In this document: positions 1 to 64,000 of the stretch, one piece after another
Layout of the letters: each line of letters begins with the position of its first letter
How positions within the stretch are numbered: the first letter of the stretch is position 1
NCBI GenBank assembly: GCA_963575745.1
Contig: CAUYUJ010000314.1
Span: 310,001 to 374,000 of the forward strand
DNA length: 64,000 bases
Reading direction: 5' to 3'
Source of the DNA: Prorocentrum cordatum
Lineage: Eukaryota
Notes under the pieces: generated by a model
The model's input: only the letters and a program-made list of their open reading frames with translations
Databases searched by the model: none
What the model was told of the DNA's origin: nothing
Made by a program: the position numbers and the translations under genes

Positions 1-23
1 TCGACTCCCGTCGGGAGGGCCGA

Positions 24-989
24 GTGGTCGAGGGGCCTCCCGACGGAGGGCCCTTGCAGATGAGTCATCGTGCGGCGTTCCCCGACGGTCCGACGGTCTC
101 CCCCGTGGCCGGTGGCCCATGGCCCGTGACCCGTCGTCGTCGTCACCGTCCGTCGGCGTCGCTGCCTCAGCCTCAGCCGTCTGCAGTGCGAAGGTCCAGT
201 GTTTCGGCTGTACTCCTCCCCAGCCTGAGCAGGCGACCCCCCCCCGCCTCGGACTCAGGCGTCGACGCGGCGTCGACGCTCGCCGCGATGGCCGCGATGG
301 CAGCATCGGGGCCGTCGACGACTCATCACATCCAGCTCCAGCTTCGTGTGACCATCAATGGAGATGATGGAGTCGTGGTGGGCGGTGTGACCATCAACAA
401 TGGAGATGGAGTCGTGGTGGGCGGCGGCGGCGACGACCAGCGCGCCCCGGGGGCCGCCGCCGTGTTCCAGCATGCGTTTCATGTGCCAGCTGCTGGTGGT
501 GGTGGCGCTGCGGCCGCAGGCCCTGTGGGCGCCGCTGCAGCTCCGGGTGGCGCAGGGGCCGCACTCCCACTCCCACCCCCAGCACTTCCTGTCGCTGCCG
601 CTGGGCAGCCTTCTCCTGTCGCTGCGCAGCCTGGGCAGCCTGGGCTGCCTCCACCGGCGCCGGCGGGGCAAGCCTTGGAGGTGCCCGAGGGGTCTGAGGC
701 CAACGAATTCGGCTGGCCAGCCACTGCGCCGTGGATCGCACCGCACTTCCGCCGGATCTTGCCCCTCGCGGCTGGCGCGCTCGGGTACCACAGCAGCCAC
801 GTGATGGCCCGCTATCGCAGCGTTGACATCTGCACCGTATGCGGCGGCTTCTCTGAGCGTGTATGTTCCAGGAAGCTCTGCGCGCCCTGTTCAGGGATCC
901 GCAGTGATCACTATGGCAGGCGCAACCTTCTTCACATGCGCGTCGGCCACCACCCCAAAACTAACCGCGATTTTGCGGGCTGCTACTAA
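24..989 (+). mobile_element. 3' end of a non-LTR retrotransposon-like ORF: low-complexity linker plus C-terminal Cys/His zinc-finger
   Basis: The ORF ends YHSSH...DICTVCGGFSERVCSRKLCAPC...MRVGHHP. The same pattern follows the RNase H domain of the LINE remnant at ~18050-18290 (WICLRCGGWSQGRALKLAQPC). The 5' part is probably outside the window. Confidence 0.5.
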
Positions 990-1594
990 CGTGGTGAGGG
1001 CCCGCCACGCGCCGCGCGCTGGAGTAAATGGAGGGAGGAGGGGTGGGGGGAGATGGGGGCGAGGCGATATGATCAGAGATTTTGACGACCGCGACGACGA
1101 CCGTGACGACGACGACGACGCGACGACGACCCGACCCGACTCGCCCTTAATCCTTAGGCCTCATCTGCATTCTGTGCCCTGCAGGACGCCGCCCCCGCGG
1201 CTGCTTCCCACGGTCCGTCGGCCCGATGCCACGCGCGCGCTCCATGCGAGGCCGCGTGGGCTGCAGCATGCGCGCCGTCTCATCCCCCGCCCCGCAGCGC
1301 GCGCCCCCCCCCCCCCACTGGCACCACTGGACGTTTGCGCAAGTGTCGGGCTTATGCCGATCGGATCAACGCCCCATGGCTCCAGGGCCCCCCAGGGCTC
1401 CCCCCCCCCGACTACATGAATTATCCGACGCTGTCCGCCGCGAGGGCGGGGGGGGAGGGGGGGCGCGCTGTAGCTGTTCTCTGTTCTATCGGCTAGCGCA
1501 GTCAGTCGAAACCTTCGGCCTGGCAGCGAATCTCGAAAGCATAACAGATTTATGGGGTTCTGGATCTACTAGGACTCAAAAAATGAGTGTGTTG

Positions 1595-1710
1595 AAGATT
1601 GGGATCTCCTCTTGACGCCCTGAGGGGCGAGGAATTTCTGGCAATCTCTCTTGAGGCCCTGTGGGGAGATAGAATTTCTGGGATCTCCTCTTGAGGCCCT
1701 TAGGGTAGTT
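1595..1710. repeat. Short tandem repeat (ATCTCCTCTTGAGGCCCT-like core, 3 copies)
   Basis: The core recurs at ~1603, ~1644 and ~1683. It resembles the CCTCTTGAGGCC motif of the repeat at 54.2-54.8 kb. Confidence 0.6.
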
Positions 1711-2067
1711 AGAATTTCTTGGTGCCGTTGGGGTCTTGCAAAATCTCTGGGCCCACCCATCAAGAGCTGGTAGGCCATCTGGGGAGAACTCGACAGGCTC
1801 TTGGCGCCCTCGCTCGCTGAAAATGCATTAATCTTCGCATTGCTTCGAGGGAATGGGCGACTTCCGACATCCGTGAGTTCGTCTAGAATTGGTTGCGGCT
1901 ATTTTCGCTCTGCTTCCTATCCGCCCTCTGGACGTTCCATCGGCTACAACGGCCCCTGTTCTTCCATCATTGCCCAATTCCATTCCCACCGCGGCTCCAG
2001 CCCGACCTGCAACAGGCGCGCGAGGTGGAACGGCCAGCCCGCAGCTGAACCAGCCCGCCTGAGTGCG

Positions 2068-5000
2068 ATGAGCGGCTTCGCGGCGCAGCCGTTCAAGGAC
2101 TTCTGGGCCGACAGGGTTTTCCCCCTCATCGAGACTGACTTCAAGCGGCTTCTCAAGACCATTCCGAAGCGCGTCGCCGCGAGGGCCGAGGGGCCGAAGA
2201 GGGAGAAGCCAGACAAGTCGCAGGAGGACCAGTCGAAGAAGATCTCGAAGAAGGACAGCAAGGAGAGAACTCCATTGCAGGAGAAGCTCGCCAGGATCAT
2301 CGAAGAGTGTAACGAGAAGGGCGAGCGCAGGAATGCCTATCTGAACCTGGCGTATACGGCGCCCATCGACAACAGTTTCCTGGAGGAGAATATCTCGGTG
2401 GGCAAGGTGGAGAACGTGGCTGCGGACATGTTCATGGCGAACGTGCCGACGGACGACGCGGCTGCAACAGCGAACGACTCTCTTGAGGGCGCTGGCGACG
2501 TCGAGTGCACAGCCCAGGGTATACCGCAGCGGCGCATCGTGGAGACGCTAAGCCAGGTCAAGGGTGGCAGGCCTTGGAAGATCCCGAAGCAGGTTGAGAA
2601 AGGGTTCGAGATCCCCATCATGATCACCAACGTGAACCAGACCGCTGTGCCCGAGATCGGCAAATTCAAGCGTTTGGGCAGTGACTTCGTGGTCAACGCT
2701 GTCTGGCTGGCCTACTACTGGGCGAAAGAGGAAGGCAACAGGCAGGCCGCACAAGCGGTGGAGGACTTGATTCTGGATTGGCCCCTCGATTTCGCGCTGA
2801 TCCCGGGGCGCGCGGCTGAGGAGATCGAGGAGAACAAGTCCAAGAGGTCTGTCAACCAGAGAGCCCGCCACGAGCGCCTGCGCGCCTGGCTCGGTGTCGA
2901 GAACCAGAACCTCATGCGCATCGTGGCACGTGCGGCGGAAATCTCGGAGAGCGGCGGGCCAGGTGGCGGGAACCCCTCGGCAGAGAAGGTGCAGGCGTGG
3001 TTGGAGAAAAACATACAGGGGGGGAGTTATGAACTGCCCCAGCCTGAGGACCGTCAGGACGCACATGATCAACTGGTTCGCTCTCGAAAAGTGCCCAGGG
3101 GCACTGCTGCTTTTGGATGCCGCCGTGAACCGTTGGGGGCGAGACAATCTGCTGGGCAAGCCCACGCAGCTTGGGTTGACATCGCGAAGACGGGCGCTAC
3201 CTCGCTGGGGCACGTCTTGGAAAGCCTGTTCACGCGGATGTGGCGGAAGAGCGTGAAGGACCCGTACAGCGCCTCCACCATCGGCCAGGTAGTGGCCGAT
3301 ATCTTGTGGGCGAAGAAGTACGTGGCGAACTTTCTGAGACAGCGCCCAGACTTGTTCAAAGGCAGCACTGGCTGCAACAGCACTGAAGCACCAGACACAC
3401 AGGAGAACGTCGCCGAGAGAAAAGTCATGGTCATGGCTAGGCAATACCTCGACTCGCCGCTCAAGTTCTTCGAGAAGACTGAGGGGCCTGACAAGGGCCC
3501 GACCTGGGTGCAGTCGCTGCCGACCGACGCGCTGCGCCTGGCGATGAGACACTTCCTCGAAATCGGCCAGGAATTCTACAAGCAGGAGATCTCTGGCGCC
3601 CTCACCCAGTCGTACGCCGAGCGCTACAACATGGACAAGTTCCACAGGAGCGTGCGAGAGAACAAGAGGTTCTTCGAGAGGTTCCAGATCGCGTACGACT
3701 CCCTCGCGGGAAACCCCCAGGAACCGTCAGAGGAACAGCCTGCAGACAGCGACACGGTCGGTGCTGCAACAGCGGGCGGCGCTGGAACAGCGGAGGCGGC
3801 CTCCGGGGACAAGAAGAAGATCGACGTCTCCCCGAGCGACGTGAATAACTTCAAGGCGCTGTGCGAGCAGCAGTGCTCTACCGTTCTGGATACGCGGGTC
3901 GTCATGATCACGGCGGAGGGCAGCGCCATGGATATCAACGCTTCGGTTACTAAGACACGCCTATACCAGAACCTCACAGAGAATGCATCAGTGATGGGCT
4001 TCTACGATGTCAAGAATGCGAAGTTGTGCTGCGTCTTCGAGGGGCAAGGCCTCACGCGCCGTGAGCCCGCGCTGGACGAGCAGGATTTCACACGCTACCT
4101 GAAGTCCCTGGAACTGCTGATGGTCGGTGGGTGGGACGTGCTGTGGGTGCTGACGGGCCGCGCGCAGTCGAACCTCCCGAAGATCCAGAATATCCTCGTC
4201 GCAAACAAGTTCCGCGCGGTCACATGCCACCTCGCCTACAACACGAAGCAGATGCAGCAGTACGGCCACTTCCAGAGGCAGCGGGGCCTGGCGAACTCGC
4301 GCCCGCACGAGGTCATGTTGCTCTGCTACAAGGGGAGGAAGCCGAAGCAAATGGCCAAGTTCAGGCAGTTCGTGGGCGCGGGCAGCCCCCTCTTCAACGA
4401 AGTGATGAGGAACGTGCCTGTCCTGCCGCAGAAGAGCCACGCCCTCGTGCCCAAGCAGGTTCGGGAGACCAGCTTGGCCAGCATGGTCGGCCAGTGCGTC
4501 ACCGAGGTGGAGGCCGAGGAGCGAGAGAAGCTGGGGTACTGCCACCCTCTCCAGGGGGACGACGAGGGCGCTGATTGTGGCGCCGGGGCGCTCGACGAAG
4601 CTGCAACAGCCGTCCGCCCCGAGAAGGCCCTCGTGACTGCGGCCGTGAAGAAGCGGAGACTCTACCGCCAGCTCACGGGAACGGAGGTGCCGTGGTTCCC
4701 GCACGACAACGACATCGAGCTCCTCAAGGAGCTCTGCCACGAGGCGGGGAAGCCCAGGTGGGTGTACTTCGGCGCGCCTGCGGGCGGCGCAGGCATGCAC
4801 GGCTGCATCGAGAGCGGGTGCAGTGTGTTGGCCTTGACTTTCGACGACCACCACGCGAAGGTGCTCAGGCCGTTTCTCGTGGAGCGTGCTGTCGAGGCCA
4901 TGCTCGGGAGCAGCACCATGGTGTTCCTGAACGAGGACCTGCTTGCACGCTCTGTGCAGTTGCGCCTGACAAAGGAGGACCCGAAGGAGGACCCGAAGGA

Positions 5001-5211
5001 TGGGAAGAAGGAGGACGACAACAAGAAGGAGGGCAAGAAGGAAGACAATACTAAGGACACTAAGGATAATAAGAATAAGGATAATAATGATGACAAGAAG
5101 AAGAACGGTAAGAAGGGTAAGAAGCGCGACGCCGACGCGTCATCGACCTCAGACTCCTGGTCCTCAGACGACCCCTCGGCCTCGAAGAAGAAGAAGTCGA
5201 AGACTTGCTGA
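2068..5211 (+). CDS. Large unknown protein (~1050 aa) with a C-terminal degenerate beta-class N6A/N4C DNA-methyltransferase-like fold and a K/D/E-rich tail
   Basis: Long open frame with strong G/C third-position bias and a likely ATG at 2068. WFPHDNDIELLKELCHEAGKPRWVYFGAPAGGAGMHGCIESGCSVLALTFDDHHAKVL parallels the beta-MTase pattern HP.KP..L...L.....VLDPF.GSG.T.......R..IG.E....Y. HEVMLLCYKG resembles the E.+++F.K strand. There is no DPPY. A pair of compensating frameshifts at ~3020-3170 is likely. Confidence 0.6.
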   Translation: MSGFAAQPFKDFWADRVFPLIETDFKRLLKTIPKRVAARAEGPKREKPDKSQEDQSKKISKKDSKERTPLQEKLARIIEECNEKGERRNAYLNLAYTAPIDNSFLEENISVGKVENVAADMFMANVPTDDAAATANDSLEGAGDVECTAQGIPQRRIVETLSQVKGGRPWKIPKQVEKGFEIPIMITNVNQTAVPEIGKFKRLGSDFVVNAVWLAYYWAKEEGNRQAAQAVEDLILDWPLDFALIPGRAAEEIEENKSKRSVNQRARHERLRAWLGVENQNLMRIVARAAEISESGGPGGGNPSAEKVQAWLEKNIQGGSYELPQPEDRQDAHDQLVRSRKVPRGTAAFGCRREPLGARQSAGQAHAAWVDIAKTGATSLGHVLESLFTRMWRKSVKDPYSASTIGQVVADILWAKKYVANFLRQRPDLFKGSTGCNSTEAPDTQENVAERKVMVMARQYLDSPLKFFEKTEGPDKGPTWVQSLPTDALRLAMRHFLEIGQEFYKQEISGALTQSYAERYNMDKFHRSVRENKRFFERFQIAYDSLAGNPQEPSEEQPADSDTVGAATAGGAGTAEAASGDKKKIDVSPSDVNNFKALCEQQCSTVLDTRVVMITAEGSAMDINASVTKTRLYQNLTENASVMGFYDVKNAKLCCVFEGQGLTRREPALDEQDFTRYLKSLELLMVGGWDVLWVLTGRAQSNLPKIQNILVANKFRAVTCHLAYNTKQMQQYGHFQRQRGLANSRPHEVMLLCYKGRKPKQMAKFRQFVGAGSPLFNEVMRNVPVLPQKSHALVPKQVRETSLASMVGQCVTEVEAEEREKLGYCHPLQGDDEGADCGAGALDEAATAVRPEKALVTAAVKKRRLYRQLTGTEVPWFPHDNDIELLKELCHEAGKPRWVYFGAPAGGAGMHGCIESGCSVLALTFDDHHAKVLRPFLVERAVEAMLGSSTMVFLNEDLLARSVQLRLTKEDPKEDPKDGKKEDDNKKEGKKEDNTKDTKDNKNKDNNDDKKKNGKKGKKRDADASSTSDSWSSDDPSASKKKKSKTC

Positions 5212-5792
5212 AACAGAGCACAGTTTTGAGCACAGGCTGCAACAGAATTCGACAGCCCCGACGCAGGAGCCAGCCCGCACGCTCCTGTTCCTGTGCGTGG
5301 AGCTGCCACTTGTTTGATTTTGGATTGCAACAGTCGCGCGCTGGCGGCGTCGCCTCCGTTCTCGTAATGGGACGCGCGCCACATTCTGCCTTGTGCAGTA
5401 CACGGCGCCTTGCGTACATATAGGAACATAGTCCTCCGTCATCCCTTCGTCGCCATCCGTCGCACTTGGCCCACGGCGCAGGCAAGGCGCAGAGTCAGGA
5501 TGCTTACCTTTCCAAAGGGTACCCTCGTTGCATCCTACGCTTTCCGTTCCGAAGCTGGGGGGCTGGATAAACAACAGATACCATGCCGCCAAGGCCCTTG
5601 CATCCCTACGGCGCTCTGTAGGGGCGGGCCAGGATGGGGATGCAGCAGGGTAGGGAAGACACGGGAAGCAACGCTCCGAGGAGCGGCCGCAGGGGGAGGA
5701 GGAGGACGGAGGAGGGGCCCGCAGGCGTCTCGGTTCACTGAAACTTAGCGGGCCCGCAGGGACGACACTGCCGTCAGCGGGCCTCCGCGGCG

Positions 5793-7036
5793 ATGGCTGC
5801 CTCGGGCGGCAGCGGTCGCGACAGGAACAAGGTTCTCTTCCATAAGTGGGGCTGTTACCTGCAGGGTGACGGGTCGAACAACGACAAGATCAACAAGAAG
5901 CTGAGGGATACCTGCAGCAATAGCATGGCCAGGGTGGCAAAAAAGGGGGTCCGACCGCAAAAGTGACGCTGGGGAAGGTATCGGAGAACAAATGTGTGTT
6001 GACGTGGCCAAAGCCAGTTTCGTATGACACCTGCTCGCGGCTCCTCAAGATTGCGCTGGGCGCCAACGGGAAAGACTATGTGAGCAAGCCTGCAGGGGTG
6101 CCAGGGTGCGCGAAATGTGCTGGAACAGCTGACGCTGCAGAAGATGAGCCAGCTGTCGCCGAGTGCCACGGTGTCGCAGGAGAAACCCTAGAGAACGCGC
6201 TGGGGAAGGTGCTCGTTCCCGCCGCGGACGGGGCAGCGGAGCCTACGCCACCGACAGCTGCTCGTCGCGGGTCTGCTGGTCCGAGAGCGGTGTCCCACGA
6301 CGAGGGTCGTGTGAATCTACTTGCACTGAAGCTCGACGCGGTCGGGCACGCGTACGAAAACAAACAGAAGGGCAAGTGCGAGGACCTGCCGCTCGAGTAC
6401 GACGTGCAGTGGGAAGGAGGGGAGCTCGGTCAGGGCTCTTTCGGCAAGGTCTACTTGGGCACGCGACAGGGCGACAAGACTGGCCTTGCGATCAAGATGC
6501 TGCGGGACGACCCCAGCGATGCGCAGAAGGGGTGCAATGCGGATGCCGTCGGAGGGGCTCTGGATGAGGTCATGCGCCACGGTGCTGTGGGCACGCACCC
6601 GCGTCTCGTTCGCTTACTCGACGTGGGCCTTTTCAGGAGGTTGTGCCCAGGAACTGCAACAGTCCCGAAGAAAGCACACCGAGAACTGCAACAGTCAGTA
6701 CCAAGGATAGATTGGAAATGGACGGAGCACATCGGCCTCGTGCACGAGTTGTTCGAGATCGATGTCCGCCAATTCCTCAAGAAGTCCTCCTTCACGCAGA
6801 CAGGGATGCGCCACGTCCTGAACAGCGTTCTCGAAGGGCTCCAGTACATGCACGACAGGGGCCTCATTCACTGCGACATCAAGCCCGCAAACATCCTGAT
6901 GCGAGGATCGCCGCAGACGCGCGGCTGCTTCGAGAAGCAGGCACTTGTATCACGTGAGCTTGGCGAATGGGATCCCGTCGCGCCGTGCCCAAAGAGCAAG
7001 CTGCAGTTCGACTGGCAGATCCCGAGTTCCTTCGAG
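5793..7036 (+). CDS. Ser/Thr protein kinase, exon 1 (subdomains I-VIb); probable frameshift near 5945
   Basis: Motifs LGQGSFGKVY, AIKM, HPRLVRLLDV and HCDIKPANIL. An ATG at 5793 opens a short frame that shifts at the A6G5 run (~5939-5949) into the 5963 frame. Confidence 0.85.
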
Positions 7037-7040
7037 GCGC

Positions 7041-7335
7041 TCGTCGTCGACGTCGTCGTCGCCGTCGTCGTCGCCGTCGTCGTCGTCGTCCTCCTCCTCC
7101 TCGTCCTCCTCGTCCTCGTCGTCCTCGTCGTCCTCGCCGTCCTCGTCGTCCTCGTCGTCCTCGTCGTCGTCCTCCTCGTCCTCGTCGTCGTCGTCCTCGT
7201 CGTCATCCTCGTCATCCTCGTCGTCCTCGTCGTCGTCCTCCTCGTCCTCGTCGTCGTCGTCCTCGTCGTCCTCGTCATCATCGTCATCCTCGTCATCCTC
7301 GTCGTCGTCGTCGTCATCCTCGTCATCATCGTCGT
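7041..7335. repeat. (GTC/CTC/ATC)n trinucleotide microsatellite within the intron
   Basis: Directly visible. Confidence 0.95.
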
Positions 7336-7370
7336 TCCTTCGACTAAGATCCCGAGTGTCAGGGCTCACA

Positions 7371-7750
7371 TGGAGCTCTAACATAGTATGTTAGAGCTCC
7401 CAGGAGTATGTTAGAGCTCCAAGGGAGCTCTAACATGCCATGTTAGATTTGAGCTCCAGGGAGCTCTAACATGGCACATGCCATGTTAGAGCTCCCAGGG
7501 AGCTCTAACATGCTATGTTAGAGCTCCCATGGAGCTCTAACATGCCATGTTAGAGCTCCAAGGAGCTCCCTGGGAGCTCTAACATGGTATCACGTGCCAT
7601 GTTCGAGCTCCCAGGGAGCTCTAACATGGCATGTTAGAGCTCCCTGGGAGCTCTAACATAGCATGTTCGAGCTCCCTGGGAGCTCTAACATGGTATCACG
7701 TGCCATGTAAGAGCTCCGTGAGAGCTCTAACATACTATGTTAGAGCTCCC
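7371..7750. repeat. Array of palindromic units GAGCTCTAACAT-N-ATGTTAGAGCTC within the intron
   Basis: Alternating 12-bp arms that are exact reverse complements, e.g. 7373-7399. Confidence 0.9.
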
Positions 7751-7777
7751 CTCTCCTCCATTCGCCCCTCTCCGCAG

Positions 7778-8400
7778 GTGGTGCTCGCCGACCTCGGCTG
7801 TGTGCAGATGGCGGATCCCCACGGCAGGTTGAAGAGGAAACTGCGCTACAGCCCGACCTGCGATGACCTCAGAGTATGCACGCCCGCTTACAGAGCGGTA
7901 GGCGTTTTCTTGGGGAACCAGCGCTACTCAGAGGACCTGGACATGTGGTCCATCGGGTGCCTGATGGCCGAGTTGTATACGCGCAAGGTGTCGTTCCAAC
8001 CGCCAGAGCCTTGCGGCGCGCTCGGGCATCATCCAGGGGGGCACCCGAAAGACTTCGTGGTTTTCTGCAGGGAGGTTTTGGGGATCCCAGGCAAGGAGCC
8101 AGGGTCGGGAGACTTCTACAATTACGAGGGCCAGGAACCCGCCCCGTGGCTGGACAACCTGCCTTTCTTTGAGAAGTGGTTCAAGCGGTCGGGCGGGGAT
8201 TGGCTAAAGGCTGAAACAGCGAAGGCACTCGACGGCCGAGGGCGCTGGCCCGTTGACGAACTTGCAGACTGCCCCCCAGACTTGTTGAAGGCCGCCGGGA
8301 GCTGCCTGCTTTGGCGCCCTGGCGCCAGAGCGACAATCAGTAGTCTAAGGGCTCGTCGCTTCCTGCAGCCGGCTGGCGCCCAGCTCGTCGCGCGCATCTC
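7778..8400 (+). CDS. Ser/Thr protein kinase, exon 2 (subdomains VII-XI)
   Basis: Motifs VVLADLG, CTPAYRA, YSEDLDMWSIGCLMAEL and CLLWRPGARAT, giving a CMGC-like appearance. Confidence 0.85.
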
Positions 8401-9376
8401 ATGGCGCAGGGGAAAAACGGCACGGGCGCGATAGCGGAGGCCGGGCTGGACCCAGGCTTGCTCCGCTTCTTGCAGAGAGACCCGTGCTGGCAGATCTTGG
8501 CCGAGGAGCGCCTGGACACGGGGGCAACCGTCTCCAAATGCGTCCGAGGCGACGAGGCGGCAAAGGGCTTGAAAACAGAGGTCGCAGGCGTCGTGGACGA
8601 CGAAAGCCCCCCGAAGTGCCGCAGCCTCAACAAGGGCGGGAATTTGCAGATCACCCCCTCGCCCCACATGGCCGCCTTCGTGCGAGCGCTGCGGAAGAAG
8701 ATGCGCCCGTGGCTGCAACAGCTGGGAGACAAAATGCGCGAGGCTGTCAAAGCCGACGGCATGCCACCTGCCATCGTCGAGCAGAACGGAAAGCCCATCA
8801 TGACAGAGCACTTCGCCGACAACGCGTTCGCGTACGCATCGATCCAGCTCATGCAACCAGGCGCACGGGGCGATGGTTGGCACACAGATGGCGGATGCTC
8901 CCTGTTGCACGCGGCCGTGACGGTTTTCGGGGCGCGCTCCGTGCAAGTGAGGATCCCAGGGGTCCTGGGAGCACATGATGGGGCGTCACCCTCGAGCACA
9001 GCCTCCTGCGGAAGGGTCGTCACCCTCGAGCAAAAGCATGGGTCCTTCTACATGGGCACCCTGTCCTCCCTCGAGCACAACGTGCATCACCACGCCTCAG
9101 GACTGTTTCGCCGCCCACCACGAGCTGCAACAGCGCGTAGACGACAGCAGGCTGCAGATCGCCGTCGTGGTCCGCTCCGACGTCTTTCGGGAGTTCAGGG
9201 CGCGCAGGATCGACGCCACGCCTGGCCCGAAGGAGTTCTTCAACGTCGTGAACCACGTCGTGGCCGATCACCTGGCGCGGGTCCCCGTGGCGTTGCCCGA
9301 CCTCGCGGAGGTGCTTGACGAAATGCGGTGGCCCGGCCTCACGGAGGTGCTTGACGAAATGGGGCTTTCCGATTAG
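8401..9376 (+). CDS. 2-oxoglutarate/Fe(II) dioxygenase domain, AlkB-like; frameshift near 9100; probably fused to the kinase
   Basis: ASIQLM...GWHTDGG gives the HxD motif. LEQKHGSFYMG...EHNVHH gives the distal His. After a frameshift, QIAVVVR resembles the AlkB terminal strand RxxxxxR. The frame overlaps the end of the kinase frame. Confidence 0.7.
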
Positions 9377-9404
9377 TACTCAGCACGGCCCGCGCAGCCC
9401 GAAA

Positions 9405-11038
9405 TCATCATCTTCATCGCCATCATCGTCGCAATCATCGGCTTCATCGCCATCGTCATCTTCATCATCACCATCATCAGCACCAACATGTTCACGCCGC
9501 CATCATCGTCATGCGGGTCTTGATTTAATCATCATCATCACTACGAGATGATGACGATGACGAGAAGATTATGATGGATATTATGATGATGACGATGGTG
9601 AGGAGATGGTGATGATGATGGCGATGACGCGGACGATGATGAATATCATGACGACGATGATGACGATGCTGTTGGAAATGATGCAAAAACAGGTTGAGTC
9701 GGTTGAGTCCGAAAACTTCGCCTTAAACCAAGCCAGGCAAGGGTATGAGATGAGGAGTATGAGGATGAGAACGATACTGATGATGCTGATGATGACGAGG
9801 ATGAGGATGACGATGAGGATGAGTTGGGGGGTTATGACGATGCTGTTGTTGATGATGACGTTGATGTTGGTGATGAGGATGAGGATGGGGATGATGACGG
9901 CGAGGATGAGGATAAGCACGCGGATTTGGTTGTGTATGTGCATGTGGAGGTGGATGATCACGCTGATGATGATGATGCTGCTGATGATGATGATGCTGAT
10001 GACGATGATGATGATGGTTATGACGATGCTGATGTTGCTTATGATGATGATGCTGCCTCTGATGATGATGACGATGATGGTGATGATGCTGATGATTATG
10101 GTGTTGGTGAATATGACGATGATGATGGTGATGATGCTGATGATGATGGTGGTGGTGAGTATGACGATGACGATGTTGATGATGATGGTGGTGATGATGT
10201 TGATGCTGCTGATGATCGTGTTCGTTATGATCATCATTGGACATAACAGTATTAGGATGAGTAGTAGTTTTCTCACCATTAGAAACTCTTAGTATTATGT
10301 TGATGGTGTGTGCAAGAGTGGGTGGTCGGATGATGTGGATGTGCATGATGAGGAGGAATCATGATGCTGCTGATGATACGGAGGATGAGGATGATGATGA
10401 GGATGAGGAGGAGGATGCGGATGAGGATGAGGATTATTATGATGATGTTGGTACTGGTGTTGATGCTGATGCGCTGATGACCGTGATGATGCTGATGATG
10501 ATGCGGCCTCTGATAATGATGATGATGATGGTGATGATGCTGATAATGATGGTGGTGGTGAATATGACGATGATGATGATGGTGATGATGCTGATGATGA
10601 TGGTGGTGGTGAATATGACGATGATGATGATGGTGATGATGCTGATGATGATGGTGATGGTGAATATGACGATGACGATGTTGATGATGATGGTGGTGAT
10701 GATGTTGATGCTGCTGATGATTGTGTTTATTATGATCATCATTGGACATAACAGTATTAGGATGAGTAGTAGTTTTCTTACCATTAGAAACTCTTAGTAT
10801 TCTGTTGATGGTGTAGGCAAGAGTGGGTGATCGGATGATGTGGATGCGCATGATGAGGATGAAACGTGATGCTGCTGATGATACGGAGGATGAGGATGAG
10901 GATGAGGAGGAGGATGCGGATGATCATGAGGATTATTATGATGATGTTGATACTGATGTTGATGCTGATGCGCTGATGACCGTGATGATGCTGCGAATGA
11001 TGATGATGATGAGGAGGAGGAGGAGGAGGAGAAGGAGC

Positions 11039-11131
<93 letters not shown>

Positions 11132-11410
11132 GTGATTGGATTGATGCTGATGATGATCATGCTGCTGCTGATGATGAAGAAGAAGATAATGATGATGCTG
11201 ATGATGAGGAGGATGAGCATGATAATGATAATGATAATGAGGATGAGGATGAAGATGAGGATGAAGTGAGGATGACGATGGCGATGACGTGGATGAGAAG
11301 GAGCAGGAGGAGGAGGAGGAGGAGGAGGAGGAGGAGGAGGAGGAGGAGGAAAGGGAAAGGGAAAGGAGAAGGGAAAGGGACAGGGAAAGGGAAAGGGAAA
11401 GGGAAAGGGA
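9405..11410. repeat. Degenerate (GAT)n satellite with a ~504-bp higher-order duplication, ending in (GAG)n and (GGGAAA)n
   Basis: The block ATTGGACATAACAGTATTAGGATGAGTAGTAG...AGAAACTCTTAGTATT occurs at ~10236 and ~10741. Confidence 0.9.
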
Positions 11411-11414
11411 AAGG

Positions 11415-12040
11415 GCCTCTTTGGCCGTCTGGGGGCTCTTCTGGACCGTCTTGTGGCCCTCTTGGCCTTGTGGTGGATGCCTGAGGGCCGTGGTGGGGCC
11501 GTCTTGGCGCCATCTTGGGCAGTCCAAGAAAGGCCTTTTGATGCCATCATGGGTCCTACGGGAGGCCCTCTTGAGCCGTCTTGGTGCCGTCTTTGATGCC
11601 TTTTGGGCCTTCATGGGGTCATCTTGGGTGATCTTTGGACCTCGTGGGCGCCTATTGGACCGTCTTCGGCCTATATTGGAGGATTCTTGCGCCGTCTTGA
11701 GCCGACGGAAGCCCAGAAAAGGTGATAACGAGCACATCCTTCAAATCCAGGGAAATCAATGATGTTGGCTTCTCCGGGCCCTGTTGGAGGTCCTCCTGTG
11801 GCCCTTCGAGCCTTCTTGGAGGCATTTGGGGTTGTCTTGAGGCCATATTGGGCCATCTGCCTTGGGGTCATCTTGGGCCGTCTTCGAGGCATCTTGAGCC
11901 ATCTTGGTGTCCTTGGTTGCCTGCATGGGTCGTCTTGGAAGCTCGGGACGCAGATCCATCGTTTTCGCAAGAGTGATCGTGGCCTCGGGAGCGCGGATCC
12001 AGTGTTTTTGTTTTCTACCGGGGATCGTGGCCTCGGGAGG
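11415..12040. repeat. Dispersed CTTGG/GGCC-rich repeat family, copy 1
   Basis: 11690-12040 is colinear with and similar to 14720-15058. Related sequence lies at 54200-54810. Confidence 0.8.
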
Positions 12041-13179
12041 GGGAGGATGCACGCGACGGATGCTGGTAGAGGGGGGGGGAATCCTTCTCTGGAGTGCAGA
12101 AACCCTACTGGGCAGCACCTGGCATTCGAACACGCCTACACCGTGCGGGCGCGGTGGCGGGCCGCTCGCGTCTGCTGTACACTCCGCCTCCAGTCCGAGA
12201 GCTCCGACGCGGTGATCTCTCCACAGCGTCGACCCCCCAGAGGTCCGCGAGGGCCCCCGGGAGGCCGCAGGCGGCTGAAAACCTCGCGCCGTGATTTGCC
12301 CACGACGGGAGGAGGAGGAGGAGGAGGAGGAGGAGGAGGAGGAGGAGGAGGAGGGGAGGAGGAGAGGAGGAGGAGAGGAGGAGGAGGAGGAGGGAGAGAG
12401 GGAGGAGGGAGGAGGAGAGGAGGAGGGAGGAGGGAGGAGGAGAGGGAGGAGGAGGAGAGGAGGAGGAGGGAGGGAGGAGGAGGGAGGAGGAGGCCAGAGC
12501 TCGTGCTTCCCGTCCTGGGCGCTGGGCGCGCGACCGGGGGCCCACGCGGGCGCTCCCGCGTGGGACCTCCCGCCCGCCCCGCGGGGCCCCGTGCCGCGCC
12601 GCAGGACAGCCGCGAGTTTGACGCCAAGGGCAGCAATTTGGCAGCGCCCCGCCCTCGGGGGCGGCCAGGAGGGGGGTGCTGAGCAGGGAGGTGGGTGTCG
12701 TGGCGGGGCCATGATACAGTCGAGGCTGATTAGCGGGTCGGCCCTACCAAAGCAAGAGAGAGACTTCTGTCCTGTGTTTTTCGCGGCCCGTGCCCTCTGC
12801 ATCCCGTGGCGCTGTGGCCCTCGAAAGGGCCTTGTGCACCCTCGCGTGGCCTCTCCAGTCAACCGTGACTGTACGGTCGGGCCGAGGTTTAAGGTCGAGG
12901 TCGGGTCGGCGAGGGTACCCCGATGTTCTTCGTGTTTGCTGGATGCTCTTGGCTCGGGGCACCCTGGGGGAGGGTACCTTCGAGTGATCTCGTGGCGTGG
13001 GGTGCTTTGGCTGGCAGAGGGTCTCGTGCTCCTGCTCGCCTGCCGCAGGCCCGACCGCAGTGCGGTCCCTGCCCCCTCCCCCCCGGGCCGCGCACGTGTC
13101 TCGTGCCATGGCCTGCGACCCCCCGTCTGTGGCCGGCCCCCTCCCGGGCGCCCCCGCTCCCCGTGCCCTCCTCTGGATC

Positions 13180-13380
13180 TGGGCCTCCCGGATGGGCTCC
13201 GAGCAGAGGGGGGTCGGAGGATGGCGCCGCATCGCCGGTGCATCGGCGATGCGGCTCGATGTGGAGCCCGATCCCCTTCGCGTCGACGTCGAACATGCAT
13301 CGCGCCGACGTCGCCGATGCATCACCAATGCGTCACCGATGACTCGGCGATGCATCCGCGATGCGACGCGACCCTCTGGC
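13180..13380. repeat. CGATGCATCG-rich dispersed repeat
   Basis: Its reverse complement resembles 63850-63960 (GCGATGCGGCGC.ATCCTCCGACCCC...CTCGGA.CCCATC.GGGAGGCC). Confidence 0.7.
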
Positions 13381-13829
13381 ACCATCCACGCGGACCCCAC
13401 TCACAAGGCCTCTAAGGCTCTAAGGATGCGGAGGAGGATGGGGGCGGAGAGGCGACCTCCGCCTTCCCCGTCGTGGAGGCGTCACGACGGGAGACCTCTG
13501 GTCGTTTCCGGCTTCTGCCGTCCCTCGCCAGGCCCCCGGGGCCGTCAAAAAATGACCCAGGACGAGGAAACGCTCCCACGGAAGGAGTCCAGACCTCCGG
13601 GGGTCGACGTTCGGTAAAAGCGACGTCGGAGTTCTGAGGAGGCGGACGGGGAGAAAGGCAATGGTAAGGATGTGTGGAGAAGGACGATGAGGTGGCGGAT
13701 GGGGACGGGGGCGTGAAGGAGGGAGGGAGGGGAAGGAGAGAGAAGGCAGGAGGGAGACGGAGCAGAAGGAAGAGGGTTGAAGGGAGAAGGAGGAAAATGA
13801 GGTGGAGGAGGAGCGAGGGTTGGAGATCC

Positions 13830-13952
13830 GTGATGGTGCTCGATGATGGTGGTGGTGATGATGATGTTGATGACGATGGTGGTGATTGCGATGTTGATGA
13901 TCATGCTGATGCTGATGCTGATGCTGATGCTGATGCTGATGCTGATGCTGCT

Positions 13953-13998
<46 letters not shown>

Positions 13999-14102
13999 CT
14001 GATGATTAATATGGTGATGGTGATGCATATTATATGATGACGATGATGACGATGATGATGCTGATGATGGTGATGCCGATGCTGCTGCTGATGATTATTA
14101 TT

Positions 14103-14178
<76 letters not shown>

Positions 14179-14180
14179 CA
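13830..14180. repeat. (GAT)n/(GCTGAT)n microsatellite
   Basis: Directly visible. Confidence 0.95.
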
Positions 14181-14239
14181 AGGATGAGGCGCATGAGGAG
14201 CAGGACCAGGATGAGGAATAGGATGGACGTAGTGTGGCA

Positions 14240-15083
14240 CCTCTTTCGTCTTGGCATTCGAGGAGTCCTAATGGAACTTGTGTGGGCCGTCTTCCACTGT
14301 CTTGCCCTCCCGTGAGGCTGCATTGGGGGTCCCTCGGGGCCCTCCTGTGCCGTCCAGGAGTCCTCTTTGCGCCATCTCGGTGCTCTCGTTGGCCGTCGTG
14401 GCGTTCTCTTGGCCGTCCGGTGGGTGGCTGGGTGGTGCCCCCGCGGGGCCCGTCTTGGGCTGCCGAACGGCCTTTTGTAAGACAGTCTTCGGTCCCCACG
14501 GGAGGCCCGTTTGGACAGACTTGGGGTCGTCTTGAATGGGCCGTCTTGGGCCGTCTTGGGCGATAGTTTCGTAGATCGCAGGCACTGCGATCTGCGAATG
14601 AAGGTCTCGTCGGTTCCCAGGCACTGCGCAGGCCTGGCACTATCCCAGGCTCTGCGAAACTATCGCGGCACTATCGTGGTACTTCCTGGGCCGTCTTGGG
14701 GCCATCGCAGAGGCCTCTTGGGCCGCCTTGTGTTGACGGAAGCCCGAAAAGGCGAGGGTGCGAAACTCATCCAAAACCCAAGGGACAGCATTGATGTTGG
14801 TTTCTCCGGGCTTTGCTGGAGGTCCTCCTGTGGCCCATCTAAGCCTTCATGGAGGCATCCTTGGCTTTCAAGAGGCCATATTGGGCTGCCTTGGGGCCAT
14901 CTTGGGCCGCCTTCGAGGCATCTTGAGCCATCTTGGTATCCTTGGTTGCCTGCATGGGCTGTCTTGGAAGCTCGGGACACAGATCCATCGTTTTGTAAAA
15001 GGGTTCGTGGCCTCGGGAGCGCGGATCCATTGTTTTCTACTAGGGATCGTGGCTTCGCGAGAGAGAGAGAGAGAGAGAGAGAG
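14240..15083. repeat. Dispersed CTTGG/GGCC-rich repeat family, copy 2, ending in (GA)n
   Basis: Homologous to 11415-12040. Confidence 0.75.
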
Positions 15084-15604
15084 CGGGAGAATGCAGAGAG
15101 TGCAGCGTCAGCTTGGCTCGTCGTGATAGACCGTTCAACGTGTCGCCTCTCTGCACGACTTGCCACAAGCGGGTCGCAAGAATGGCCCACGCAAGTTTTG
15201 CGTTGGCGAGCGCGGCACGAGCCTAATGGATGTCTCCCGCAGCTAACAGCGTTCATCATGGCAGCGACTGGAGATTTCATTCTTCAATTGTATGTGCTGG
15301 CAGGCCTGATGTATGTTACAATCCTAGTACATTGTGTTAGCACTGTTTTACCAACCCTTCTCTTGCATGCGCGTTTCATTGCCGTAGCGTCTCACGCCCT
15401 CCGCCTCCGCTTGCGGGGCGAGGGGCCTCCATGGGCTCCTCGACCGGACTTGACTTGACTTGACTTGGAGACGTAGGGCTACCTTTGTTAGAATACAGAC
15501 GCCCTATCAGACAGCCGTCAGCGCGCGCAACGCACGGTGGTGGATCAAGAGGAGGGAGGCAGAGCAGGAGGAGGGGGTGGAGGTGATGGACGAGGGGCCA
15601 AAGC

Positions 15605-16300
15605 GGATGACGACGACGATGACGACGATGATGGTGATGATGGTGATGATAATGATGGTGATGATGATGATGATGATGATGGTGATGGAGATGGTGATGG
15701 TGAGGGTGATGATGATGACGATGATGCTGATGGCGGTGGTGGTGATGCAGATGATAATGATGATAGTGATGTTGATGTTGGTTGTGATGGTGATGGTGAT
15801 GGTGATGGTGATGATGACGATGATTGTGATGGTGGTGATGCTGATGATGGTTATGGTGACGGTGATGATGAGGATGAGGATGATGATGAGGATGAGGGTG
15901 ATTCATGATGATGAGGATGATGGCAACGCTGATTCTGTTGATGATGACGACGATGACGACGATGATGACGAGGATGAGGATGAGGATTATGATGAGGATG
16001 GGGAGTATGAGAATGAGGACGAGGACGATGACGATTACGATGACGATGACGATGGCGATAATGTTGATGCTGCTCTGCTGCTGCTGCTGCTGATGTTGAT
16101 GACGAGAATGACGATAATGGTGATGCTGCTGATGATGGTGATGGTGATGATGCGGACGAAGAGTTGATGAAGTCGATGATGGCGATGGTGATTGTGATGG
16201 CGATGATGATGGTGATGATGATGATGCTGATGATGATGATGGTGATGATGATGATAATTGGTGATTGTGTTTTTGGCAATATGAATATGATGATAATGAT
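15605..16300. repeat. Degenerate (GAT)n microsatellite
   Basis: Directly visible. Confidence 0.95.
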
Positions 16301-16683
16301 GAGAAGGATAGGGATTGGGATGAATATGGTGATCAGGAGGAGACGTATAAGGTCCAGGAGGGAGACAGGTGATAAGGAGGACGAGGAAGGTTTTGAGATG
16401 CTTGCAGGTATCACTGGTGTTGCCAGCACTTGGAGGTTTCGGGCAATTGCAGCTGTCGCTACAGTTCCAGCAATAAGAAGAGTTTCAGACATGGGTTGTC
16501 AGCTGACCACCCAGCTCTGGCCCCTGCGCTTCCCCCAGCCTTCCTCGCCTCCTCCGCCTCCTTCCTCCCTCCCTCCTTCCTCCCTCCTGTCTCCTGTCCC
16601 CCCATCCTCCCTCCCCTCTCCTCCTCCCTTCTCCTTCCTCCCTCCTCCGCTGCATTCTCCTCCTCTACACTCTCCTCCTCCAG

Positions 16684-18479
16684 TTGGGAGGCTGTAGGTC
16701 CTCTGGAATGGAAATGTCACAACGGGATTTCCATCCAGATAGATGAAACACCGCCAGCATTGCTTGCAGATCAGCTAGAGATTGGAATTCAGAGAGTCCA
16801 CGAGCTAGCACTAGCAGCCAAGCTAGGCCACCCTCCTGGGCACAGGGCAACTCTGGACCTTATACGGTCCAGACTGGGGCCCGAGGCTCGAGGGTTGAGC
16901 ACGATGGCCAAGTTTTTGATCAGGATCTGTGGGTGCAATGGAGTGTGGACTGCTGATAGAGGTCGCTTGGCGGGGTACGAGACGGACGGGCGGTGCGTGT
17001 GCGGGCAAGTGGACACACTCCACCACAGGCCCTACTCCTGTTCCAGGCCTGATGTAGAGCAGTCCCGAGCAGAGTCCGAAGTTCCTCGTCAGTTTTTGGA
17101 GGCGGTTCGCGCTGAGCCAGATCTGGAAATCCTCACCCGCGGGATTTACGTGTACCCAGAAAGCGAGCTTCCGAAACCGTCCACGTCAGCTGAGGTGGAC
17201 ATTTTTGATGTTTTGGGTGCACCTCTGGACAGGGACCCTGAGCAGCTAGCAGATTTGTCGGACGAGCCTGTTTTAATAATGGTGTCTGATGGGTCCTGCT
17301 CGAAGCCCCCCCATACGTGCGCTCCAGCGAGCGGCATGGGCGATGGCGGTGCTCCCACCGAGCGGGACCGATCCTGTTCCAGTATGCGTGATGCGTGGAG
17401 TCGTCCAAGGACGTTTTCCTCAGACACCTGCAATGTCTGAGCATGTAGGTGTGGCGCTCCGCGGTCAGGTGGCAAATAGACCAGCTCAGCTGGGCGTCGA
17501 TTTCATGTCTGCGGTCAAACTCGCGCAAAAAGAATTGGCACAACAGCTTTCAGTGCGCAGCAAGTTTGCAGGGATAAGGACATTTGCCCACACACTTGAG
17601 GGCACAGCGTTCATACAGGAGGTGCGGCATGTCAAGGCGCATCGATCTCAGGAGTTGTTTGGCTCGTTGGAACAGAATGAGCGAGAATATGCTGAGGCCA
17701 AGCGCATTGTTGACCGCCATGCGAAAGAGGCCGTCCGAGCTCACCCGTCTGCCGACCCATCCTTCCTGCAGGGATCAGAGGTGGCCGTGGAACGTGCTGC
17801 CCACTTCTGTAAGCTCGCTGCTGCCGTTCTTCCGTTATTTGAGGTCACGCCTAGGTAGAATAGGAACACCGACGTCCACCGCCGCAGGCGACGGACACAT
17901 CGAGTGCAACAAGAATGGCATGTTTGGGTCGACGGATTGCAGGCCTCAGATGTTCGAAGTGTTTCAGTCTAGGGGGTGAGGGCCGAACGGAGCTTCCCTT
18001 CAATGGCTGTAAAGGGGTCCCCCCCAACATCAGACCGCTCCTCAAGGATCCCAAGGGGCATCTCGTCGTCGCGGCTGGGCTGTCGGCTCGAGCTTCGAGT
18101 GGTGCCGGGCAGAAGGTCCTTGAGAAGCAATTTTGGATTTGTTTAAGATGTGGGGGGTGGTCCCAGGGTAGAGCCCTAAAGCTTGCTCAGCCGTGCATTT
18201 TGCCTGGACAACACCCCGCCAAGAAAAGGTCAGGAGGTTATAAGCCGCTATTCCCAAGGGAGGCCACCGAACCGTACTATCAAAGCCCTCCTCGGTCGTA
18301 GCGTCTTCCTCCCTCGGTATCCCATGGTTGAGATGTTGGCCCCCTCGGAGTCTAATGCGGCCCCTGACTCGACGGAGGTGTCCAGATCGTTATCAGCCTC
18401 AGGGGTTCCCTCATATGAGCAGCGCATGGCTGCCCTGATTGAGATAATTCGTTTGAAGGAGGCCTCTGTAGGCCAGTAA
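16684..18479 (+). mobile_element. 5'-truncated, degenerate non-LTR retrotransposon (LINE) ORF2 3' half: zf-RVT-like region, RNase H and C-terminal zinc fingers
   Basis: GVWT...GYETDGRCVCGQVDTLHHR.YSC is zf-RVT-like. RNase H motifs: SDGSC, QT...SE, VDF, RHVKAHRS, IVDRHAKEA. These are followed by RCSKC and WICLRCGGW...LAQPC. Several frameshifts and stops. The RT core is absent and the element abuts a CT-rich microsatellite (16530-16681). Confidence 0.8.
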
Positions 18480-20479
18480 TTCCTGTCGTTCGTTTTTGGT
18501 GCTGTGCACTTTCCCTTCGGGTCCTTCCATTCCTCCTCCTCCTCCTCCTCTGCGCTCTCCTTCTCCTCCTCGCTCGCTCGTTCGCTCGCTCACTACCAAA
18601 AGGCCAGGAGGTCCCAAGCCCAGAGTTAACGGGAATAGAGAAAGGCGAAGCAGGCACATAAAACGAATCATGCACGCGCAGAGGAGAGGGAGGACGAGCA
18701 GAGGCTTACTCAGGCCCGATTCTCAGCGTAGTCGGCAGCACCTCATCCTCCAGTGGTCGTGGCAACGGGCAAGACACACCCCCACGCGACCCAAGGTCGG
18801 TGAGCAAACAGACGGATAAAGGAATCCAGAAACTGCACGGGAACGAGTGATTTCCCAGGCCCTCGCAATGTCCGCAGGCATGTTGACAAGTGAACCTCCC
18901 CCCGACATGCGTATTCAAACCATTGGTGGAAGGCAGCACGACCGAGAGCCAACTATACATATTGCCACTTGCACTTGGGTAGAGCTCCCGAGCTCACGAA
19001 TGTATTCGAATTCAGACAACTGAGCAGGCTGAAAGTGTGGACCAGTTGGCAACATGACCGTGCACGGGACCTGGTGACCATGCGCGTGCACAAGCATGAG
19101 GGCAGCAGCACGTATTCGTTCATTTTACGTGGTCACAGCGTCTTGAGCAAGATCCCCGAGCCCACGCAAACCCCAAGAGTATTCACTCGACCGAACCTTT
19201 TTTTCCAATCGAGGCGCTTCCAAAGGAGCCCCCGCAGGGGAGGCGCACCTCAGCACGACAGACACCCGCCTTGACGGGCTGGAGCCAGCTGCTCTGAACT
19301 CCGTGAGATTTCTTGGCACGGGCGCAGGCATGGCGACATTCACGCGATCATGGCTGCACTCGCGCTGCAGACCCGCATGCAGCTCCCAGTCCTCTTCCCC
19401 GCCGTAGACTGATAACGCGAGCGTGTTCAAGTATGCACGTTGGCAAAGATGGGGAGACGAGCGTAGTGTCAGCCTCCTCCTCCTCCTCCTCCTCCTTTGC
19501 ACTCTGCTCCTTCTGCTGGTTTGGTCGGTCGGTTCATAAAGGTCAAGACGCAAAGGGGAAAGAGGGGCATGGCCTACTGCGTGCCTCGGGGTTCGCCTCC
19601 CCCCCCTTCCTCCTCCTTGCCTCGTCCTGCTGCTGTCTTCTTTCTCTCTCCATCTCCTTTGGCCTGCTCCTCCTCCTCCTCCTCCTGCTCCCTCCCTCCC
19701 TCCCTCCTTCGGCTGGCCGCAGATGACCTCCCGCGACCTGCTCGGCGACCCGCGGGGCGGCGACTCGCGCCGACAGTCCCGCTCCCGCGGCAGGAGGAGC
19801 CCCCCCCCCCTTCTGGGGCCGCGCGCAGGGCGGGGACGGTGCCCCACGACTGTTCGCCGCCGTTCGGGCGGCTCGGCTGCGTCGCAGAGCTGCGCTCGGT
19901 CGGCTCGGTCCGGTCGGCCCTCGTGTTTGTTGTGCCGCGCCGCCGCGCCCTTGCGGCATGCCCGCGGCTCGTCGGTCTCGGCCGGCTCCGGCTTCGCTGT
20001 CGGTGCGGTCGGCTTCAGTGTGCTCCGTCGCTGTGGACGCCTTGGCTGCTGCCGGGGGGGAGCACGTCAGGGGCAGCGTCAGAACAGGGATGGGCTCAGG
20101 GGGGTCGACAGATTCGAGGCTCCAGGTTTCTCTGTGTTTCCGCTGGCCTCGGCGGCTTTGCAGCCTCGGTGTGTTCTCCAGCGGCTGCGCCTCGCCGGGA
20201 GTGCTGCAGGGATGCCCGGATCGTCCCGAGCGGCCGCCAGAGAGCCGAATTGTGGCCCGAGAGCCAAGGCTCACGGGGGTGACGCATCGGCCCCCCACCG
20301 CCCGTGGACCGAGAAGGCCCCGATGGTCCACCCATGCCCAGGGGTCGCTTCTGGGGGCCCGTCGCTGAGCTTTCGGAGGTGCATCGCCGATCCCAGGTCG
20401 GTGTTGGGGCGATGGCGGAAGGGCCTCGCCACATGCTTTTGTTCTCTCCCCATTTCTGTCTTTGTCTTTCTGCCTCGGT

Positions 20480-20540
20480 TTTTTTTTGGGGGGGGTTCTC
20501 TCTCTCTCTCCCTCCCTCCCTCTCTCTCTCTCTCTTTTTC

Positions 20541-20576
<36 letters not shown>

Positions 20577-20880
20577 TCATGTCCCACAGCACCGCTCACC
20601 CACGGCCCTCAGGGCACAGTCCACCCACAGCCGCTTGACCTATCAATGGTTGAGCCCCCCCTCTCTCCCATCCGTTCCTATTAACTAGTTATACTCCTCG
20701 CCTTTCCCTTCTCCCTCACTGTCTTTTTCGTTTTTTTTTTTTTTTTTTGTTTCTCTCTCTCTCTCTGTCTCTGTCTCTATTTATTTATCTCTCCCGCACT
20801 CTCTCGGTATCTCTCCCTGTCTGCGTCTCCCTCATCGCATTTTCGCGTGTGTGTGTACGTACACATATGCACATGACTAT
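20480..20880. repeat. (CT)n / poly-T / (TG)n microsatellite cluster
   Basis: Directly visible. Confidence 0.9.
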
Positions 20881-21060
20881 ATACACGTATGTTTGCCAGC
20901 GCGGAACCCAATTTAGCTTCTAGCAACTTATGCTACGCAAGCTGCGTGGTGCAATCTATGCGGTGCAATCAATCACTTGCTCAACTTGAAGCTGTCCTCT
21001 CCACTGCTCGCGCAAACATCCCACCCTCCCACCCGCAACTTGGTTTGCAAAACCTCTTAA

Positions 21061-21577
21061 GACCGACTACGACGACACCGACGACAACGACGACGACGAC
21101 ACCGACGACGTCTCCGACGACTTCGACGACGACAACGACGCCGACGCCGACGACGACGACGAAGACGACGACGACGCCAACGAAGGCGACGACGAGGGAG
21201 GAGGAAGGACGACGACGGCGACAACGACGACAACGACGACAACGACGAGGGAGGAGGGAGGACGGCGACGACGCGAACGACGACGAAGGAGGAAGGACGG
21301 CGACGCCGACGACGACAACGACGAGGGAGGAGGGAAGACGACGACAACGACGACGACGACGGTGACGAAATAGAACCGACGACGAGACGTCGACGACGGA
21401 CGACGACGACGACGTGGGAGGAGGACGGACGACCACGGCGACAACGACGACAGAAACGACCACGACGCCAAAGAGGACGACGACGACGAACACGAGAAAA
21501 GACAGAGGACGACGTAGGCGACGACGACGACGACGACGCGGGAGGAGGGAGGACGGCGACGACGACGACGACGACGC
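21061..21577. repeat. Degenerate (GAC)n microsatellite
   Basis: Directly visible. Confidence 0.9.
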
Positions 21578-21579
21578 AA

Positions 21580-22930
21580 GAGCGCGCGCGCACGCTTTTG
21601 TTGAAAATCCGTGTTGCGAAACCTCAGGTTTTTGTAGGTTTTTTGGACGCACGATTTTGAAATCCTTCCGAACCCGATGGTTTTGAAGGTTTTCGGCGTA
21701 CGCCCGCGACGACTCGCGCGTCTGCACTTCGTCCCGATTCTCGAGACGGCACACGCGCAAGGGCGTTCGACAGATTTCGACATGCGCGCGCGCGAAGCCC
21801 GTTCGGTAGCATTTTTTGAAAATCTTGAAAACCTATGGTTTCCTTAAGATTTCGCCAGAGCTCGCGCGGAAGCTTTTTTAGCAAATCAGTGTTGCGAAAC
21901 CGTATGTTTTTGTAGGTTTTTGGGGAAACTCGATTGCGAAATTCTTCCGGCACCGAAGGTTTTTGAAGGATTTCGGCATGCGCGCGCGACGACGCGCGCG
22001 TGTGCACTTCGTCCCTTTTTATTTGCAAGGGATTCGTGGACAAGTGTTATGTTAGAACAAAAATGTCACCGCATAGTGTTTTTTAACAAGAGAGCCCCAG
22101 GGCGGGGGAACTGGTTTGGCTGGGATGATATGGTTTCATATTTAGAATGGACGAGTGGTCAGAATCATATATGATTTACTTACCCGAAAAGGGGAACGTA
22201 TAAGTCCAGGGGGGGGGGGGTAGAGTCTATTCCTTTTTTAGAAAGGAGAATAAACCACGCTGCGCCGCGCGTGACCACCTCCCATGTTCGTGCAAACATC
22301 CCACCCTCCCACCCGCATCTTGGTCGGCAGAACTCGTAAGGTCGCGACTGCAGTTGCAGCATGGAGCTCGTCCGCAAATCTCATCGAGCTCACTGGCACG
22401 CGGACCCTTTTGGCGCGGGCGAAGGCCATCTTGCGGGAGGCAGCGCGGACGACAGCGTCGACAAACGACGATGAGGTGGTTGGCAGAATTCATACAAAAG
22501 TCGCGAGTGCAGTTGCAACGCGGGGTTCCTCCGATAACTTTATCGTGTTTATTGGCGCGTTGACGCTCGTCGCGCGGGCAAAGTCCATCCTGCGGGAGAC
22601 AACGCGGACGACAGCGTCGACAAACGACGATGAGAATGATCACGACGCTTCCGACGGAGATGATGACGATGACGGTGCCTCTGGCAAGCGCGCGAGGGCA
22701 TTGTAATCAGTGCGACATGCGCGCGCGAAGGCCTCCTTGGACAGGAAAGCTGAATACTTTTTGGTTTTCTCAGGAATCTGCCAGAGCGCGCGGGATGAAA
22801 GGTTGAACACGTTTTGTTGGAAAACATTTGCTTTGCTTTTACGTTGCAACTGAAGCGAACACATGGTTTTGTAAGGATTTCGCCTTGTGCGCGCGCATGT
22901 GGCCCGCGTGGTCTTGTTTCATAGGGATTT
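21580..22930. repeat. Dispersed repeat family with (CG)n cores and T-runs, including a 159-bp tandem duplication at 22340-22635
   Basis: Recurrent GTTTTTGTAGGTTTTT and TTTCGGC...GCGCGCG. CGCGGACGACAGCGTCGACAAACGACGATGAG-like sequence occurs at ~22444 and ~22603. An inverted homologue lies at 40100-40620. Confidence 0.7.
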
Positions 22931-25900
22931 GTGCATACAGCCCATATTGGATCGACGCATGCGCACCGCGCTGTATTATTTGACATCTATGAGGGGGGGC
23001 CCTGATACAGGGACAAGCTGGGATGGTGTGCGTTCGTATTGGAAATGAACGAAGAGGCATATTCATATGTAAATTGCAATGCCCCAGGGGGTGGTAATCC
23101 CAGGGTGGTGGTGGGGGTATAATCTAATTTGCTTCAAAAGAGGACAATATGTTGCGCACTCGATGCGATGAAATCAGTCATGTGTGGCAGTTCCCCGAAC
23201 CTCCCAGGAACCCCCCATTCGAGGTGTTGTTTGTGTTTTGTGTGGGTTCCGTTTCTCTTTTTGGCGGGGGTTTGTTCTGAATTTGTTTTGGGGTTTTCGG
23301 GGGGTCCCCCGCTCCCCCCCAATCTCTGGGCGTGGGAACATTCCGGTTAAAAACGGTGGTTTTTGTGCGCAGTGTTTTGTTCAAAGGTTTGTTTTCGGCG
23401 CTCTCTGGGGGTATTTTTCCATTGTTCTGAGGTTTGTTTTCCGGGGGTCTTCGGTCCCCCAATCACCACCCCCCGAGCATCAAAGTAAACCATGTTTTTG
23501 TTTTGGCGCGTGTGTTTTCCATTTTTGTTGGCGGGCTCCTCTGCCCCTCCCCCCCGCCAGGCTCCAGAGGGGGAAACCAGAGAAAAACACGTGGTATGTT
23601 TGGCTGATCTTCTGTAGTTTTCCATTGGTTTTCCAGCCACCCCAGGGACCCTTCAAATCCCCCCAGCCATTTCCTCCGCAAAGCCATCCGTTTGGGAGTT
23701 TTCGAAGGTATTGGAGTTTTCTAATAGCGTTTGTCTCTTAGTCTTTTTTTCCGGTTGTGTTGTTAATTGTGGGCCCCCCGACCCCCCCAAACAAAAATCC
23801 GAAACTCCCTTCCCCTTCGGGAGGGGTGGACATTTGAAAAAGCCCGGCGGCGGTCCGGCAGCGTTCACTATGGTGTTCATGCTCGACTTGGTCCAGAAAT
23901 GCGAGTGAATCATCATGGTGTTTCGGTGGCCCGGGGTCTGGTGGCAGCGCTCACTAGGGTGTTGTCGGTCGAGTCCGACGTGTTTTACTTATGTTCCTAT
24001 CGATGGCGCTCTCCTGGGCCTCGAATATGATATGGTTTACGCATGTTCTTACACATGGCTCCTTTCTTGTGGTCCGAATTCGATGTGTTTTACGTATGTT
24101 CCTATCGTTTGCCCTTCTACTGTAGCTCGAAGCTTATGCGCTTTATGTAGATTCACATGTGTTGCTCTTCTACTGTAGTTCGATTTTGTTTAATAGTTAT
24201 AATGTCGATGGGCTTCTCCTGGGGCTCGAGCCGTGTGTTTCTTACGTCTGTTCCAACGCATTGCCCTTTTATTGCGGCTCGACTTCGATGTTTTTTCGTA
24301 TGCTCCTCCAGATTGCCCCTATCCTAGGGTTCTGTTGCCATATCGATTCGAGGCGCTGTTGGCAAGGCGAGGGTCATGACTGCGCCTCTTCAGCCAGTGG
24401 ATTTGTCGCCGTCGCCATCCCTGGCAAGGAGGAGGAGGAGGAGGAGGAGGAGGAGGAGGAGAAGGAGGCGTGTCTGGGCGGCGCTGCTCAGCCTGCCGAC
24501 GGAGCAACCCACGGCTCGGCCATTGAGTTCTCCGCCTACATGTTGGGGCACCTTCAGAGCCGGCCTACATGTTGGGGCGCCCACCGCATCCGCTTGAGTA
24601 AATACATGCTGTTCCTTTGTAACTATGCGAAAGTTCTTTGCTTCTTCGGGGGGCCAAGATCCTTTCATTTCTAGTTTTTCTATCCTGGGCCTCTTCCTGG
24701 CCACTAGGGGGCCAGGTACAATTACAAATGAGCACACTTAGAAATGAACGCAATTAGACATGAACGAAGTGTAGGGGAGGGAAGTCAATAGGTTGGCGGA
24801 TGCAAATCGCGGCGATCCTCTTCAGATTGCTGCACGGGCCGCGCCGCCGCCTTCCGGATGCCGCAGGCGGAGGCGGTCAGCCTCGGCCAACGCCAGCAGC
24901 AGCCGCGGTGGCGAGGGTCGACGGCGGAGGCGCTCGGCTTCCCACGGTGGTCGAGCGAGCTGGTCCCCGAGCCAGGAGCTGTTCAACTTGCGGCGCGGCC
25001 AATCCGCTCGCGCGCCATTCAGCTACTCAGCCAGGGCCCCCACGGCGGCGCCATCCAGTCTCTCGCTCGAGGGGCCCAGCTCATCGTCGCAGCTTCCGCT
25101 GCGAGGCGGGAGACAGCCCAACATTTTCAAGATCCCGATTCGCCTGCGCAGCTAAAGGTTCCACGACAGGGCGGCGGCTCAGAGCCGCAGTCACCGTGGC
25201 GACAATCTCGCGTGAGCCGCTGCTGAAGTGGTACCGCATATTCGTGGAGGGCGAAGGTATTTCTTTCACCGGCGAGCACGTGCGTTCGTCGAGGAGAAAA
25301 CATTCTCGGATCAATGAACACAATTTTCGACAATTTGCTGGACCGGATCACGCCGCAGCGCCACGACGAGAAAGGGGCGCACAGGCCGCGAGAGGCTGCG
25401 CGCGGCGCGCAGGATATGCTCATCTGCCAGCGCAAACGAAGCCGCTTCCAACAGCGTCTCCGCAGGTTGCCTGGGGCAACTCCGGCGTCGTCAGCGAGGG
25501 GTTTGCTGGCGTCCTCGAGAAGCTCGTCAGACGACAGCGCGTCTCAGCGCGGCGGGATCTCGGAGGCCAGCGCGCGCCTCGCTCTGAAGCGCGCCGCTCT
25601 GAGAACGCGATGTCCTCAGAGCGCCTCCGGATGTGCGCTTTGCGAGGGTGCGACGCCAATGTGATCGGCGGGCCCCGAGACGGATCACTTTTGCACGACG
25701 GGCGCGGCTGTCCGCGCGGGTGGCCGCGGCGCGCCCTGCAACGCCGACGGCGCCGCCGGCGAGGGAATCGGTGGCAGCGCGGGCGATGTATTGCGAGAGG
25801 TCGTAGGTCATCAGTACTTTCGGTTGCGCGTGGGCGACGCCGCGGTGCTTCGCGGCCAGCGCCGAGCGCCAGAGCTGATGTCCACGGCGCCGCGGAGCTG

Positions 25901-28869
25901 ATTCTCAGCCTGCGCGGGGCGTCGCCATCAGAACCCCGCGATGATTCTCAGCCTGCGGGGGGCGTCGCGTGCGAGGCGCGCGGTGCTGCTCGGCTTATTT
26001 GCCGCGCCCGTCCCCTTTTCTTCCTGTCATTCCTCCTCTTCCCCTCCCCATTCTCGCCCCCCCTTCTACTTCCTCTCTTCGGCAGCGGCGGCGACGGCGA
26101 CGGGCGGCGGCGGCGACTGGGGCGGCGGCGGCGGCGGCGCCGCCAACGGCAGCGGCTCCGGCGGCAGCGTCGGGATCAGCAGCAGCAGCGGCTCATCGCA
26201 GCCTCGATGGCTCAAACTTGCGCGCCCGGCAGTCGCGCGCGCAAGTGCCGCGGGCGGGCCGCGGCCGCGGGCGCCCCGTCTCAGCTGCTCCGACTGCCGA
26301 GCGTCAGCTCGATGGCGACGCGGGTCTCGTTCGCCTCTCCGAGTTGGGCGGCCGTCGCGAGGGCGCGGGCGCCCCGGCCTTCGAAGGGCCCCTGCGCCCG
26401 ATCTCCTCGTCGCGCCGCGCGCTCGACAGAGGGGCGCGCGACTGCTCGTGGAACGTGCGCCGCCGCAGCTTGCGCGTGCTAAGATCTGGCGTTGCCGAGC
26501 CTCCCCGCGGTGTGTCCGGCGGCGTTGTTCAGCCCGCTGTCGCGGGAAGGGTCGTCGGCGGTCAGCGCGTCGCGCGCGGGCGCGCGTCGTGCCCCGCCAA
26601 GGCGCAGCTGGGGGCCATCCTCAAGCGGGCAATCAACACCTGGGGGGCTAAAAATAATGCATGTTGGTTGCCGGTCGCTTCCGTCGTCTTGGGCGACTTC
26701 AATTTAACTTTTGGCGGAGCGACAAAAGTCATCGGTCGCGCAACGCGGGGTCGTCCGCGCGGCCCGCTGAGCGATGGGCCCCGGCAGTCTCCGCGCGGGC
26801 GCGATCGGGGGATGTCGGAATCGTTCCGGGGGCATTGTCTACAGGAGTTCTGGCGCCAGCGAGCGCGACTTCCTCTCGGCGACAGAGCGCGGCGACCAGC
26901 GCGACGCGCGCCCGCGCGACTCGAGATTCCCCCGGGGTCGGCAGGTCCTGACTCCCACCGCCCCATCTCTGCCTCGGTCCTGGCTTGCGAGCTCCGCCGA
27001 GGCGGCGAGCGCCGCGAAGCTGTCTCCCGCCTTGTCGCAGGCGCCCCGGAGGCGGTTCCCGTGTCTGTTTCCTTGCGTCGCGGCGGCGCTGGGAGGCCCC
27101 GCCGCGCCCGCTGCGGGCGGCGGCCCCGCGGCCGAGGTGGCGCGATGGCAGACCGCGCCCGGGGGGCCTGATTCCTGTGGCGGTTCTCAGCGCGTCGCCC
27201 TGCTTCCGCCTGAACCGCCGCTGCCGGCGGCGCCTCGGCCTTCCCGCCGGCGCGCGGCAGATGGCGCGCGTGAGCAGACCGCGCCGAGTCCGCCGGGCCC
27301 CCGCGGCGCCTCGCAGCGCAGCGCCGAGGCGCCGCCGGAAGCCCCGCCAGCGGCGCCCAGGCCTGCCCGCCAGCGCGCGGCGGAGGGCGAGCAAGCAGCT
27401 TGCGCCGAGCCAGCTTGATCCTGACGGTGCCCCTCAGACTGTCGTCGCGGCGCCCCCCAAGGCGCTGCCCCCCTCGCCGCCTGAACGTCTGCGCCAGCGC
27501 GCGGCGGCGACCCGCGGTGCCTCGGCCAGGCTCGCGCGACGGGCGAGGACCGCTAGGGCGAGGGCAAAGTCCACTCGGGCATCGCGACGCAGATCGGCGG
27601 GCTCTTGCACCAGGAACAACCGCGCGAGTGGGCGAACGCGTCGTCGAAGCGGCGCCCGCTGCCGATGAGATGGCGGCGCGATCTCCTGCGCGCGGAGGGA
27701 ATTGCCGACGACAGCCGCGTCCTCGCGCCCGCGAAGGGCCGACAGCTGGTGAAGAGGCGGGGGGGATATTTCCGCGCGCTGCCTCAATTGGGGGCCCGCC
27801 AGATCCGCGACAGCTGGATGGGCGCGGGCCGGGGCTAGAGCAAGGGCAAGGACCTCGCCCCAAACAAACACCAGTTGCACAACGGCAGACGGATTTTTTT
27901 TTCAGGTGGTCCGGCTTGAGGCCAGTAGCCAGATTATTGCGGAACTCATTGTGCACTGGCGCGTGCTCCTTAAACGTCCCCCAAGATGCCGGCCAGGCGT
28001 CGCTGGCGTCGGGCGGCGCTGCTCAGCCGGCCGATCACTGCCGCAGACGCTGAGTGCTTTTCATCGGATTCGCGTCGTTTTCCCGTCTATCGCAACGCGT
28101 GGGCATCGCCCCCACGTTCGCGGGAGTTTCAGGTCAGAGACGCGCTTTGGGAGGCTATTCGCGAAGTTTCCCGTCTTCTTGAAGCGCGAGTTCGTGGTGG
28201 GTACATTGTGCGATGCAGGGGGGGGGGGGGGATCTCATTTAGTTTTGTTCTAGCAGCGGGGAAGGAATGGTTAATCGAACAACAGTGTTTTGGATGAAAC
28301 TACCGTTTGGAAGCATGTTTCGTTTCAGAATTCCTTTGTTTGGTTTGTTCTCTGGCATTGCGGAAAGGGGGCGACGCGGGCAGCATTTGAGCGAGCAGGC
28401 TTGGTACTCAGCGACGCTGAGTGTTCAGCAATCCTTGAGTGTTTGCGCGAATCGGTCGCAGCGCGGGCATTTGTTGCCATTCGCTGGTTGGTATAAGGTT
28501 CCAGATTATCGTTGCAAGTTGAGAGTTTTTTTTGTCTTGTCGGGGGGTTGGCGTGGAAACTTCAGATATCCGTGATTCATGTGTTCAGGAAGTTGTTCGG
28601 CACAAGTACGCGGGTTCGTTCGCGGCCAAAAATTAGATATTTTGTTATTTTCATTTCTTCGGGAAGTTATTCGGCAGAAGTTCGCGGGTTTGCCGCGTCG
28701 TCCTTGTCGAAGTCCCTGGGGGCTTCCGGGAGCTCTCTGGGGCACTCTGGGACTCTGGGCGCCCCAGGGCCGCTCCGGAGTGCTTTGGGGGTGGTCTAGG
28801 AAACGCCGGTCTTCCCATGCCCCCTGGGGCCCCAGGTCCCGGGCGCCCGGGCCTCGCGCGCGGGGGTCT

Positions 28870-28872
<3 letters not shown>

Positions 28873-28915
<43 letters not shown>

Positions 28916-29000
28916 GTATATGTGTATGTGTACATATATATACACATATTGGTAGATAGATAGATAGATAGATAGGTAGATCGGTAGATAGATAGATATG
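28873..29000. repeat. (TA)n and (GATA)n microsatellites
   Basis: Directly visible. Confidence 0.95.
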
Positions 29001-29234
29001 CATGCGCGCGTGCAAAAAGGCGTCGTGGCCCCGCGCGCAGCGACAGGGCGGAGAAAGGTCAGAAAAACGGGCGCGCGCGCGTCTAGAGCGGCCGAGCCCT
29101 CGAGCCGCTCGCGAACAAGCAGCGCCAGCAGCCGGCCATAATTCATCACGGCGCGGACGACGCGCGTGCCAGACGAGGGCGGGCACGCGAGCGGAAACCG
29201 ACGAGGCCAGGTGACCGACGAGAACGCGAGGTGA

Positions 29235-30232
29235 GCACGCACGCACGCACGCACACAGGCACACACGCACGCACACACGCGCACACGCGCACACGCACAC
29301 GCACACGCACACACGCACGCACGCACGCACGCACGCGCGCACGCACACGCACACACGCACGCACGCACGCACACGCGCACTCAAACGCACACGCACGCAC
29401 ACACATACATACACACCCGCACGCACACACGCACACACACGCACACACGCACACGCTCACATGCACACACGCACCCATGCACACACGCACACGCGCACAC
29501 GCACACGCAAACGCACACGCACACGCACACGCACACGCACACGCGTACGCACACACACACACACACGCACAGGCGAACACGCGCACACGCGATCAATCGC
29601 ACACGCGCACACGCGCACACGCGCACACACAGCACACACGCACACACGCACACACGCGCACACACACGCACACACACACACACACGCACACACACACACA
29701 CACGCACGCACACACACACACACGCACACGCACACGCACACGCACACGCACACGCACACGCACGCGCACACGCACACGCGCACACGCGCACACGCGCACA
29801 CGCGCACACGCGCACACACACACACACACGCACACGCACGCGCACACGCACACGCACACGCACACGCACACGCACACACAGCACACGCACGCAGACACAC
29901 GCACACGCACATGCACACGCACACGCACACGCACACGCACACGCACACACGCACACCCACACACCCACACGCACACACGCACACACGCACACGCACACGC
30001 ACCACACACACGCACACGCACACGCACACGCACACGCACACGCACACACGCACACACGCGCACTCACGCACACACACACACACACGCACACACGCACACA
30101 CGCACACATGCACACACGCACACACAGCACACACGCACACATGCACACACACGCACACACGCACACACGCACACACACGCAACACACACGCACATGCACA
30201 CGCACATGCACACGCACACGCACACGCACAAG

Positions 30233-30263
<31 letters not shown>

Positions 30264-30300
30264 ATGCGCACACGCACACACACATGCACACACACGCACA
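29235..30300. repeat. ~1.07-kb alternating purine-pyrimidine (CA/CG; CACACG) tract
   Basis: Directly visible. Confidence 0.95.
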
Positions 30301-30333
30301 TTCGCTCCTCCTCCTCCTCCTCCTCCTCCTCCT

Positions 30334-31244
30334 GTCCGGGTGCAGTCTCTCTGCGTCGCCTGCCGCGCGGCAGCGGCCCTGCAAGAGCCAGAGCGGAAGG
30401 CGAGGAGCTGCAGCCAACAGGGGGCGCGCGCGGCGTGCCCACAGGAGGCGGAGCCCCAGCCGCAGCCGCAGGCCGGAGCGCGCGCGGCCGCGCGCACCGG
30501 GCAGCGCCGCCGTCCGCGCGCGGAGGAGGAGTGCGGGCGGGAGGGGCCCCATCTCCGCTCGCGGCGGAGCAGAAGAAGTGACGGAATGTGTTTGGCCGAT
30601 GTCGGCTTCCTTGCTGTGCCGAAGAGTCACGACGAGAGGTGTTTCGCCATCTTCGGCCTCTGGGGGCCCTCACAGGGCCTCGGGATCGTCGGAAGCCGGC
30701 GCAGGATGAGAAGCCGGTCCCAGGACAGGGGTCCAGACATTTGGGGGTCGACGTTGTGAAAACATCATGATGTCAGAGTTTGGGAGGGAAAGCCTGACTA
30801 CTGGGGTTTCGCGCCGCGTTGGCTCGGCGGCGACCCCGGCGCAGGCGATCTGCGCTGGCTGGGAAAGCCACGATCGTTCGAGCTTGAACGATCTGCGAGG
30901 TGTCAAAGCTGACGCCGTGAACCCGCCGTAGTAAGGGAGTGAGGTGCGAGGGAGATGACTGCATGTAAGAGTGACCCTTCGCCGGAGTGACCTTTGGTGC
31001 GGGCTCATCGGGGCCTTCCCGATCGCTGAGCGCGATGCGATAGCAGTGGCCTGCGCGCTTGGGTTTGGCCCCCTCGCGCCCCCCAAGAGCCGCGCACCAG
31101 AGGTCACTCTTACCCAGGGCCTCCTTTGCGTCTAGCCGAGGGAGGAGGGGGGGGGTGATCGAGGTTTTCGACAGCTTCTGGCCCTTCTCCCTGCTGCTCC
31201 TGTCTCTTCCTCTTTCCTCCTTGCCGCCTGCTTCCCTCTCTCTC

Positions 31245-31283
<39 letters not shown>

Positions 31284-31731
31284 CATGCGACCCGCTGCCT
31301 CTGCAAAGCCTTCCCGAAACCGTAGCTCCATGGACGGAGTGGAGGTGCGGCTCCTGCGGGCTGGGCCCTCCGTTTCTGCGACCCCTGGGGCCCCGGGGCT
31401 TCGCGCTGCGTCGAGGAGAGAACAAGAAATCCTTCGGCCTCCGGAGACCTCGCAGGCCTCCGGGGAGCCCTGGGAGGCGGACGGCGCTCGCTCGGCCTTG
31501 CACGGTCGGGGCCAACTCCTGCTCGGCGCGGCGCGTCCGCCAGCGCTGCTCCGCCGCGCCTCGGCGCGCCTCGCGCCTCGCGGGGCAGAGCGACGCGCCG
31601 TCGGCTCGCGGGGCGCAGCTGCGGCGCGGGGCCCGGCGCCCCCACGCGCCGAGCAGCAGGTCGTCACCGCCGCTCTGGCTCTTGCAGGGCCGCTGCCGCG
31701 CGGCAGGCGACGCAGGGAGACTGCACCGGAC
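30334..31731. mobile_element. Putative non-autonomous element with ~62-bp terminal inverted repeats
   Basis: 30334-30396 is nearly the exact reverse complement of 31670-31731. It is flanked by (CCT)n on the left and (GGA)n on the right. Confidence 0.65.
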
Positions 31732-32075
31732 GGAGGAGGAGGAGGAGGAGGAGGAGGAGGAGGAGGAGGAGGAGGAGGAGGAGGAGGAGGAGGAGGAGGA
31801 GGAGGAGGAGGAAGAGGAGGAGAAGGAGGAGGAGGAGGAGGAGGAGGGGGAGGGGGAGGGGGGAGGGGGAGGTGGAGGGGGAGGGGGAGGGGGAGGGGGA
31901 GGGGGGTGGGAGGAGGAGGAGGAGGAGGAGGAGGAGGAGGAGGAGGAGGAGGAGGAGGAGGAGGAGGAGGGAGGAGGAGGAGGAGGAGGAGGAGGAGGAG
32001 GAGGAGGAGGAGGGAGGAGGAGGAGGAGGAGGAGGAGGAGGAGGAGGGAGGAGGAGGAGGAGGAGGGAGGGGGGG

Positions 32076-32267
32076 GACAAGCTAGGTGCGCTCGCGTCAT
32101 ATCTGACGTCCTACCCCTCCCTCCCATCCCTTACCATGGCGCTGATTTTCTCTATCCGCGGACGCGTGTCGTAGCGGACCTGTGGCTCCGCGCGCGCGTG
32201 CGTAGTGGGTGGTGGTGCGCGTGCGTGCGTGCGTGCGTGTGTGCGTGGTGTGTGGTGGTGGTGGTGG

Positions 32268-32298
<31 letters not shown>

Positions 32299-32730
32299 GC
32301 TGGTGCTGGTGCTGGTGCTGGTGCTGGTGCTGGTGCTGGTGCTGGTGCTGGTGCTGGTGCTGGTGCTGGTGGTGGTGGTGGTGGTGGTGGTGGTGGTGGT
32401 GGTGGTGGTGGTGCGGCGCGGTGGTGGCGGGCGGATGGGCGCGCGAGAAAGAGGCCCGCGCTGGGGCGAGAACGCCATCCTGAACGACGGAGGCCAAACA
32501 CCGATCCGAAAATGAGGCCCACGCTGCAGCGGGAGCACGATTCGGAACGATTCGGGAGCAGAAATGAGGCCGGCGCCTCAGCGAGAGCAGCATTTTAGAA
32601 AAAAACACAAGCGAAAACCCAACTCCGGGGAATCCTGTGTGTAAAAAAACAGTACGCGGGGGGGTGCCGAATATCTTCCGGACGCCATCAGGGGAAGTGG
32701 GAGAGTATTTTCATATTGTGTAATTGTGGA
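32076..32730 (+). mobile_element. Young dispersed repeat with an internal (GGT)n tract, copy A
   Basis: Near-identical to 61471-62197 on both sides of the GGT tract. Both copies sit between GGA-type tracts. Confidence 0.85.
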
Positions 32731-35700
32731 GGAGGAGGAGGAGGAGGAGGAGGAGGAGGAGGAGGAGGAGGAGGAGGAGGAGGAGGAGGAGGAGGAGGGG
32801 GAGGGGGGGGGAGGGGGAGGGGGAGGGGGAGGAGGAGGGGGAGGAGGCGGCGGGAAGGCCGTGCAGCCTGGCCCTCAGCAGTGCGTGTGGGCATCTGCTC
32901 GCGGCCTCGTTGCGGCCTCTGCTGCTGCTGCTGCTGCTCGTCTTCCTGCGTCCCGGTGCCTGGAGGCATGCGGCTCTTGCGGCTGTTGCCCTCCCCCCCC
33001 GAGGCCGGTCGGACCTGGGCCAGCTTGGCATCGCTCGGACGTGTACATTTTTCTTTCGGCGAGGACCATCGAGGAACATCTTTGATTATTTCGCGACAGA
33101 ACCACGCACGAAACCGAAAAAAAACAGGGAATGGACCCGAGCGATGGCCAGTGGGGGGTGATCAAACTGGTGGGCCAGGCGGCTCCTGGAGCGTTCGGAC
33201 GGTGAGACGAGCTGTAGATGGCGGGAGAGGCGGACCAGCAGAGCAGGGAGGGAGGAGGAGAAGGAGGAGGAGGAGAAGAAGGACCGATCACGACCCCAAG
33301 ACGGGGGGGAAGGAGGGGACTACAGCGGCGGAGGCGACAGTTGGCGTAGGTTGTGTTGCGCATGCTGAGTAGAGACTGGGAGAGGCTGTGAGATTGCAGC
33401 TGCTGGCGCGGCCGCGCACGGGGTCCACGCTCACCAAGGCGGAAGGTACAAGGGCCTCTCCCCCTGCCCGTATGAGCCCCCTATAGAGGCGCCCCCCGGT
33501 CCAACGACGGGAACCCTCACCTGCAAGCAGGCGTGGGGTTCCCAGTGCGTGGGACCGGGGGCCGCCTGGGGTGGTCCACAGGGCGTGGGGGAGGTTTGCG
33601 CCTTCGAGGCGATGGCTTTCCCGGAAGCGGGCGGAAGCGTGGCGCGAGAGAGACGCGGTAAACAAGAGGCGTGATGCTGGGTAGGGTGAAACATGGTAAG
33701 GAGGGATGTGGCTGGTTCTCGGCGCTGTGGGCTGCGGCTCCTTTCGCCAAGGTAGCCGACGGCATCTGTATACTTGTTGCCGCCATAGGCTGCGAAGGCG
33801 CAGTTGGCACGTGTGAGGGATTCAGGCTTGCATACTGTGGGCCGCGGCCGCCAGGGCCGTCGCCGCGGTGGCCAGCGGTGAGCTTTACCCCCCGTCTCCC
33901 CCCCAACAATGCTCGACACCCGCCACCCCCCGAAAAGTTTGTGAACGAAATCGTGGCGCGAAAGAGGCGCTGTGGATCAAAGGGCGTGGGGCTATGCAGT
34001 GCGACGCATGAGACAAGAGGCAATGTGGCTGAGCTCGGCGCTGCGGGCCGTGGCCACCCTTTCGCCGAGGTGGCCGGCGGCATCTGTATACGGAGGGAGG
34101 GGGGCGCATCGTGGCACGAGGCGTGTGTGCGCGGGGGTTGCGTTGCATCTTTGGGGGATTTTGTCTGTCCCGTCGCGCCGCGATCCGCGTCGAATCCGCG
34201 TCGACTCCGCCCCGAAGCCGTGGGAATCCGCGTTGAACCCGCGTCGCATCACTCCGGTTACACGGCGAAGTCCGCGCCAGCCACGCGTTCCTCACAGGGG
34301 TGGCTTGCGTGCTGGAGGTGCCGGCAAGTTGGAGGGAAGAGGGCAGAAACAGAACGATAGAAGTAGGCAGCCAGTGGGGAGTGTCATGTTGGGCGAGTAC
34401 TTTCAGATGCCTAACTGATGGTAGGTCCTTCGTGTCGCTGCCTCCGAGGCCCCACGACGGTCGGACTAAGGTGACACCAGGCAGCCGCGTGAAGGGTCTC
34501 CATCAGTTGGCGGCGATCCTGACCATTATGGATGAGAATGTTGCAGCGGGTCTGGGAGCATAGTGTTATCGCAAAGCCAAAGGTATACGTCGCATGACGT
34601 GTGTCCACGGGCGAAGCGCGTCGGTCAAGTAGCATATGTGGGTGATGATCCCACAGCAGTTTTTGGGGCCTTGTATTTCCGTGGGCCCACTGCACAGCAC
34701 AGCCTGCTGTAGTTGTGCTGGCCGCAAGTGCTGTGCTGTGTGATGGCCGGTGAACTGCTCGTAGCGGTGGGGAACTGCAGTTGCCAGGGAGTGGTGGGAG
34801 ACGCAGAGAGCACGTTGTCGTTGCGGCCAACCGTTGCATCTGCTGGTGCGCTGTGCACAGTGAGGGCGGCTACGTGGTAGAAGGGTAGTAATGAGAGATG
34901 GATGTGGAAGGGAGCAGCCGGCCGCTGGTTGTGTCTGCTGTCGTAGAACAGCAGAGCTGTACAAAATTGCGGGAGGTGGGTGACGCACCGATGGGCCGCC
35001 GTTCAGTTGGTCCCATCTTGAGGCGTGTGCATCAGTGGTTGTGGGTGGTCGGGGGGAGTCTCATGATTCACCTGGGTGGTCGGCTGCTCGGGCTGGTAGG
35101 CGTGTGCACATGGAAGCCATGTTGCCTATGGTGGCTCTTCTTCGCTTGGGCTGGCGGTGTCGCTTGGCAGCTGTTGAGGTGGCGTCAGGTTTTTGACCAT
35201 GGTCTTGGCGGCGTTAATGGCCTGATTCGCAGCGTAGTCCAGGTCGTCGCACCCGGGGTCGGCCACGTATTCGCTGTCGTCGTGGTTCGCATTGGTGTCG
35301 GCTATCAGCGGTGGATACCTCGTGTCGTCGATGTCGTTGCCCGTTGTCTGGATGCTGCCATCGGAGATCATGATGTGGGTTGGTGCCGGCATCCGCTGCG
35401 TAGCGTCGGCGGCGGTCACCAGTTATGCGTGCTTCTGAAGGTGCTGGGCTCGTCGTCGTCCTCCTCCTCCTCCTCCTCCTCTTTGTCCTCCTCTTTGTCC
35501 ACTTCGTCAACCTCCTGAGGGATGCTCGCATCCGACTTCCAGCAGGCCGCCGCTCGCCCTCTGGGGCGGGCGGTCGCGGCCAGGCCCTCGGCCGAAGGCG
35601 GGGGCCTTTCGTGCTTCCGCCCGTGGGCAGCGGGCGTTGGCTGCCCGAGTGCGCGTCGGGCTTCGCGGCGCGCTGGGCCGCAGCATGCCGCAGCTCAGCG

Positions 35701-35973
35701 CTTCGGGCCCGTCTGGCACTCAGCGGTTTTGACTCTTCGGCGGGCCCCATGCTGCCGCGCCGTGCTTTCCCTCCGGGGGGACAGATCTGCGCAAGCACGC
35801 GCAAACGCATGTTTTCATGAAACTGTTGGGAAGTATGGGAAACGGAGCGGAAGAGGGAAATCCAGCAAATATGGAAGCCATAGCCAGAATCCTGGAAAGT
35901 TGCCGATTTGCTTGTGTCTCCCTGGGTCCCTTTCTTTCTGCAGGGGGGGAAGGAGGAGGAGGAGGAGGAGGAG

Positions 35974-36008
<35 letters not shown>

Positions 36009-36480
36009 GAAAGGAGGAGGAGGGGGGGAGGGGGAGGGGGAGGGGGGGGGGAGGGGGAGGAGGAGGAGGAGGAGGAGGAGGAGGAGGAGGAGGAGGAGGA
36101 GGAGGGAGGAGGGAGGGGGGGATGGAGGGAGGGAGGAGGGAGGGAGGGAGGGAGGAGGGAGGGAGGAGGGAGGCAGAGGGAGGCGGGAGAGACACGCCTC
36201 CGCGCGCGCCGCCGCTTGGCTCCCTGGGACCGCGGGGCGTGGCGCGCCCTGCGGCCCGGGCGGCCTGGCACCCCTCCCCCCCTGGCGGGGCCGTGGATGC
36301 CCGGGTCCAGCCATGCCTCGGCGCCTGCCGCCGTCCGCCGCCGCCCGCCGCCCGCCCGCCCGCCGCCGCCGCCGCCCGCCGCCCCGCCGCCCGCCGCCTT
36401 GCCGCCGCCGCGGTCGTGGTCGTGGTCGTCGTCGTCGTCGTTGTAGTCGTCGTCGTGGTAGTCGTCGTCGTCGCCGCCAC

Positions 36481-36547
<67 letters not shown>

Positions 36548-36617
36548 GTGGTCGTCTTCGCCGCCGCCGCCGCCGCCGCTGCCTGCTGTCCGCGGGTCGG
36601 ATGCCGAGGTGTCGATG

Positions 36618-37168
36618 TCGTTCCCCTTCCACCCGTCTTCTCTTCCCTTGTTTTAGGGGCTGCACTATATGCACGTGGCAGGTAAGGAAGATATACCCCC
36701 AAGGGTGTACGATCGAAGATGACGATGGCGGATACCGAAGGTTTGGGATATAAGTATCGATTGGCACGCGAGCAGATCGGAGCGAGCAGTATTAAACTGA
36801 TTGTTATTGTTGTAGTTTGATAGCAAAACGAATATTTTTCGTTGACGTCCCCCTGCAGTGCCCAGTTTGTGTTCTCAATTGAGGTGGCCTTCCCTTGGGC
36901 TTGCACCCTTGGTTCTTAGAAAGGAAAGCCTTGAGCCTCCGACTGGGCTGCGGGCCCCCGAACTGCAACACCAACGAGGACATTCATTTCAAGACTGTTC
37001 GTTCCGATCTGCTCGCATTTCATCCAACACATATATCCCTTACCTTCGGTACCTGTCCTGTTCGTCTCCGATCGTTCTCTTTTGGGGGTATATATTCCTT
37101 ATCTGCCACGTGCATGTGGCGTACCCCTTAAAACAGGGGGAGACAGGACGGATGGAAGGGGGAACGAG
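36618..37168. mobile_element. Foldback/MITE-like structure with ~170-bp diverged inverted arms and a ~200-bp spacer
   Basis: 36618-36790 aligns with the reverse complement of 36993-37168, for example ATGCACGTGGCAG.TAAGGAA.ATATACCCCCAA and GCGAGCAGATCGGA.CGA.CAGT. Confidence 0.8.
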
Positions 37169-37671
37169 AAGGATGGAACACGAAAGCGATTCGCAGGAGG
37201 GGGGCTAGGAGCCAGAAAGCCCGTGGCAGAACAACAACAACGTCTCCCGCGTGCTACTTCCCCAGAGATTATTCAACATCGCGCTCTCGCGCGGGACGCC
37301 CTTACAATGTATTCAGGAATCGCGCCCTCGTGGGGCACTTCGTCGCAACGTCTTTATACGCCGCGCCCGCGACACTCAGGAATCACGCTATCGCTTTGGA
37401 TGTCCTCGCGATCTACTTGGGAATCGTGCTATCGCTCGAGATTTCCGCGCGATTAATGCAGGACTGGCGCTTCAGCGACCCGCCCCCTCGACCCCGCCGT
37501 CTGGGCCCGCCCGACCCGCCCGTTAGGGTCCGCCCGCCCGACCCGCCCGTCTGGGTCTGCCAGATGCTTTCTGCTCGTAACCCCCTCCTGCGAATCTTTC
37601 TCGCTCTCTCTATGTCTTTATCTCGTGCATCCCCGTGAAAAAAGTGTTTGGCAAAACTGGCACAGGGATGT

Positions 37672-39796
37672 AAGCCGAAACGATGTTGAACCAGACCAGG
37701 CGGGGCCCGTCGCATCAAGTCACAGCCGCCTGTCAATGTTACGGAAGAGCGTCTCGTCTGCGTTGCGCGGTGCATGTGAGCCATCCGACTGTGGGAACAA
37801 AGCCGCAAGGCAGAACGTGGAACCGCCCAGGCCAGCGGCCTTGTGAAGGATTTAACTTGGAAGAGCACCCGGGCATTGAGCGGCATCCGCCTCCCAATGC
37901 TGCTACCAGGCACGCAAGCCAAAGTACGGCATATCTGATCTGGCCCATGGTGCGCGCCTGCGCACGCTGCCAACAGTGAAAAGCGAAAATCACTGAATGA
38001 TCCTCTTTTGGCGTTGCCGTCTGCAGGTTGTTCAACGTGCTCGTCTTGTTGATTGTGTTATGACTTTGGGTGTGATCAACTCTTTGTGGCGGCAATTTCG
38101 TTATAGCGTCGGCAACCTCTGCCGCTCGGGCAGATTGAATGGGAAACGCGCGATCCTTGAGAAATAAAATGGCGCCTGGACGGCTGCCGTGGTCTGTCCT
38201 GGCTTCCCTGGGAGTGCAGGGGGGGGGGCGCGAGGGAAAAGAACATGAAGGTGCGAATAAGGAGGAAAACGAGGGGGGAGGGGCAGGAGGATTAGAAGGA
38301 GGAGACGAGTGAGGATCCTGATGATGTTTCGGCGGAGGAGCGAGAGCTAAGCGCCAAGCAGTACCCAGCGACGCGGCGAGAACGCATGTCGTCTTCGTCG
38401 TGGTCGCCGTGGTCGCCGTGGTCGCCATCGTCGTCGTGGTCGTCGTCGTCGTTGCCGTCGTCGTGGTTGTCGTCGTCGTCGTGGTCGTCGTCGTCCGCCG
38501 TTCCTGGCAATAACGGCTCCGTTCTGGGCCTGGGGCCCAGCCCCCGCCCGTCGCTGTCGGACGCAACTCCCTATTGAGCGGGAGCGGGTTCACTGTGAAA
38601 ATGCACTCGTGGCGGCAAATTGTCGATGTCTGGCGAAACTACTTAACGATTGGACGCGGGCGGGTTCACTGTGTAAATTCATGTGCGGGACGTGCTTCCC
38701 GTTGCCCAGGGACCCTACTTAACGATTGGGCGGTGGCAGGTGCGCACGGGGCGCACTTCGCACGGGGCGCACTTCGCACAAACTGGCGTGCCCTGGCGTG
38801 CCTTCTTTGCGATTTTTCCCGCGTTTCGCGCATGAGAAAAGATAACGGGAAGCATCAATCGTAAAATGGAAAAACAGTTTCAACTTTACGATGGATGTCT
38901 CCCGTCTCATTCGTTCACGCACCAAACGCGGACACAAAAACCAAACCGTAATGTGGGCACGCCCGGGTGCGCCACTTTACGCGAGGTGCGCTCTGTGGCT
39001 GAATTAGCACACTAAGTCCGCACCCGCCCGATCGTTAATTTGGATTACCGGGCAACCTAAACTGCATCCCGTGTGTGAATATACCCGGCAGAACCCACAC
39101 CCCGCCGGATCGTCGACGCGGTTCGTTGGACAGCGTCTCATTGGTCCCGCTGGTCTCGTCAGTCCCACGCGTCCCCCGAGCCTCACATGTCGCGCAAGTG
39201 TCACAAGCCCCGCAGGTCCCGCAGGTCCCACAGGTCGCGCAGACCCCGCGGCCCCCACAAGCCCTGCAGGCCCCGCGAGGCCCGCAGGCCTTGCAGGTCT
39301 TTACAGGGCTGGCGTTTCGCGCAGGTCCCACAGGTCTTACAGGCGCCCCGCAGCTCCCACAGGTCTCGCAGGTCGCGCAGGTCGCACACGTCCCAGAGGC
39401 CCCGCAAGACCCACCGATCCCGCAAGTCGTCCAGGTCCCGCGTGTCTCCGCAGGTGCCACAAGGCGCACAAGTCCCGCAGGGGAACGCGTCTCACACGTC
39501 CCGCAGGACCCACAGGGCGGCGCGCTAAAAGACGAGAGGGAATCGCGCAGAAACCCAACACTCACGCAGAATTGCCCATCCCCGCGAACAGAGTTTTTTT
39601 TTAACAAAAGACAGGCACGGAAGCCGAAACGATGTTGAACCAGACCAGGCGGGGCCCATCGCATCAAGTCACATCCGCCGGTCATTGTTACGGAAAAACG
39701 TTTCGTCTGCGTTGCGCGGTGCATGCGAGCCATCCGACTATGGGAACGAAGCCGCGAGGCAGAACGTGGAACCGCCCGCTCCAGCGGCCCTGTGAA
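37672..39796. repeat. Pair of ~175-bp direct repeats (37672-37847 and 39621-39796)
   Basis: AAGCCGAAACGATGTTGAACCAGACCAGGCGGGGCCC...GGCAGAACGTGGAACCGCCC is present in both. Confidence 0.85.
39140..39520. repeat. 9-bp minisatellite (GTCCCGCAG-like)
   Basis: Degenerate 9-mer periodicity. Confidence 0.85.
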
Positions 39797-39808
39797 ATAT
39801 TCGTTTGC

Positions 39809-39848
<40 letters not shown>

Positions 39849-40898
39849 CTTGTTGTTGTTCTTGTTGTTGTTGAACATTATTACTTCTAAAGAATAATTA
39901 TTGTTGGGACCCCTGGTGCACGGCCCCCTCGCCGCGCCTAGGCCGCAGCCATGTTTTCATCATTTTCGTGAGGAAGTCTCCGGCAAAACGGGTTGGTCCG
40001 GATCCGGTTGTTTTGTTCCCCCCCGCTTTCCCTGGCAAAAAACAATATAAAATGACATTTCTTGTTCTAAGATAACCACATTTCAAGAATCCATTGCAAA
40101 AAATAAGGTAAAGTGGACATTCGCGCGCGCAAGACGGAATCCTTCCAAAACCTGAGTGTTCGTAACGATTTTAACATAAAAACATAAAAACAAAAAACAA
40201 TGGTTTTTCAAAAAAAAAAAAAGTGTCAACATTTCATCCCGCGCGCTCTTGCGGATTTGTAGGAAACCCAACACTTTTTAAACATTTCTGTCAAACGGGC
40301 TTTTGCGAGCAACTTTTTCACGTGCTTCGAACTTCTCCAACAACGGTTGCGCACCTGCCAGGGCCATCATCCCTGTCAAATAATACCATGCGGGACACAT
40401 TCGTTTTTTCTTCGCGCGCGCACGCCGAAATCTTCAAAAACCATTGGGTTTCTTAGGAATTTTAGCACCGCGCAACATAAAATCATACGAATCGCACCGT
40501 AGGTCCTCGAAAAACATCTGTACGAATTTTCAAAATTTCTACCCGCGCGCGCTGTCCGAATCTTAAAAAACCAATGGTTTTTCAACATTTATGTTACACG
40601 AGCTCGCGCGAGCTACTGTTGGAACAGGGGGAAAAGTCGTATACTAAGCTAGCGTCCAGAAAATGTTACCACAACAAGTCACTGTACCCATGCGCCAGTG
40701 TAGTAGCCACGGTCGTCCGCAGGCCACGAAGTGAAGTGTCCGAACGTCATAGGGCGGGAAGCTGGGTGTGGGTGGTGGCGAAGAGTCGTTTGGAAATGTG
40801 GTAGAGCTTGAACCGGCCCCCCACAAAGTGGGGGTATTGGCGGGCGTCGTATGCAAACCCTGGCACTGGTGAGAACGGAGTGTCCCCACGTGCTAGTA

Positions 40899-40940
<42 letters not shown>

Positions 40941-40942
40941 GC

Positions 40943-40981
<39 letters not shown>

Positions 40982-41107
40982 GGTTGTTCTTGTTGTTGTT
41001 CTTGTTTTGGTGTGGAGCGGGCGCGGAGCCCCGCCCCCCCGAGGCCCCCTTCCGGGGGGGGTGTTGAGTTGCTGGTTGCTTGGGGGTTTCTGCATAGCAG
41101 TCGCCAA

Positions 41108-41680
41108 GGAACCCTTCGGGAATCGATGGGAAGTCTTCAGGAACCTTCAGGAATGCCTCGGGAATTTTCGGGAAACCTTAGAGACGACCCGGAATCCTCA
41201 GGGACTCCTCTGGAATCCTTTTGGGATCCCCAGGGATCCGAATAGGGAATCCCTAGGAATCCCCAGGGAAGCCTCCGTAACCTTTTCAGGAAGCCCGAGG
41301 AATCCTTCGGGAATCTTTTGGGATCCCCAGGGGATCATATAAAATCTTTCGGGGCTCCTTTTTGTGAATCTGCAGGGAATCCGTTGAAATCCTTGGGGGA
41401 TCTCTCGGAATCGTTAGAGCATCCTGTGGAATCCCTAGGGGATCCTTCGGAATCCCCAAGGATTCTTCAGGAATCCATCAGGAATCCTCAGGACCCCCTA
41501 GGGATCTTGAAGGATTCTCGAGGAAACCAATGCGAATCCTTGAGAAGCCTTTGGGATCCTTCGGGGATCAATTCGGATGCCCCGACTCCTGTAATCCTTA
41601 TTGGATCCATCGGAATCCTTAAAAAGCTGAGGAATCCGACAGGAACCTTCAGGGAACCTTCGGGAATCCTGTTTGGGACA
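41108..41680. repeat. Degenerate GGAATCC/GGATCC satellite
   Basis: Dense recurrence of GAATC and GGATCC. Confidence 0.85.
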
Positions 41681-42409
41681 TGCTAGGGGATGCGTAGGAA
41701 CGGCGGCACGATCGGCTTCACCAAAGCATGCGCTCAATAAGTGTGTGTCGTCCCGAATTCGGCGACGCGCGCGCCCAGAAATCTAGAGCATGTGCTCGGT
41801 GGCATGGGTTTCTGACCATACCGCTGGGGTAGCGATCTGCTACAGGATGGTTGCACTATATGGTCGGACGCACACCTCTAAGGAGGACACATGAGCAACG
41901 TAGAAAACGGGGTCGTCTTCACACTTACATTGGCTCGCAAACTGCCCGCGTCAGCTCGCGCGTGAGCGCCCTCGTCTCCAATGTGGCGCGCCGCGCTGGC
42001 GGCCCGCGTAAGCCGCCGTCTAAGGTCGCTATGCCATCTCGCAAAAAAACCTGTTGTAGATCGTCGCCCACATCGTCTAAATTAGCCGGAATGCAATATC
42101 CCCAAACAGGGTTTTTAAACGCACTGCTGTTTCCAAGGCCGATTGCGTGCCCGTCCAGTGCGGGCTGGCATGGCATGCTAGAACATGATAACATGATGTT
42201 TGCACATGAGAGGGCGGAAGGCAGGGCGCGCATGACGGATGCTGAGGCGGCAGAAACGACGACGGCGGGGACGGGGAGGCGGAGGCAGAGGCGCAGCAGC
42301 GGGAGGCGGGAAGAGGGAGGAGGGAGGAGGGAAGAGGAGCCAGGCGGGAAGCGGGAAGAGGGAGGCGGGAGAAGGAATGAGAGAGGTTGTGATTGGAACC
42401 CCTGTGCTA

Positions 42410-44400
42410 CGAAACGTCTCAGGTAGAACGGGCCAAACCATCTCGCGCTTAACATCTTCGAGCTTCGCATTGCGAGGATGGCTCAAGCGAAACGGGCCAG
42501 ACCACCTCGCGAGGGACATCTTGGAGCTCAGTATTTGAAGGATGTCTCAAACGAAACGGGCCGGACAACCTCTTGCACACGTTCTGACAAGTCCACGTCA
42601 CATTCGTTTCCCGTTAGGTCCTCTCCTGCAACTCCTTTCCTTCTCCCTCCTCCTCCTCCTTCTCCTCCTCCTCCTCCTCCCCCTCCTCCTGCCTGCTCCC
42701 TCATCCACATCCTCCTCCTCTTCCTCTTCCTCCTTCTCCCTTCCATCTCCTCCTCCTTCTCCTTCTCCCCCTCCTCTTCCTCCACCTCCTCTTCATCCCG
42801 AACGGCATCTCGGAGCCCAGAGTTGCGAGGATGCCTCCAGCGTAACGGGCTGGACCACCTCGCGCGCAGCATGTCGGAGCTCAGAGTTGCGACGATGTCT
42901 CGGGCGAAACGTGCTGCGAGGAAGTCTCAGGCGAAACGGGCCGGACCACCTCGAGCGCGGCGTCTCAGAGCTCCGAGTTGCGGGGGCCTCCTGGGGCCTC
43001 CTGGGCCTTCTGGGGACCTCCTGTGGCGTCCTCCTGGGCCTCCTGTGGCCTCCTGGACCTCACCTGGGGCTTCCTGAAGCCTCTTGGGGCTCCCAGGGGG
43101 GGATATCTAACATGTGGTGGCCGTCTGGGCTGGGCGGGCCACAAGAGCAGGAAAAATCAACGAATCGACACCGGATGTGGATTAACTTGACACGTTCTGA
43201 TAGGGGGCCTCCTGGGGCCTCCTGGGAGCCTCCTGGGAGTCTCCTGGGGACCCCTGGGGCCTGTCCTGGGCGTCCTTCGGCCTCTCCTGGGCGTCCTGTC
43301 TTGGGAGCCTCCTGGGGAGCTCTCTGGGGCAGGGTCCCAGGAGGGATATGTAACATGTGGTCTTCTGGGCCCCCAGGCTGGACCACCTCTTGCGCGGCAT
43401 CTGGGAGCTCAGAGTTGCGAATATGTCTTGTGCGTAACGGGCCGGACCACCTTGCGCACGGCATCTCAGAGCTCAGAGTTGCGAGGATGTCTCAGGCGAG
43501 ACGGGCCGGACCACCTCGCGCAGGGCATCTCAGAGCTCAGAGTTGCGAGGATGTCTCAGGTGAAACGGGCTGGACCACGTCGCGCGCGGCATCTGGGAGC
43601 TCAGAGTTGCGAGAATCTCTTGTGCGAAACGGGCCGGACCACCTTGCGCACGGCATCTCAGAGCTCAGAGTTGCGAGGATGTCTCAGGCGAGACGGGCCG
43701 GACCACCTCGCGCAGCATCAGAGAGCGCAGAGTTGCGAGGACGTCTCAGGTGAAACGGGCCGGACCACCTCTCACGCGGCATCTCGGAAAGCAAAAGTGC
43801 GAGGATATCTCAAGTGAAACGGGCCGGACCACCTCTTGGGCGGCATCTCGGGGCTCAGAGTTTGGAGGATGTCTCAAGCGAAACGGGCCGGACCACCTCT
43901 CGCGCAGCATCAGAGAGCGCAGAGTTGCGAGGGTGTCTCAGGCAAAACGGGCCGGATCACCTCGCGCAGGGCATCTCAGAGCTCAGAGTTGTGAGGATGT
44001 CTCAGGTGAAACGGGCTGGACCACGTCGCGCGCGGCATCTGGGAGCTCAGAGTTGCGAGGATGTCTCAGGTGAAATGGGCTGAACCACCTCTTGCGCGGC
44101 AGCTCAGAGCTCAGAGTTTCGAGGATGTCTCAGGCGAAACGGGCCAGACCACCTTGCGTGCGGCATCTGGGAGCTCAGAGTTTGGAGGATGTCTCAGGCG
44201 AAACGGGCCCGACCACCTCTCGCGCGGCATCTGGGAGCTCAGAGTTTCGAGGACGTCTTAGGCGAAACGGGCCGGACCACCTCTCACGCGGCATCTGGGA
44301 ACTCAGAGTTTGGAGGACGTCTCAAGCGAAACGCCCCATCCCGGACAGCTCAGAAACGAGAGTTGCGAGGATGTCCCAGGCGAAACGGCCCGGACCACCA
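42410..44400 (+). repeat. ~59-60-bp tandem repeat (CTCAGAGTTGCGAGGATGTCTCAGGCGAAACGGGCCGGACCACCTCGCGC..GGCATCT..GAG), interrupted by CCT and CCTGGG tracts
   Basis: About 17 contiguous units at 43378-44400, plus units at 42410-42580 and 42800-42985. Confidence 0.95.
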
Positions 44401-45050
44401 CATTTGTTTGAGGGCGTCTCTGCTTTGACTTCCTTCGGCCGGAGGTAGCTTCTATCAAAACAGCACCCCGTTCAGCGAGCTGCTTGGGGAATGATGTCCT
44501 TTTGCGTCCCAGCCCGAGGCGCCCACAGTGGGCGGCGCGGCCGTTGCCCCTGACGATGGCAGCGCCCCGGAGGCGCCGCGCGGCGTCGGCTGGCGTCGGT
44601 CGGCCAGCGTTGATCGGCCAGCGTGGGCTCGGCAGGTCCAGACCTCCTCGGGCCATCAAACATCGTGACGAGAGTTTTTTTTGGGACAGAGAGGCGACCA
44701 CGACATCGCTTGAGTGACCCGTGCAATCCGTGACAGGACGCGGCAGAGACGGACCGGTGATTTTATTTACAGCAACATCCCAGAAAAAAAAAACAAAACA
44801 GCAAACAAAAACATCGTGACGAGAGTTATGTTCTTCGAAGTGTGCTTGAGGGCCACATTCCAGAAAGAACTTCGAGCACCCCGAAAAGTATCGAAACAGT
44901 GTCTGCCCGACTCGTTGGCGAAACTTTGAACGAGTACCGCCTCCCAGGGCCCGATACGTGAAAACCATCCAGTTTCAGTGCTTGGTGCTCGAGATTCTTG
45001 ACGCTTCGCGGATCCCCACCAGCCACATCCTAAGCGACAAGCACTACGAG

Positions 45051-48000
45051 ATGTCGGAAGCGCGCTACGGAGACGGGTGGCCCGACCCAAACACCTTTGT
45101 CACCCCTGGGAATTTGTGGAGCAGGTGCACTGGATCTTCCTGGGACTCAAGTCACCGTGTGTATATTGAGCGAAGGCCCTGGCCAGGCTGGAGGCCCGTT
45201 CAACCCTTGGTATCCCAAGACGGTGTACGCTCACTCCCTGGTCTCGTGATCCCAGAAGACGCTTGCACGTGCCCACCACCTACCCTCTCTGGGACGACGA
45301 GCCAACGTACAACTGCCCTGGAGGTACCAGGTCCGACCCAGAGCAAATGAGGTCGCACCTGATGGACACACGTGAGGCTACACGGACGGGCCTCAGACAG
45401 TCCGACCTCGGTGGCGTGGCCAGAGCGCTAGCAAAATCGACCATCGGACCACCGCCTGCTGCGCCTGGGCAACCTACAGACGCCTCGGATGGACCTTTAC
45501 CTCCGCCCCCGCCGCCCCACCCTCCGCCCGCCTGGGACCAGCCCAACCAGCAGCGAAGGGTGATGCCGTCCAAGGAAGTAGATGCATCACCAGCAAGCCC
45601 GTCGGAGCAGCAGCTGGATGATTCGTTGGCACTGCAGGCGGCCGCCGACGTAGCCAGTCTCTACTCTGTGCCCCTGGACTCTCCGCCTTCCAGGGTCCAC
45701 CCCAAGGCGGCGCTAGGGGACCTGCCCGAGGCCGTTCGACTCCCCTCACAGTGGCCTTACTCTCTTCAGGATCGTGGGCAGACACTTCGGAGGATCGCCT
45801 GGGTGGAAAGCCAGGCCTCGGTCGAGACGGTGGACAACAGAAAAGACTCCACACGCGAAGACCTGGCCAGGAAAGGTAGCTGCGCGCTCGGCGTCCGCGT
45901 CACTAGGATCGACGCTAACTCGGACCTGGGCGACCTCGACACCTTCCGGCTACGCAACGCGCTGGACCTTCCAGAGGGCAAGGAACTCTACCTGCTGGAG
46001 TGGCCCTCTAAGTACAAAGTGGCATCCAGGACCCACGAGGGAGACAAGGAGGGCAAAGAACTGTACATTTCTGTCACGGGCCCCACAGTCGACAAGATTG
46101 CTGACGTCACGGTCTGGTGGCCCCCCTCCCTGGGCGGTGCCATCCACCCAAGAGACGCCCAAGTGCTCGGCCTCAGCCCGTCCACCAGGTACCCCTCCGA
46201 CAGGTGCGTAGTGCTGTACAACAGTGGAAAGTGGGGACCTTTCCACGAAGACGAGACCAAGGCGAAGCGCCCCCCAAACGAAGACGCCCCCTGGTATCGA
46301 GTAGACGAGGCCCCCTCCGACATCCAGTTCTGGCGCCAGTGTTGGGCTCTCGCCCAGATCTACCACCTCCGACAGAACGCCGCGGATCTGTTCGCCCGCC
46401 AGCTGTCTCCCCTGACGTTCCTCTTAGCCTTCTTGCACGCCCCACGTGCCGACCGACTCGCGGCCGACGACCTGAGGGGCACCAGCGCAGTGGGCTTGAA
46501 CCTGAGGGCCAGGGCTGCCGTCACCCTGGGCTGCGACGTTCCCGACGCCGACCACACTCAGGCTGTCCGATGCGGCCTCCTACAACAGGCACCCCCGCTT
46601 CCCCTGGGTTTGAAGGCTTTCTCCGATGACGAGATCTCGGACGCGACAGGTTCTGTCCTCCAGAGGGTGCGCCCCGCTCCCAGCCTGGATACCTTCCGCG
46701 ACAGGGTGGACAAACACAAGCCAAACAGCGACGCGATCAGGGCCCTTCAGGCCACCTTACCTCACCACGCCGTACTGGTGCACGGGCCCCCTGGGACAGG
46801 CAAGACCACCTTTTCTGTAGCTTGTCTGGACATGTGGGGATGCTGCCTGCGCCCGGGGCAAGCAGTTGCGTTGGCAGCCGGCTCGAACGCAGCGGTAGAC
46901 CAACCAGCCCTGGCGATGGCCGAAGCACATCGGCAGTGTCGTCTCGAAGTTCGTGCGCCTGGCAAGGAAGGAGCGCGTCAACGAGGCACTCGTCGACCTG
47001 ACACCTGGGGGCCATTACAAGAATGCCCGCGGGGAGTTCCCGTTCCAGGACGGGGGCAAGAGCCAGGACTTCAAGCCCTACAAGGCGAGCCTGCTACGAG
47101 ACGCCAGGGTAATCATGTCCACGCACGAGGCGGCCGAGGCCCTCGGACAGGAAGACAGCCCCCACATCGTCCTCCTGGTAATCGACGAGGCTGGGCAGGC
47201 CACGGAGCTTCACGCGCTCATGTCTATGGTAAACCTGGTCAACAGCGGCGGAGCCCTGGTCCTGGTGGGCGATCCGAATCAGTTGCCCCCCTACGGTTCT
47301 CTCCAAGCTTGCGAACGACCTGGGGCTCTGTGTTAGCATATTTGACAGGATGTTTCACGCGCTCCGCGGCCAAGACTCGGCTGTGGTCCACCTGTCGATC
47401 TGCTACCGCATGCGTCCGCAGCTACTCGCCTTTCCGAACGCAGCCTACTACGGCAAGGACATGACGTCTGGCATCATGAACCCGCTCAGGGACAGGCCCA
47501 TCGTTGAAGGCATCCCATGGAGAGACATCACACCCTGGGAACCCGGGCGACTGGCTGAGCTGGCCACTCTCACCGGTTCCGACGAGGACGACTTTCGCAC
47601 GACCCTCAAGCAGTTGGACCCTCCGCAAAACGGAGACAAGCACCGTTTCTTGCTGGTCGGCACACCCTCCTGGGAAGTAACGTTTAACCTCCAACCTGGC
47701 TGCGCCAACCTCCCCGAGGCAGCACAGGCCGTGGACATCGTGCGGGCACTCCTGCCCGAGCTCGAAAAAGGCACCACCGTCAGAATCGTTGTCGGCTACC
47801 AGCTCCAGACGGCCATCCTCGTGGATGGCTGGCCGCAGGGTCCCCGCCATCTGCGGTGTCCTGCGGAATTCCAAGGGTGGCAAGAAGGGGAGGTCAGGCA
47901 AAGGGAAAGGCAGCGTTGCTCGCGACGGACAAGACACCCCCGGCCCCGGACCCGACCCTCAAGAGCACACGGTGGACGTTCACCGGTGGGAAACCGTCCT

Positions 48001-51000
48001 TTCGGGAGGACCGCAACGCCCAAACAGCCATCGGCACTGCTTTCCCTGGACTCAGGCAGGTTGCGGGCGAGCACATGAAGAGTGGGGCTCTCGAGCTCAC
48101 CACCATCGACTCCAGCCAGGGTGGTGAGGCGGACATCGTAATCGTACTGACTACGAGGAGCAACGGGAGTCACAATTGGGGCTTTGTCGACGACGCCAAA
48201 CGCCTGAACGTGGCAATCACTAGGGCCAAGCGGAACATCCTGATGTTGGGAGACGGGCGCATGTTCGCCAATGCCACCTGGTCCCAGCTGCGCGTGCTCT
48301 CTGAGTGCGGGCGCTTGACCCGCCTCCGGGTTCGATTCGGGGGCAGCGCCCCCGCTGGCCACAGGAGATCCCTGGTCATCGACGAGAGCTTTGACCCGCT
48401 GCCCGCCCTCGCCACCTGGGTACCGTCCCCTGTTGCCTGGAGCTGCGATGCAAAGGGGGAGAGCGGGCGAAACGAGCTAGATGCGGCCAAAAAGAAAAAA
48501 GCACGCGACGCCCAGGCGAGCGGTTTCGCCGAGCGCTACAACACTCCCCTGGATGAGGACTTCGACTGGGACTCCCTGGGTAAGCTCATCTCGGCCGGTC
48601 TCAACGAGATCCTCTCGACGCCTGCCTTCCACGTGCTCATCTATCTGGTGGCGGGACTACACCCGCACGAGTTCTCGCTGGCGGAAACACCGCGACAACC
48701 GGGCAAACTCGACCGCAAGGCTTGGTCGAACCTGGGCTTCCTGTTCGACATGTCCCTGGGACTAGACGCGACCAATCTAGTCTACAACATGCTCTGGGCT
48801 GCCATTGCGTGGGCGCTCGGCCTTGGCACTCCCTGGCATGACGCGAACTACGCAATCCACGACGACTCCCTTCCACCGGTGCCGCGCGTCAAAGGAAGGC
48901 GTGTAACACTCTGTGGGCGGCGCCAGTGCACCCCCAAGGGGCTCTTCCGACAGGTCCCCCAGGCGTGGAGCGCAGCAACCAAGGATTGCTGCAGGCACAG
49001 GAAGCACCCTGGAATGGCTGGCCTACAGGAGATCCTCCGTGGCGCTTTCGACGACCCTAAGCGGGACCAGATCCGTAAGGAGATTATAGACACCGACGGC
49101 CTCCCCATGGAATCCTGCAAGGCCCGGTCGCTCTTGGTCGTCATGATGCTAATGCTTCGCGAGCCACGCGTGTTCCTGTGGCCTTTCTCTCACGCAGAGC
49201 AGACCGGGGATGTCATCGAAGCCATCCTGGGTTTCTGCGTCCCCTGGCAAGAAGCGCTCCGAGGGTTCCGGCACAACTTTGCACGAACCTGGGGACTCAC
49301 GCTAGACGACCTAGCCGACCTCCGCGGTCGCATCGAGGCAATCCTGCCCCACATCTCCAAGCTCGTAGCGGTGGCGCACCACCGCCCGGAGGCGCGGGCA
49401 GCCGGCTGCCCGCAGACCTGGAGTGAAATGGACAGGCAGGACTTTCAGTTGAAGGCGCTGATGCTCGTCCTCGAGAAGATCGTCCCAGCCGCCTCCCTGG
49501 CTCCCCTGGGTACACACCGCTGCTCGGTGTGCGCGCTTCACGTCGCGCTTGCGGGTTCCGACGCCTCCCTGGGTGACGACGACCGGCTTGCCGGGCTCGC
49601 TTACATCGGCGGCGGATTCGCATTATCCAACACCGACCTCAACGCCCCCTTGCCGCCCACCCCAGCCCCAGGCACCAGGCAGGACCCTCCGCGCATTCCC
49701 GACGACAGGCTGACACCCGAGCAGAAAATTTGCAGGTTCAAGTGCGACAGCTGCGGTAAGGACCAGCTACGCTCCACCGATGGCACGTGTATCTCCGACG
49801 ACGCGCGCCTGATGGTAGCACAGAACACGCCCCAGGCCTACCTCAACGGTGCGAACATGGGATGGCACTGCGAGACCTGCTGGATCCGATACCTGGAGGA
49901 ACAGGGCATTCCAGCACCAACCGGCGCAACAATCGCCGACAAGGTCAAGGAGCACGAGCAACAGAGGACGGGTGCCGCAAGCGACGAAAAGGCGGACGCT
50001 CTCCCCTCCCTGGGTCACCTCCCACTTGGCTATGGATGCAGCCCCCAGGCGGACACGAGTTCGCTGTCGGATCTCATCATGACGCCGACCGGCATGCAGA
50101 TCCCTGAGCGCGCCAACACCACCATTCCCATCCTATGGATCAGAGACGAACGGTTCGGCCTCAAAGCTGCGCAGAGCAAAATCTACTCCGCTCGGTGCGA
50201 CACATGCCCCCCAGGGGCTCCGCTCCTCGTCTGGAGCACAGGAGCTCCTCCCCTGGGCTGCCTCATTTGGAAGCCAGCGGAGGGGGTAGGGGTTCCCGAG
50301 CAGGCCGGACTGCCTCCCATCGAGAGGCGAGCCATAGCGGGCCATAGCCTGGTGGGGGCGCAGCTGGAACGCCACCTGGTGCTGCCGACGCTGCCTGGTC
50401 CCCGTATGGAATATCGGTCTTGCTACCCTGGACCACATCCTTGATAGGGACTTCAGAGCGCTGTGCCCAGCCGAGGCCCCTGTCCTCCCGACGCTCAACA
50501 GCCAGATAGGAGCTGAGGTGCCAGTGGACATATTCAGCTCTCTCCCATGGTTAGGCGCTGACGCCAAGGCCCAAGATCGCTTCGCCAAGGCCGGAGCGGC
50601 AAACCTCCCTGGGTCTAGCGCCACGGGTGGTGCGGCCTCCGCTGCCGAGCGAGCCCCCGGGTCGCTAGCACAGCTCATGGAGCTCCTGCCAGAGCTGCCA
50701 GTCCCGCAGGGCCCGCTCCTGGACAGCAGGGATGTCAACAACCCCACGCTGAGCCCAGACGACCCCAGGAGCGGACCGGGCAGCGGAGACGTGTCCGTGC
50801 AGCGACTCCTGGTAACCTACCTCCGGGGCTTCCACCCTGGGCTGGACTACACCTGGCGACAGTTCTGTCTCACTAACCGCGACAGCAGCATCCCAGAGCC
50901 TAGGAGCGACGAAGCCTCCTGGCCGGGCGGACGTCTGACGGAGTTCCTCAGGACGGCGTACGGCGAATGCATCCCCTAGGATTGTGTCCCGCTCAACCAG

Positions 51001-52251
51001 CCCTGGGAAGGCAAACGGCTGGCCGCTGCGCGGGTCGTCTCCCGCCTCACCAACGGCGAGAAGCTTAGGGAGTCCTGGGAGAAGCACGCCTCGATCCTCG
51101 CCCCGGCGAGTGGCCTCAGCCCTGTCAGACATGAAATGGGCACACTGACGAGTTTCCTACTCAGCCTCAGCGCCGACGCCCTGGCCTCGACGACCATCAC
51201 TTCCCTGGCCGAGTCGCACGTGCAGACCATGAGTGAGGACAGACCTAACACCCCTACGGCGGCCGACGCAGACAAACCCTTGGGTACGAGAGACGACGAC
51301 TCGCGTCTGGGTAATTCGGACCTGCCCGACCACGCTGCCAAGGACGAGAGCGGTGAAGACGAGATCCCTCCTACGGAAAAGGTGGAGTCACCCGACTTTG
51401 GAAACCCCCACGAGTCTCCTCCTCCTGTATCATGTTCGGGCTCTGCCACGGAGGTCGACGACGACGGCCCTGGCGACGAGGCGCCTCAGCGGAGCCCATC
51501 GGCAGACAGCTCGGAACCCAGCTCTGCCCGCGACCCGATTGCTGCCTGGGGTGGCCCTGCCAGCGCCGACCAAATTGCCAGTGAAGCCAGGGGATCATAT
51601 TACGACGAAGTCGCCCGCGACAGGGGCGACGCGCGGAGTCGTCGTCCCCCACTACGCAACCCACAGGTTCCTGGACATAGGCCTACCTACCCTCGTTCAG
51701 CGGAGCGACATGCACTCAACCTGCTGACCGACTCGCATGGGGGCCCCAAGTACAAGGTCTGGCTGGGCACCGTGGACTTGGAGCGCCGCGGAGAGCCACC
51801 CGCCAAACGCCCCACCAGGCACCAAACGGAGTTGGGTGCAGTATTCTGCGCTCTGTGGACCGCCTACACGCAAGGCATTCGGCTCCCTGGATCCAGGGGG
51901 CCCAAATCAGACCCGAGGCTGCACACGGACGCGACCATCAACGAGTTTTTGGACGACTGGAAGGGCTGCGGATACAACGCCTACTTGATGGACACGAGGT
52001 TCGACTACCGCATCGATTGGACCAAAGTGCGGGCCGAGCACCTGCGTCACACCCGGCCCGACGGCCAGGGCAAGGGCAACCACCAGCAGAGCAGCTGGCG
52101 CGACCGATCGACAAGCTCCTGGGACACCTGGGGCACCTGGCAGAGCGACTGGGGCGACGGCTGGCACGACGACCGTTGGCAGACGGGAGGCAAGCGTGGT
52201 GGAGGCAGACCGGGCGAGCGTGGGGAAAAGAGGCAGCGATGGGGAGACTGA
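45051..52251 (+). pseudogene. Giant, apparently intronless frame (~2,400 codons, about 5 frameshifts and 1 in-frame stop): Upf1/Sen1/MOV10-type SF1 helicase, RNase III-like region, two CxxC..CxxC zinc fingers and a W/G-rich tail
   Basis: Helicase motifs appear in order: LVHGPPGTGKTT, AGSNAAVD, VIDEAGQATE, LVGDPNQLPP, CYRMRPQL..FPN, TIDSSQGGEAD, RLNVAITRAK. Adjacent ORF pieces (45051, 45263, 46953, 47350, 47856, ~50345/50518, 51136) abut and join by frameshift or by the TAG at 50977-50979. Confidence 0.85.
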
Positions 52252-52309
52252 GCTCCCTTCCCACCCATCCCGCCACCTAGGCGGACAGATATTTCAACCT
52301 TAATACACA

Positions 52310-52800
52310 CTTAGAGCGGCCTTCAGCTGCCTCTCGTTCTCTCTCAACCGTGTGGCAGCCTCGCTGCCTCCCTCCCTGGTTCACACACTTCCTGCCTTTG
52401 GGCCCAAGTGTGTCGACCAGCAATGCCATCTGCATCGCAGCGCGGGGGAGCGCAGCGCGCAGACCCTAGTTGGCCCCTGGCCCCGCTGTAATGGTTCTCA
52501 CCTGTGGCCCGAGTGGTCCCGTGCCCGGCTACGCTGCTTCGGGGCCGACCGAGGGCCACTCCCGAGACGCGCTTATAATCCCTGGGTTTCTCTATCAAAC
52601 AGCGGGCCTTCAGCTGCTCCTTCGACGACAGACCCGCCTGGCGGCATCCTGCCGCCCCTCCTGGTACGTGCACTTCCTGCCTTTGGACCCAAGTGTGTGT
52701 GCCAGCAATGCCGTCCGCATTGCAATCGCGTGTTGCGTGTGGCCACCGTGGCCCCTGGCCCCGCTGTAGCTGTTTTCACTTTGCCAGGTTCGGCCTGGCC
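52310..52800. repeat. Diverged ~285-bp tandem duplication just downstream of the helicase frame
   Basis: CACTTCCTGCCTTTGG.CCCAAGTGTGT...CCAGCAATGCC occurs at ~52386 and ~52671. Confidence 0.75.
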
Positions 52801-54194
52801 CGCAGCTATGAGACCGACGACTTGGTGGTTTTCGCCCCGTCATGCTCAGATCTGCGCCTCTACTCCCTGGGCTTCCCAAGTTACTACGACCTTCAGCCGT
52901 GCATCTCTACCTTTCCTGGGAGCGACCCTGGGCTCGGACCCATCGTCCTTGGGTCACGTGGTGTTCAGGCAGTCCTTTGACGTGGGTCGCCCCGCCGTTG
53001 TGGCGGAATGCCCGCCTGGTCCGCTTGCACCGTCCTCTGACTGGGTCGCTGACGTGCTCCCATTGCTGCTTGCCGCGGTTGGCCGTGTTGTGCCACCCTG
53101 TGGACAGTGATGCACTCGGTCTCCTCCTCATCGTCGCTCCCACGCGCAACCTGGTTGTGCGACCACTCACTGGGACTCTGTGACCGTGAAGGACTTGCTG
53201 ACGTGGGTATACGGCAGCGTCGTCCTCTACGAGCGCTCTCCTCTACCTGGCGGTGCGTGGGTTGCGAGGCGCTGGTTGTCACTTAGTCGGTTGGTGCACG
53301 CCCACTTCCGCTTGACCGTGTGTCCCTCGCCAGGTTGGATGCTTGTGTACTTCTGCACTGCGGCACACCATATTTCTGGTCTCCTGCGTGCAGGCGCATC
53401 TCTCAGCAGTTGTTCCGAGGTTGCCCCAGTTGTCTATGACCTCTGGCTCACTCTGTCAGCCGCCGGATGCGTTTTTCTGAAGCTGCGACGGTTCGCTGGC
53501 GCTGTCAGAATTCCCCTCCTTGCTGGACGACGTCAGCTACGCTTTCGGTCTGCTCATACCCGACAGACACCCTGGGCTGACATTTCTTGCACGGAGATTG
53601 GTTCCCACCACCATGCGATTGTCGGTTGTCACGACGCACGACCGCCTGGCCTCTCAGACGCCCTGGGTTGCTGCTTGCACCGCCGCCTGATCCGCCGCCC
53701 CCGCGCGCGCCCGGGTAATTCGTCACGGCCGCAGCCCGACCGTGACCCCTCGCCGCCGGCGCTTCCGCCTGCGGCTGTAAAAAAAGTAAAAAACATATCC
53801 CCACCAGCCCATCCAAAAACGATGCCCAGGCGATTGCGGTGATCGGGGAAGTGAGGGAGCATACAGAGTAGCAAAGGGCTGGGGGACCCGTCTTACCCAA
53901 GAGGGCGAGGATGGAGGAGGAGTCGGAGCAGGATGAGGAGGAGGAGGGGGAGGAGGGGGAGGAGGGGCAGCAGGTGGGAAAAGTGGGAGGAGGGAGGAGG
54001 GAGGAGGGGGAATAGGCGGATGATGAAGAGGAGGGGGAGGAGGAGGAGGATGAGGAGGGGGAGGAAGAGAAGAGGAAAGGAGGAGGAGGAGGATGAGGCT
54101 GATAAAGTGGAGGAGAAGGAGGAGGAGTAGGCCGACAAGGAGGAGGAGGATGATAAAGATGAGAAGGAACAAGAACAATGACGTGCACAAGAGC

Positions 54195-54947
54195 CTCCTA
54201 GGATGTCCCTTGGAAATTGTTTTGGAGTCCTCTTGGAACGCCTGGGGGGTTCTTGGATGCCTCGGGGATCCTCTTGAGGCCTCTTGGGGGTCTAGGGAGC
54301 CTCTTGAGGGCCTTTTGGGGACCTCTTGGGGCCTCCTGGGCGCCTCTTGAGGCCCTCTTGGGGCGCTCTTGGGGCGCTCTTGGGAGCCTTGGGAGCGCTC
54401 TTGGGGCCATCTTGGAGGTGATCGATCAAAGGAAGGGGGTCCCCCAATTAGCGTCCCCCCTCGGGAGCCTCTAAAATCGCCTCTTGGACCCCTCTTGGGA
54501 CGCTCTTGGAGCGCTCTTGGGCGCTCTTAGGGCCGTCTTGGGGCCATCTTGGGCCCCTCTTGGGGCCCTCTTGGGCCCTCTTGGAACCATCTTGAGGCCT
54601 CGAGTGGCCATCGGAAGCGAAAAGGCTCTTGGGGGGCCTCCTTGGGAGGCTACGTGGCCAATTGGAGTCGTCTGGGGGCGGTCTTGGGACCTTTTGGAGC
54701 ATCCTCAGGGCCATCTTGAGGCGTCTTCGGCTGTCTTGAGCCATCTTGGAGGTCATCTTGGGCTCTCCGAGGCCCTCTTGGAGCCATCTTGGGCCATCTT
54801 GGACGCTCCCAACTACCAGCGACCCCCCCCGTCCAGGTCCAGGGGAGGGGGTTAGGGGGAGGGGTAAACCCCTCCCCGAAGGGGAAGAAGGGAAGATGGA
54901 AGAGGAAACTCCCTGAACCACCTACGCCCAGAGGGCTGGTGGGATTG
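54195..54947. repeat. CTCTTGGG-rich dispersed repeat with terminal short hairpins
   Basis: Dense (C)TCTTGG motifs. It ends with the hairpin GGGGAGGGG-TAAA-CCCCTCCCC (~54856-54877) followed by GCCC-AGA-GGGC. Confidence 0.7.
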
Positions 54948-55479
54948 TTCTGGTGATCAAGGCGAAAGCCGGTAGGAACATCATAAGACGAGGGGCTTTT
55001 CGCCAATTTCGGCCTCCGGGGGCCCTCACAGGGTCTCGGCCTCCGTCGAAAAGCGACTCAGGATGAGACACTGGTTCCGGGGAGTGGGTCGAGACTTCTG
55101 GGGGTCGACGTTACGAAGAAGACCGTGGCGTCGGAGGCCTGGGGGGCGGCGGCGGCAGGCGGCACCTGCCGGCGGAGGCCGCCAGTGGCTGGCTGGCGGG
55201 TGGGGCCAGCGATGTTTTGCCACGCTGTCGCCCGTTGCCGCCTCGGTGCCGCCTCGTGCGCTGGGTGGCTCTGGCGAGGCTCCGCCACATTGCCGCCCGC
55301 TGCTGCCTCGCTGCCGCCTTGGCGTGGCGGCCGGCGTGGTGGCCGGCGGCCCGCGGCCGCCCAGCGATGGCACTCCATGCGCACACGTGCGTGTTGGGTG
55401 CAGCTCCCTGCGCGCGTGCGCGCGCAAGCTCAGAGAAGCGGCCCTTCCCGTTCTTGTCCGGCGAGGTTCCCGAGAATGG

Positions 55480-56385
55480 CGATTTCGCTTGAGATATCCT
55501 CGCAAAAATGAGACCTTCGCGATATCGCGCTGAACAATAACAAGCGTCTCGCTAGAGACATCCTCGAAAATCTGATGGCCGCGAAATTCAGCAATCTGTC
55601 CAAACTTGCGTTTCGCCTGAGAACCCCTAGCCGCAATGAGGTGTCGATGGATGTGTATTATTACCTCTTGTTTTGAAAACTAAGTTTTCGCTAGGGACGT
55701 CCTCAGAAAATGAGCGGCAGCACGCCGGACCAGAAAAAAGAGCACGGCAGAACATCTGCATTCCGTTCAAAAAATGAAATGTTCTCATCGTTTTGACTTC
55801 GTTCTTGAAGTGTGCTTCAAGATGAAGAAATGAGAGCCCACAAAGGACTTCAACATGGCTCCAAGAGCGCCCTGATGACTGCCGAATCTGAAGATTTCGC
55901 TAGGGACATCCTCAAACAATGGAAAAACAACAGCAGCTTTTTGAAAACTGCCGTTCGAACATCGTCTTGGGATCGTTCTTGAAAAGGTTTCCAGACGGCC
56001 CAAGGCAGGCTCCTAAAATGACGATTTTGCTAGGGACATCCTCAAACAAGAGATGTGTGTGACATCGCATTGGCATCGTTTTTGATGGCATCGAAACAGC
56101 CCCGAACGAGCCCCAATATGACTCCAAGAGCGCCCTCGAGATTCCTCAAAATGCGCATTTCGCTCGATACATCCTAGAAACATGAGTTGTCCGCAACACC
56201 GTCTTTCACACAAACAAGCATTGCGCTTGAGACATCCACCAAAAAATGAAACCCGCGAATTTAACAAACGTATGGAAATGGGGATATCGCCTGAGACATC
56301 CTCGAACAAATGAGATGTCGAAAAGGCTGTAAGACCATGCGTGTTAAAACCTAGCTTTTCGCCTGAGACGTCTTCAGAAAATGGG
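55480..56385 (-). repeat. Ten spaced copies of TTTCGC(C/T)(T/A)GAGACATCCTC, the reverse complement of the core of the 42.4-44.4 kb tandem repeat
   Basis: Motif starts at ~55483, 55547, 55611, 55686, 55895, 56025, 56158, 56221, 56285 and 56357. Confidence 0.85.
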
Positions 56386-58190
56386 CAGGATCACGGCAGC
56401 CCAGCACGCAGGAGCACGGCAGAACGCGCGAGAGCACGGCAGAGCACACACGAGCATGGCAGAACACACAGGAGCCCGGCAGAACATACAGAACACACGG
56501 GAACACGGCAGAACAAGCAGGAGCACAGCCGAACACACAGGAGCACGGCAGAACCCGGGTCGCGCGCCGCGCCTCCCGCCTCGGGACCGGTGCCGCCGGC
56601 GTCGAAGGCCGCCCGCGCCGCAGCACTGGAGGCTGCCCGCAGGGCGGGGCCGCAGGGCTCTCGGGCGGCGCGGGGAGAGAGAGAGAGAGGCCGCCCGCCG
56701 CTGCCGAGGGCACTGTGTGCGGGCCGCGGTGGCCGTCCCTTCGAGCCCCCCCCCCCGGTTTCCCCTCCCTCGGAGCCGGGGGCCAGCCCGCCCGCCGCGG
56801 CCCCTCGGCAGGCCAGCCACAACTGGGGGAGCTGTGGTCCTTGCCCCCCTGGGGGACCCATCGACTTCGGCACCCCTCTCAGGAGATCGTCGATGATGCG
56901 GTGGGTTCCCCCAAGGGGGTTAGGACCACGGCTCCCCCAGTTATGGCTGGTCGGCTCGGCGGCGGCGGAGGCCCCGTGGTCGTCAGAGGGAGCAGGGGAG
57001 GGGGGAGGCGGAGGAGAAGGATGCTGCCACTGTGTTGCCCGCCTGTGCCGGGCTGGGGGCGATCGCGGACGGCGGCGGCGCGGGTGCCAGAGCTGCGCGC
57101 GCGGGCCGACTCCGTTCCGCGAGCCGGGCCGCCTCCACGGCCGCTGTAGCCTGCCACCCGCGAGGTCCCGCCGATGGGGTCGACGGTGCTGGTCAGCGCG
57201 GGCGTCCTGGCGAGAGCTGCGGCGGAGGCCCTCCGCGACGCAGGGGATGGCTTCGTCGTGATCACCCTGGCGAGCGCGGGCGAGGCTTACAGGGTTTTGT
57301 TGCTCGACCCCCTGGAGGCGCTGGGCTGCAGCGGCGGATCGGCCAAGTCGGGGCGGGGCCCGTCGGCCGACTCGGCGCGAGGCGAGAGCTCCCCGGGGCA
57401 GCAGGCGGCCTGCCGAGTCGACGGGGGCCGGCGGGAGGCAGGGAACTCCCAAGGGGGGAGCGGGCGCTGGCGGCGGCCGCGGGTGGCGGTCGTCTTCGGC
57501 GGGCTCTCGCGCGAGCACCTCTGAGGCACGGCCTCCCCTGCCCCAGGCGGTGGGGATTGTCGTTCGTGGTCTGGGCTCTCCGCCCCTCGAGCTGCCGACG
57601 CACACGGGCACGAGGAGCGCGGCAGAGCGCGCAGAATGCGTATGGGGGCACGGCAGAAGACGTGGGAGCGCGGCAGAGCGCGCAGGTGCACGGCAGAAGA
57701 CGCAGAGCACACAGGAGCGCGGCCGAACAATCCAGGAGCACGGCCGACCGCACAGGAACACGGCAGGACGCAGGAGCAGGAGGAGCACGGCAGAGCGCGG
57801 CAGGACAAGCAGGAGCGCGGCAGGACGCGCAGGAGCATGGCAAAACTCACAGCATCACGGCAGAACGCAAAGGTGCAATGCAGAATCGACGGCAGAACAC
57901 GCAGGAGCATTGCAGAACACGCAGGATCACGGGGGGCACGGCAGGACACACAGAGTACATCGGAGCACGGCAGAACACGCAAGAGCATGGCAGAACGCGC
58001 AGGAGCGCGGCAGATCACGCAAAACACATAGGAGCATGGCAGAACAGGCAGCGGCGCGGCGGAACACAGAGGGGCACGGCAGAACGCATAGGAGCACGGC
58101 GGAGCAGGACCATGGCAGAATACACAGAAGCACGACAGAACGCACAGGAGCACGTCAGAAAACGCAGGAGCACGGTGGAACGCGCAGAAC
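56386..58190. repeat. ~20-bp satellite (CACGGCAGAACACGCAGGAG) split by a ~1-kb GC-rich insert (56555-57600)
   Basis: The same unit occurs at 56386-56555 and 57600-58190. Confidence 0.85.
56811..56952. repeat. Inverted repeat with ~50-bp arms (hairpin)
   Basis: CCAGCCACAACTGGGGGAGCTGTGGTCC pairs with GGACCACGGCTCCCCCAGTTATGGCTGG. Confidence 0.8.
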
Positions 58191-59304
58191 ATCTATTCAC
58201 ACAGCCGCGCCCACAGGCACACGCGCATAGGCACACAGGCACACGCACACGCACACGCACACGCACTCGCACACGCACGCGCACACGCAGACACATACAC
58301 GCACGCACGCACACGCACACACAGAGAGGCAACGTACGTTCGCGCAGACCGCAGGAGTAGATCAACGCGGCATAACACAACAGTGCCGCAGACCACCACG
58401 CAGGGACACGCATGCGCATATTCCACGCGCGCACGCGCACGCGCGAACGCACGCGCGCCACGACATACCTGCGCGGCAGACCGACACAAGAGCATACTTC
58501 ACACGCCTGGTGGACACAAGCGGCGCTTCCCGTTCTTGTCCAGTCAGGTTGTTTTTCACAGCGCCGACCCCCAGGAGGTCTGAACCCCCCTCCCCGGGAC
58601 CAGTTTTTCATCCCAAGTTGCTTGTGGATGGCCCCGAGGCCCAGCGAGGGCTCCCAGAGGCTGAAAGCGGGTACAGACCTTCGCCGTGGTTGTTCCACGA
58701 GGAGTAGGTTCGGGTCCACCGCTGCAGTGGTAGTGGCCCTCCTCTCGGGGGCCCCCAAGCGGTGTGGTGACCACGCCGCGTGGTGAGTCAGTGGAGATTC
58801 GGAGTCACCGCGCGGTTTTGGGACCCGCGTCCTTCTCCGAGGACGTCTCGGGCGACTGGGGCCTCCAGGGTCCTGCAACGCGCGGTGCTGGAACGCGCGG
58901 CGAGGCCGCTTGGGACCCCGAGGTCGCCACGCGGTCGGTCACCACGCGGCTCTGCGGGCCCGAACTCTCGTCCCTGTCGCGCTCTGGGGCCCGAGGCGTG
59001 TTGGCCGTCCCTTCGGAACAGGGGGGGGGGGGGCGCCCGCTGGGCACCGGGGGCGCCCGCAGCGTGGGGTGGCTGCAGGGTATGGGAGGCTGGCCCCCGG
59101 GGGAGGAAGCGTCGACCCCCCCAGTCGGCCACTCCTCGTGTGTGTGCGTGCCCCACCTCCCCGCGGCCGCTTTCGCCTGCCTTGCCCTCTTCCTGCCGCC
59201 GGTGCATGTGCGCTGTCCGTTGCCCCCGGACCGCTTGGGCGCGCGTGCGACTTGCCTCCGCCGCGCTGCGACGTAAAAAGTAAGTGTGTGTGTGTGCGTG
59301 TGTG

Positions 59305-59344
<40 letters not shown>

Positions 59345-59627
59345 TGTGTGTGTGTGTGTGTGTGTGTGCGCGCCCTGCTGTCTGGATTTGTTTGGCTTAG
59401 CGTGCCGGGCCGCCGGTTCTGGCCCACCACGCCTCGGCGAGACGCGCCATCTGTTTGTCCGTTTCCAAGCGTCAGCGTTCCCCCATTGTGGCCCCCCGCC
59501 GTCGTGACTCCCCCTGGCCTCCATCGTACTTGTGTAGAGCTGCGCGGGGTCTTCTGCCCCGGGTGTGCCACGGCTCCCCGTATGGTATGCCTTGCGATGG
59601 GCTCGACCGAAAGGCTTGACACAAGCA

Positions 59628-59921
59628 GCGGCACCCCAGCAAGCGGGCGCCAGACGGGCGGCCACGTGATACCTGGAAGCACGCGGAAGCAGCACGGCGA
59701 CGGCGGACCGAGAACGGGCCGGCGGGCCACGGACCGATCCTGGACGCGAGGACGTAGCAGAAACGGCACCCCAGAAAACAGGCGGCACCCCAGCAAGCGG
59801 GCGCCAGACGGGCGGCCATGTGATACCTGGAAGCACGCTGAAGCAACACGACGACGGTGGACAGAGAACGGGCCGGCGGGCCACGGACCGATCCTGGACG
59901 CGAAGACGCCGCAGAAACGGC
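59628..59921. repeat. 154-bp near-identical tandem duplication
   Basis: GCGGCACCCCAGCAAGCGGGCGCCAGACGGGCGGCCA... occurs at 59628 and 59782. Confidence 0.9.
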
Positions 59922-61470
59922 GCTCTCGGCGCTCTCCGGGCGGAGGGGGCCATCTGCCGGGGCGACGGGAGGCCCTTCGGAGACCCAAAGGGCGACCAGG
60001 ACGCCGCCCAGCCTGGATATGCTCGATCCCCGAGCGTCGGCCCTCGATCGATCGATCGGCGTGGGGAGGCCCGAGCGGTGACCACAGCGCCCCCACGCCT
60101 CGATGTGCTCGATCCTCGATCGATCGACGCTCGATCCTCGATCGATCGACCGACGGGGTTCAGAGTGGGCTCGAGGTGTGCACCACGTCGGTCGGTCGGC
60201 CGCGGAGCCGGGGAGCTCGGCGAGGGCGCTTGGTGCACGGACGCTCCAGCGTCCCCGAGGCTGGGCAGCCGGGGCGCCCAGCCCGAGGCGAGACGCGAAC
60301 GCCCACGCGATCGCGCGGGCGCTCGTGCGCGTGCGCGGGCGCGCGGGAGGGCGGCCTCCTCCTCCTCCTCCTCCTCCTCCTCCTCCTCCTCCTCCTCCTC
60401 CTCCTCCTCCTCCTCCTCCTCCTCCTCCTCCTCCTCGGGCCCGTGGGCCTGCGGGCGCCACGCCCGCAGGCACGCGGGCGGGTGGGCACGCGGGCGGCGC
60501 GGGCCGACGATCGACGCGCGATCCACACCCCCGCTGCTGCCCCCCCAACTCCAGGAGCCCACAGTACGTGCGGTGTCGGAAGCCAGCGCGCGGGTCGTCG
60601 AGGCACGAAGCCGCCGTGTTCAGATGTTTTGACCAGGGGGAGGCAGGTGCGATTTGTCCGTGCCCCCGCTCCAGGCCCTCTCGTTGGGTCGGGGCGTGAG
60701 CAGAGCGCCGCGCGGGCCGAAGAGCAGAGCGCCGCGCGGGGGCGGGCGAGCGAAGCGGGCGGCGCGCCGACGGCGCGCGGACTGCGCGGGTGGTGCGTCG
60801 AGCTCCCTGGCCGACCGGGCCGACTCGGTGTGCACACCGAGCCCCCAGGCATGGACGGGTTGCGGCCACCCGCCCTGGGCTGGTCTTGGTCTCTGGACAT
60901 GCGGACGCAGGTTCGTCTCTCTTCCTCCCTCGTGTTTCCCTTCGTTCCTTCCGCGCCGCCCTCTCTACCCCTTGCTGTCCGGACAGTTCTTGCACGGTGG
61001 ACGCCCCTTCCCACCAGCTGGGAAGGTGGCAGTTTCCTTAATCTATAAGCTGAGCATCGTTCACTTTCCTCGCCCTCTGCTTGGGCACTGCCCAAACATA
61101 TGTATACTACGCGTCGGCCCCGCAAGAGCGACGCGCACGCTCAGAAGTCTTCTAGCACAAGCTCCGTGGCGGGCACGTTCTGGCCATACCGCTCGGGAAG
61201 CGATGCACGACACTATCTGTGCACTGTATGTTCGTGTCGGACGTGCGCTTCCGACATCAGCACATCGTATTAGCATGTCTTGTTGCGCCCCACTTGCTTC
61301 TTCGTGGGGAAAAGCATCGAGCCCCAGGCAGGGCCGAGGGGAAGGGGGGGGGCGGCGCGAGGGGCGCCCTGGCGCTGGCTCCCAAGCTTCCCGGAGAGCC
61401 GTTCGAGCGGGCGCTGGCAGGGGGCGCGGGGGTGGGGTGGAGGGAGGGAGGGAGGGAGGGAGGGGGGGAG

Positions 61471-61746
61471 GACAAGCTAGGTGCGCTCGCGTCATATCTG
61501 ACGTCCTACCCCTCCCTCCCATCCCTTACCATGGCGCTGATTTTCTCTATCCGCGGACGCGTGTCGTAGCGGACCTGTGGCTCCGCGCGCGCGTGCGTAG
61601 TGGGTGGTGGTGCACGTGCGTGCGTGCGTGCGTGTGTGCGTGGTTGTCGTGGTGGTGGTGGTGGTGGTGGTGGTGGTGGTGGTGGTGGTGGTGGTGTGGT
61701 GGTGGTGTGTGGTGGTGGTGGTGGGTGGTGGTGGTGATGGTGGTGG

Positions 61747-61777
<31 letters not shown>

Positions 61778-62197
61778 GGTGGTGTGTGGTGTGGTGGTGC
61801 TGGTGCTGGTGGTGGTGGTGTTGGTGGTGGTGGTGGTGGGTGGTGGTGGTGGTGGTGGCGGTGCGGCGCGGTGGTGGCGGGCGGATGGGCGCGCGAGAAA
61901 AAGGCCCGCGCTGGGGCGAGAACGCCATCCTGAACGACGGAGGCCAAACACCGATCCGAAAATGAGGCCCACGCTGCAGCGGGAGCACGATTCGGAACGA
62001 TTCGGGAGCAGAAATGAGGCCGGCGCCTCAACGAGAGCAGCGTTTTGGGAAAAAATGACGCCGGCGCCTCAGCGAGAGTCGTTTCCCGGGATTTCCCGGG
62101 CATCCTGTGTAAAAAAACAGTACGCGGAGGGTGCGCGGCCATCACCCGGACGCCATCAGGGGAAGAGGGAGAGTATTTTCACATTGAGTAATTGTGG
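61471..62197 (+). mobile_element. Young dispersed repeat with an internal (GGT)n tract, copy B
   Basis: Near-identical to 32076-32730. Confidence 0.85.
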
Positions 62198-62545
62198 AGC
62201 AGGAGGAGGAGGAGGAGGAGGGAGGAGGAGGAGGAGGAGGAGGAGGAGGAGGAGGAGGAGGAGGAGGAGGAGGGGAAGGAGCATGAGGAGGAGGAGGAGG
62301 ACGAGGAGGAGGAGGAGGAGGAGGAGGAGCAGGAGGAGGAGGGCCTCGTCTGAACGACCCAATGGCCCACAGCTCGAGGCTCGAAGGAGGAGGGCCCCCC
62401 CCGAAGAGGCCGCGCCGCAGGGCCACCGCGGGGGAGGCCGCCCTGCGACTGCGGCGCTGGCCTCGCCCGCCGCGCCAGGGCCAGCGGGCGGTGCGGGCGC
62501 CGCCGCCGCCGCGCCCGACGAGGCAGGGCTTCGGCCCGAGAACTT

Positions 62546-62727
62546 TCAGGACGTCACCACCCACCAAACCACCCCAACCCAACCCGAAGGCCTCAAATTG
62601 CCCTCCATTTCCAGTTGGGGGTGGGTCGGGGAACACTGAAAAAAACACATATGGAACCCGTACCCCCCCCAACCCGAAATTGGGGTCTTCGGGTTGGGTT
62701 GGGGTGGTCTGGTAGGTAGTCAGGACG
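62546..62727. mobile_element. ~165-bp MITE-like hairpin element flanked by the 8-bp direct repeat TCAGGACG
   Basis: Inverted arms 62557-62600 and 62677-62719 (ACCACCCCAACCCAACCCGAAG and its reverse complement). TCAGGACG lies at 62546-62553 and 62720-62727. Confidence 0.7.
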
Positions 62728-64000
62728 CACAAAACAGAAGCACAGACACAATGAATCGTCGATTGCCAAGGACGCACGGGAAGCGGCAGGGAAGGCGAGC
62801 AGCCAGAAGATGTGGAGGGTGTGGGGAATCCTCGGACTCGTGCTCGCGTATTTGTGTGCTCCTGGGCCCCTTCGAACCCAGACACGTGTAGCGTCCCGAG
62901 GGCACCCCAGGCGCCGCCGCCGAGCCTGGCCAGGGGCGTCCTGCGCGGACCCCGCCTGCCCCAGGCAGGCGGGGGCCAGAGTGTCGGCCAGAGCGCCGCC
63001 CCGCCACGCTTCGCCCAGGAAGGCCCTGGCCCGGCACGGCGGTGGTGTGCACCCAGACGTGCCACGTGCTCAGAATACGAGGACGGGTCTTCTCCACTCT
63101 CGGCCTGTCGGGGCCCCTGCCAGGCCTTGGGTCGACGACGCGTGCAACCCTCCTCCACCTCCTCCTCCTCCTCCTCCTCCTCCTCCTCCTCCTCCTCCTC
63201 CTCATGCTCCTTCTCCTCCTCCTGCTCCTCCTCCTCCTCCTGCTCCTCCTCCTCCTCCTCCTCCATCCCCTCCTCCATCTCCATCTCCTCCTCCTCCTCC
63301 TCCTCCTCCTCCTCCTTTTCCTCCTCCTCCCCCTCGCCCCCGAGTTTCCATGCCGACGGGCGCGCGCGCAGCGCGGCCCGCGCAGCCGTGCAGCGCCCCG
63401 AGAGAACGTGTCGGGGCGGAGCTGTGCTCTGTCTCCGGCCTCGGGGGGGCCCTGCAAGACGAAGCCAGGACGAGGACGCATTCCGGGGTGGCTAAGCCGG
63501 GAACCTCTGAGATCCGACGGCTCTGGAGGATGTCTCGGGCGCCGCGGCCTCCTCCGAGCGTTCCGAAAAACGCACTGGGAGCGTTCCGGAGGGCTCTGGG
63601 AGGGATTTGCCCTCGTTCCAGCCCCGCCCGATCCTGCCGGGGCCTTGGGGCCGTCAACACACGGCTCAGGACGAGAAGCCTGGCTCGGAGCAGTGGTCGG
63701 GGCTTGCGGGGAGCCGGTGCGGAAAGAAGCGGGACCTCTCGTGTCTGGGAATGGGCACGTCCAGCCGTCCCTGATGGGTTCCGAGCAGATGGGCTCGGAG
63801 GATCGCGCGCATGCGGAGCCCAATTTTCTCCAGGCCGACCTCGGAGATGAATCGCCGACGTCGCCGTTGCGTCACCGATGTGTCGCCGATGCATCGGCGA
63901 TGCGTCGGCGATGCGGCGCAATCCTCCGACCCCATCTACTCGGACCCCATCTGGGAGGCCTCTACATACCGCCTCGAGATCAAACGCAAGTTTCTCCCAC

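What the first reader, a model, noticed from the sequence alone, without database searches (positions are those of the whole stretch)
1801..9376. Candidate mobile nucleic-acid-modification cassette: MTase-fold protein plus kinase-2OG/Fe(II) dioxygenase
Seen: two co-oriented, nearly intron-free genes only ~580 bp apart in otherwise repeat-filled DNA. One ends in a pattern resembling the beta-class amino-MTase SAM-binding C-terminus. The other has full protein-kinase motifs running into HxD...H...R dioxygenase motifs. Established: AlkB and TET/JBP 2OG-Fe(II) enzymes oxidise methylated bases, some transposons carry TET/JBP genes, and dinoflagellate DNA contains 5-hydroxymethyluracil. Inference: this is cargo of a large DNA element or endogenous virus encoding a write/erase or read/modify module regulated by a kinase. 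No transposase or capsid gene is visible here.
Basis: partly seen in the sequence, partly recalled or inferred. Interest (0 to 1): 0.8.

Follow-up and report, generated by a model that had tools for sequence, protein, structure and literature searches.

The report
Linked methylase-like and kinase-dioxygenase genes
Two neighbouring genes of an unidentified GC-rich marine eukaryote, a large protein ending in a probable adenine-methyltransferase-like domain and a protein kinase fused to an iron/2-oxoglutarate dioxygenase, stay side by side in distant relatives, but the copy in this window is broken by frameshifts.

Summary

The gene1-then-gene2 order recurs in 3 of 7 informative metagenome contigs from divergent relatives.

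The window copy has five frame-breaking indels compared with near-identical copies in public runs, so it looks like a pseudogene copy.

I found no transposase, capsid gene, terminal repeats or viral relatives, so the mobile-element reading is unsupported. The TET/5hmU link is not favoured.

My best guess is a kinase-coupled adenine-methyl write/erase module. That function is inferred, not shown.

The parts
2068..5211 (+). Gene 1: 1047-aa protein of an unnamed family; no intron
   Evidence: ORF and translation. 28 homologues at 36-58% identity, collinear over the full length, none with a Pfam family.
3019..3200 (+). Out-of-frame stretch of gene 1 between two compensating indels (about 3020 and 3179)
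   Evidence: The stretch deviates from all 28 homologues, and the +1 frame reads the family sequence. Other copies lack 1 nt at 3020 and have an extra T after 3179.
3886..4905 (+). Beta-class amino-methyltransferase-like domain. 'MGFYDVKNA' (3991-4017) sits at the motif IV place. The G-rich loop 'FGAPAGGAG' and 'VLALTFDD' lie at 4756-4860.
4963..5208 (+). Lys/Asp/Ser-rich tail ending in KKKK (nuclear-localisation-like)
   Evidence: Translation. A tail of the same make-up is present in the 11 of 29 aligned sequences (window copy included) that reach the C-terminus. The nuclear-targeting role is inferred.
5212..5792 (.). 581-nt spacer between the two genes
   Evidence: Sequence. It is covered by near-identical contigs in all four runs laid.
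5793..7036 (+). Gene 2 exon 1: conserved N-terminal region and the kinase N-lobe through HCDIKPAN. Two extra bases at 5939-5940 break the frame.
   Evidence: Pkinase E 7.1e-19. The N-terminal motif is shared with relatives. Two bases are left out at 5939 in contigs of all 4 runs (in X3 and X4 alongside the window's state). Kinase motifs.
7037..7777 (+). Intron (GC..AG), made of a (GTC/GAC)n microsatellite and palindromic 32-nt units
   Evidence: Junction inferred from homologues. Repeats. Summed contig depth over 7455-7711 is about 8-fold (X2) to over 300-fold (X3) that of the neighbouring bins.
7778..8400 (+). Gene 2 exon 2, kinase C-lobe (DLG; 'YRAVG' where relatives have 'YRPPD')
   Evidence: Pkinase E 1.4e-7. 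The closest solved kinases are CMGC: PHO85, CDK2, GSK3, FUS3, E about 1e-15. Alignment.
8401..9376 (+). 2OG-Fe(II) dioxygenase domain, read in two frames (8401-9098, then 9101-9373, stop 9374-9376). Compared with other copies it lacks 1 nt after 8400 and 11 nt after 9098. It also carries a loop insert of about 17-20 aa (about 8956-9010) and a 36-nt tandem duplication near 9306-9361.
   Evidence: 225 relatives. The model of homologue P0038 has pLDDT 94.6. AlkB-family and other 2OG dioxygenases fill the fold searches. Loose ends at 8400 and 9098, and a contig with 11 extra letters. Alignment.

Best explanation
The region holds one frameshift-damaged copy of a conserved two-gene unit of an unidentified GC-rich marine eukaryote. 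Gene 1 encodes a protein of about 1040 aa. Its C-terminal 300-340 residues most likely adopt the circularly permuted (beta-class) amino-methyltransferase fold. They keep a cofactor-type glycine loop followed by an acidic residue, but carry an invariant D-V-K-N where these enzymes have (D/N/S)PP(Y/F/W). A basic tail suggests a nuclear location. Gene 2 encodes a CMGC-type protein kinase fused in one chain to an Fe(II)/2-oxoglutarate dioxygenase with an AlkB-like jelly-roll core. My committed mechanism is this: the gene 1 protein places, or recognises, an N6-methyl mark on adenine in DNA or RNA; the dioxygenase of gene 2 oxidatively removes it; and the tethered kinase gates that removal or phosphorylates the same chromatin or transcription target. 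The two genes are kept together because they act in one pathway.

Shown: the ORFs and domains; the dioxygenase fold; the conserved kinase-dioxygenase fusion; the recurrence of the gene order in divergent relatives; and the indels of the window copy. Inferred: the methyltransferase fold (weak scores), any catalytic activity, the substrate, the cooperation of the two proteins, and the nuclear location. The window copy itself is probably non-functional.
For: Gene 2:
- Pkinase matches, with intact G-loop, AIK, HxDxKPxN and DLG motifs.
- The downstream domain has 225 relatives at E<=1e-3. 30 of the 37 longer ones scanned carry Pkinase in front of it.
- AF2 model of homologue P0038 (44% identical): pLDDT 94.6, pTM 0.92.
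- Foldseek gave 376 hits at E<=1e-3, led by AlkB, ALKBH3 and ALKBH5.
- All 50 rows of the Foldseek-free search are 2OG dioxygenases.
- H-x-D, a second H and neighbouring Q, R, G, S, T, P, Y positions are at least 90% conserved.

Gene 1:
- All 43 rows that one search lists (ranks 1-49) are beta-class amino-MTases (MTA1/MTA9, M1.HpyAVI, METTL3-14, METTL4, TTHA0409, CcrM).
- All 50 VIA rows are the same class.
- The first named protein-language-model neighbour is PF01555, score 0.88.
- The strand ending in D followed by VKNA is invariant.

Linkage: gene 2's N-terminus or kinase lies 0.6-0.9 kb downstream of a gene 1 homologue, on the same strand, in L002, L005 and L018. That is 3 of the 7 contigs with at least 1 kb downstream, out of 24 fetched.

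Pseudogene state: contigs of four runs differ from the window by -1 at 3020, +1 after 3179, -2 at 5939, +1 after 8400 and +11 after 9098. Each difference restores the family reading frame.
Against: - Profile tests found no methyltransferase: Pfam at E<=10 on 13 members, PDB profiles, and hhalign against E. coli YhdJ and a 17-sequence PF01555 alignment, probability under 1%.
- The canonical catalytic motif is absent, so gene 1 may be inactive or do something else.
- The dioxygenase is structurally tied between AlkB-type enzymes and protein prolyl hydroxylases (12.2 against 11.3). A nucleic-acid substrate is therefore not shown.
- The gene order was not seen in 4 of the 7 informative contigs (L007, L011, L014, L022).
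- No expression data exist for the locus.
Confidence: 0.45

Rival explanations
1. Protein-modification reading. The dioxygenase is a prolyl- or other protein hydroxylase. Fused to the kinase, it puts two marks on one protein target. Gene 1 is a non-catalytic or unrelated nuclear protein, and the gene order is kept by shared transcription, not shared chemistry.
For: Prolyl hydroxylases score within 1 Z unit of the best AlkB-type chains (Trichoplax PHD 11.3, PHD2 10.8, against ALKBH3 12.2). Both domains of gene 2 would then be protein-modifying. Gene 1 lacks the (D/N/S)PP(Y/F/W) motif and has no profile-level link to methyltransferases.
Against: AlkB-family chains lead all three rankings and cover 179-182 of about 200 residues at rmsd about 3.0-3.2 A. 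The neighbour's only fold matches are adenine/cytosine amino-methyltransferases, which fits a nucleic-acid pathway.
Confidence: 0.25
2. One reading: the pair is cargo of a transposon, large DNA element or endogenous virus, and spreads as a selfish modification cassette.
For: At three indel sites two states co-occur within a run (3020 in X1, X3, X4; 3179 in X3; 5939 in X3, X4). So at least two versions of the unit, spacer included, exist in those samples. The window copy is damaged like a decaying repeat. Gene 1 has no intron. The pair travels together in divergent lineages. Retroelements that carry adenine methyltransferases are reported in a 2026 preprint (passages seen).
Against: No transposase, reverse transcriptase, integrase, capsid or packaging family was found in 112 ORFs scanned in this window (16, 86 of 138, 10); an SF1 helicase 36 kb away is the only convincing domain match. 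There is no second copy of either gene in the window and no terminal direct or inverted repeats around the pair. Neither family has a relative in the viral contigs or in PHROGs, beyond generic kinase hits. The two states per run could be alleles or strains.
Confidence: 0.15
3. The frame breaks are assembly errors, and the window locus is an intact, working copy.
For: Apart from the indels the copy is little degraded. It deviates at 15 of 160 highly conserved columns (family median 5%) in one alignment and at 3 of 66 (median 3%) in another. Two of the breaks lie in or next to homopolymer runs (5939, 8400).
Against: The window's own state is seen next to the repaired state in contigs of public runs at 3020 (X1, X3, X4), 3179 (X3) and 5939 (X3, X4). 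One break is an 11-nt deletion between short direct repeats, which is not a typical base-calling slip. The kinase also reads YRAVG where relatives have YRPPD. Caveat: one of these runs may be the assembly's own source.
Confidence: 0.2

Closest known systems
Beta-class amino-methyltransferases: MT-A70 family (ciliate MTA1/MTA9 = AMT1 complex, METTL3-METTL14, METTL4) and N6_N4_Mtase PF01555 (CcrM, M1.HpyAVI, M.MboIIA, M.RsrI, M.PvuII)
   Same: They are the only fold class at the top of three structure searches. The order of elements is the same: catalytic-motif strand first, and glycine-rich cofactor loop plus acidic residue last. The element labels are recalled.
AlkB-family 2OG-Fe(II) dioxygenases (E. 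coli AlkB, ALKBH2, ALKBH3, ALKBH5, FTO)
   Different: No Pfam or profile match. The arginine motif reads R-S-D-x-F-R, not the AlkB R-x-N-x-T-x-R (the latter is recalled). The domain is fused behind a CMGC kinase. No description of that architecture turned up in three full-text searches or in passages of the Iyer-Aravind review, which has 0 occurrences of 'kinase'.
HIF/ribosomal prolyl hydroxylases (PHD2, Trichoplax PHD, OGFOD1/Ofd2)
   Different: They rank below ALKBH2/3 in every list. No substrate information is available here.
TET/JBP thymidine/5mC dioxygenases, including dinoflagellate AmpTJ1 and CryTJ1 (PNAS 2024, PMC11572971; passages read)
   Same: Same superfamily and the same HxD...H...R cofactor motifs.
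Mobile elements carrying DNA methyltransferases (DAM-LTR and EpiLTR retrotransposons, bioRxiv 10.64898/2026.05.21.726589; SymbioLINE-DNMT and SymbioDIRS-DNMT3 as named there; passages read)
   Same: A modification enzyme that may exist in several versions in a repeat-rich protist genome.
   Different: Here there is no reverse transcriptase, integrase or LTR. The methyltransferase-like domain is not Dam-like by profile. A kinase-dioxygenase gene is the partner.
Prokaryotic methylation-linked defence systems with a Ser/Thr kinase (BREX PglW, MADS MAD6)
   Same: A kinase and a methyltransferase encoded side by side. Homologue P0046 gives weak kinase-domain hits to these models, E 1.5e-6 and 9.4e-3, far below the cut-offs.
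   Different: The hits are generic kinase similarity. The other genes of those systems are absent, and the context is eukaryotic with an intron.

Membership tests
Beta-class amino-methyltransferases (MT-A70 / N6_N4_Mtase) | Permuted Rossmann fold with the catalytic-motif strand before the cofactor-binding loop | tested here: inconclusive
Beta-class amino-methyltransferases (MT-A70 / N6_N4_Mtase) | Catalytic motif IV (D/N/S)-P-P-(Y/F/W) | tested here: not met
   The family-invariant sequence at that place is Y-D-V-K-N-A. The canonical motif is recalled.
Beta-class amino-methyltransferases (MT-A70 / N6_N4_Mtase) | Glycine-rich SAM loop followed by an acidic residue at the end of the next strand | tested here: met
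   G341, P343, A344, G345, G346, A347, G348 and D365 are invariant in 13 sequences. Actual SAM binding was not tested.
Beta-class amino-methyltransferases (MT-A70 / N6_N4_Mtase) | Significant match to the family profile | tested here: not met
   Pfam shows no MTase family at E<=10 in 13 members. hhalign against the PF01555 alignment A5 gives probability 0.1-0.3%.
2OG-Fe(II) dioxygenase superfamily | Double-stranded beta-helix core | tested here: met
2OG-Fe(II) dioxygenase superfamily | HxD...H iron triad and a basic residue for 2-oxoglutarate | tested here: met
   H183, D185, H231 and H235 are at least 90% conserved in 70 sequences. R in 'VMxRSD' is the majority residue. The window reads WHTDGG, EHNVHHH and VVVRSD. 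Geometry in the model was not inspected.
AlkB family | Closest fold, including the nucleotide-recognition part, standing clear of other 2OG enzymes | tested here: inconclusive
TET/JBP family | Closest fold or profile match to the TET/JBP oxygenase domain | tested here: inconclusive
Eukaryotic protein kinases, CMGC group | Pkinase profile and catalytic motifs, with closest solved relatives among CDK/MAPK/GSK3 | tested here: met
   Pkinase E 7.1e-19. PHO85, CDK2, GSK3 and FUS3 at E 2e-15 to 4e-13 for the C-lobe profile. Motifs. The window copy has YRAVG at the APE place.
Transposon or endogenous virus | Mobility or virion genes and terminal repeats bounding the unit | tested here: not met
   None in 112 ORFs scanned; 52 low-complexity ORFs were not scanned. 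No flanking repeats. No viral relatives. The window covers only 1.8 kb upstream of the reported start of the finding.

The most novel reading that the evidence does not exclude
The pair is a lineage-specific, heritable base-modification toggle. It combines a divergent methyltransferase with a new D-V-K-N active site and a kinase-gated AlkB-like eraser. The two are inherited as one two-gene cassette that multiplies and decays in the genome: a selfish or domesticated 'epigenetic module' of a kind not described for eukaryotes.
Probability: 0.15. Interest if true: 0.85.

Novelty: new variant of a known kind. Interest (0 to 1): 0.6.

Why it matters
If the reading holds, abundant marine protists carry two sizeable protein families that domain libraries do not recognise. 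One is a kinase covalently joined to an AlkB-like dioxygenase (at least 225 clusters at 50% identity). The other is a methyltransferase-like protein with an unusual invariant motif. Their genes are kept side by side. That would make a direct link between phosphorylation signalling and oxidative removal of a methyl mark testable. It would also give a candidate writer/eraser pair for adenine methylation in a lineage where none is characterised. If instead the dioxygenase acts on proteins, the fusion is a new two-mark protein modifier. The window copy itself is probably dead, so the interest lies in the families and their linkage.

Tried and rejected
- No whole genome is held for the window, so copies could not be mapped.
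- The recalled dinoflagellate spliced-leader pattern gave 0 matches at up to 3 mismatches.
- Pfam, PHROGs and NCBIfam gave nothing for gene 1 or the dioxygenase domain beyond low-complexity or kinase hits.
- PDB sequence profiles for gene 1 returned only tail hits. The A3 profile was swamped by kinases.
- hhalign of the gene 1 alignments against YhdJ alone and against 17 YhdJ-like PF01555 proteins gave probability under 1%. The comparator alignment was narrow, at 65% identity or more.
- The protein atlas search for the gene 1 N-terminal region gave only chance-level hits at 0.78.
- Viral contig scans found no relative of either gene.
- No RNA holder was listed among the sequencing runs, so nothing can be said about expression.
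- Depth was not used as a copy number.
- The notes of earlier scans held nothing.
- Cluster look-up gave no names or taxa beyond 'hypothetical protein'.
- A GT..AG intron at 6947-7777 was my first model. I dropped it in favour of GC..AG 7037-7777.
- Literature: four full-text searches and passages of three papers gave no description of this fusion or pair. Supplements were not opened.
Full report
**What is there**

The first 10 kb of the window is 59-65% G+C. On the + strand an uninterrupted ORF runs from ATG 2068 to the stop at 5209-5211, giving 1047 aa (P0001). A second gene begins 581 nt downstream, at ATG 5793, and ends at the stop 9374-9376. Pfam finds a protein kinase in two ORFs: E 7.1e-19 in 5924-7381, and E 1.4e-7 in 7625-8434, just under the gathering score. 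Pfam finds nothing in gene 1 or in the last 1 kb of gene 2.

**Gene 1**

- A search of the large protein collection gave 28 relatives at 36-58% identity. Eight of them are full length (1024-1086 aa) and collinear with the window's ORF. None carries a Pfam family, and all come from ENA or JGI assemblies without names.
- A later search with the C-terminal 410 aa added 115 shorter relatives, again with no Pfam family.
- In the alignment, residues about 318-378 of the window protein differ from every relative. The +1 frame over 3019-3200 reads the family sequence. The ORF is therefore open only because two indels compensate each other.
- An AlphaFold model of residues 562-971, built from 13 sequences, was poor: mean pLDDT 45.4, with only about residues 110-200 above 56.
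- Even so, all 43 rows that Foldseek lists (ranks 1-49) are beta-class amino-methyltransferases: ciliate MTA1/MTA9, M1.HpyAVI, METTL3-14, METTL4, TTHA0409 and CcrM. E ranges from 1.5e-3 to 2e-2, and no hit is at or below 1e-3.
- The first named neighbour by protein-language-model features was a PF01555 cluster, score 0.88, which counts as a lead only.
- In the model, the strand V-M-G-F-Y-D is followed by V-K-N-A. These residues are invariant in the family. So are the later G-x-P-A-G-G-A-G loop and the aspartate that ends the next strand. That is the order of motifs in beta-class enzymes (recalled), but D-V-K-N stands where they have (D/N/S)PP(Y/F/W).
- Against this, every sequence-profile test failed: Pfam at E<=10, PDB profiles, and hhalign against E. 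coli YhdJ and a 17-sequence PF01555 alignment.
- I put the methyltransferase-like fold at about 0.65 and catalytic activity well below that.
- The N-terminal 560 residues are conserved but unexplained.

**Gene 2**

- The kinase has the G-loop, AIK, HCDIKPAN and DLG motifs. Its C-lobe profile is closest to the CMGC kinases PHO85, CDK2, GSK3 and FUS3.
- The exon junction that fits the family is GC..AG at 7037/7777. It gives '...IPSSFE|VVLADLG', as in P0033 '...LPVTFEVVLGDLG'.
- The intron is a microsatellite plus palindromic 32-nt units.
- A full scan of 1.84 billion representative proteins with the 232-aa stretch 8401-9096 gave 225 relatives at E<=1e-3 and 107 at E<=1e-10.
- Of the 37 longer relatives scanned, 30 have Pkinase in front of the matched domain (two of these below the Pfam cut-off). 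None has a dioxygenase family. The fusion is therefore old and conserved, and the domain is not recognised by Pfam.
- I modelled P0038, a domain-only homologue 44% identical to the window, because the window copy is broken. With 70 sequences the model reached pLDDT 94.6 and pTM 0.92.
- Foldseek gave 376 hits at E<=1e-3, led by AlkB, ALKBH3 and ALKBH5.
- In the Foldseek-free search all 50 rows are 2OG-Fe(II) dioxygenases: ALKBH3 12.2, ALKBH2 12.0, a Trichoplax prolyl hydroxylase 11.3 and NgTET1 9.8.
- H-x-D and the later histidines are at least 90% conserved, and the arginine in 'VMxRSD' is the majority residue.
- The dioxygenase call is secure. The choice between a nucleic-acid substrate and a protein substrate is not. 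TET/JBP is not the nearest family.

**State of the window copy**

Contigs of four public runs, all apparently DNA, cover every bin of 1801-9500, including the spacer and the intron, at 90-99% identity. Compared with the window they show five differences:

| Place | Difference in the other copies |
|---|---|
| 3020 | one base fewer |
| 3179 | an extra T after it |
| 5939 | two bases fewer |
| 8400 | an extra C after it (from loose ends) |
| 9098 | 11 extra bases after it (loose ends, plus a contig with 11 extra letters) |

Each difference restores the family reading. The last three join the ATG-5793 frame, the kinase and both halves of the dioxygenase into one ORF.

At 3020, 3179 and 5939 the window's own state is also present in some runs. 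So at least two versions coexist, and these breaks are probably real and not assembly slips, unless a run is the assembly's own source. The window copy also reads YRAVG where relatives have YRPPD. It carries a loop insert of about 17-20 aa that distant homologues lack and a 36-nt duplication at its 3' end. Otherwise it is little degraded. I read it as a recently disabled copy.

**Linkage**

A scan of metagenome contigs with the gene 1 alignment returned 24 loci. Seven have at least 1 kb beyond the end of the gene 1 homologue. Three of those seven show the same arrangement:

- **L005:** the gene 1 homologue (193-3147, 33-53% identity in three aligned segments) is followed on the same strand by the gene 2 N-terminus and kinase at 4010-5315, with introns.
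- **L002:** 55% identity; the gene 2 N-terminus lies at 3762-3929 (46% identity, E 5e-11).
- **L018:** an ORF at 1179-1583 matches the N-termini of L005 (E 3e-13) and P0033 (E 3e-6).

L007, L011, L014 and L022 show nothing comparable.

**Mobility**

I found no second copy of either gene in the window and no terminal repeats around the pair. Among 112 ORFs scanned (16, 86 of 138 with 52 low-complexity ones dropped, and 10), the only convincing domain match is an SF1 helicase at 45-50 kb. Neither family has a relative in the viral contig collection. Coexisting versions and a damaged copy are compatible with a repeated element, but equally with paralogues, alleles or strains.

**Literature**

- Dinoflagellate TET/JBP thymidine hydroxylases are known (PMC11572971; passages read).
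- A review of eukaryotic adenine methylation lists many methyltransferase and AlkB architectures, but the word 'kinase' does not occur in it (PMC4738411; passages read).
- A 2026 preprint describes retrotransposons with Dam-type methyltransferases (passages read).
- Searches gave no description of a kinase-AlkB-like fusion or of this gene pair. Supplements were not read.

**Verdict**

My best reading (0.45) is a conserved two-gene modification module: a methyltransferase-like writer or reader, plus a kinase-coupled AlkB-like eraser. The window holds a disabled copy of it.

Noticed in passing
window 7372-7749: A palindromic unit of about 32 nt (GGAGCTCTAACATG and its complement) occurs 19 times, only inside the gene 2 intron. 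In the four runs, summed contig depth over 7455-7711 is about 8-fold (X2) to over 300-fold (X3) that of the neighbouring bins. So it is a very abundant repeat in those samples, possibly an intron-borne mobile or satellite unit.
   Followed up: partly
window 45170-50441 (+): An SF1 helicase (AAA_11 E 5.7e-8; AAA_12 E 5.8e-18) is spread over three overlapping frames, which points to introns or frame breaks. Among the ORFs scanned it is the only convincing Pfam domain match beyond the two genes studied.
   Followed up: no
window 9400-11400 and 12300-12500: Long GAT/GAC/GAG-type microsatellite tracts give long, meaningless Asp/Glu/His-rich ORFs on both strands. Summed depth at 9254-9500 is also very high.
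   Followed up: no
window 11749-11965 and 14781-14994: Two direct repeats 3.03 kb apart at 86-94% identity, downstream of the pair, suggest a local tandem duplication. They do not flank the two genes.
   Followed up: no
L022 368-2007: This contig has a degraded-looking gene 1 C-terminus ('RRLYFRTPAGGAGIH'). An ORF with RanBP2-type zinc-finger-like repeats follows it in place of the kinase gene.
   Followed up: no
window 7037/7777 and L005 4282-4626: The favoured intron has GC..AG ends with a G after the acceptor, and the L005 homologue of gene 2 also has introns. From recall, such splice sites are common in dinoflagellates, but the lineage of the window was not established. The spliced-leader search was empty, and the relatives carry no taxon names.
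   Followed up: partly

What the first reader, a model, noticed from the sequence alone, without database searches (positions are those of the whole stretch)
2007..9133. Ten same-strand copies of CTGCAACAG written over coding and non-coding DNA of the cassette
Seen: exact CTGCAACAG at ~2007, 2462, 3372, 3764, 4601, 5237, 6654, 6686, 8713 and 9125. Near-matches are TTGCAACAG (~5325) and CTGGAACAG (~3782, ~6120). A given 9-mer is expected well under once in 7 kb. The copies fall in all three codon phases (AATA/TATV, GCNS, LQQ) and in intergenic DNA, so the constraint is at nucleic-acid level. The motif is an interrupted palindrome (CTG-N3-CAG). I noticed no exact copy in the rest of the window. 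Inference: it is a polar cis-signal (Chi-like or uptake-sequence-like, packaging, or a site for the element's own MTase-fold protein) that also marks the element's extent.
Basis: partly seen in the sequence, partly recalled or inferred. Interest (0 to 1): 0.8.

Follow-up and report, generated by a model that had tools for sequence, protein, structure and literature searches.

The report
Conserved mini-hairpin motif decorating gene pair
An 11-letter mini-palindrome sits on the coding strand at the same places in two neighbouring genes of many uncultured marine eukaryotes, which points to an undescribed signal, most likely read in their messenger RNAs.

Summary
There are ten exact CTGCAACAG copies, all on the + strand and all within 2007-9133. 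None lies elsewhere in the 64 kb. Synonymous-codon shuffles give a mean of 0.42 against 8 observed in coding DNA.

The "cassette" is two eukaryotic genes. One encodes an orphan 1047-aa protein. The other encodes a CMGC-like kinase fused to a dioxygenase-like domain.

In 45 metagenome loci encoding homologues of the first gene, the motif recurs on the sense strand: 151 copies against 8. It lies at orthologous positions despite only 35-58% protein identity. These positions are the 5' leader, protein linkers and just after the stop codon.

The full unit is G-CTG-NAN-CAG-C. The outer pair covaries. The third loop base differs by clade: A in the window's clade, T elsewhere.

My best reading (about 0.5) is a small stem-loop in the mRNA bound by a dedicated factor. 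The layout resembles ASH1 zipcodes, Smaug elements or Roquin triloops. A DNA-level site is not excluded. The predicted fold is weak. Chi-like, uptake and packaging readings, and the "MTase" claim, are unsupported. No reader protein or RNA data could be obtained.

The parts
2007..2015 (+). Motif copy (cCTGCAACAGg) in the 5' leader, 61 nt before the ATG of gene 1. The outer pair is C-G.
2045..2053 (+). Variant copy CTGAACCAG (loop AAC), 23 nt before the ATG of gene 1.
2068..5211 (+). Gene 1: intronless ORF of 1047 aa from an orphan family with no Pfam, NCBIfam or PDB-sequence match. It has a lysine-rich tail. The family has 1097 representatives among 1.84 billion proteins.
2462..2470 (+). Motif copy gCTGCAACAGc, read as AATA, in a variable linker (residue ~132). 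The site is orthologous in 10 of 16 loci that cover it.
3372..3380 (+). Motif copy gCTGCAACAGc, read as CNS (residue ~435). The site is present in 7 of 7 loci of the window's clade and 0 of 12 others.
3764..3772 (+). Motif copy gCTGCAACAGc, read as AATA (residue ~566). The site is orthologous in 19 of 25 loci. The variant CTGGAACAG lies 18 nt on, at 3782.
4601..4609 (+). Motif copy gCTGCAACAGc, read as AATA (residue ~845). The site is orthologous in 25 of 26 loci.
5208..5216 (+). Variant copy gCTGAAACAGa whose TGA is the stop codon of gene 1.
5237..5245 (+). Motif copy gCTGCAACAGa, 26 nt after the stop of gene 1. Most related loci have a copy 1-60 nt after their stop.
5325..5333 (+). Variant aTTGCAACAGt (a U.G pair in place of C-G) in the 3' trailer. 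The same variant is found after the stop in L001 and L024.
5925..9376 (+). Gene 2: a CMGC-like protein kinase fused to a C-terminal domain with HxD...H...R residues. It has a GT..AG intron at 6954-7777. In the window the frame changes near 5940, 8401-8416 and 9098.
6120..6128 (+). Variant copy CTGGAACAG (read AGTA) in gene 2.
6654..6662 (+). Motif copy aCTGCAACAGt (outer pair A-T), read as TATV, in an insert within the kinase N-lobe.
6686..6694 (+). Motif copy aCTGCAACAGt, read as LQQ, 32 nt after the previous copy.
8211..8219 (+). Variant copy gCTGAAACAGc in gene 2.
8713..8721 (+). Motif copy gCTGCAACAGc, read as LQQ within the conserved peptide WRPWLQQLG of gene 2.
9125..9133 (+). Motif copy gCTGCAACAGc, read as LQQ, in the variable stretch between the second His and the RLQIAV strand. 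Homologues carry AVTA/AATA/AETA peptides there.

Best explanation
The 9-mer is the core of an 11-nt element, G-CUG-NAN-CAG-C. It has four self-complementary positions on each side of a three-base centre whose middle base is A. The element is embedded, in the sense orientation, in the transcripts of a conserved pair or short row of neighbouring genes.

I think it is read in the mRNA as a small stem-loop, or as a stem-loop induced by a bound protein, by a dedicated sequence- and shape-specific factor. Several copies per message lie in the 5' leader, in protein linkers and directly after the stop codon. Together they would put these genes under one post-transcriptional control (stability, translation or localisation).

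It is U in most lineages and A in the window's lineage, and the copies followed.

Shown: the motif, its strand, its conserved positions, the covarying outer pair and the clade-specific loop. Inferred: that the level is RNA, that a protein binds it, and what binding does.
For: 1. Nucleic-acid-level selection. The window has 8 coding copies against a mean of 0.42 in synonymous shuffles. Of 122 coding copies in gene-1 homologues, 82 read Ala-x-x-Ala, 30 read Leu-x-Gln and 10 read Cys-Asn-Ser.

2. Recurrence in relatives. Of 45 metagenome loci with gene-1 homologues, 13 carry 55 exact CTGCAACAG copies on the sense strand and 0 on the other. The other 32 loci carry CTGCATCAG (42 sense, 3 antisense), CTGAATCAG (24, 5) and CTGTATCAG (18, 0). 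Pooled, the count is 151 sense against 8 antisense.

3. Orthologous positions at 35-58% protein identity. The motif is present in 25 of 26 loci at residues 818-852, 19 of 25 at 560-578, 12 of 19 at 222-232 and 10 of 16 at 120-146. At two of these sites the flanking 15 nt are only 32-42% identical between loci.

4. Pairing of the outer position. Across 150 distinct instances the outer pair is G-C 109, G-U 13, A-U 10, U-A 2, C-G 1 and other 15. Double changes number 13 against 2.5 in shuffles, and 0 of 500 shuffles reached 13. When the left base is not G, the right base is its complement in 24 of 37 cases.

5. Wobble asymmetry fits the sense strand. TTG..CAG occurs 17 times and CTG..CAA twice. 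ATTGCAACAGT is shared by the 3' trailers of the window, L001 and L024.

6. Placement follows the transcript. There are one or two copies 17-70 nt before the ATG. A copy lies 1-60 nt after the stop, or overlaps it, in most loci. Clusters of three to five copies follow the upstream gene in L002, L017 and L010. Inferred introns have 0 copies in 2,122 nt against 46 in 22,630 coding nt; 4.3 would be expected, giving P of about 0.013.

7. One clade-wide switch. The seven CAA-type rows form one clade with SH-aLRT 99 in a quick tree of 27 rows. The third loop base is A in 34 of 37 copies there and T in 66 of 84 elsewhere (my tally).

8. Protein proxy in independent ENA, JGI and Logan proteins. A[AEVG]TA and A[AEVG]SA occur 91 and 130 times in 177 gene-1 relatives, against 11.5 and 12.7 in shuffles. 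They occur 91 and 14 times in 43 gene-2 relatives, against 4.6 and 4.4.
Against: - The hairpin alone is weak, at -2.2 kcal/mol. In an 91-nt context it forms with p>0.5 at only 3 of the 10 window copies.
- Over 170 instances, native flanks do not favour the fold over shuffled flanks (0.341 against 0.354, p=0.61).
- The three inner pairs are fixed in sequence rather than covarying. That is unusual for protein-bound RNA stems and typical of DNA sites. These pairs were also fixed by how I picked the instances.
- Only one pair carries covariation, and many instances are orthologous copies, so independent events are fewer. I count about 11 complementary double changes.
- The next pair outward is not supported (49 of 500 shuffles reached the observed value).
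- Eight copies lie in the reverse orientation.
- The intron test rests on approximate boundaries and on related loci.
- All motif-bearing genes seen lie on one strand, so sense orientation cannot be separated from any other polar property of the DNA.
- I found no RNA data and no reader protein.
Confidence: 0.5

Rival explanations
1. A DNA-level site. Under this reading the inverted arms GCTG/CAGC around an asymmetric 3-bp centre are bound as duplex DNA, or as a hairpin extruded from the non-template strand. The binder would be a protein that marks, modifies or orients something along this gene block. Examples are a base-modifying enzyme acting on the central A:T pair, or a polar signal for recombination or replication.
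For: - Both arms are fixed in sequence while the centre varies, as in sites of dimeric DNA-binding proteins and recombinase core sites.
- All copies share one orientation over 7 kb.
- The RNA fold is weak and is not favoured by its context.
- The C-terminal domain of gene 2 has HxD...H...R residues. Its nearest named protein-language-model clusters are the AlkB-type family PF13532, in 27 of 30 hits at scores of 0.93-0.94. That enzyme kind acts on nucleic-acid bases.
Against: - The outer-pair covariation and the excess of G..T over A..C are not expected for two independently read half-sites.
- Arms of 4 bp are far shorter than known recombinase sites (recalled).
- No recombinase, transposase or methyltransferase domain was found in the block or in related loci.
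- Copies are absent from 2,122 nt of introns.
- Copies sit at transcript landmarks: before the ATG and after the stop.
- The AlkB lead was not confirmed. There was no Pfam match at E up to 10 in 19 members, and hhalign against E. coli AlkB gave a probability of 0.1%.
Confidence: 0.22
2. A self-addressed modification module. Under this reading the loop adenine of the element is the substrate of enzymes encoded by the same genes. Gene 1 would act as writer, through its glycine-rich Rossmann-like C-terminal segment. The dioxygenase-like domain of gene 2 would act as eraser, under kinase control. The two messages would then regulate themselves through marks on their own hairpins.
For: - The centre base is A in 192 of 251 CTG-NNN-CAG hits in the 45 loci and T in 19 (my tally).
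- The motif travels with these two gene families across deep divergence.
- The dioxygenase-like residues and the AlkB-type lead.
- Gene 1 ends in a segment reading RWVYFG-PAGGAG...SVLAL..D, which resembles a nucleotide-binding beta-alpha-beta unit (my reading, not a test).
Against: - No methyltransferase or AlkB family match by Pfam, NCBIfam, a PDB profile or hhalign.
- Upstream genes of other families also carry the motif in L002, L017 and L010, so the target set is wider than the two enzymes.
- There are no modification data.
Confidence: 0.12
3. A by-product without function. Under this reading a local mutational, repair or conversion process keeps writing the same short palindrome, or the copies are leftovers of an ancient repeat.
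For: - There is turnover between close relatives. At residue ~567, L002 has two copies where L003 has CTGCAGCAG and L017 has CCGCAGCAG.
- Tandem 22-nt repeats carry the motif in L002 at 1419-1483.
Against: - Copies persist at the same positions across homologues of 35-58% identity, while flanks at two sites fall to 32-42% identity.
- The strand ratio is 151 to 8.
- One clade-wide change of a single loop base occurred at many sites.
- The remaining 57 kb of the window has no copy.
Confidence: 0.05
4. Selection on the encoded peptides (AATA, CNS, LQQ) rather than on the nucleotides.
For: One copy, at 8713, lies in a conserved peptide, WRPWLQQLG.
Against: - Three reading phases are used, and some copies are non-coding.
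- Identical codons are used at every AATA site, and 0 of 2000 synonymous shuffles reached the observed count.
Confidence: 0.02

Closest known systems
Roquin constitutive decay elements (CDE) in vertebrate mRNAs
   Same: Both are small hairpins capped by a three-base loop with a purine in the middle. For CDEs, YAU loops work best and conserved elements prefer U at loop position 3 (PMC6294493, passages read; PMC5603727, abstract only). Most lineages here use CAU, UAU, AAU or GAU loops. Several copies per message cooperate in both cases.
   Different: CDE stems are 6-8 bp long and essentially free in sequence, and G.U pairs weaken them (PMC6294493). Here only 4 bp are supported, the arms are fixed in sequence, and G.U is the commonest variant. 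CDEs lie in 3' UTRs, whereas most copies here lie inside coding sequence. The ROQ-domain reader is known from animals (recalled), and no reader is known here.
[quoted passage not shown]
   Same: Both have many copies of one short stem-loop element inside an ORF and in UTRs, through which one RNA-binding protein controls a set of messages (PMC4053848, passages read).
   Different: The SRE is defined by its loop, CNGG(N0-3), on a non-specific stem. Here the stem is specific and the loop is NAN, so the defining loop is not met.
ASH1 mRNA zip-code elements bound by She2p-She3p
   Same: The layout matches. Elements E1, E2A and E2B lie in the coding region and E3 lies directly after the stop codon (PMC4615550, passages read). 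Here the copies sit in linkers of the ORF, with one 1-60 nt after the stop.
   Different: [quoted passage not shown] Here one 11-nt sequence is repeated almost exactly. Any role in localisation is untested.
   Same: Both are short, strand-biased, over-represented words that cross coding sequence in any reading phase and differ between lineages (recalled).
   Different: Those motifs are spread over whole chromosomes. This one is confined to 7 kb of a 64-kb eukaryotic window and to particular gene families, and it keeps the same positions in orthologues.

Membership tests
Roquin CDE-type triloop hairpin | Three-base loop of type YRN (best YAU) | tested here: met
   The loop is NAN. Loops outside the window's clade end in U in 66 of 84 copies, and those in the window's clade end in A in 34 of 37 (my tally). 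About half of the first loop bases are Y.
Roquin CDE-type triloop hairpin | Stem of 6-8 bp, free in sequence | tested here: not met
   Only four pairs are supported. The fifth pair is at chance level (48.7% paired against 44.2% in shuffles; 49 of 500 shuffles reached it). The arms are invariant in sequence.
Roquin CDE-type triloop hairpin | Bound by a ROQ-domain protein | not testable with these tools
   No genome of the organism is held, and there are no binding data.
Smaug/Vts1 SRE | Loop CNGG(N0-3) on a non-specific stem | tested here: not met
   All 150 aligned instances have a 3-base NAN loop.
She2p-She3p zip-code elements | Several elements in the ORF plus one directly after the stop codon | tested here: met
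   This matches the layout only.
She2p-She3p zip-code elements | Mediates mRNA transport | not testable with these tools
   No expression or imaging data are available.
Chi / KOPS / uptake-sequence type polar DNA words | Genome-wide distribution with strand bias | tested here: not met
   There are 0 copies in the other 57 kb of the window on either strand. The whole genome is not held, so this test covers the window only.
Site-specific recombinase core sites | Inverted arms around an asymmetric spacer, with a recombinase gene nearby | tested here: not met
   The arm-plus-spacer grammar is present, but the arms are only 4 bp. No recombinase or transposase domain was found in the block or in related flanks. 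No rearranged variant joined at a motif was found: L040 is a copy with a 56-nt deletion that does not lie at a motif.
Target site of an element-encoded DNA methyltransferase | A methyltransferase domain in the 2068-5211 protein | tested here: inconclusive
   There is no Pfam, NCBIfam or PDB-profile match. The only hint is a protein-atlas hit of 0.83 to a cluster in which 39% of members carry N6_N4_Mtase.
AlkB-type 2OG-Fe(II) dioxygenase (C-terminal domain of gene 2) | HxD...H...R iron and 2OG residues, and family membership | tested here: inconclusive
   The residues GWHTDGG, EHNV(R)HH and RLQIAV.IRSD are conserved in 19 homologues. The protein-atlas lead points to PF13532. Against this, there is no Pfam match at E up to 10, and hhalign against E. 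coli AlkB gave a probability of 0.1%.
IRE1-type unconventional splice sites | Paired stem-loops with 7-base loops of consensus CNGNNGN (recalled), and a kinase-RNase reader | tested here: not met
   The loops here are 3 bases long. The domain after the kinase carries dioxygenase-like residues, not a nuclease match.

The most novel reading that the evidence does not exclude
The two genes and the motif form a self-contained nucleic-acid marking system of marine protists. The orphan 1047-aa protein and the kinase-dioxygenase fusion would recognise, and write or erase a mark on, the loop adenine of GCUG-NAN-CAGC hairpins carried by their own messages and those of neighbouring genes. The specificity for the third loop base (U or A) would co-evolve with the enzymes. 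If so, this is a natural and portable pair of reader or writer and tag.
Probability: 0.12. Interest if true: 0.9.

Novelty: new variant of a known kind. Interest (0 to 1): 0.72.

Why it matters
If the element is read in the mRNA, this is a compact cis-code of 11 nt with one recognisable sequence. It has been kept at the same places in coding sequence and UTRs across very divergent, uncultured marine eukaryotes. Its recognition letter changed once at many sites together.

That gives a rare natural case of co-evolution between dispersed cis-elements and their unknown reader. It links two large gene families that have no annotation. The first has 1097 cluster representatives, and none of those I checked carries an informative name.

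It also gives a simple handle for experiments: a bait RNA, loop-swap controls supplied by nature, and synonymous knock-outs. For annotation, the tetrapeptides A-x-T-A and A-x-S-A in linkers of these proteins are footprints of a nucleotide signal, not protein motifs.

Tried and rejected
- **Earlier notes of this scan.** I made four look-ups by place, words, sequence and relatives. None was relevant.
- **Sequencing runs.** No RNA holder is listed. Contigs of four DNA runs were laid on 1-14000. They cover pieces of the block at about 90-99% identity and say nothing on expression. A joint from 1117 to 9647 seen in three runs has only 23 letters on one side and lies in (GAC)n and (GAT)n runs, so I do not read it as an allele lacking the block.
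- **Viral origin.** A scan of viral contigs with the gene-1 alignment found 0 relatives among 52 pattern matches. Scans for two motif copies 8-38 nt apart gave 38 and 105 stretches. The 30 densest, and the three from giant-virus bins, are regular tandem arrays, which I take to be unrelated.
- **Mobile element.** No long direct or inverted repeats flank the block.
- **Spliced-leader test.** A check for a dinoflagellate spliced-leader fragment, a short motif recalled from memory, was absent from all 45 loci and from the window.
- **Sequence routes to a fold.**
  - A PDB profile of gene 1 found nothing below E 0.26.
  - Pfam at E up to 5 found nothing credible.
  - NCBIfam found nothing.
  - Fourteen longer relatives have no Pfam domain.
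  - A PDB profile of gene 2 found only kinases among the best 60 hits.
- **AlkB lead.** Not confirmed.
- **Fold favoured by context.** The idea that native context favours the hairpin was rejected.
- **Domain shuffling or recombination at motif sites.** Rejected for L040 and L024.
- **Literature.** Searches for the motif strings CTGCAACAG, GCTGCAACAGC and CTGCATCAG and their RNA forms, and for CTGNNNCAG-type strings, found only unrelated papers. This covers the held library only.

Full report
**Observation**

All are on the + strand and all lie between 2007 and 9133. There is no further copy on either strand of the 64-kb window. Dinucleotide shuffles give a mean of 0.74 and a maximum of 4, and 0 of 100 reach 10. 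The reverse complement is absent from the window.

One-mismatch variants on the same strand cluster in the same block:
- CTGGAACAG at 3782 and 6120
- CTGAAACAG at 5208 and 8211
- TTGCAACAG at 5325

CTGAACCAG also occurs at 2045.

There are 8 copies in 5,733 coding bases. Against this, 2000 synonymous-codon shuffles have a mean of 0.42 and a maximum of 3. Shuffling codon order gives a mean of 0.03.

**What the block is**

The window is eukaryote-like. It holds 145 tandem-repeat rows and few recognisable genes.

Gene 1 (2068-5211) is an intronless ORF of 1047 aa.
- It has no Pfam, NCBIfam or PDB-sequence match.
- It has 32 homologues of near length in the word-indexed search.
- A profile search of 1.84 billion representatives gives 1097 hits at E up to 0.001.
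- The nine clusters I looked up come only from ENA, JGI and Logan sources and carry no informative name.

Gene 2 (about 5925-9376) is a protein kinase.
- Its domain is split by a GT..AG intron at 6954-7777 that is full of 32-nt palindromic repeats.
Forty-three longer proteins of 432-612 aa match it, and 41 of them also carry Pkinase.
- The kinase is closest to the CDK, MAPK and DYRK kinases.
- The C-terminal domain keeps the residues GWHTDGG, EHNV.HH and RLQIAV.IRSD, which read as a 2OG-Fe(II) dioxygenase signature.
- A protein-language-model search places it nearest to PF13532 (AlkB-type) clusters, in 27 of 30 hits. Pfam and hhalign against E. coli AlkB do not confirm this, so it stays a lead.

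The order of gene 1 followed by the kinase is kept in L003 and L006.

Nothing marks the block as mobile or viral. There are no flanking repeats, contig depth is like that of the flanks, and there are no relatives in viral contigs.

**The motif in relatives**

A metagenome scan with the gene-1 alignment gave 45 loci, oriented with the gene on +.
- Exact CTGCAACAG occurs 55 times on + in 13 loci, and 0 times on the minus strand in all 45.
- The other 32 loci use sister words: CTGCATCAG (42 on +, 3 on the minus strand, in 17 loci), CTGAATCAG (24 and 5, in 15 loci) and CTGTATCAG (18 and 0, in 14 loci).
- Pooled with the window block, CTG(CAA|CAT|AAT|TAT)CAG is 151 sense against 8 antisense.
- Of 251 CTG-NNN-CAG hits in the loci, the centre base is A in 192 and T in 19 (my tally).
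- The neighbours extend the word to G-CTG-NAN-CAG-C.

**Positions**

I mapped each copy onto the window protein. The copies lie at the same places in homologues that share only 35-58% of residues.

| Residues | Loci with a copy, of loci covering the site |
|---|---|
| 818-852 | 25 of 26 |
| 560-578 | 19 of 25 |
| 222-232 | 12 of 19 |
| 120-146 | 10 of 16 |
| 420-440 | 7 of 7 in the window's group, 0 of 12 elsewhere |
| 546-556 | 0 of 7 in the window's group, 11 of 19 elsewhere |

At residues 845 and 566, the 15 nt on either side are only 32-42% identical between loci. These are variable linkers of the protein.

Outside the ORF there are one or two copies 17-70 nt before the ATG. In most loci with that region there is a copy 1-60 nt after the stop. 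In the window, the stop codon TGA is itself part of a copy at 5208.

Three to five copies cluster after the upstream gene in L002, L017 and L010. A further upstream ORF of L017 has a copy two bases after its stop. In relatives, therefore, the motif-bearing row is longer than two genes.

Of 122 coding copies, 82 read Ala-x-x-Ala, 30 read Leu-x-Gln and 10 read Cys-Asn-Ser.

The protein footprints A[AEVG]TA and A[AEVG]SA are 8-20 times over shuffled expectation in both gene families. These counts come from protein sets whose DNA I never saw.

**Clade-specific loop**

I built a quick maximum-likelihood tree. It uses the 27 of 46 rows that had more than 200 filled columns in residues 601-960; the other 19 were left out. 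The careful search did not finish. In this tree the seven rows dominated by CAA loops (the window, L001, L002, L003, L005, L013 and L039) form one clade with SH-aLRT 99. L004 (TAT loops) is next to it, and NAT-type loops are found everywhere else.

Summed over the site bins, the third loop base is A in 34 of 37 copies in the window's group and T in 66 of 84 copies in the rest (my tally). At shared sites the change is the same: TAT to CAA or TAA at residue 227, AAT to CAA at 566, and CAT to CAA at 845. One letter of a dispersed signal thus changed at many sites in one lineage. That is what co-evolution with a single reader would give.

**Is it a hairpin, and on what molecule?**

Across 150 distinct 21-mers, the position outside CTG...CAG pairs as G-C 109, G-U 13, A-U 10, U-A 2, C-G 1 and other 15. 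Double changes number 13 against 2.5 in shuffles, and 0 of 500 shuffles reach 13. The next pair outward is at chance level.

When the left base is not G, the right base is its complement in 24 of 37 cases. Allowing for orthologous copies, I count about 11 independent complementary changes. These include transversion pairs (T..A at two sites and C..G at two sites).

Single changes that keep a G.U pair on the sense strand outnumber their mirror images. TTG..CAG occurs 17 times against CTG..CAA twice. ATTGCAACAGT is kept in the 3' trailers of the window, L001 and L024.

Inferred introns hold 0 copies in 2,122 nt, against 46 in 22,630 coding nt (4.3 expected, P about 0.013). The boundaries are approximate and the loci are related.

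These points favour a sense-strand single-stranded reading, that is, the mRNA.

Against it:
- The stem-loop is worth only -2.2 kcal/mol.
- It forms with p>0.5 at 3 of the 10 window copies.
- Native flanks do not favour it over shuffled flanks (0.341 against 0.354, n=170, p=0.61).
- The three inner pairs are fixed in sequence, as in DNA sites.
- Eight copies are reversed.

A protein-stabilised RNA hairpin fits best. A DNA site, whether duplex or extruded from the non-template strand, is not excluded.

**Mechanism I commit to (0.5)**

A dedicated factor binds the 11-nt element in the messages of this gene row. Through multiple copies it controls their stability, translation or location together. 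Its preference for the third loop base changed once.

Rivals:
- A DNA-level site (0.22).
- A self-addressed modification module using the two encoded proteins (0.12).
- A functionless by-product (0.05).
- Peptide-level selection (0.02).

**Comparison with known systems**

The layout matches ASH1 zip-codes, with three elements in the ORF and one directly after the stop (PMC4615550, passages). It also matches Smaug elements, with eight in the Hsp83 ORF (PMC4053848, passages).

The shape recalls Roquin decay elements, which are triloop hairpins with YAU loops preferred (PMC6294493, passages).

It is a member of none of these. The SRE loop CNGG is absent. CDE stems are 6-8 bp and free in sequence, and ASH1 elements share no sequence. 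Here a 4-bp stem of fixed sequence carries a variable loop.

METTL16 hairpins in the MAT2A 3' UTR are a recalled parallel for the modification reading. I read no paper on them.

The Chi, KOPS and uptake-sequence comparison fails on distribution within this window. The recombinase-site grammar fails on arm length and on the lack of a recombinase.

**Novelty and limits**

The motif strings are not in the held literature, and the scan's earlier notes hold nothing on it. I rate it a new variant of a known kind, namely multi-copy cis-elements in mRNAs, with unusual features.

Still open:
- the molecule on which the element is read;
- the effect of binding;
- the genome-wide distribution, because no genome is held.

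Noticed in passing
window 7373-7750: The kinase intron is filled with tandem 32-nt perfect-palindrome units (CATGTTAGAGCTCCCTGGGAGCTCTAACATG type, with inverted arms up to 95 nt). Words from this unit (ACATGTTAGA and similar) also recur 14-16 times in two of the related metagenome loci. It may be a MITE-like or introner-like repeat.
   Followed up: partly
window 5925-5951, 8401-8416, about 9098: Gene 2 changes reading frame three times without a visible intron, at least twice at homopolymer runs. Contigs of three runs lack 2 bases at 5939 (table 4), which would put the ATG at 5925 in frame. These are probably indel errors or strain differences, not a pseudogene.
   Followed up: partly
window 1117 to 9647: Contigs in three runs join 1117 to 9647 and skip the whole block, but with only 23 letters on one side and inside (GAC)n and (GAT)n runs (table 5). 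This is probably a repeat artefact. An allele without the block cannot be excluded.
   Followed up: no
window 9400-11450 and many other places: There are very long imperfect trinucleotide arrays, such as (GAT)n of about 1.5 kb, (GGA)n, (GTG)n and (CACGCA)n at 29235-30300. There is also a 64-nt unit repeated 15 times at 43376-44333.
   Followed up: no
window 45170-50441: The only other recognisable gene in the window is an SF1 helicase with AAA_11 and AAA_12 domains, spread over several frames on the + strand.
   Followed up: no
window 1600-1719, 11836-11883, 14874-14929, 54251-54802: A dispersed repeat family built on CCTCTTG(A/G)GGCC-type units of 10-11 and 21 nt recurs across the window, including just upstream of gene 1.
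   Followed up: no
L006, L010, L020, L025, L027, L028 at residue 661/662 of gene 1: The NAT-loop lineages have a shared intron position of 145-284 nt in gene 1, whereas the window's lineage is intronless.
   Followed up: partly
L040:560-1120 against L024: L040 is a degenerate copy of the 3' end of gene 1 with a 56-nt deletion. It is followed by unrelated sequence that still carries three CAA-type motif copies.
   Followed up: partly

What the first reader, a model, noticed from the sequence alone, without database searches (positions are those of the whole stretch)
45051..52251. Giant intronless Upf1-like helicase / RNase III-like / zinc-finger / GW-tail protein: candidate mobile RNA-silencing or anti-silencing factor
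Seen: a complete SF1 Upf1-like motif set (46770-48260), then two RNase III-like motifs, two CxxC...W.CxxC fingers (FKCDSC...WHCETC; ARCDTC...WCCRRC in the shifted frame) and a Trp/Gly-rich end, all in ~7.2 kb with no evident introns. Established: Dicers pair RNase III with an SF2 helicase, not SF1. SF1 helicases MOV10, Armitage and SDE3 act in silencing, and GW/WG motifs bind Argonaute. Some RNA viruses and retroelements carry SF1 helicases or RNase III silencing suppressors. Inference: an unusual SF1-helicase and RNase III fusion carried by a retro- or virus-derived element.
Basis: partly seen in the sequence, partly recalled or inferred. Interest (0 to 1): 0.8.

Follow-up and report, generated by a model that had tools for sequence, protein, structure and literature searches.

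The report
Dead copy of giant dinoflagellate helicase gene
This stretch is a frameshifted, dead copy of a many-copy, intronless dinoflagellate gene for a 2,500-residue Upf1-like helicase with an unrecognised Cys/His-rich domain behind it; the gene family is real and seems undescribed, but neither an RNase III activity nor a mobile or viral carrier is shown.

Summary
The window copy is dead. It has six frame breaks (~45262, 46936-46947, ~47286, ~47849, ~47998, 50330-50349), a TAG at 50977-50979 and a decayed N-terminus. Pfam finds only the Upf1-like SF1 helicase core (AAA_11/AAA_12); the best solved relatives are UPF1, Sen1 and IGHMBP2. Behind the helicase lie a conserved ~350-residue Cys/His-rich domain of no recognised family, CxxC...WxCxxC zinc modules (three per intact protein) and a Trp-rich tail. 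The "RNase III" strings are conserved in the family. However, Pfam and a PDB profile search find no RNase III, and hhalign gives probability 1.6-6%, reached by 2 of 40 shuffles. The glutamate matching E41 of the signature motif is Gly in 27 of 28 sequences. The family has many copies: 1920 contigs 90-99% alike in one run, and named gene models on 12 Prorocentrum cordatum-labelled scaffolds. No RT, transposase, terminal repeats, poly(A), spliced-leader relic or IMG/VR relatives were found.

The parts
44850..45023 (+). Decayed N-terminal region (frame 3). It keeps only weak residual likeness to the N-terminal CxxC...WxCxxC module of intact relatives. The window reads LEIL where P0009 has CEIC. 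No in-frame start codon.
   Evidence: Contigs of two runs part from the window at 45024 and read ...ICQEP... there (table 7).
45024..45260 (+). First segment with detectable homology (frame 3): HILSDKH...GWPDP..., matching P0009 residues 65-142.
   Evidence: tblastn 51% identity; coordinates.
45261..45268 (+). Frame break 1 (frame 3 to 2). Most other copies carry one more base here.
   Evidence: table 4: G put in behind 45262 in 90.6 of 121.9 depth in X1 and 6.11 of 6.11 in X2.
45269..46948 (+). N-domain of about 450 residues with no recognised family, plus the start of the helicase core (motif I GPPGTGKT 46784-46807; Ia AAGSNAAVD 46874-46900), frame 2.
   Evidence: 45% identity to P0009 146-679. 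No PDB sequence hit for 45269-46699.
46936..46947 (+). Frame break 2 (frame 2 to 3). Other copies hold extra sequence here (...RLDQDTGFPD...), matching P0009 KLDEDTHFPG.
   Evidence: loose ends at 46936 and 46947 in X1, X2 and X3 (table 7).
46947..47291 (+). Helicase domain 1A continued: motif II VIDEAGQA 47178-47201, motif III GDPNQLPP 47268-47291 (frame 3).
   Evidence: (AAA_11, 52.1 bits).
47278..47292 (+). Frame break 3 (frame 3 to 1), inside motif III. Other copies lack one base.
   Evidence: table 4: one base left out at 47286 in 79.2 of 195 depth (X1), 7.53 of 7.53 (X2), 18.2 of 22.7 (X3) and 16.8 of 16.8 (X5).
47287..47849 (+). Helicase domain 2A, first part (CYRMRPQLL 47401-47427), frame 1.
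   Evidence: AAA_12, 32.9 bits; 57% identity to P0009 796-982.
47850..47998 (+). Lys/Gly-rich linker, readable only in frame 2 (LRNSKGGKKGRSGKGKG 47861-47911). It is bounded by frame breaks 4 (~47849) and 5 (~47998).
   Evidence: One search compared with the P0009 linker. table 4: TC put in behind 47849 (21 of 100 depth in X1; 4.72 of 7.41 in X2); one base left out at 47998 (21.6 of 21.6 in X1; 9.65 of 9.65 in X2).
47999..48281 (+). Helicase motifs V (TIDSSQGGE 48102-48128) and VI (VAITRAKR 48210-48233), frame 3.
   Evidence: (AAA_12, 65.6 bits).
48540..49649 (+). Conserved Cys/His-rich domain of no recognised family ('domain Y'). Motifs: GLHPHEF 48654-48674; DRKxWSxLGFLxD...NLVY 48711-48788; REPR 49158-49175; GDxxEAxLGxCxP 49203-49244; AHH 49371-49388; CPxTW 49407-49421; CxxC 49515-49541. 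It holds both 'RNase III-like' strings.
   Evidence: Conservation. 108 representative relatives. No Pfam, PDB or PADLOC match.
49737..49883 (+). CxxC...WxCxxC zinc-ribbon-like module (FKCDSC...WHCETCW).
   Evidence: the same module sits at P0009 1627-1672. One family member hits Zn_Ribbon_TF at E 0.0055.
50190..50394 (+). Second C-terminal CxxC...WxCxxC module (ARCDTCP...WCCRRC), cut by frame break 6.
   Evidence: P0009 1775-1835.
50330..50349 (+). Frame break 6 (frame 3 to 1): a 10-base tandem duplication (two copies, 8 of 10 bases alike).
   Evidence: Read directly; frames.
50977..50979 (+). In-frame TAG stop where P0009 has Glu (...YGREIPE...).
50980..52089 (+). Poorly conserved, Pro/Ser/Asp-rich stretch, then a small conserved C-terminal segment (KYKVWLG 51748-51768; ELGAVFCALW 51829-51858).
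   Evidence: (29% identity to P0009 1820-2519). No PDB sequence hit.
52090..52251 (+). Trp-rich tail (SSWRDRSTSSWDTWGTWQSDWGDGWHDDRW, 52090-52179) and the TGA stop at 52249-52251.
   Evidence: Like tails occur in P0009 and near the end of P0010 (8 Trp in 60 aa, 4 GW/WG).

Best explanation
The locus is a pseudogene: one decayed copy of a lineage-restricted, many-copy, intronless gene family of Prorocentrum-type dinoflagellates.

Intact members encode proteins of about 2,500-2,950 residues, laid out in this order:
1. an N-terminal CxxC...WxCxxC zinc module;
2. an N-domain of about 450 residues of unknown kind;
3. a Upf1-like SF1B helicase core;
4. a conserved Cys/His-rich domain of about 350 residues that matches no known family;
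5. two more CxxC...WxCxxC modules;
6. a long low-complexity stretch;
7. a small C-terminal segment and a Trp-rich tail.

Shown: the homology, the architecture, the breaks, the many copies, and the absence of recognisable mobile-element or viral genes.

Inferred:
(a) The copies arose by ordinary gene duplication in a duplicate-rich genome, most likely through retroposition of a processed mRNA. The unit is intronless and seems to end close to the stop codon.
(b) The intact protein works like other accessory-domain Upf1-like helicases such as HELZ2, ZNFX1 or MOV10. It would be a 5'-to-3' RNA translocase that hands its substrate to the metal-binding C-terminal domain (possibly a nuclease), with the zinc modules binding nucleic acid and the Trp-rich tail recruiting a partner.

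The copy in this window makes no such protein.
For: Homology and architecture:
- P0009 matches at E 3.1e-181, 49% identity and 100% cover of the post-helicase part.
- tblastn gives six collinear pieces over window 45024-52176, equal to P0009 residues 65-2519.
- P0010 is 33% identical and shares the layout from the N-terminal module to the C-terminus.
- Pfam shows only AAA_11/AAA_12-type helicase families in the window pieces and in 13 relatives.
- The best PDB sequence matches are UPF1 1.8e-26, Sen1 5.6e-23 and IGHMBP2 2.9e-22.
- The zinc module occurs three times in P0009.

Breaks.
- Other copies are in frame at four of the six frame breaks, and at a fifth they carry extra sequence matching P0009 (tables 4 and 7).
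- The window's own variant is also present in contigs at three sites: about 31 of 121.9 depth at 45262, about 116 of 195 at 47286, and 79 of 100 at 47849.

Many copies:
- Run X1 gives 1920 contigs on 7.3 kb, of which 275 are 99% or more alike, 707 are 95-99% and 938 are 90-95%.
- Of 30 representatives looked up, 12 are P. cordatum-labelled models on 12 different scaffolds.
- Six intact ORFs of 2535-2945 aa sit on six contigs.
- There are 12-13 lineages below 60% identity.

Repeat unit roughly equals the gene: only 2 of 1920 laid contigs run over the ends of 45000-52300.

Background from papers (passages read):
- P. cordatum has 83.7% of genes with introns, 11.7 exons per gene and 64.8% dispersed duplicates (PMC10666404).
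- Retroposition is rampant in dinoflagellates (PMC11453091; PMC6050394).

No mobile or viral machinery.

Functional analogy: HELZ2 has zinc fingers, Upf1-like helicases and an RNase that cooperate (PMC10516660, passages).
Against: Marks of retroposition are missing:
- There is no poly(A) run after the stop.
- No spliced-leader relic was found; the 21-mer and the 16-mer each gave 0 matches at up to 3 mismatches. The 5' end of this copy is decayed, so this is weak evidence.
- No target-site duplication was found.
- No intron-bearing parent gene was found.

The copy pattern fits a selfish element as well as a host gene family. It shows many diverged lineages, near-identical copies, many broken copies, and only two source labels among the 16 named representatives.

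The function is pure inference. The new domain has no detectable relative of known function, and its fold could not be predicted.

Expression evidence is thin. It consists only of four fragments (two of them 52% and 80% identical to the window) in one transcriptome-derived EukProt set, whose label (Pyramimonas sp.) does not fit a dinoflagellate.

The contigs laid are short (about 120-480 bases) and may come from more than one organism. Copy counts are therefore rough.
Confidence: 0.55

Rival explanations
1. The family is the protein of an undescribed self-propagating element. The helicase, the Cys/His-rich domain (acting as a nuclease or recombinase) and the zinc modules would together move or copy the 7.6-kb unit. 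The window would hold a dead insertion.
For: - Many copies at 90-99% identity.
- Dispersal over 12 scaffolds.
- 12-13 deep lineages.
- Broken copies elsewhere: P0015 and P0011 each come from a Logan contig of 12,363 bases and cover adjoining parts of the protein, most simply one contig holding a broken copy.
- Intronless in an intron-rich genome.
- Only two source labels among the 16 named representatives.
- One giant ORF joining zinc fingers, an SF1B helicase and an unknown metal-binding domain recalls Helitron RepHel in outline (Helitron layout taken from the abstract of PMC8788227 in the listing).
- Atlas feature hits to RAG1 clusters at 0.77-0.79.
Against: - No terminal repeats or target-site duplication around this copy.
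- No transposase, RT, Rep or integrase family in any family member.
- The helicase is Upf1-like, not Pif1-like.
- The Atlas scores lie in the range that shuffled proteins reach a third of the time.
- The repeat unit seems to end at the gene's own ends, as for a retrocopy.
- Dinoflagellate host genes are commonly many-copy.
Confidence: 0.2
2. The domain behind the helicase is a diverged RNase III domain, so the intact protein is an SF1-helicase-driven dsRNA nuclease with an Argonaute-hook tail, acting in or against RNA silencing.
For: Three collinear likenesses to RNase III appear in the hhalign alignment:
- GLHPHE against ALTHRS;
- WSHLGFLxD against NERLEFLGD;
- GDxxEAxLG against aDxxEAxIGA.

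The second motif is nearly invariant: G309 33 of 33, D310 29 of 33, E313 35 of 35.

Three P. cordatum-labelled models (P0035, P0050, P0059) lack profile positions about 186-262. This brings the two motifs to about RNase III spacing.

The reversed-profile control scores lower (P 0.28-0.5 against 0.006-0.013).

The Trp-rich tail has 3-4 GW/WG in the window copy and in P0010. GW/WG repeats mediate Argonaute binding (abstracts of PMC2965232 and PMC2910046, listing).

Argonaute exists in dinoflagellates (PMC5245829, passages).
Against: - No RNase III Pfam hit in 8 window pieces, 13 relatives or 69 members, even at E<=10.
- A PDB profile search found nothing.
- hhalign probability is 0.7-6.2%, and 2 of 40 block-shuffled profiles reach the observed score.
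- The position matching E41 is Gly in 27 of 28 sequences. The Asp matching D45 is absent in the RING-bearing relative P0100.
- E41, D45 and E117 tolerate no substitution in E. coli RNase III (PMC10037077).
- Dinoflagellates already have a canonical Dicer.
- 3-4 GW/WG is few.
Confidence: 0.15
3. The gene is intact in the organism, and the breaks are errors of the assembly.
For: At four of the six frame breaks, contigs from public runs carry the in-frame form, and at a fifth they carry extra sequence matching P0009. At 47998 every covering contig does so (21.6 of 21.6 depth in X1; 9.65 of 9.65 in X2).
Against: - There are seven lesions of different kinds: single-base indels, a 2-base one, a longer deletion, a 10-base tandem duplication and a nonsense codon. 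The N-terminus is also decayed, with its zinc ligands replaced.
- The window's own variant is seen in contigs at 45262, 47286 and 47849.
- The in-frame contigs are 90-99% alike and so are mostly other copies, not this locus.
Confidence: 0.05
4. The locus is a piece of an integrated virus (an endogenous viral element) that brought an SF1 helicase.
For: A weak Pfam Viral_helicase1 match in P0009 (E 2.9e-05, with no stretch passing on its own). A nidovirus ORF1ab helicase in PDB matches at E 0.0061.
Against: - Cellular Upf1-like helicases score far better (UPF1 1.8e-26).
- Two IMG/VR scans with four motif patterns found no relative.
- No capsid, polymerase or other viral family appears in 112 window ORFs.
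- The composition of the locus (GC 0.61-0.645) is like its flanks.
Confidence: 0.04

Closest known systems
UPF1 / Sen1 / IGHMBP2 (Upf1-like SF1B helicases)
   Same: The helicase core is the same kind. Pfam AAA_11 and AAA_12 score above cut-off, and motifs I-VI are present. The best PDB sequence matches are UPF1 1.8e-26, Sen1 5.6e-23 and IGHMBP2 2.9e-22. The NCBIfam 'IGHMBP2 family helicase' model hits at 137 bits, below its 348.9-bit cut-off.
   Different: Everything outside the core differs. There is no UPF1 CH domain, and the N-terminal 477 residues give no PDB hit. A 1,400-residue C-terminal extension with a new domain follows the core. The gene is many-copy and intronless.
HELZ2 (zinc fingers + Upf1-like helicases + RNB exoribonuclease)
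   Same: A giant protein with N-terminal zinc fingers and a Upf1-like helicase, followed by a further catalytic-looking domain. In HELZ2 the helicase and the RNase cooperate on structured RNA, and a role against viruses or mobile elements is proposed (PMC10516660, passages read). This is the best model for how the intact protein may work.
   Different: There is no RNB, CSD or second helicase here. The domain behind the helicase matches no family, and no activity is known.
ZNFX1, MOV10, SDE3, Armitage (Upf1-like helicases of antiviral and silencing pathways)
   Same: A Upf1-like core, with zinc-binding modules behind it as in ZNFX1. ZNFX1 matches the core at E 9.5e-08.
   Different: The zinc modules are not NFX1-type; no such Pfam hit appeared. 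No MOV10-type chain appears among the 21 PDB matches. No phylogeny was made.
RNase III / Dicer
   Same: A nearly invariant GDxxEAxLG string resembles the second catalytic motif of RNase III. hhalign gives a collinear but non-significant alignment.
   Different: The 10-residue signature motif is not kept: Gly stands at the E41 position in 27 of 28 sequences. There is no Pfam or profile support. The helicase is SF1, not the SF2 of Dicer. There is no PAZ, no second RNase III domain and no recognised dsRBD.
Mokosh defence system helicase MkoA (PADLOC)
   Same: The helicase core matches MkoA models at 1.4e-40 (P0009) and 3.9e-63 (P0100). That Mokosh pairs such a helicase with a nuclease is recalled, not checked here.
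   Different: The match covers the helicase core only. The new domain hits nothing in PADLOC. Mokosh is prokaryotic.
Dinoflagellate retrogenes (processed, retroposed gene copies)
   Same: An intronless, dispersed, many-copy unit that ends near the coding sequence, in a lineage where retroposition is rampant.
   Different: The defining spliced-leader relic is not found. There is no poly(A) tail, and no parent gene is known.
Helitron RepHel
   Same: One large intronless ORF with zinc fingers and an SF1B helicase, many copies, and decayed copies.
   Different: The Helitron helicase is Pif1-type and lies behind a Rep/HUH domain (abstract of PMC8788227, listing). Here the helicase is Upf1-like, no Rep family is found, and the domain order differs.

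Membership tests
Upf1-like SF1B helicases | Pfam AAA_11 (1A) and AAA_12 (2A) domains above the gathering score | tested here: met
   Window pieces score 33.3 and 52.1 bits (AAA_11) and 32.9 and 65.6 bits (AAA_12), against a 27-bit cut-off. P0009 scores 90.5 and 99.6 bits.
Upf1-like SF1B helicases | Conserved motifs I, Ia, II, III, IV, V and VI in order | tested here: met
   GPPGTGKT, AAGSNAAVD, VIDEAGQA, GDPNQLPP, CYRMRPQLL, TIDSSQGGE and VAITRAKR lie between 46784 and 48233, spread over four reading frames. The motif names are recalled.
Upf1-like SF1B helicases | Closest solved relatives are members of the group | tested here: met
   UPF1 1.8e-26, Sen1 5.6e-23, IGHMBP2 2.9e-22; DNA2 1.7e-08; ZNFX1 9.5e-08.
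UPF1 orthologue (NMD factor) | N-terminal CH zinc domain and overall UPF1 layout | tested here: not met
   The UPF1 match covers only P0009 615-862 plus a second stretch of the core. The N-terminal 477 residues give no PDB sequence hit at E<=10.
RNase III family | Match to Pfam Ribonuclease_3 / Ribonucleas_3_3 | tested here: not met
   No such hit in the 8 window pieces (E<=0.1), in 13 relatives (E<=0.01) or in 69 family members (E<=10). The control worked: PF14622 found RNase III in 61 of 61 bacterial genomes.
RNase III family | 10-residue signature motif holding E38, E41 and D45 (E. coli numbering; PMC10037077) | tested here: not met
   In the hhalign pairing the family reads S-H-L-G-F-L-x-D. 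The E41 position is Gly in 27 of 28 sequences. The D45 position is Asp in 24 of 28 and is absent in P0100.
RNase III family | Second catalytic pair D114 / E117 | tested here: met
   GDxxEAxLG, with D in 29 of 33 and E in 35 of 35 sequences. This holds only under the hhalign pairing, which is not significant.
RNase III family | Significant profile-profile similarity | tested here: inconclusive
   Probability 0.7%, 1.6% and 3.3-6.2%. 2 of 40 block-shuffled profiles reach the observed score. The reversed profile gives P 0.28-0.5. The RNase III profile was bacterial only (31 sequences).
RNase III family | All-alpha RNase III fold and dimeric catalytic valley | not testable with these tools
The Atlas holds no model.
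Dicer | SF2 helicase, PAZ and two RNase III domains | tested here: not met
   Only SF1 helicase families were found. The Dicer layout is taken from PMC5245829 passages.
GW/WG Argonaute-hook proteins | Repeated GW/WG in a disordered, Gly/Ser/Asp-rich stretch | tested here: inconclusive
   The densest 60-aa stretch holds 8 Trp with 3 GW/WG in the window copy, and 8 Trp with 4 GW/WG in P0010. The P0009 tail holds several. These are few motifs, and no scoring tool was at hand.
GW/WG Argonaute-hook proteins | Binding to Argonaute | not testable with these tools
Processed retrocopy (dinoflagellate retrogene) | DinoSL relic upstream | tested here: not met
   0 matches to the 21-mer and 0 to the 16-mer at up to 3 mismatches in the 64-kb window. 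The motif was confirmed in PMC6050394. The 5' end of this copy is decayed.
Processed retrocopy (dinoflagellate retrogene) | No introns; the unit is limited to the transcript | tested here: met
   The locus is collinear with the P0009 ORF. Only 2 of 1920 contigs run over the ends of 45000-52300.
Processed retrocopy (dinoflagellate retrogene) | Poly(A) tail and target-site duplication | tested here: not met
   No A run after 52251. No direct repeat of 10 bases or more between 44300-45100 and 52200-53000.
Transposon or retrotransposon | Transposase, RT, integrase or Rep gene in or beside the unit | tested here: not met
   None in the locus, in 13 relatives or in 69 members. None in 112 of the 119 window ORFs of 200 aa or more; the 7 not scanned there lie inside the locus.
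Transposon or retrotransposon | Terminal inverted or long terminal repeats | tested here: not met
   The only inverted repeats between the flanks are simple-sequence ones (CCT against GAG). Beyond that there is one 10-mer inverted match.
Endogenous viral element | Relatives in viral genomes | tested here: not met
   Two IMG/VR scans found 40 and 52 pattern matches, and none encodes a relative.

The most novel reading that the evidence does not exclude
Intact members of this family are the single protein of an undescribed class of self-propagating element in dinoflagellates. On this reading a Upf1-like helicase is coupled to a new metal-dependent nuclease or recombinase domain (the Cys/His-rich domain with the HPHE, GDxxEA, AHHH and CxxC motifs) and to three zinc modules. 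That would explain the many near-identical and many decayed intronless copies in a single lineage.
Probability: 0.12. Interest if true: 0.8.

Novelty: new variant of a known kind. Interest (0 to 1): 0.4.

Why it matters
Upf1-like helicases joined to accessory nuclease or zinc-finger domains (HELZ2, ZNFX1, MOV10) are central to RNA surveillance and to defence against viruses and mobile elements in animals. Almost nothing is known about such systems in dinoflagellates, whose gene control is mostly post-transcriptional.

This family joins a Upf1-like helicase to a conserved 350-residue domain with no detectable relative. It exists in many copies and appears in none of the papers that my searches found. 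If the new domain is a nuclease, the family would be a new helicase-nuclease machine. If it drives its own spread, it would be a new kind of element contributing to a 4-Gb genome.

The copy in this window is only a pseudogene. Its value is as a pointer to the family.

Tried and rejected
Structure and complex prediction
- Structure prediction on alignment A4 was not accepting jobs. No fold, and so no fold search, could be made.
- Complex prediction (two copies of the new domain, to test dimerisation) was not available.

Expression
- The look-up of sequencing runs listed no RNA holder.

Whole genome and earlier findings
- No genome is held for this window.
- Earlier-findings look-ups by place, sequence and words returned nothing.

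Homology searches that gave little
- The search for homologous proteins with 'near' lengths found nothing.
- The alignment-based 'longer' search found only P0009 again, plus one weak helicase, P0129.
- The ESM Atlas gave no usable hit for the 686-aa piece. For the 370-aa domain it gave only RAG1-type clusters at 0.77-0.79, which is chance level.
- PDB sequence searches of the post-helicase piece, the N-domain and the C-terminal part found nothing meaningful.

Alignments
- MAFFT alignments of all 109 relatives (A2), and of the set without the two longest (A3), misplaced many fragments. I kept the 68 relatives that aligned at 27% identity or more (A4) and made an HMM-based alignment in a script.

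RNase III control profile
- The search for related loci with E. coli RNase III returned only relatives 96-100% identical, which are useless for a profile.
- I therefore took 30 RNase III loci from 61 genomes of one phylum.

Considered and dropped
- Introns instead of frameshifts. The frame changes lie within 0-10 bases, or flank a linker that reads in a third frame.
- A clean 5' truncation at 45024. Weak likeness continues upstream, so decay is more likely.
- The simple-sequence and 64-base satellite arrays on both sides as element termini. Their order is not mirrored.

Full report
**What is at the coordinates**

The window is GC-rich (0.48-0.73 per 2 kb, about 0.61-0.645 across the locus) and full of simple repeats. 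Stop-to-stop ORFs of 764, 145, 281, 918, 213 and 423 codons on the + strand tile 45170-52251 in different frames.

Pfam finds AAA_11 in the first two pieces and AAA_12 in the next two, all above the 27-bit cut-off, and nothing else above cut-off. So are the two 'RNase III-like' strings, both CxxC...WxCxxC pairs and the Trp-rich end.

**Do the pieces belong together?**

Yes. A word-based search among longer proteins found one protein, P0009 (2541 aa). It matches the post-helicase part at E 3.1e-181, with 49% identity and 100% cover.

tblastn of P0009 against the window gives six collinear pieces from 45024 to 52176, covering P0009 residues 65-2519, in frames 3, 2, 3, 1, 3 and 1. A seventh segment, the Lys/Gly-rich linker inside the helicase, reads in frame 2 (47861-47911).

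An exhaustive HMMER search with the 686-residue post-helicase piece found 108 cluster representatives at E<=0.001, of which 64 are at <=1e-10 and 9 at <=1e-30. Five have 1000 aa or more, six have 300-999, and 97 are fragments under 300 aa.

The 2945-aa P0010 (33% identity) shares the layout with P0009 from the N-terminal zinc module to the C-terminus.

**This copy is dead**

The frame changes are not introns. They lie within 0-10 bases of each other, or flank a linker that reads in a third frame. The lesions are:

1. About 45262, one base missing.
2. 46936-46947, a stretch missing. Other copies read ...RLDQDTGFPD... there, like P0009 KLDEDTHFPG.
3. About 47286, one base extra, inside motif III.
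4. About 47849, two bases missing.
5. About 47998, one base extra.
6. 50330-50349, a 10-base tandem duplication.
7. TAG at 50977-50979, where P0009 has Glu.

Upstream of 45024 only faint likeness remains. The zinc ligands of the N-terminal module are replaced (LEIL for CEIC), and no start codon is in frame.

Contigs of four public runs were laid on 45000-52300:

| Site | In-frame form in other copies |
|---|---|
| 45262 | 90.6 of 121.9 depth in X1 |
| 47286 | 79.2 of 195 in X1; 18.2 of 22.7 in X3; all depth in X2 and X5 |
| 47849 | 21 of 100 in X1 |
| 47998 | all covering depth in X1 and X2 |

The window's own form is also present at three of these sites. Table 4 was cut (13 rows not shown). 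It lists nothing for the 10-base duplication, and no row was shown for the stop codon, so those two are known from the window alone. An assembly artefact is unlikely (about 5%) given seven lesions of different kinds.

**A many-copy family of one lineage**

Run X1 gave 1920 short contigs on 7.3 kb: 275 are 99% or more alike, 707 are 95-99% and 938 are 90-95%. Three other runs gave 179-285 contigs each. That is roughly thirty sequence variants per position in X1. The contigs may come from more than one organism.

Thirty of the 108 representatives were looked up:
- 12 are gene models labelled Prorocentrum cordatum, on 12 scaffolds of different length. Some carry a second nr label, Polarella glacialis, on the same accession.
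- 4 are from a EukProt transcriptome set labelled Pyramimonas sp. CCMP1952.
- 14 are unnamed.

The cluster look-up also shows six intact ORFs of 2535-2945 aa on six contigs of 12.6-27.1 kb. Within two well-covered 81- and 93-residue segments, the family splits into 12-13 lineages below 60% identity.

The window's GC fits P. cordatum (59.7% genome, 65.9% CDS; PMC10666404, passages). I infer a Prorocentrum-type dinoflagellate as the source.

**Is it carried by a mobile or viral element?**

I found no sign of one.
- Pfam finds no RT, integrase, transposase, Rep or capsid family in the locus, in 13 long relatives or in 69 family members.
- None appears in 112 of the window's 119 ORFs of 200 aa or more. 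The other 7 lie inside the locus. Only a protein kinase at 5924-8431 is recognised.
- The flanks share no direct repeat of 10 bases or more, and only one inverted 10-mer. The longer inverted matches are simple CCT/GAG runs.
- Only 2 of the 1920 laid contigs run over the ends of the stretch. I read this as the repeated unit ending near the gene's own ends.
- Two scans each of the JGI metagenome contigs and of IMG/VR found pattern matches but no relative.

The locus also lacks the marks of a retrocopy. There is no poly(A) after the stop and no spliced-leader relic in the window (motif confirmed in PMC6050394).

Even so, an intronless 7.6-kb gene stands out in a genome where 83.7% of genes have introns and the mean is 11.7 exons. 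Retroposition is described as rampant in dinoflagellates (PMC11453091 and PMC6050394, passages). Retroposition or plain duplication of a host gene is my best reading (about 0.55). A new self-propagating element is the main rival (about 0.2).

**What the protein is**

The helicase core is Upf1-like:
- PDB sequence matches are UPF1 1.8e-26, Sen1 5.6e-23 and IGHMBP2 2.9e-22, far ahead of ZNFX1 (9.5e-08) and a nidovirus helicase (0.0061).
- NCBIfam's IGHMBP2-family model scores below its cut-off.
- PADLOC's Mokosh helicase MkoA matches the core only.

The CxxC...WxCxxC module occurs three times in P0009, at 17-57, 1627-1672 and 1775-1835. One family member hits the TFIIB zinc-ribbon model at E 0.0055.

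A relative, P0100 (1730 aa), puts a RING finger before the same helicase-domain-module set.

The Trp-rich tail is found in three lineages, with 8 Trp in 60 residues in both the window copy and P0010.

**The RNase III question**

The domain behind the helicase (window 48540-49649) is strongly conserved. It carries the motifs GLHPHE, DRKxWSHLGFLxD...NLVY, REPR, GDxxEAxLGxCxP, AHHH, CPxTW and CxxC.

No Pfam family matches it, even at E<=10 across 69 members. A family profile finds no PDB chain (best E 0.16).

I built a 31-sequence bacterial RNase III profile and an HMM-based family alignment. hhalign then gave these results:
- It pairs GLHPHE with ALTHRS, WSHLGFLxD with NERLEFLGD, and GDxxEAxLG with aDxxEAxIGA, but at probability 1.6% and P 0.031.
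- With default settings only the second motif aligns (probability 3.3-6.2%, P 0.006-0.013). A reversed profile gives P 0.28-0.5.
- 2 of 40 block-shuffled RNase III profiles reach the observed score.

Under that pairing the E41 position is Gly in 27 of 28 sequences. D45 is kept in 24 of 28, D114 in 29 of 33 and E117 in 35 of 35. In E. coli RNase III, E41, D45 and E117 tolerate no substitution, and the enzyme works as a homodimer (PMC10037077, passages).

Three P. cordatum-labelled models lack profile positions about 186-262, which brings the two motifs to about RNase III spacing. These are gene models, though, and may be mis-spliced.

I therefore do not file the domain under RNase III. A diverged RNase III-like fold remains possible (about 0.15 as a working enzyme).

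**How it most likely works (inference)**

By analogy with HELZ2, the intact protein is probably a 5'-to-3' RNA translocase. In HELZ2, zinc fingers, Upf1-like helicases and an RNase cooperate to degrade structured RNA, and a role against viruses or mobile elements is proposed (PMC10516660, passages).

Here the helicase would feed substrate to the metal-binding C-terminal domain. The zinc modules would bind nucleic acid. The Trp-rich tail would recruit a partner, such as Argonaute. GW/WG repeats mediate Argonaute binding (abstracts of PMC2965232 and PMC2910046), and a canonical Dicer and an Argonaute exist in dinoflagellates (PMC5245829). None of these steps is shown.

**Novelty**

Three literature searches found no paper describing this family or an SF1 helicase joined to such a domain. 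Supplements of the P. cordatum genome paper were not examined and might list the gene models.

The family is a new variant of a known kind: a Upf1-like helicase with a new accessory domain. The feature in this window is an ordinary pseudogene of it.

Noticed in passing
window 43376-44333 and 55470-56309: A 64-base satellite (15 copies, 83% matches) lies just upstream of the locus, with further copies at 42427-42572. A related 64-base-spaced array lies downstream in the opposite orientation. By eye, its conserved core is the reverse complement of part of the upstream unit. CCT/GAG runs and GGGGCCTCCT-like microsatellites also flank the locus on both sides, but their order is not mirrored.
   Followed up: partly
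window 1774-5208 (+): An open frame of 1145 codons with a protein-like, non-repetitive translation (P0130), a Lys/Asp-rich tail and positive AT skew. No Pfam family matches at E<=0.01. It may be another large intronless gene of unknown kind.
   Followed up: partly
window 5924-7378 and 7625-8431 (+): Two ORFs carry the N-terminal part (E 7.1e-19) and a later part (E 1.4e-07, just under cut-off) of a protein kinase domain. This is probably one gene with an intron or a break. It is the only other recognisable gene in the window.
   Followed up: no
window 52364-52439 and 52649-52724: A two-copy direct repeat (76 bases, 82% alike, 285 bases apart) lies just downstream of the stop codon.
   Followed up: no
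window about 44658-44676 and 44809-44827: A 19-base direct repeat (seen by eye) brackets an A-rich stretch just upstream of the decayed N-terminus.
   Followed up: no
proteins P0016, P0019, P0080, P0116 (EukProt EP00959): Four family fragments (two of them 80% and 52% identical to the window copy) sit in a transcriptome-derived set labelled Pyramimonas sp. CCMP1952, a green alga. All other named relatives are dinoflagellate-labelled. The set may be contaminated or mislabelled. A search for 'CCMP1952' found no paper.
   Followed up: partly
proteins P0035, P0050, P0059 (P. cordatum-labelled): Three diverged gene models lack the Cys-rich insert of the new domain (profile positions about 186-262). 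Either a subfamily lacks the insert, or an intron was predicted there.
   Followed up: partly
protein P0100 (1730 aa, unnamed source): A relative has a RING finger (zf-RING_2, 28 bits against a 27.3-bit cut-off) in front of the same helicase, new domain and zinc-module set. The post-helicase module is therefore combined with different N-termini.
   Followed up: partly
window 39805-39873 and 40900-41006: Long (TTG)n microsatellites (23 and 36 units) lie in a lower-GC stretch (0.50) at 40-42 kb.
   Followed up: no
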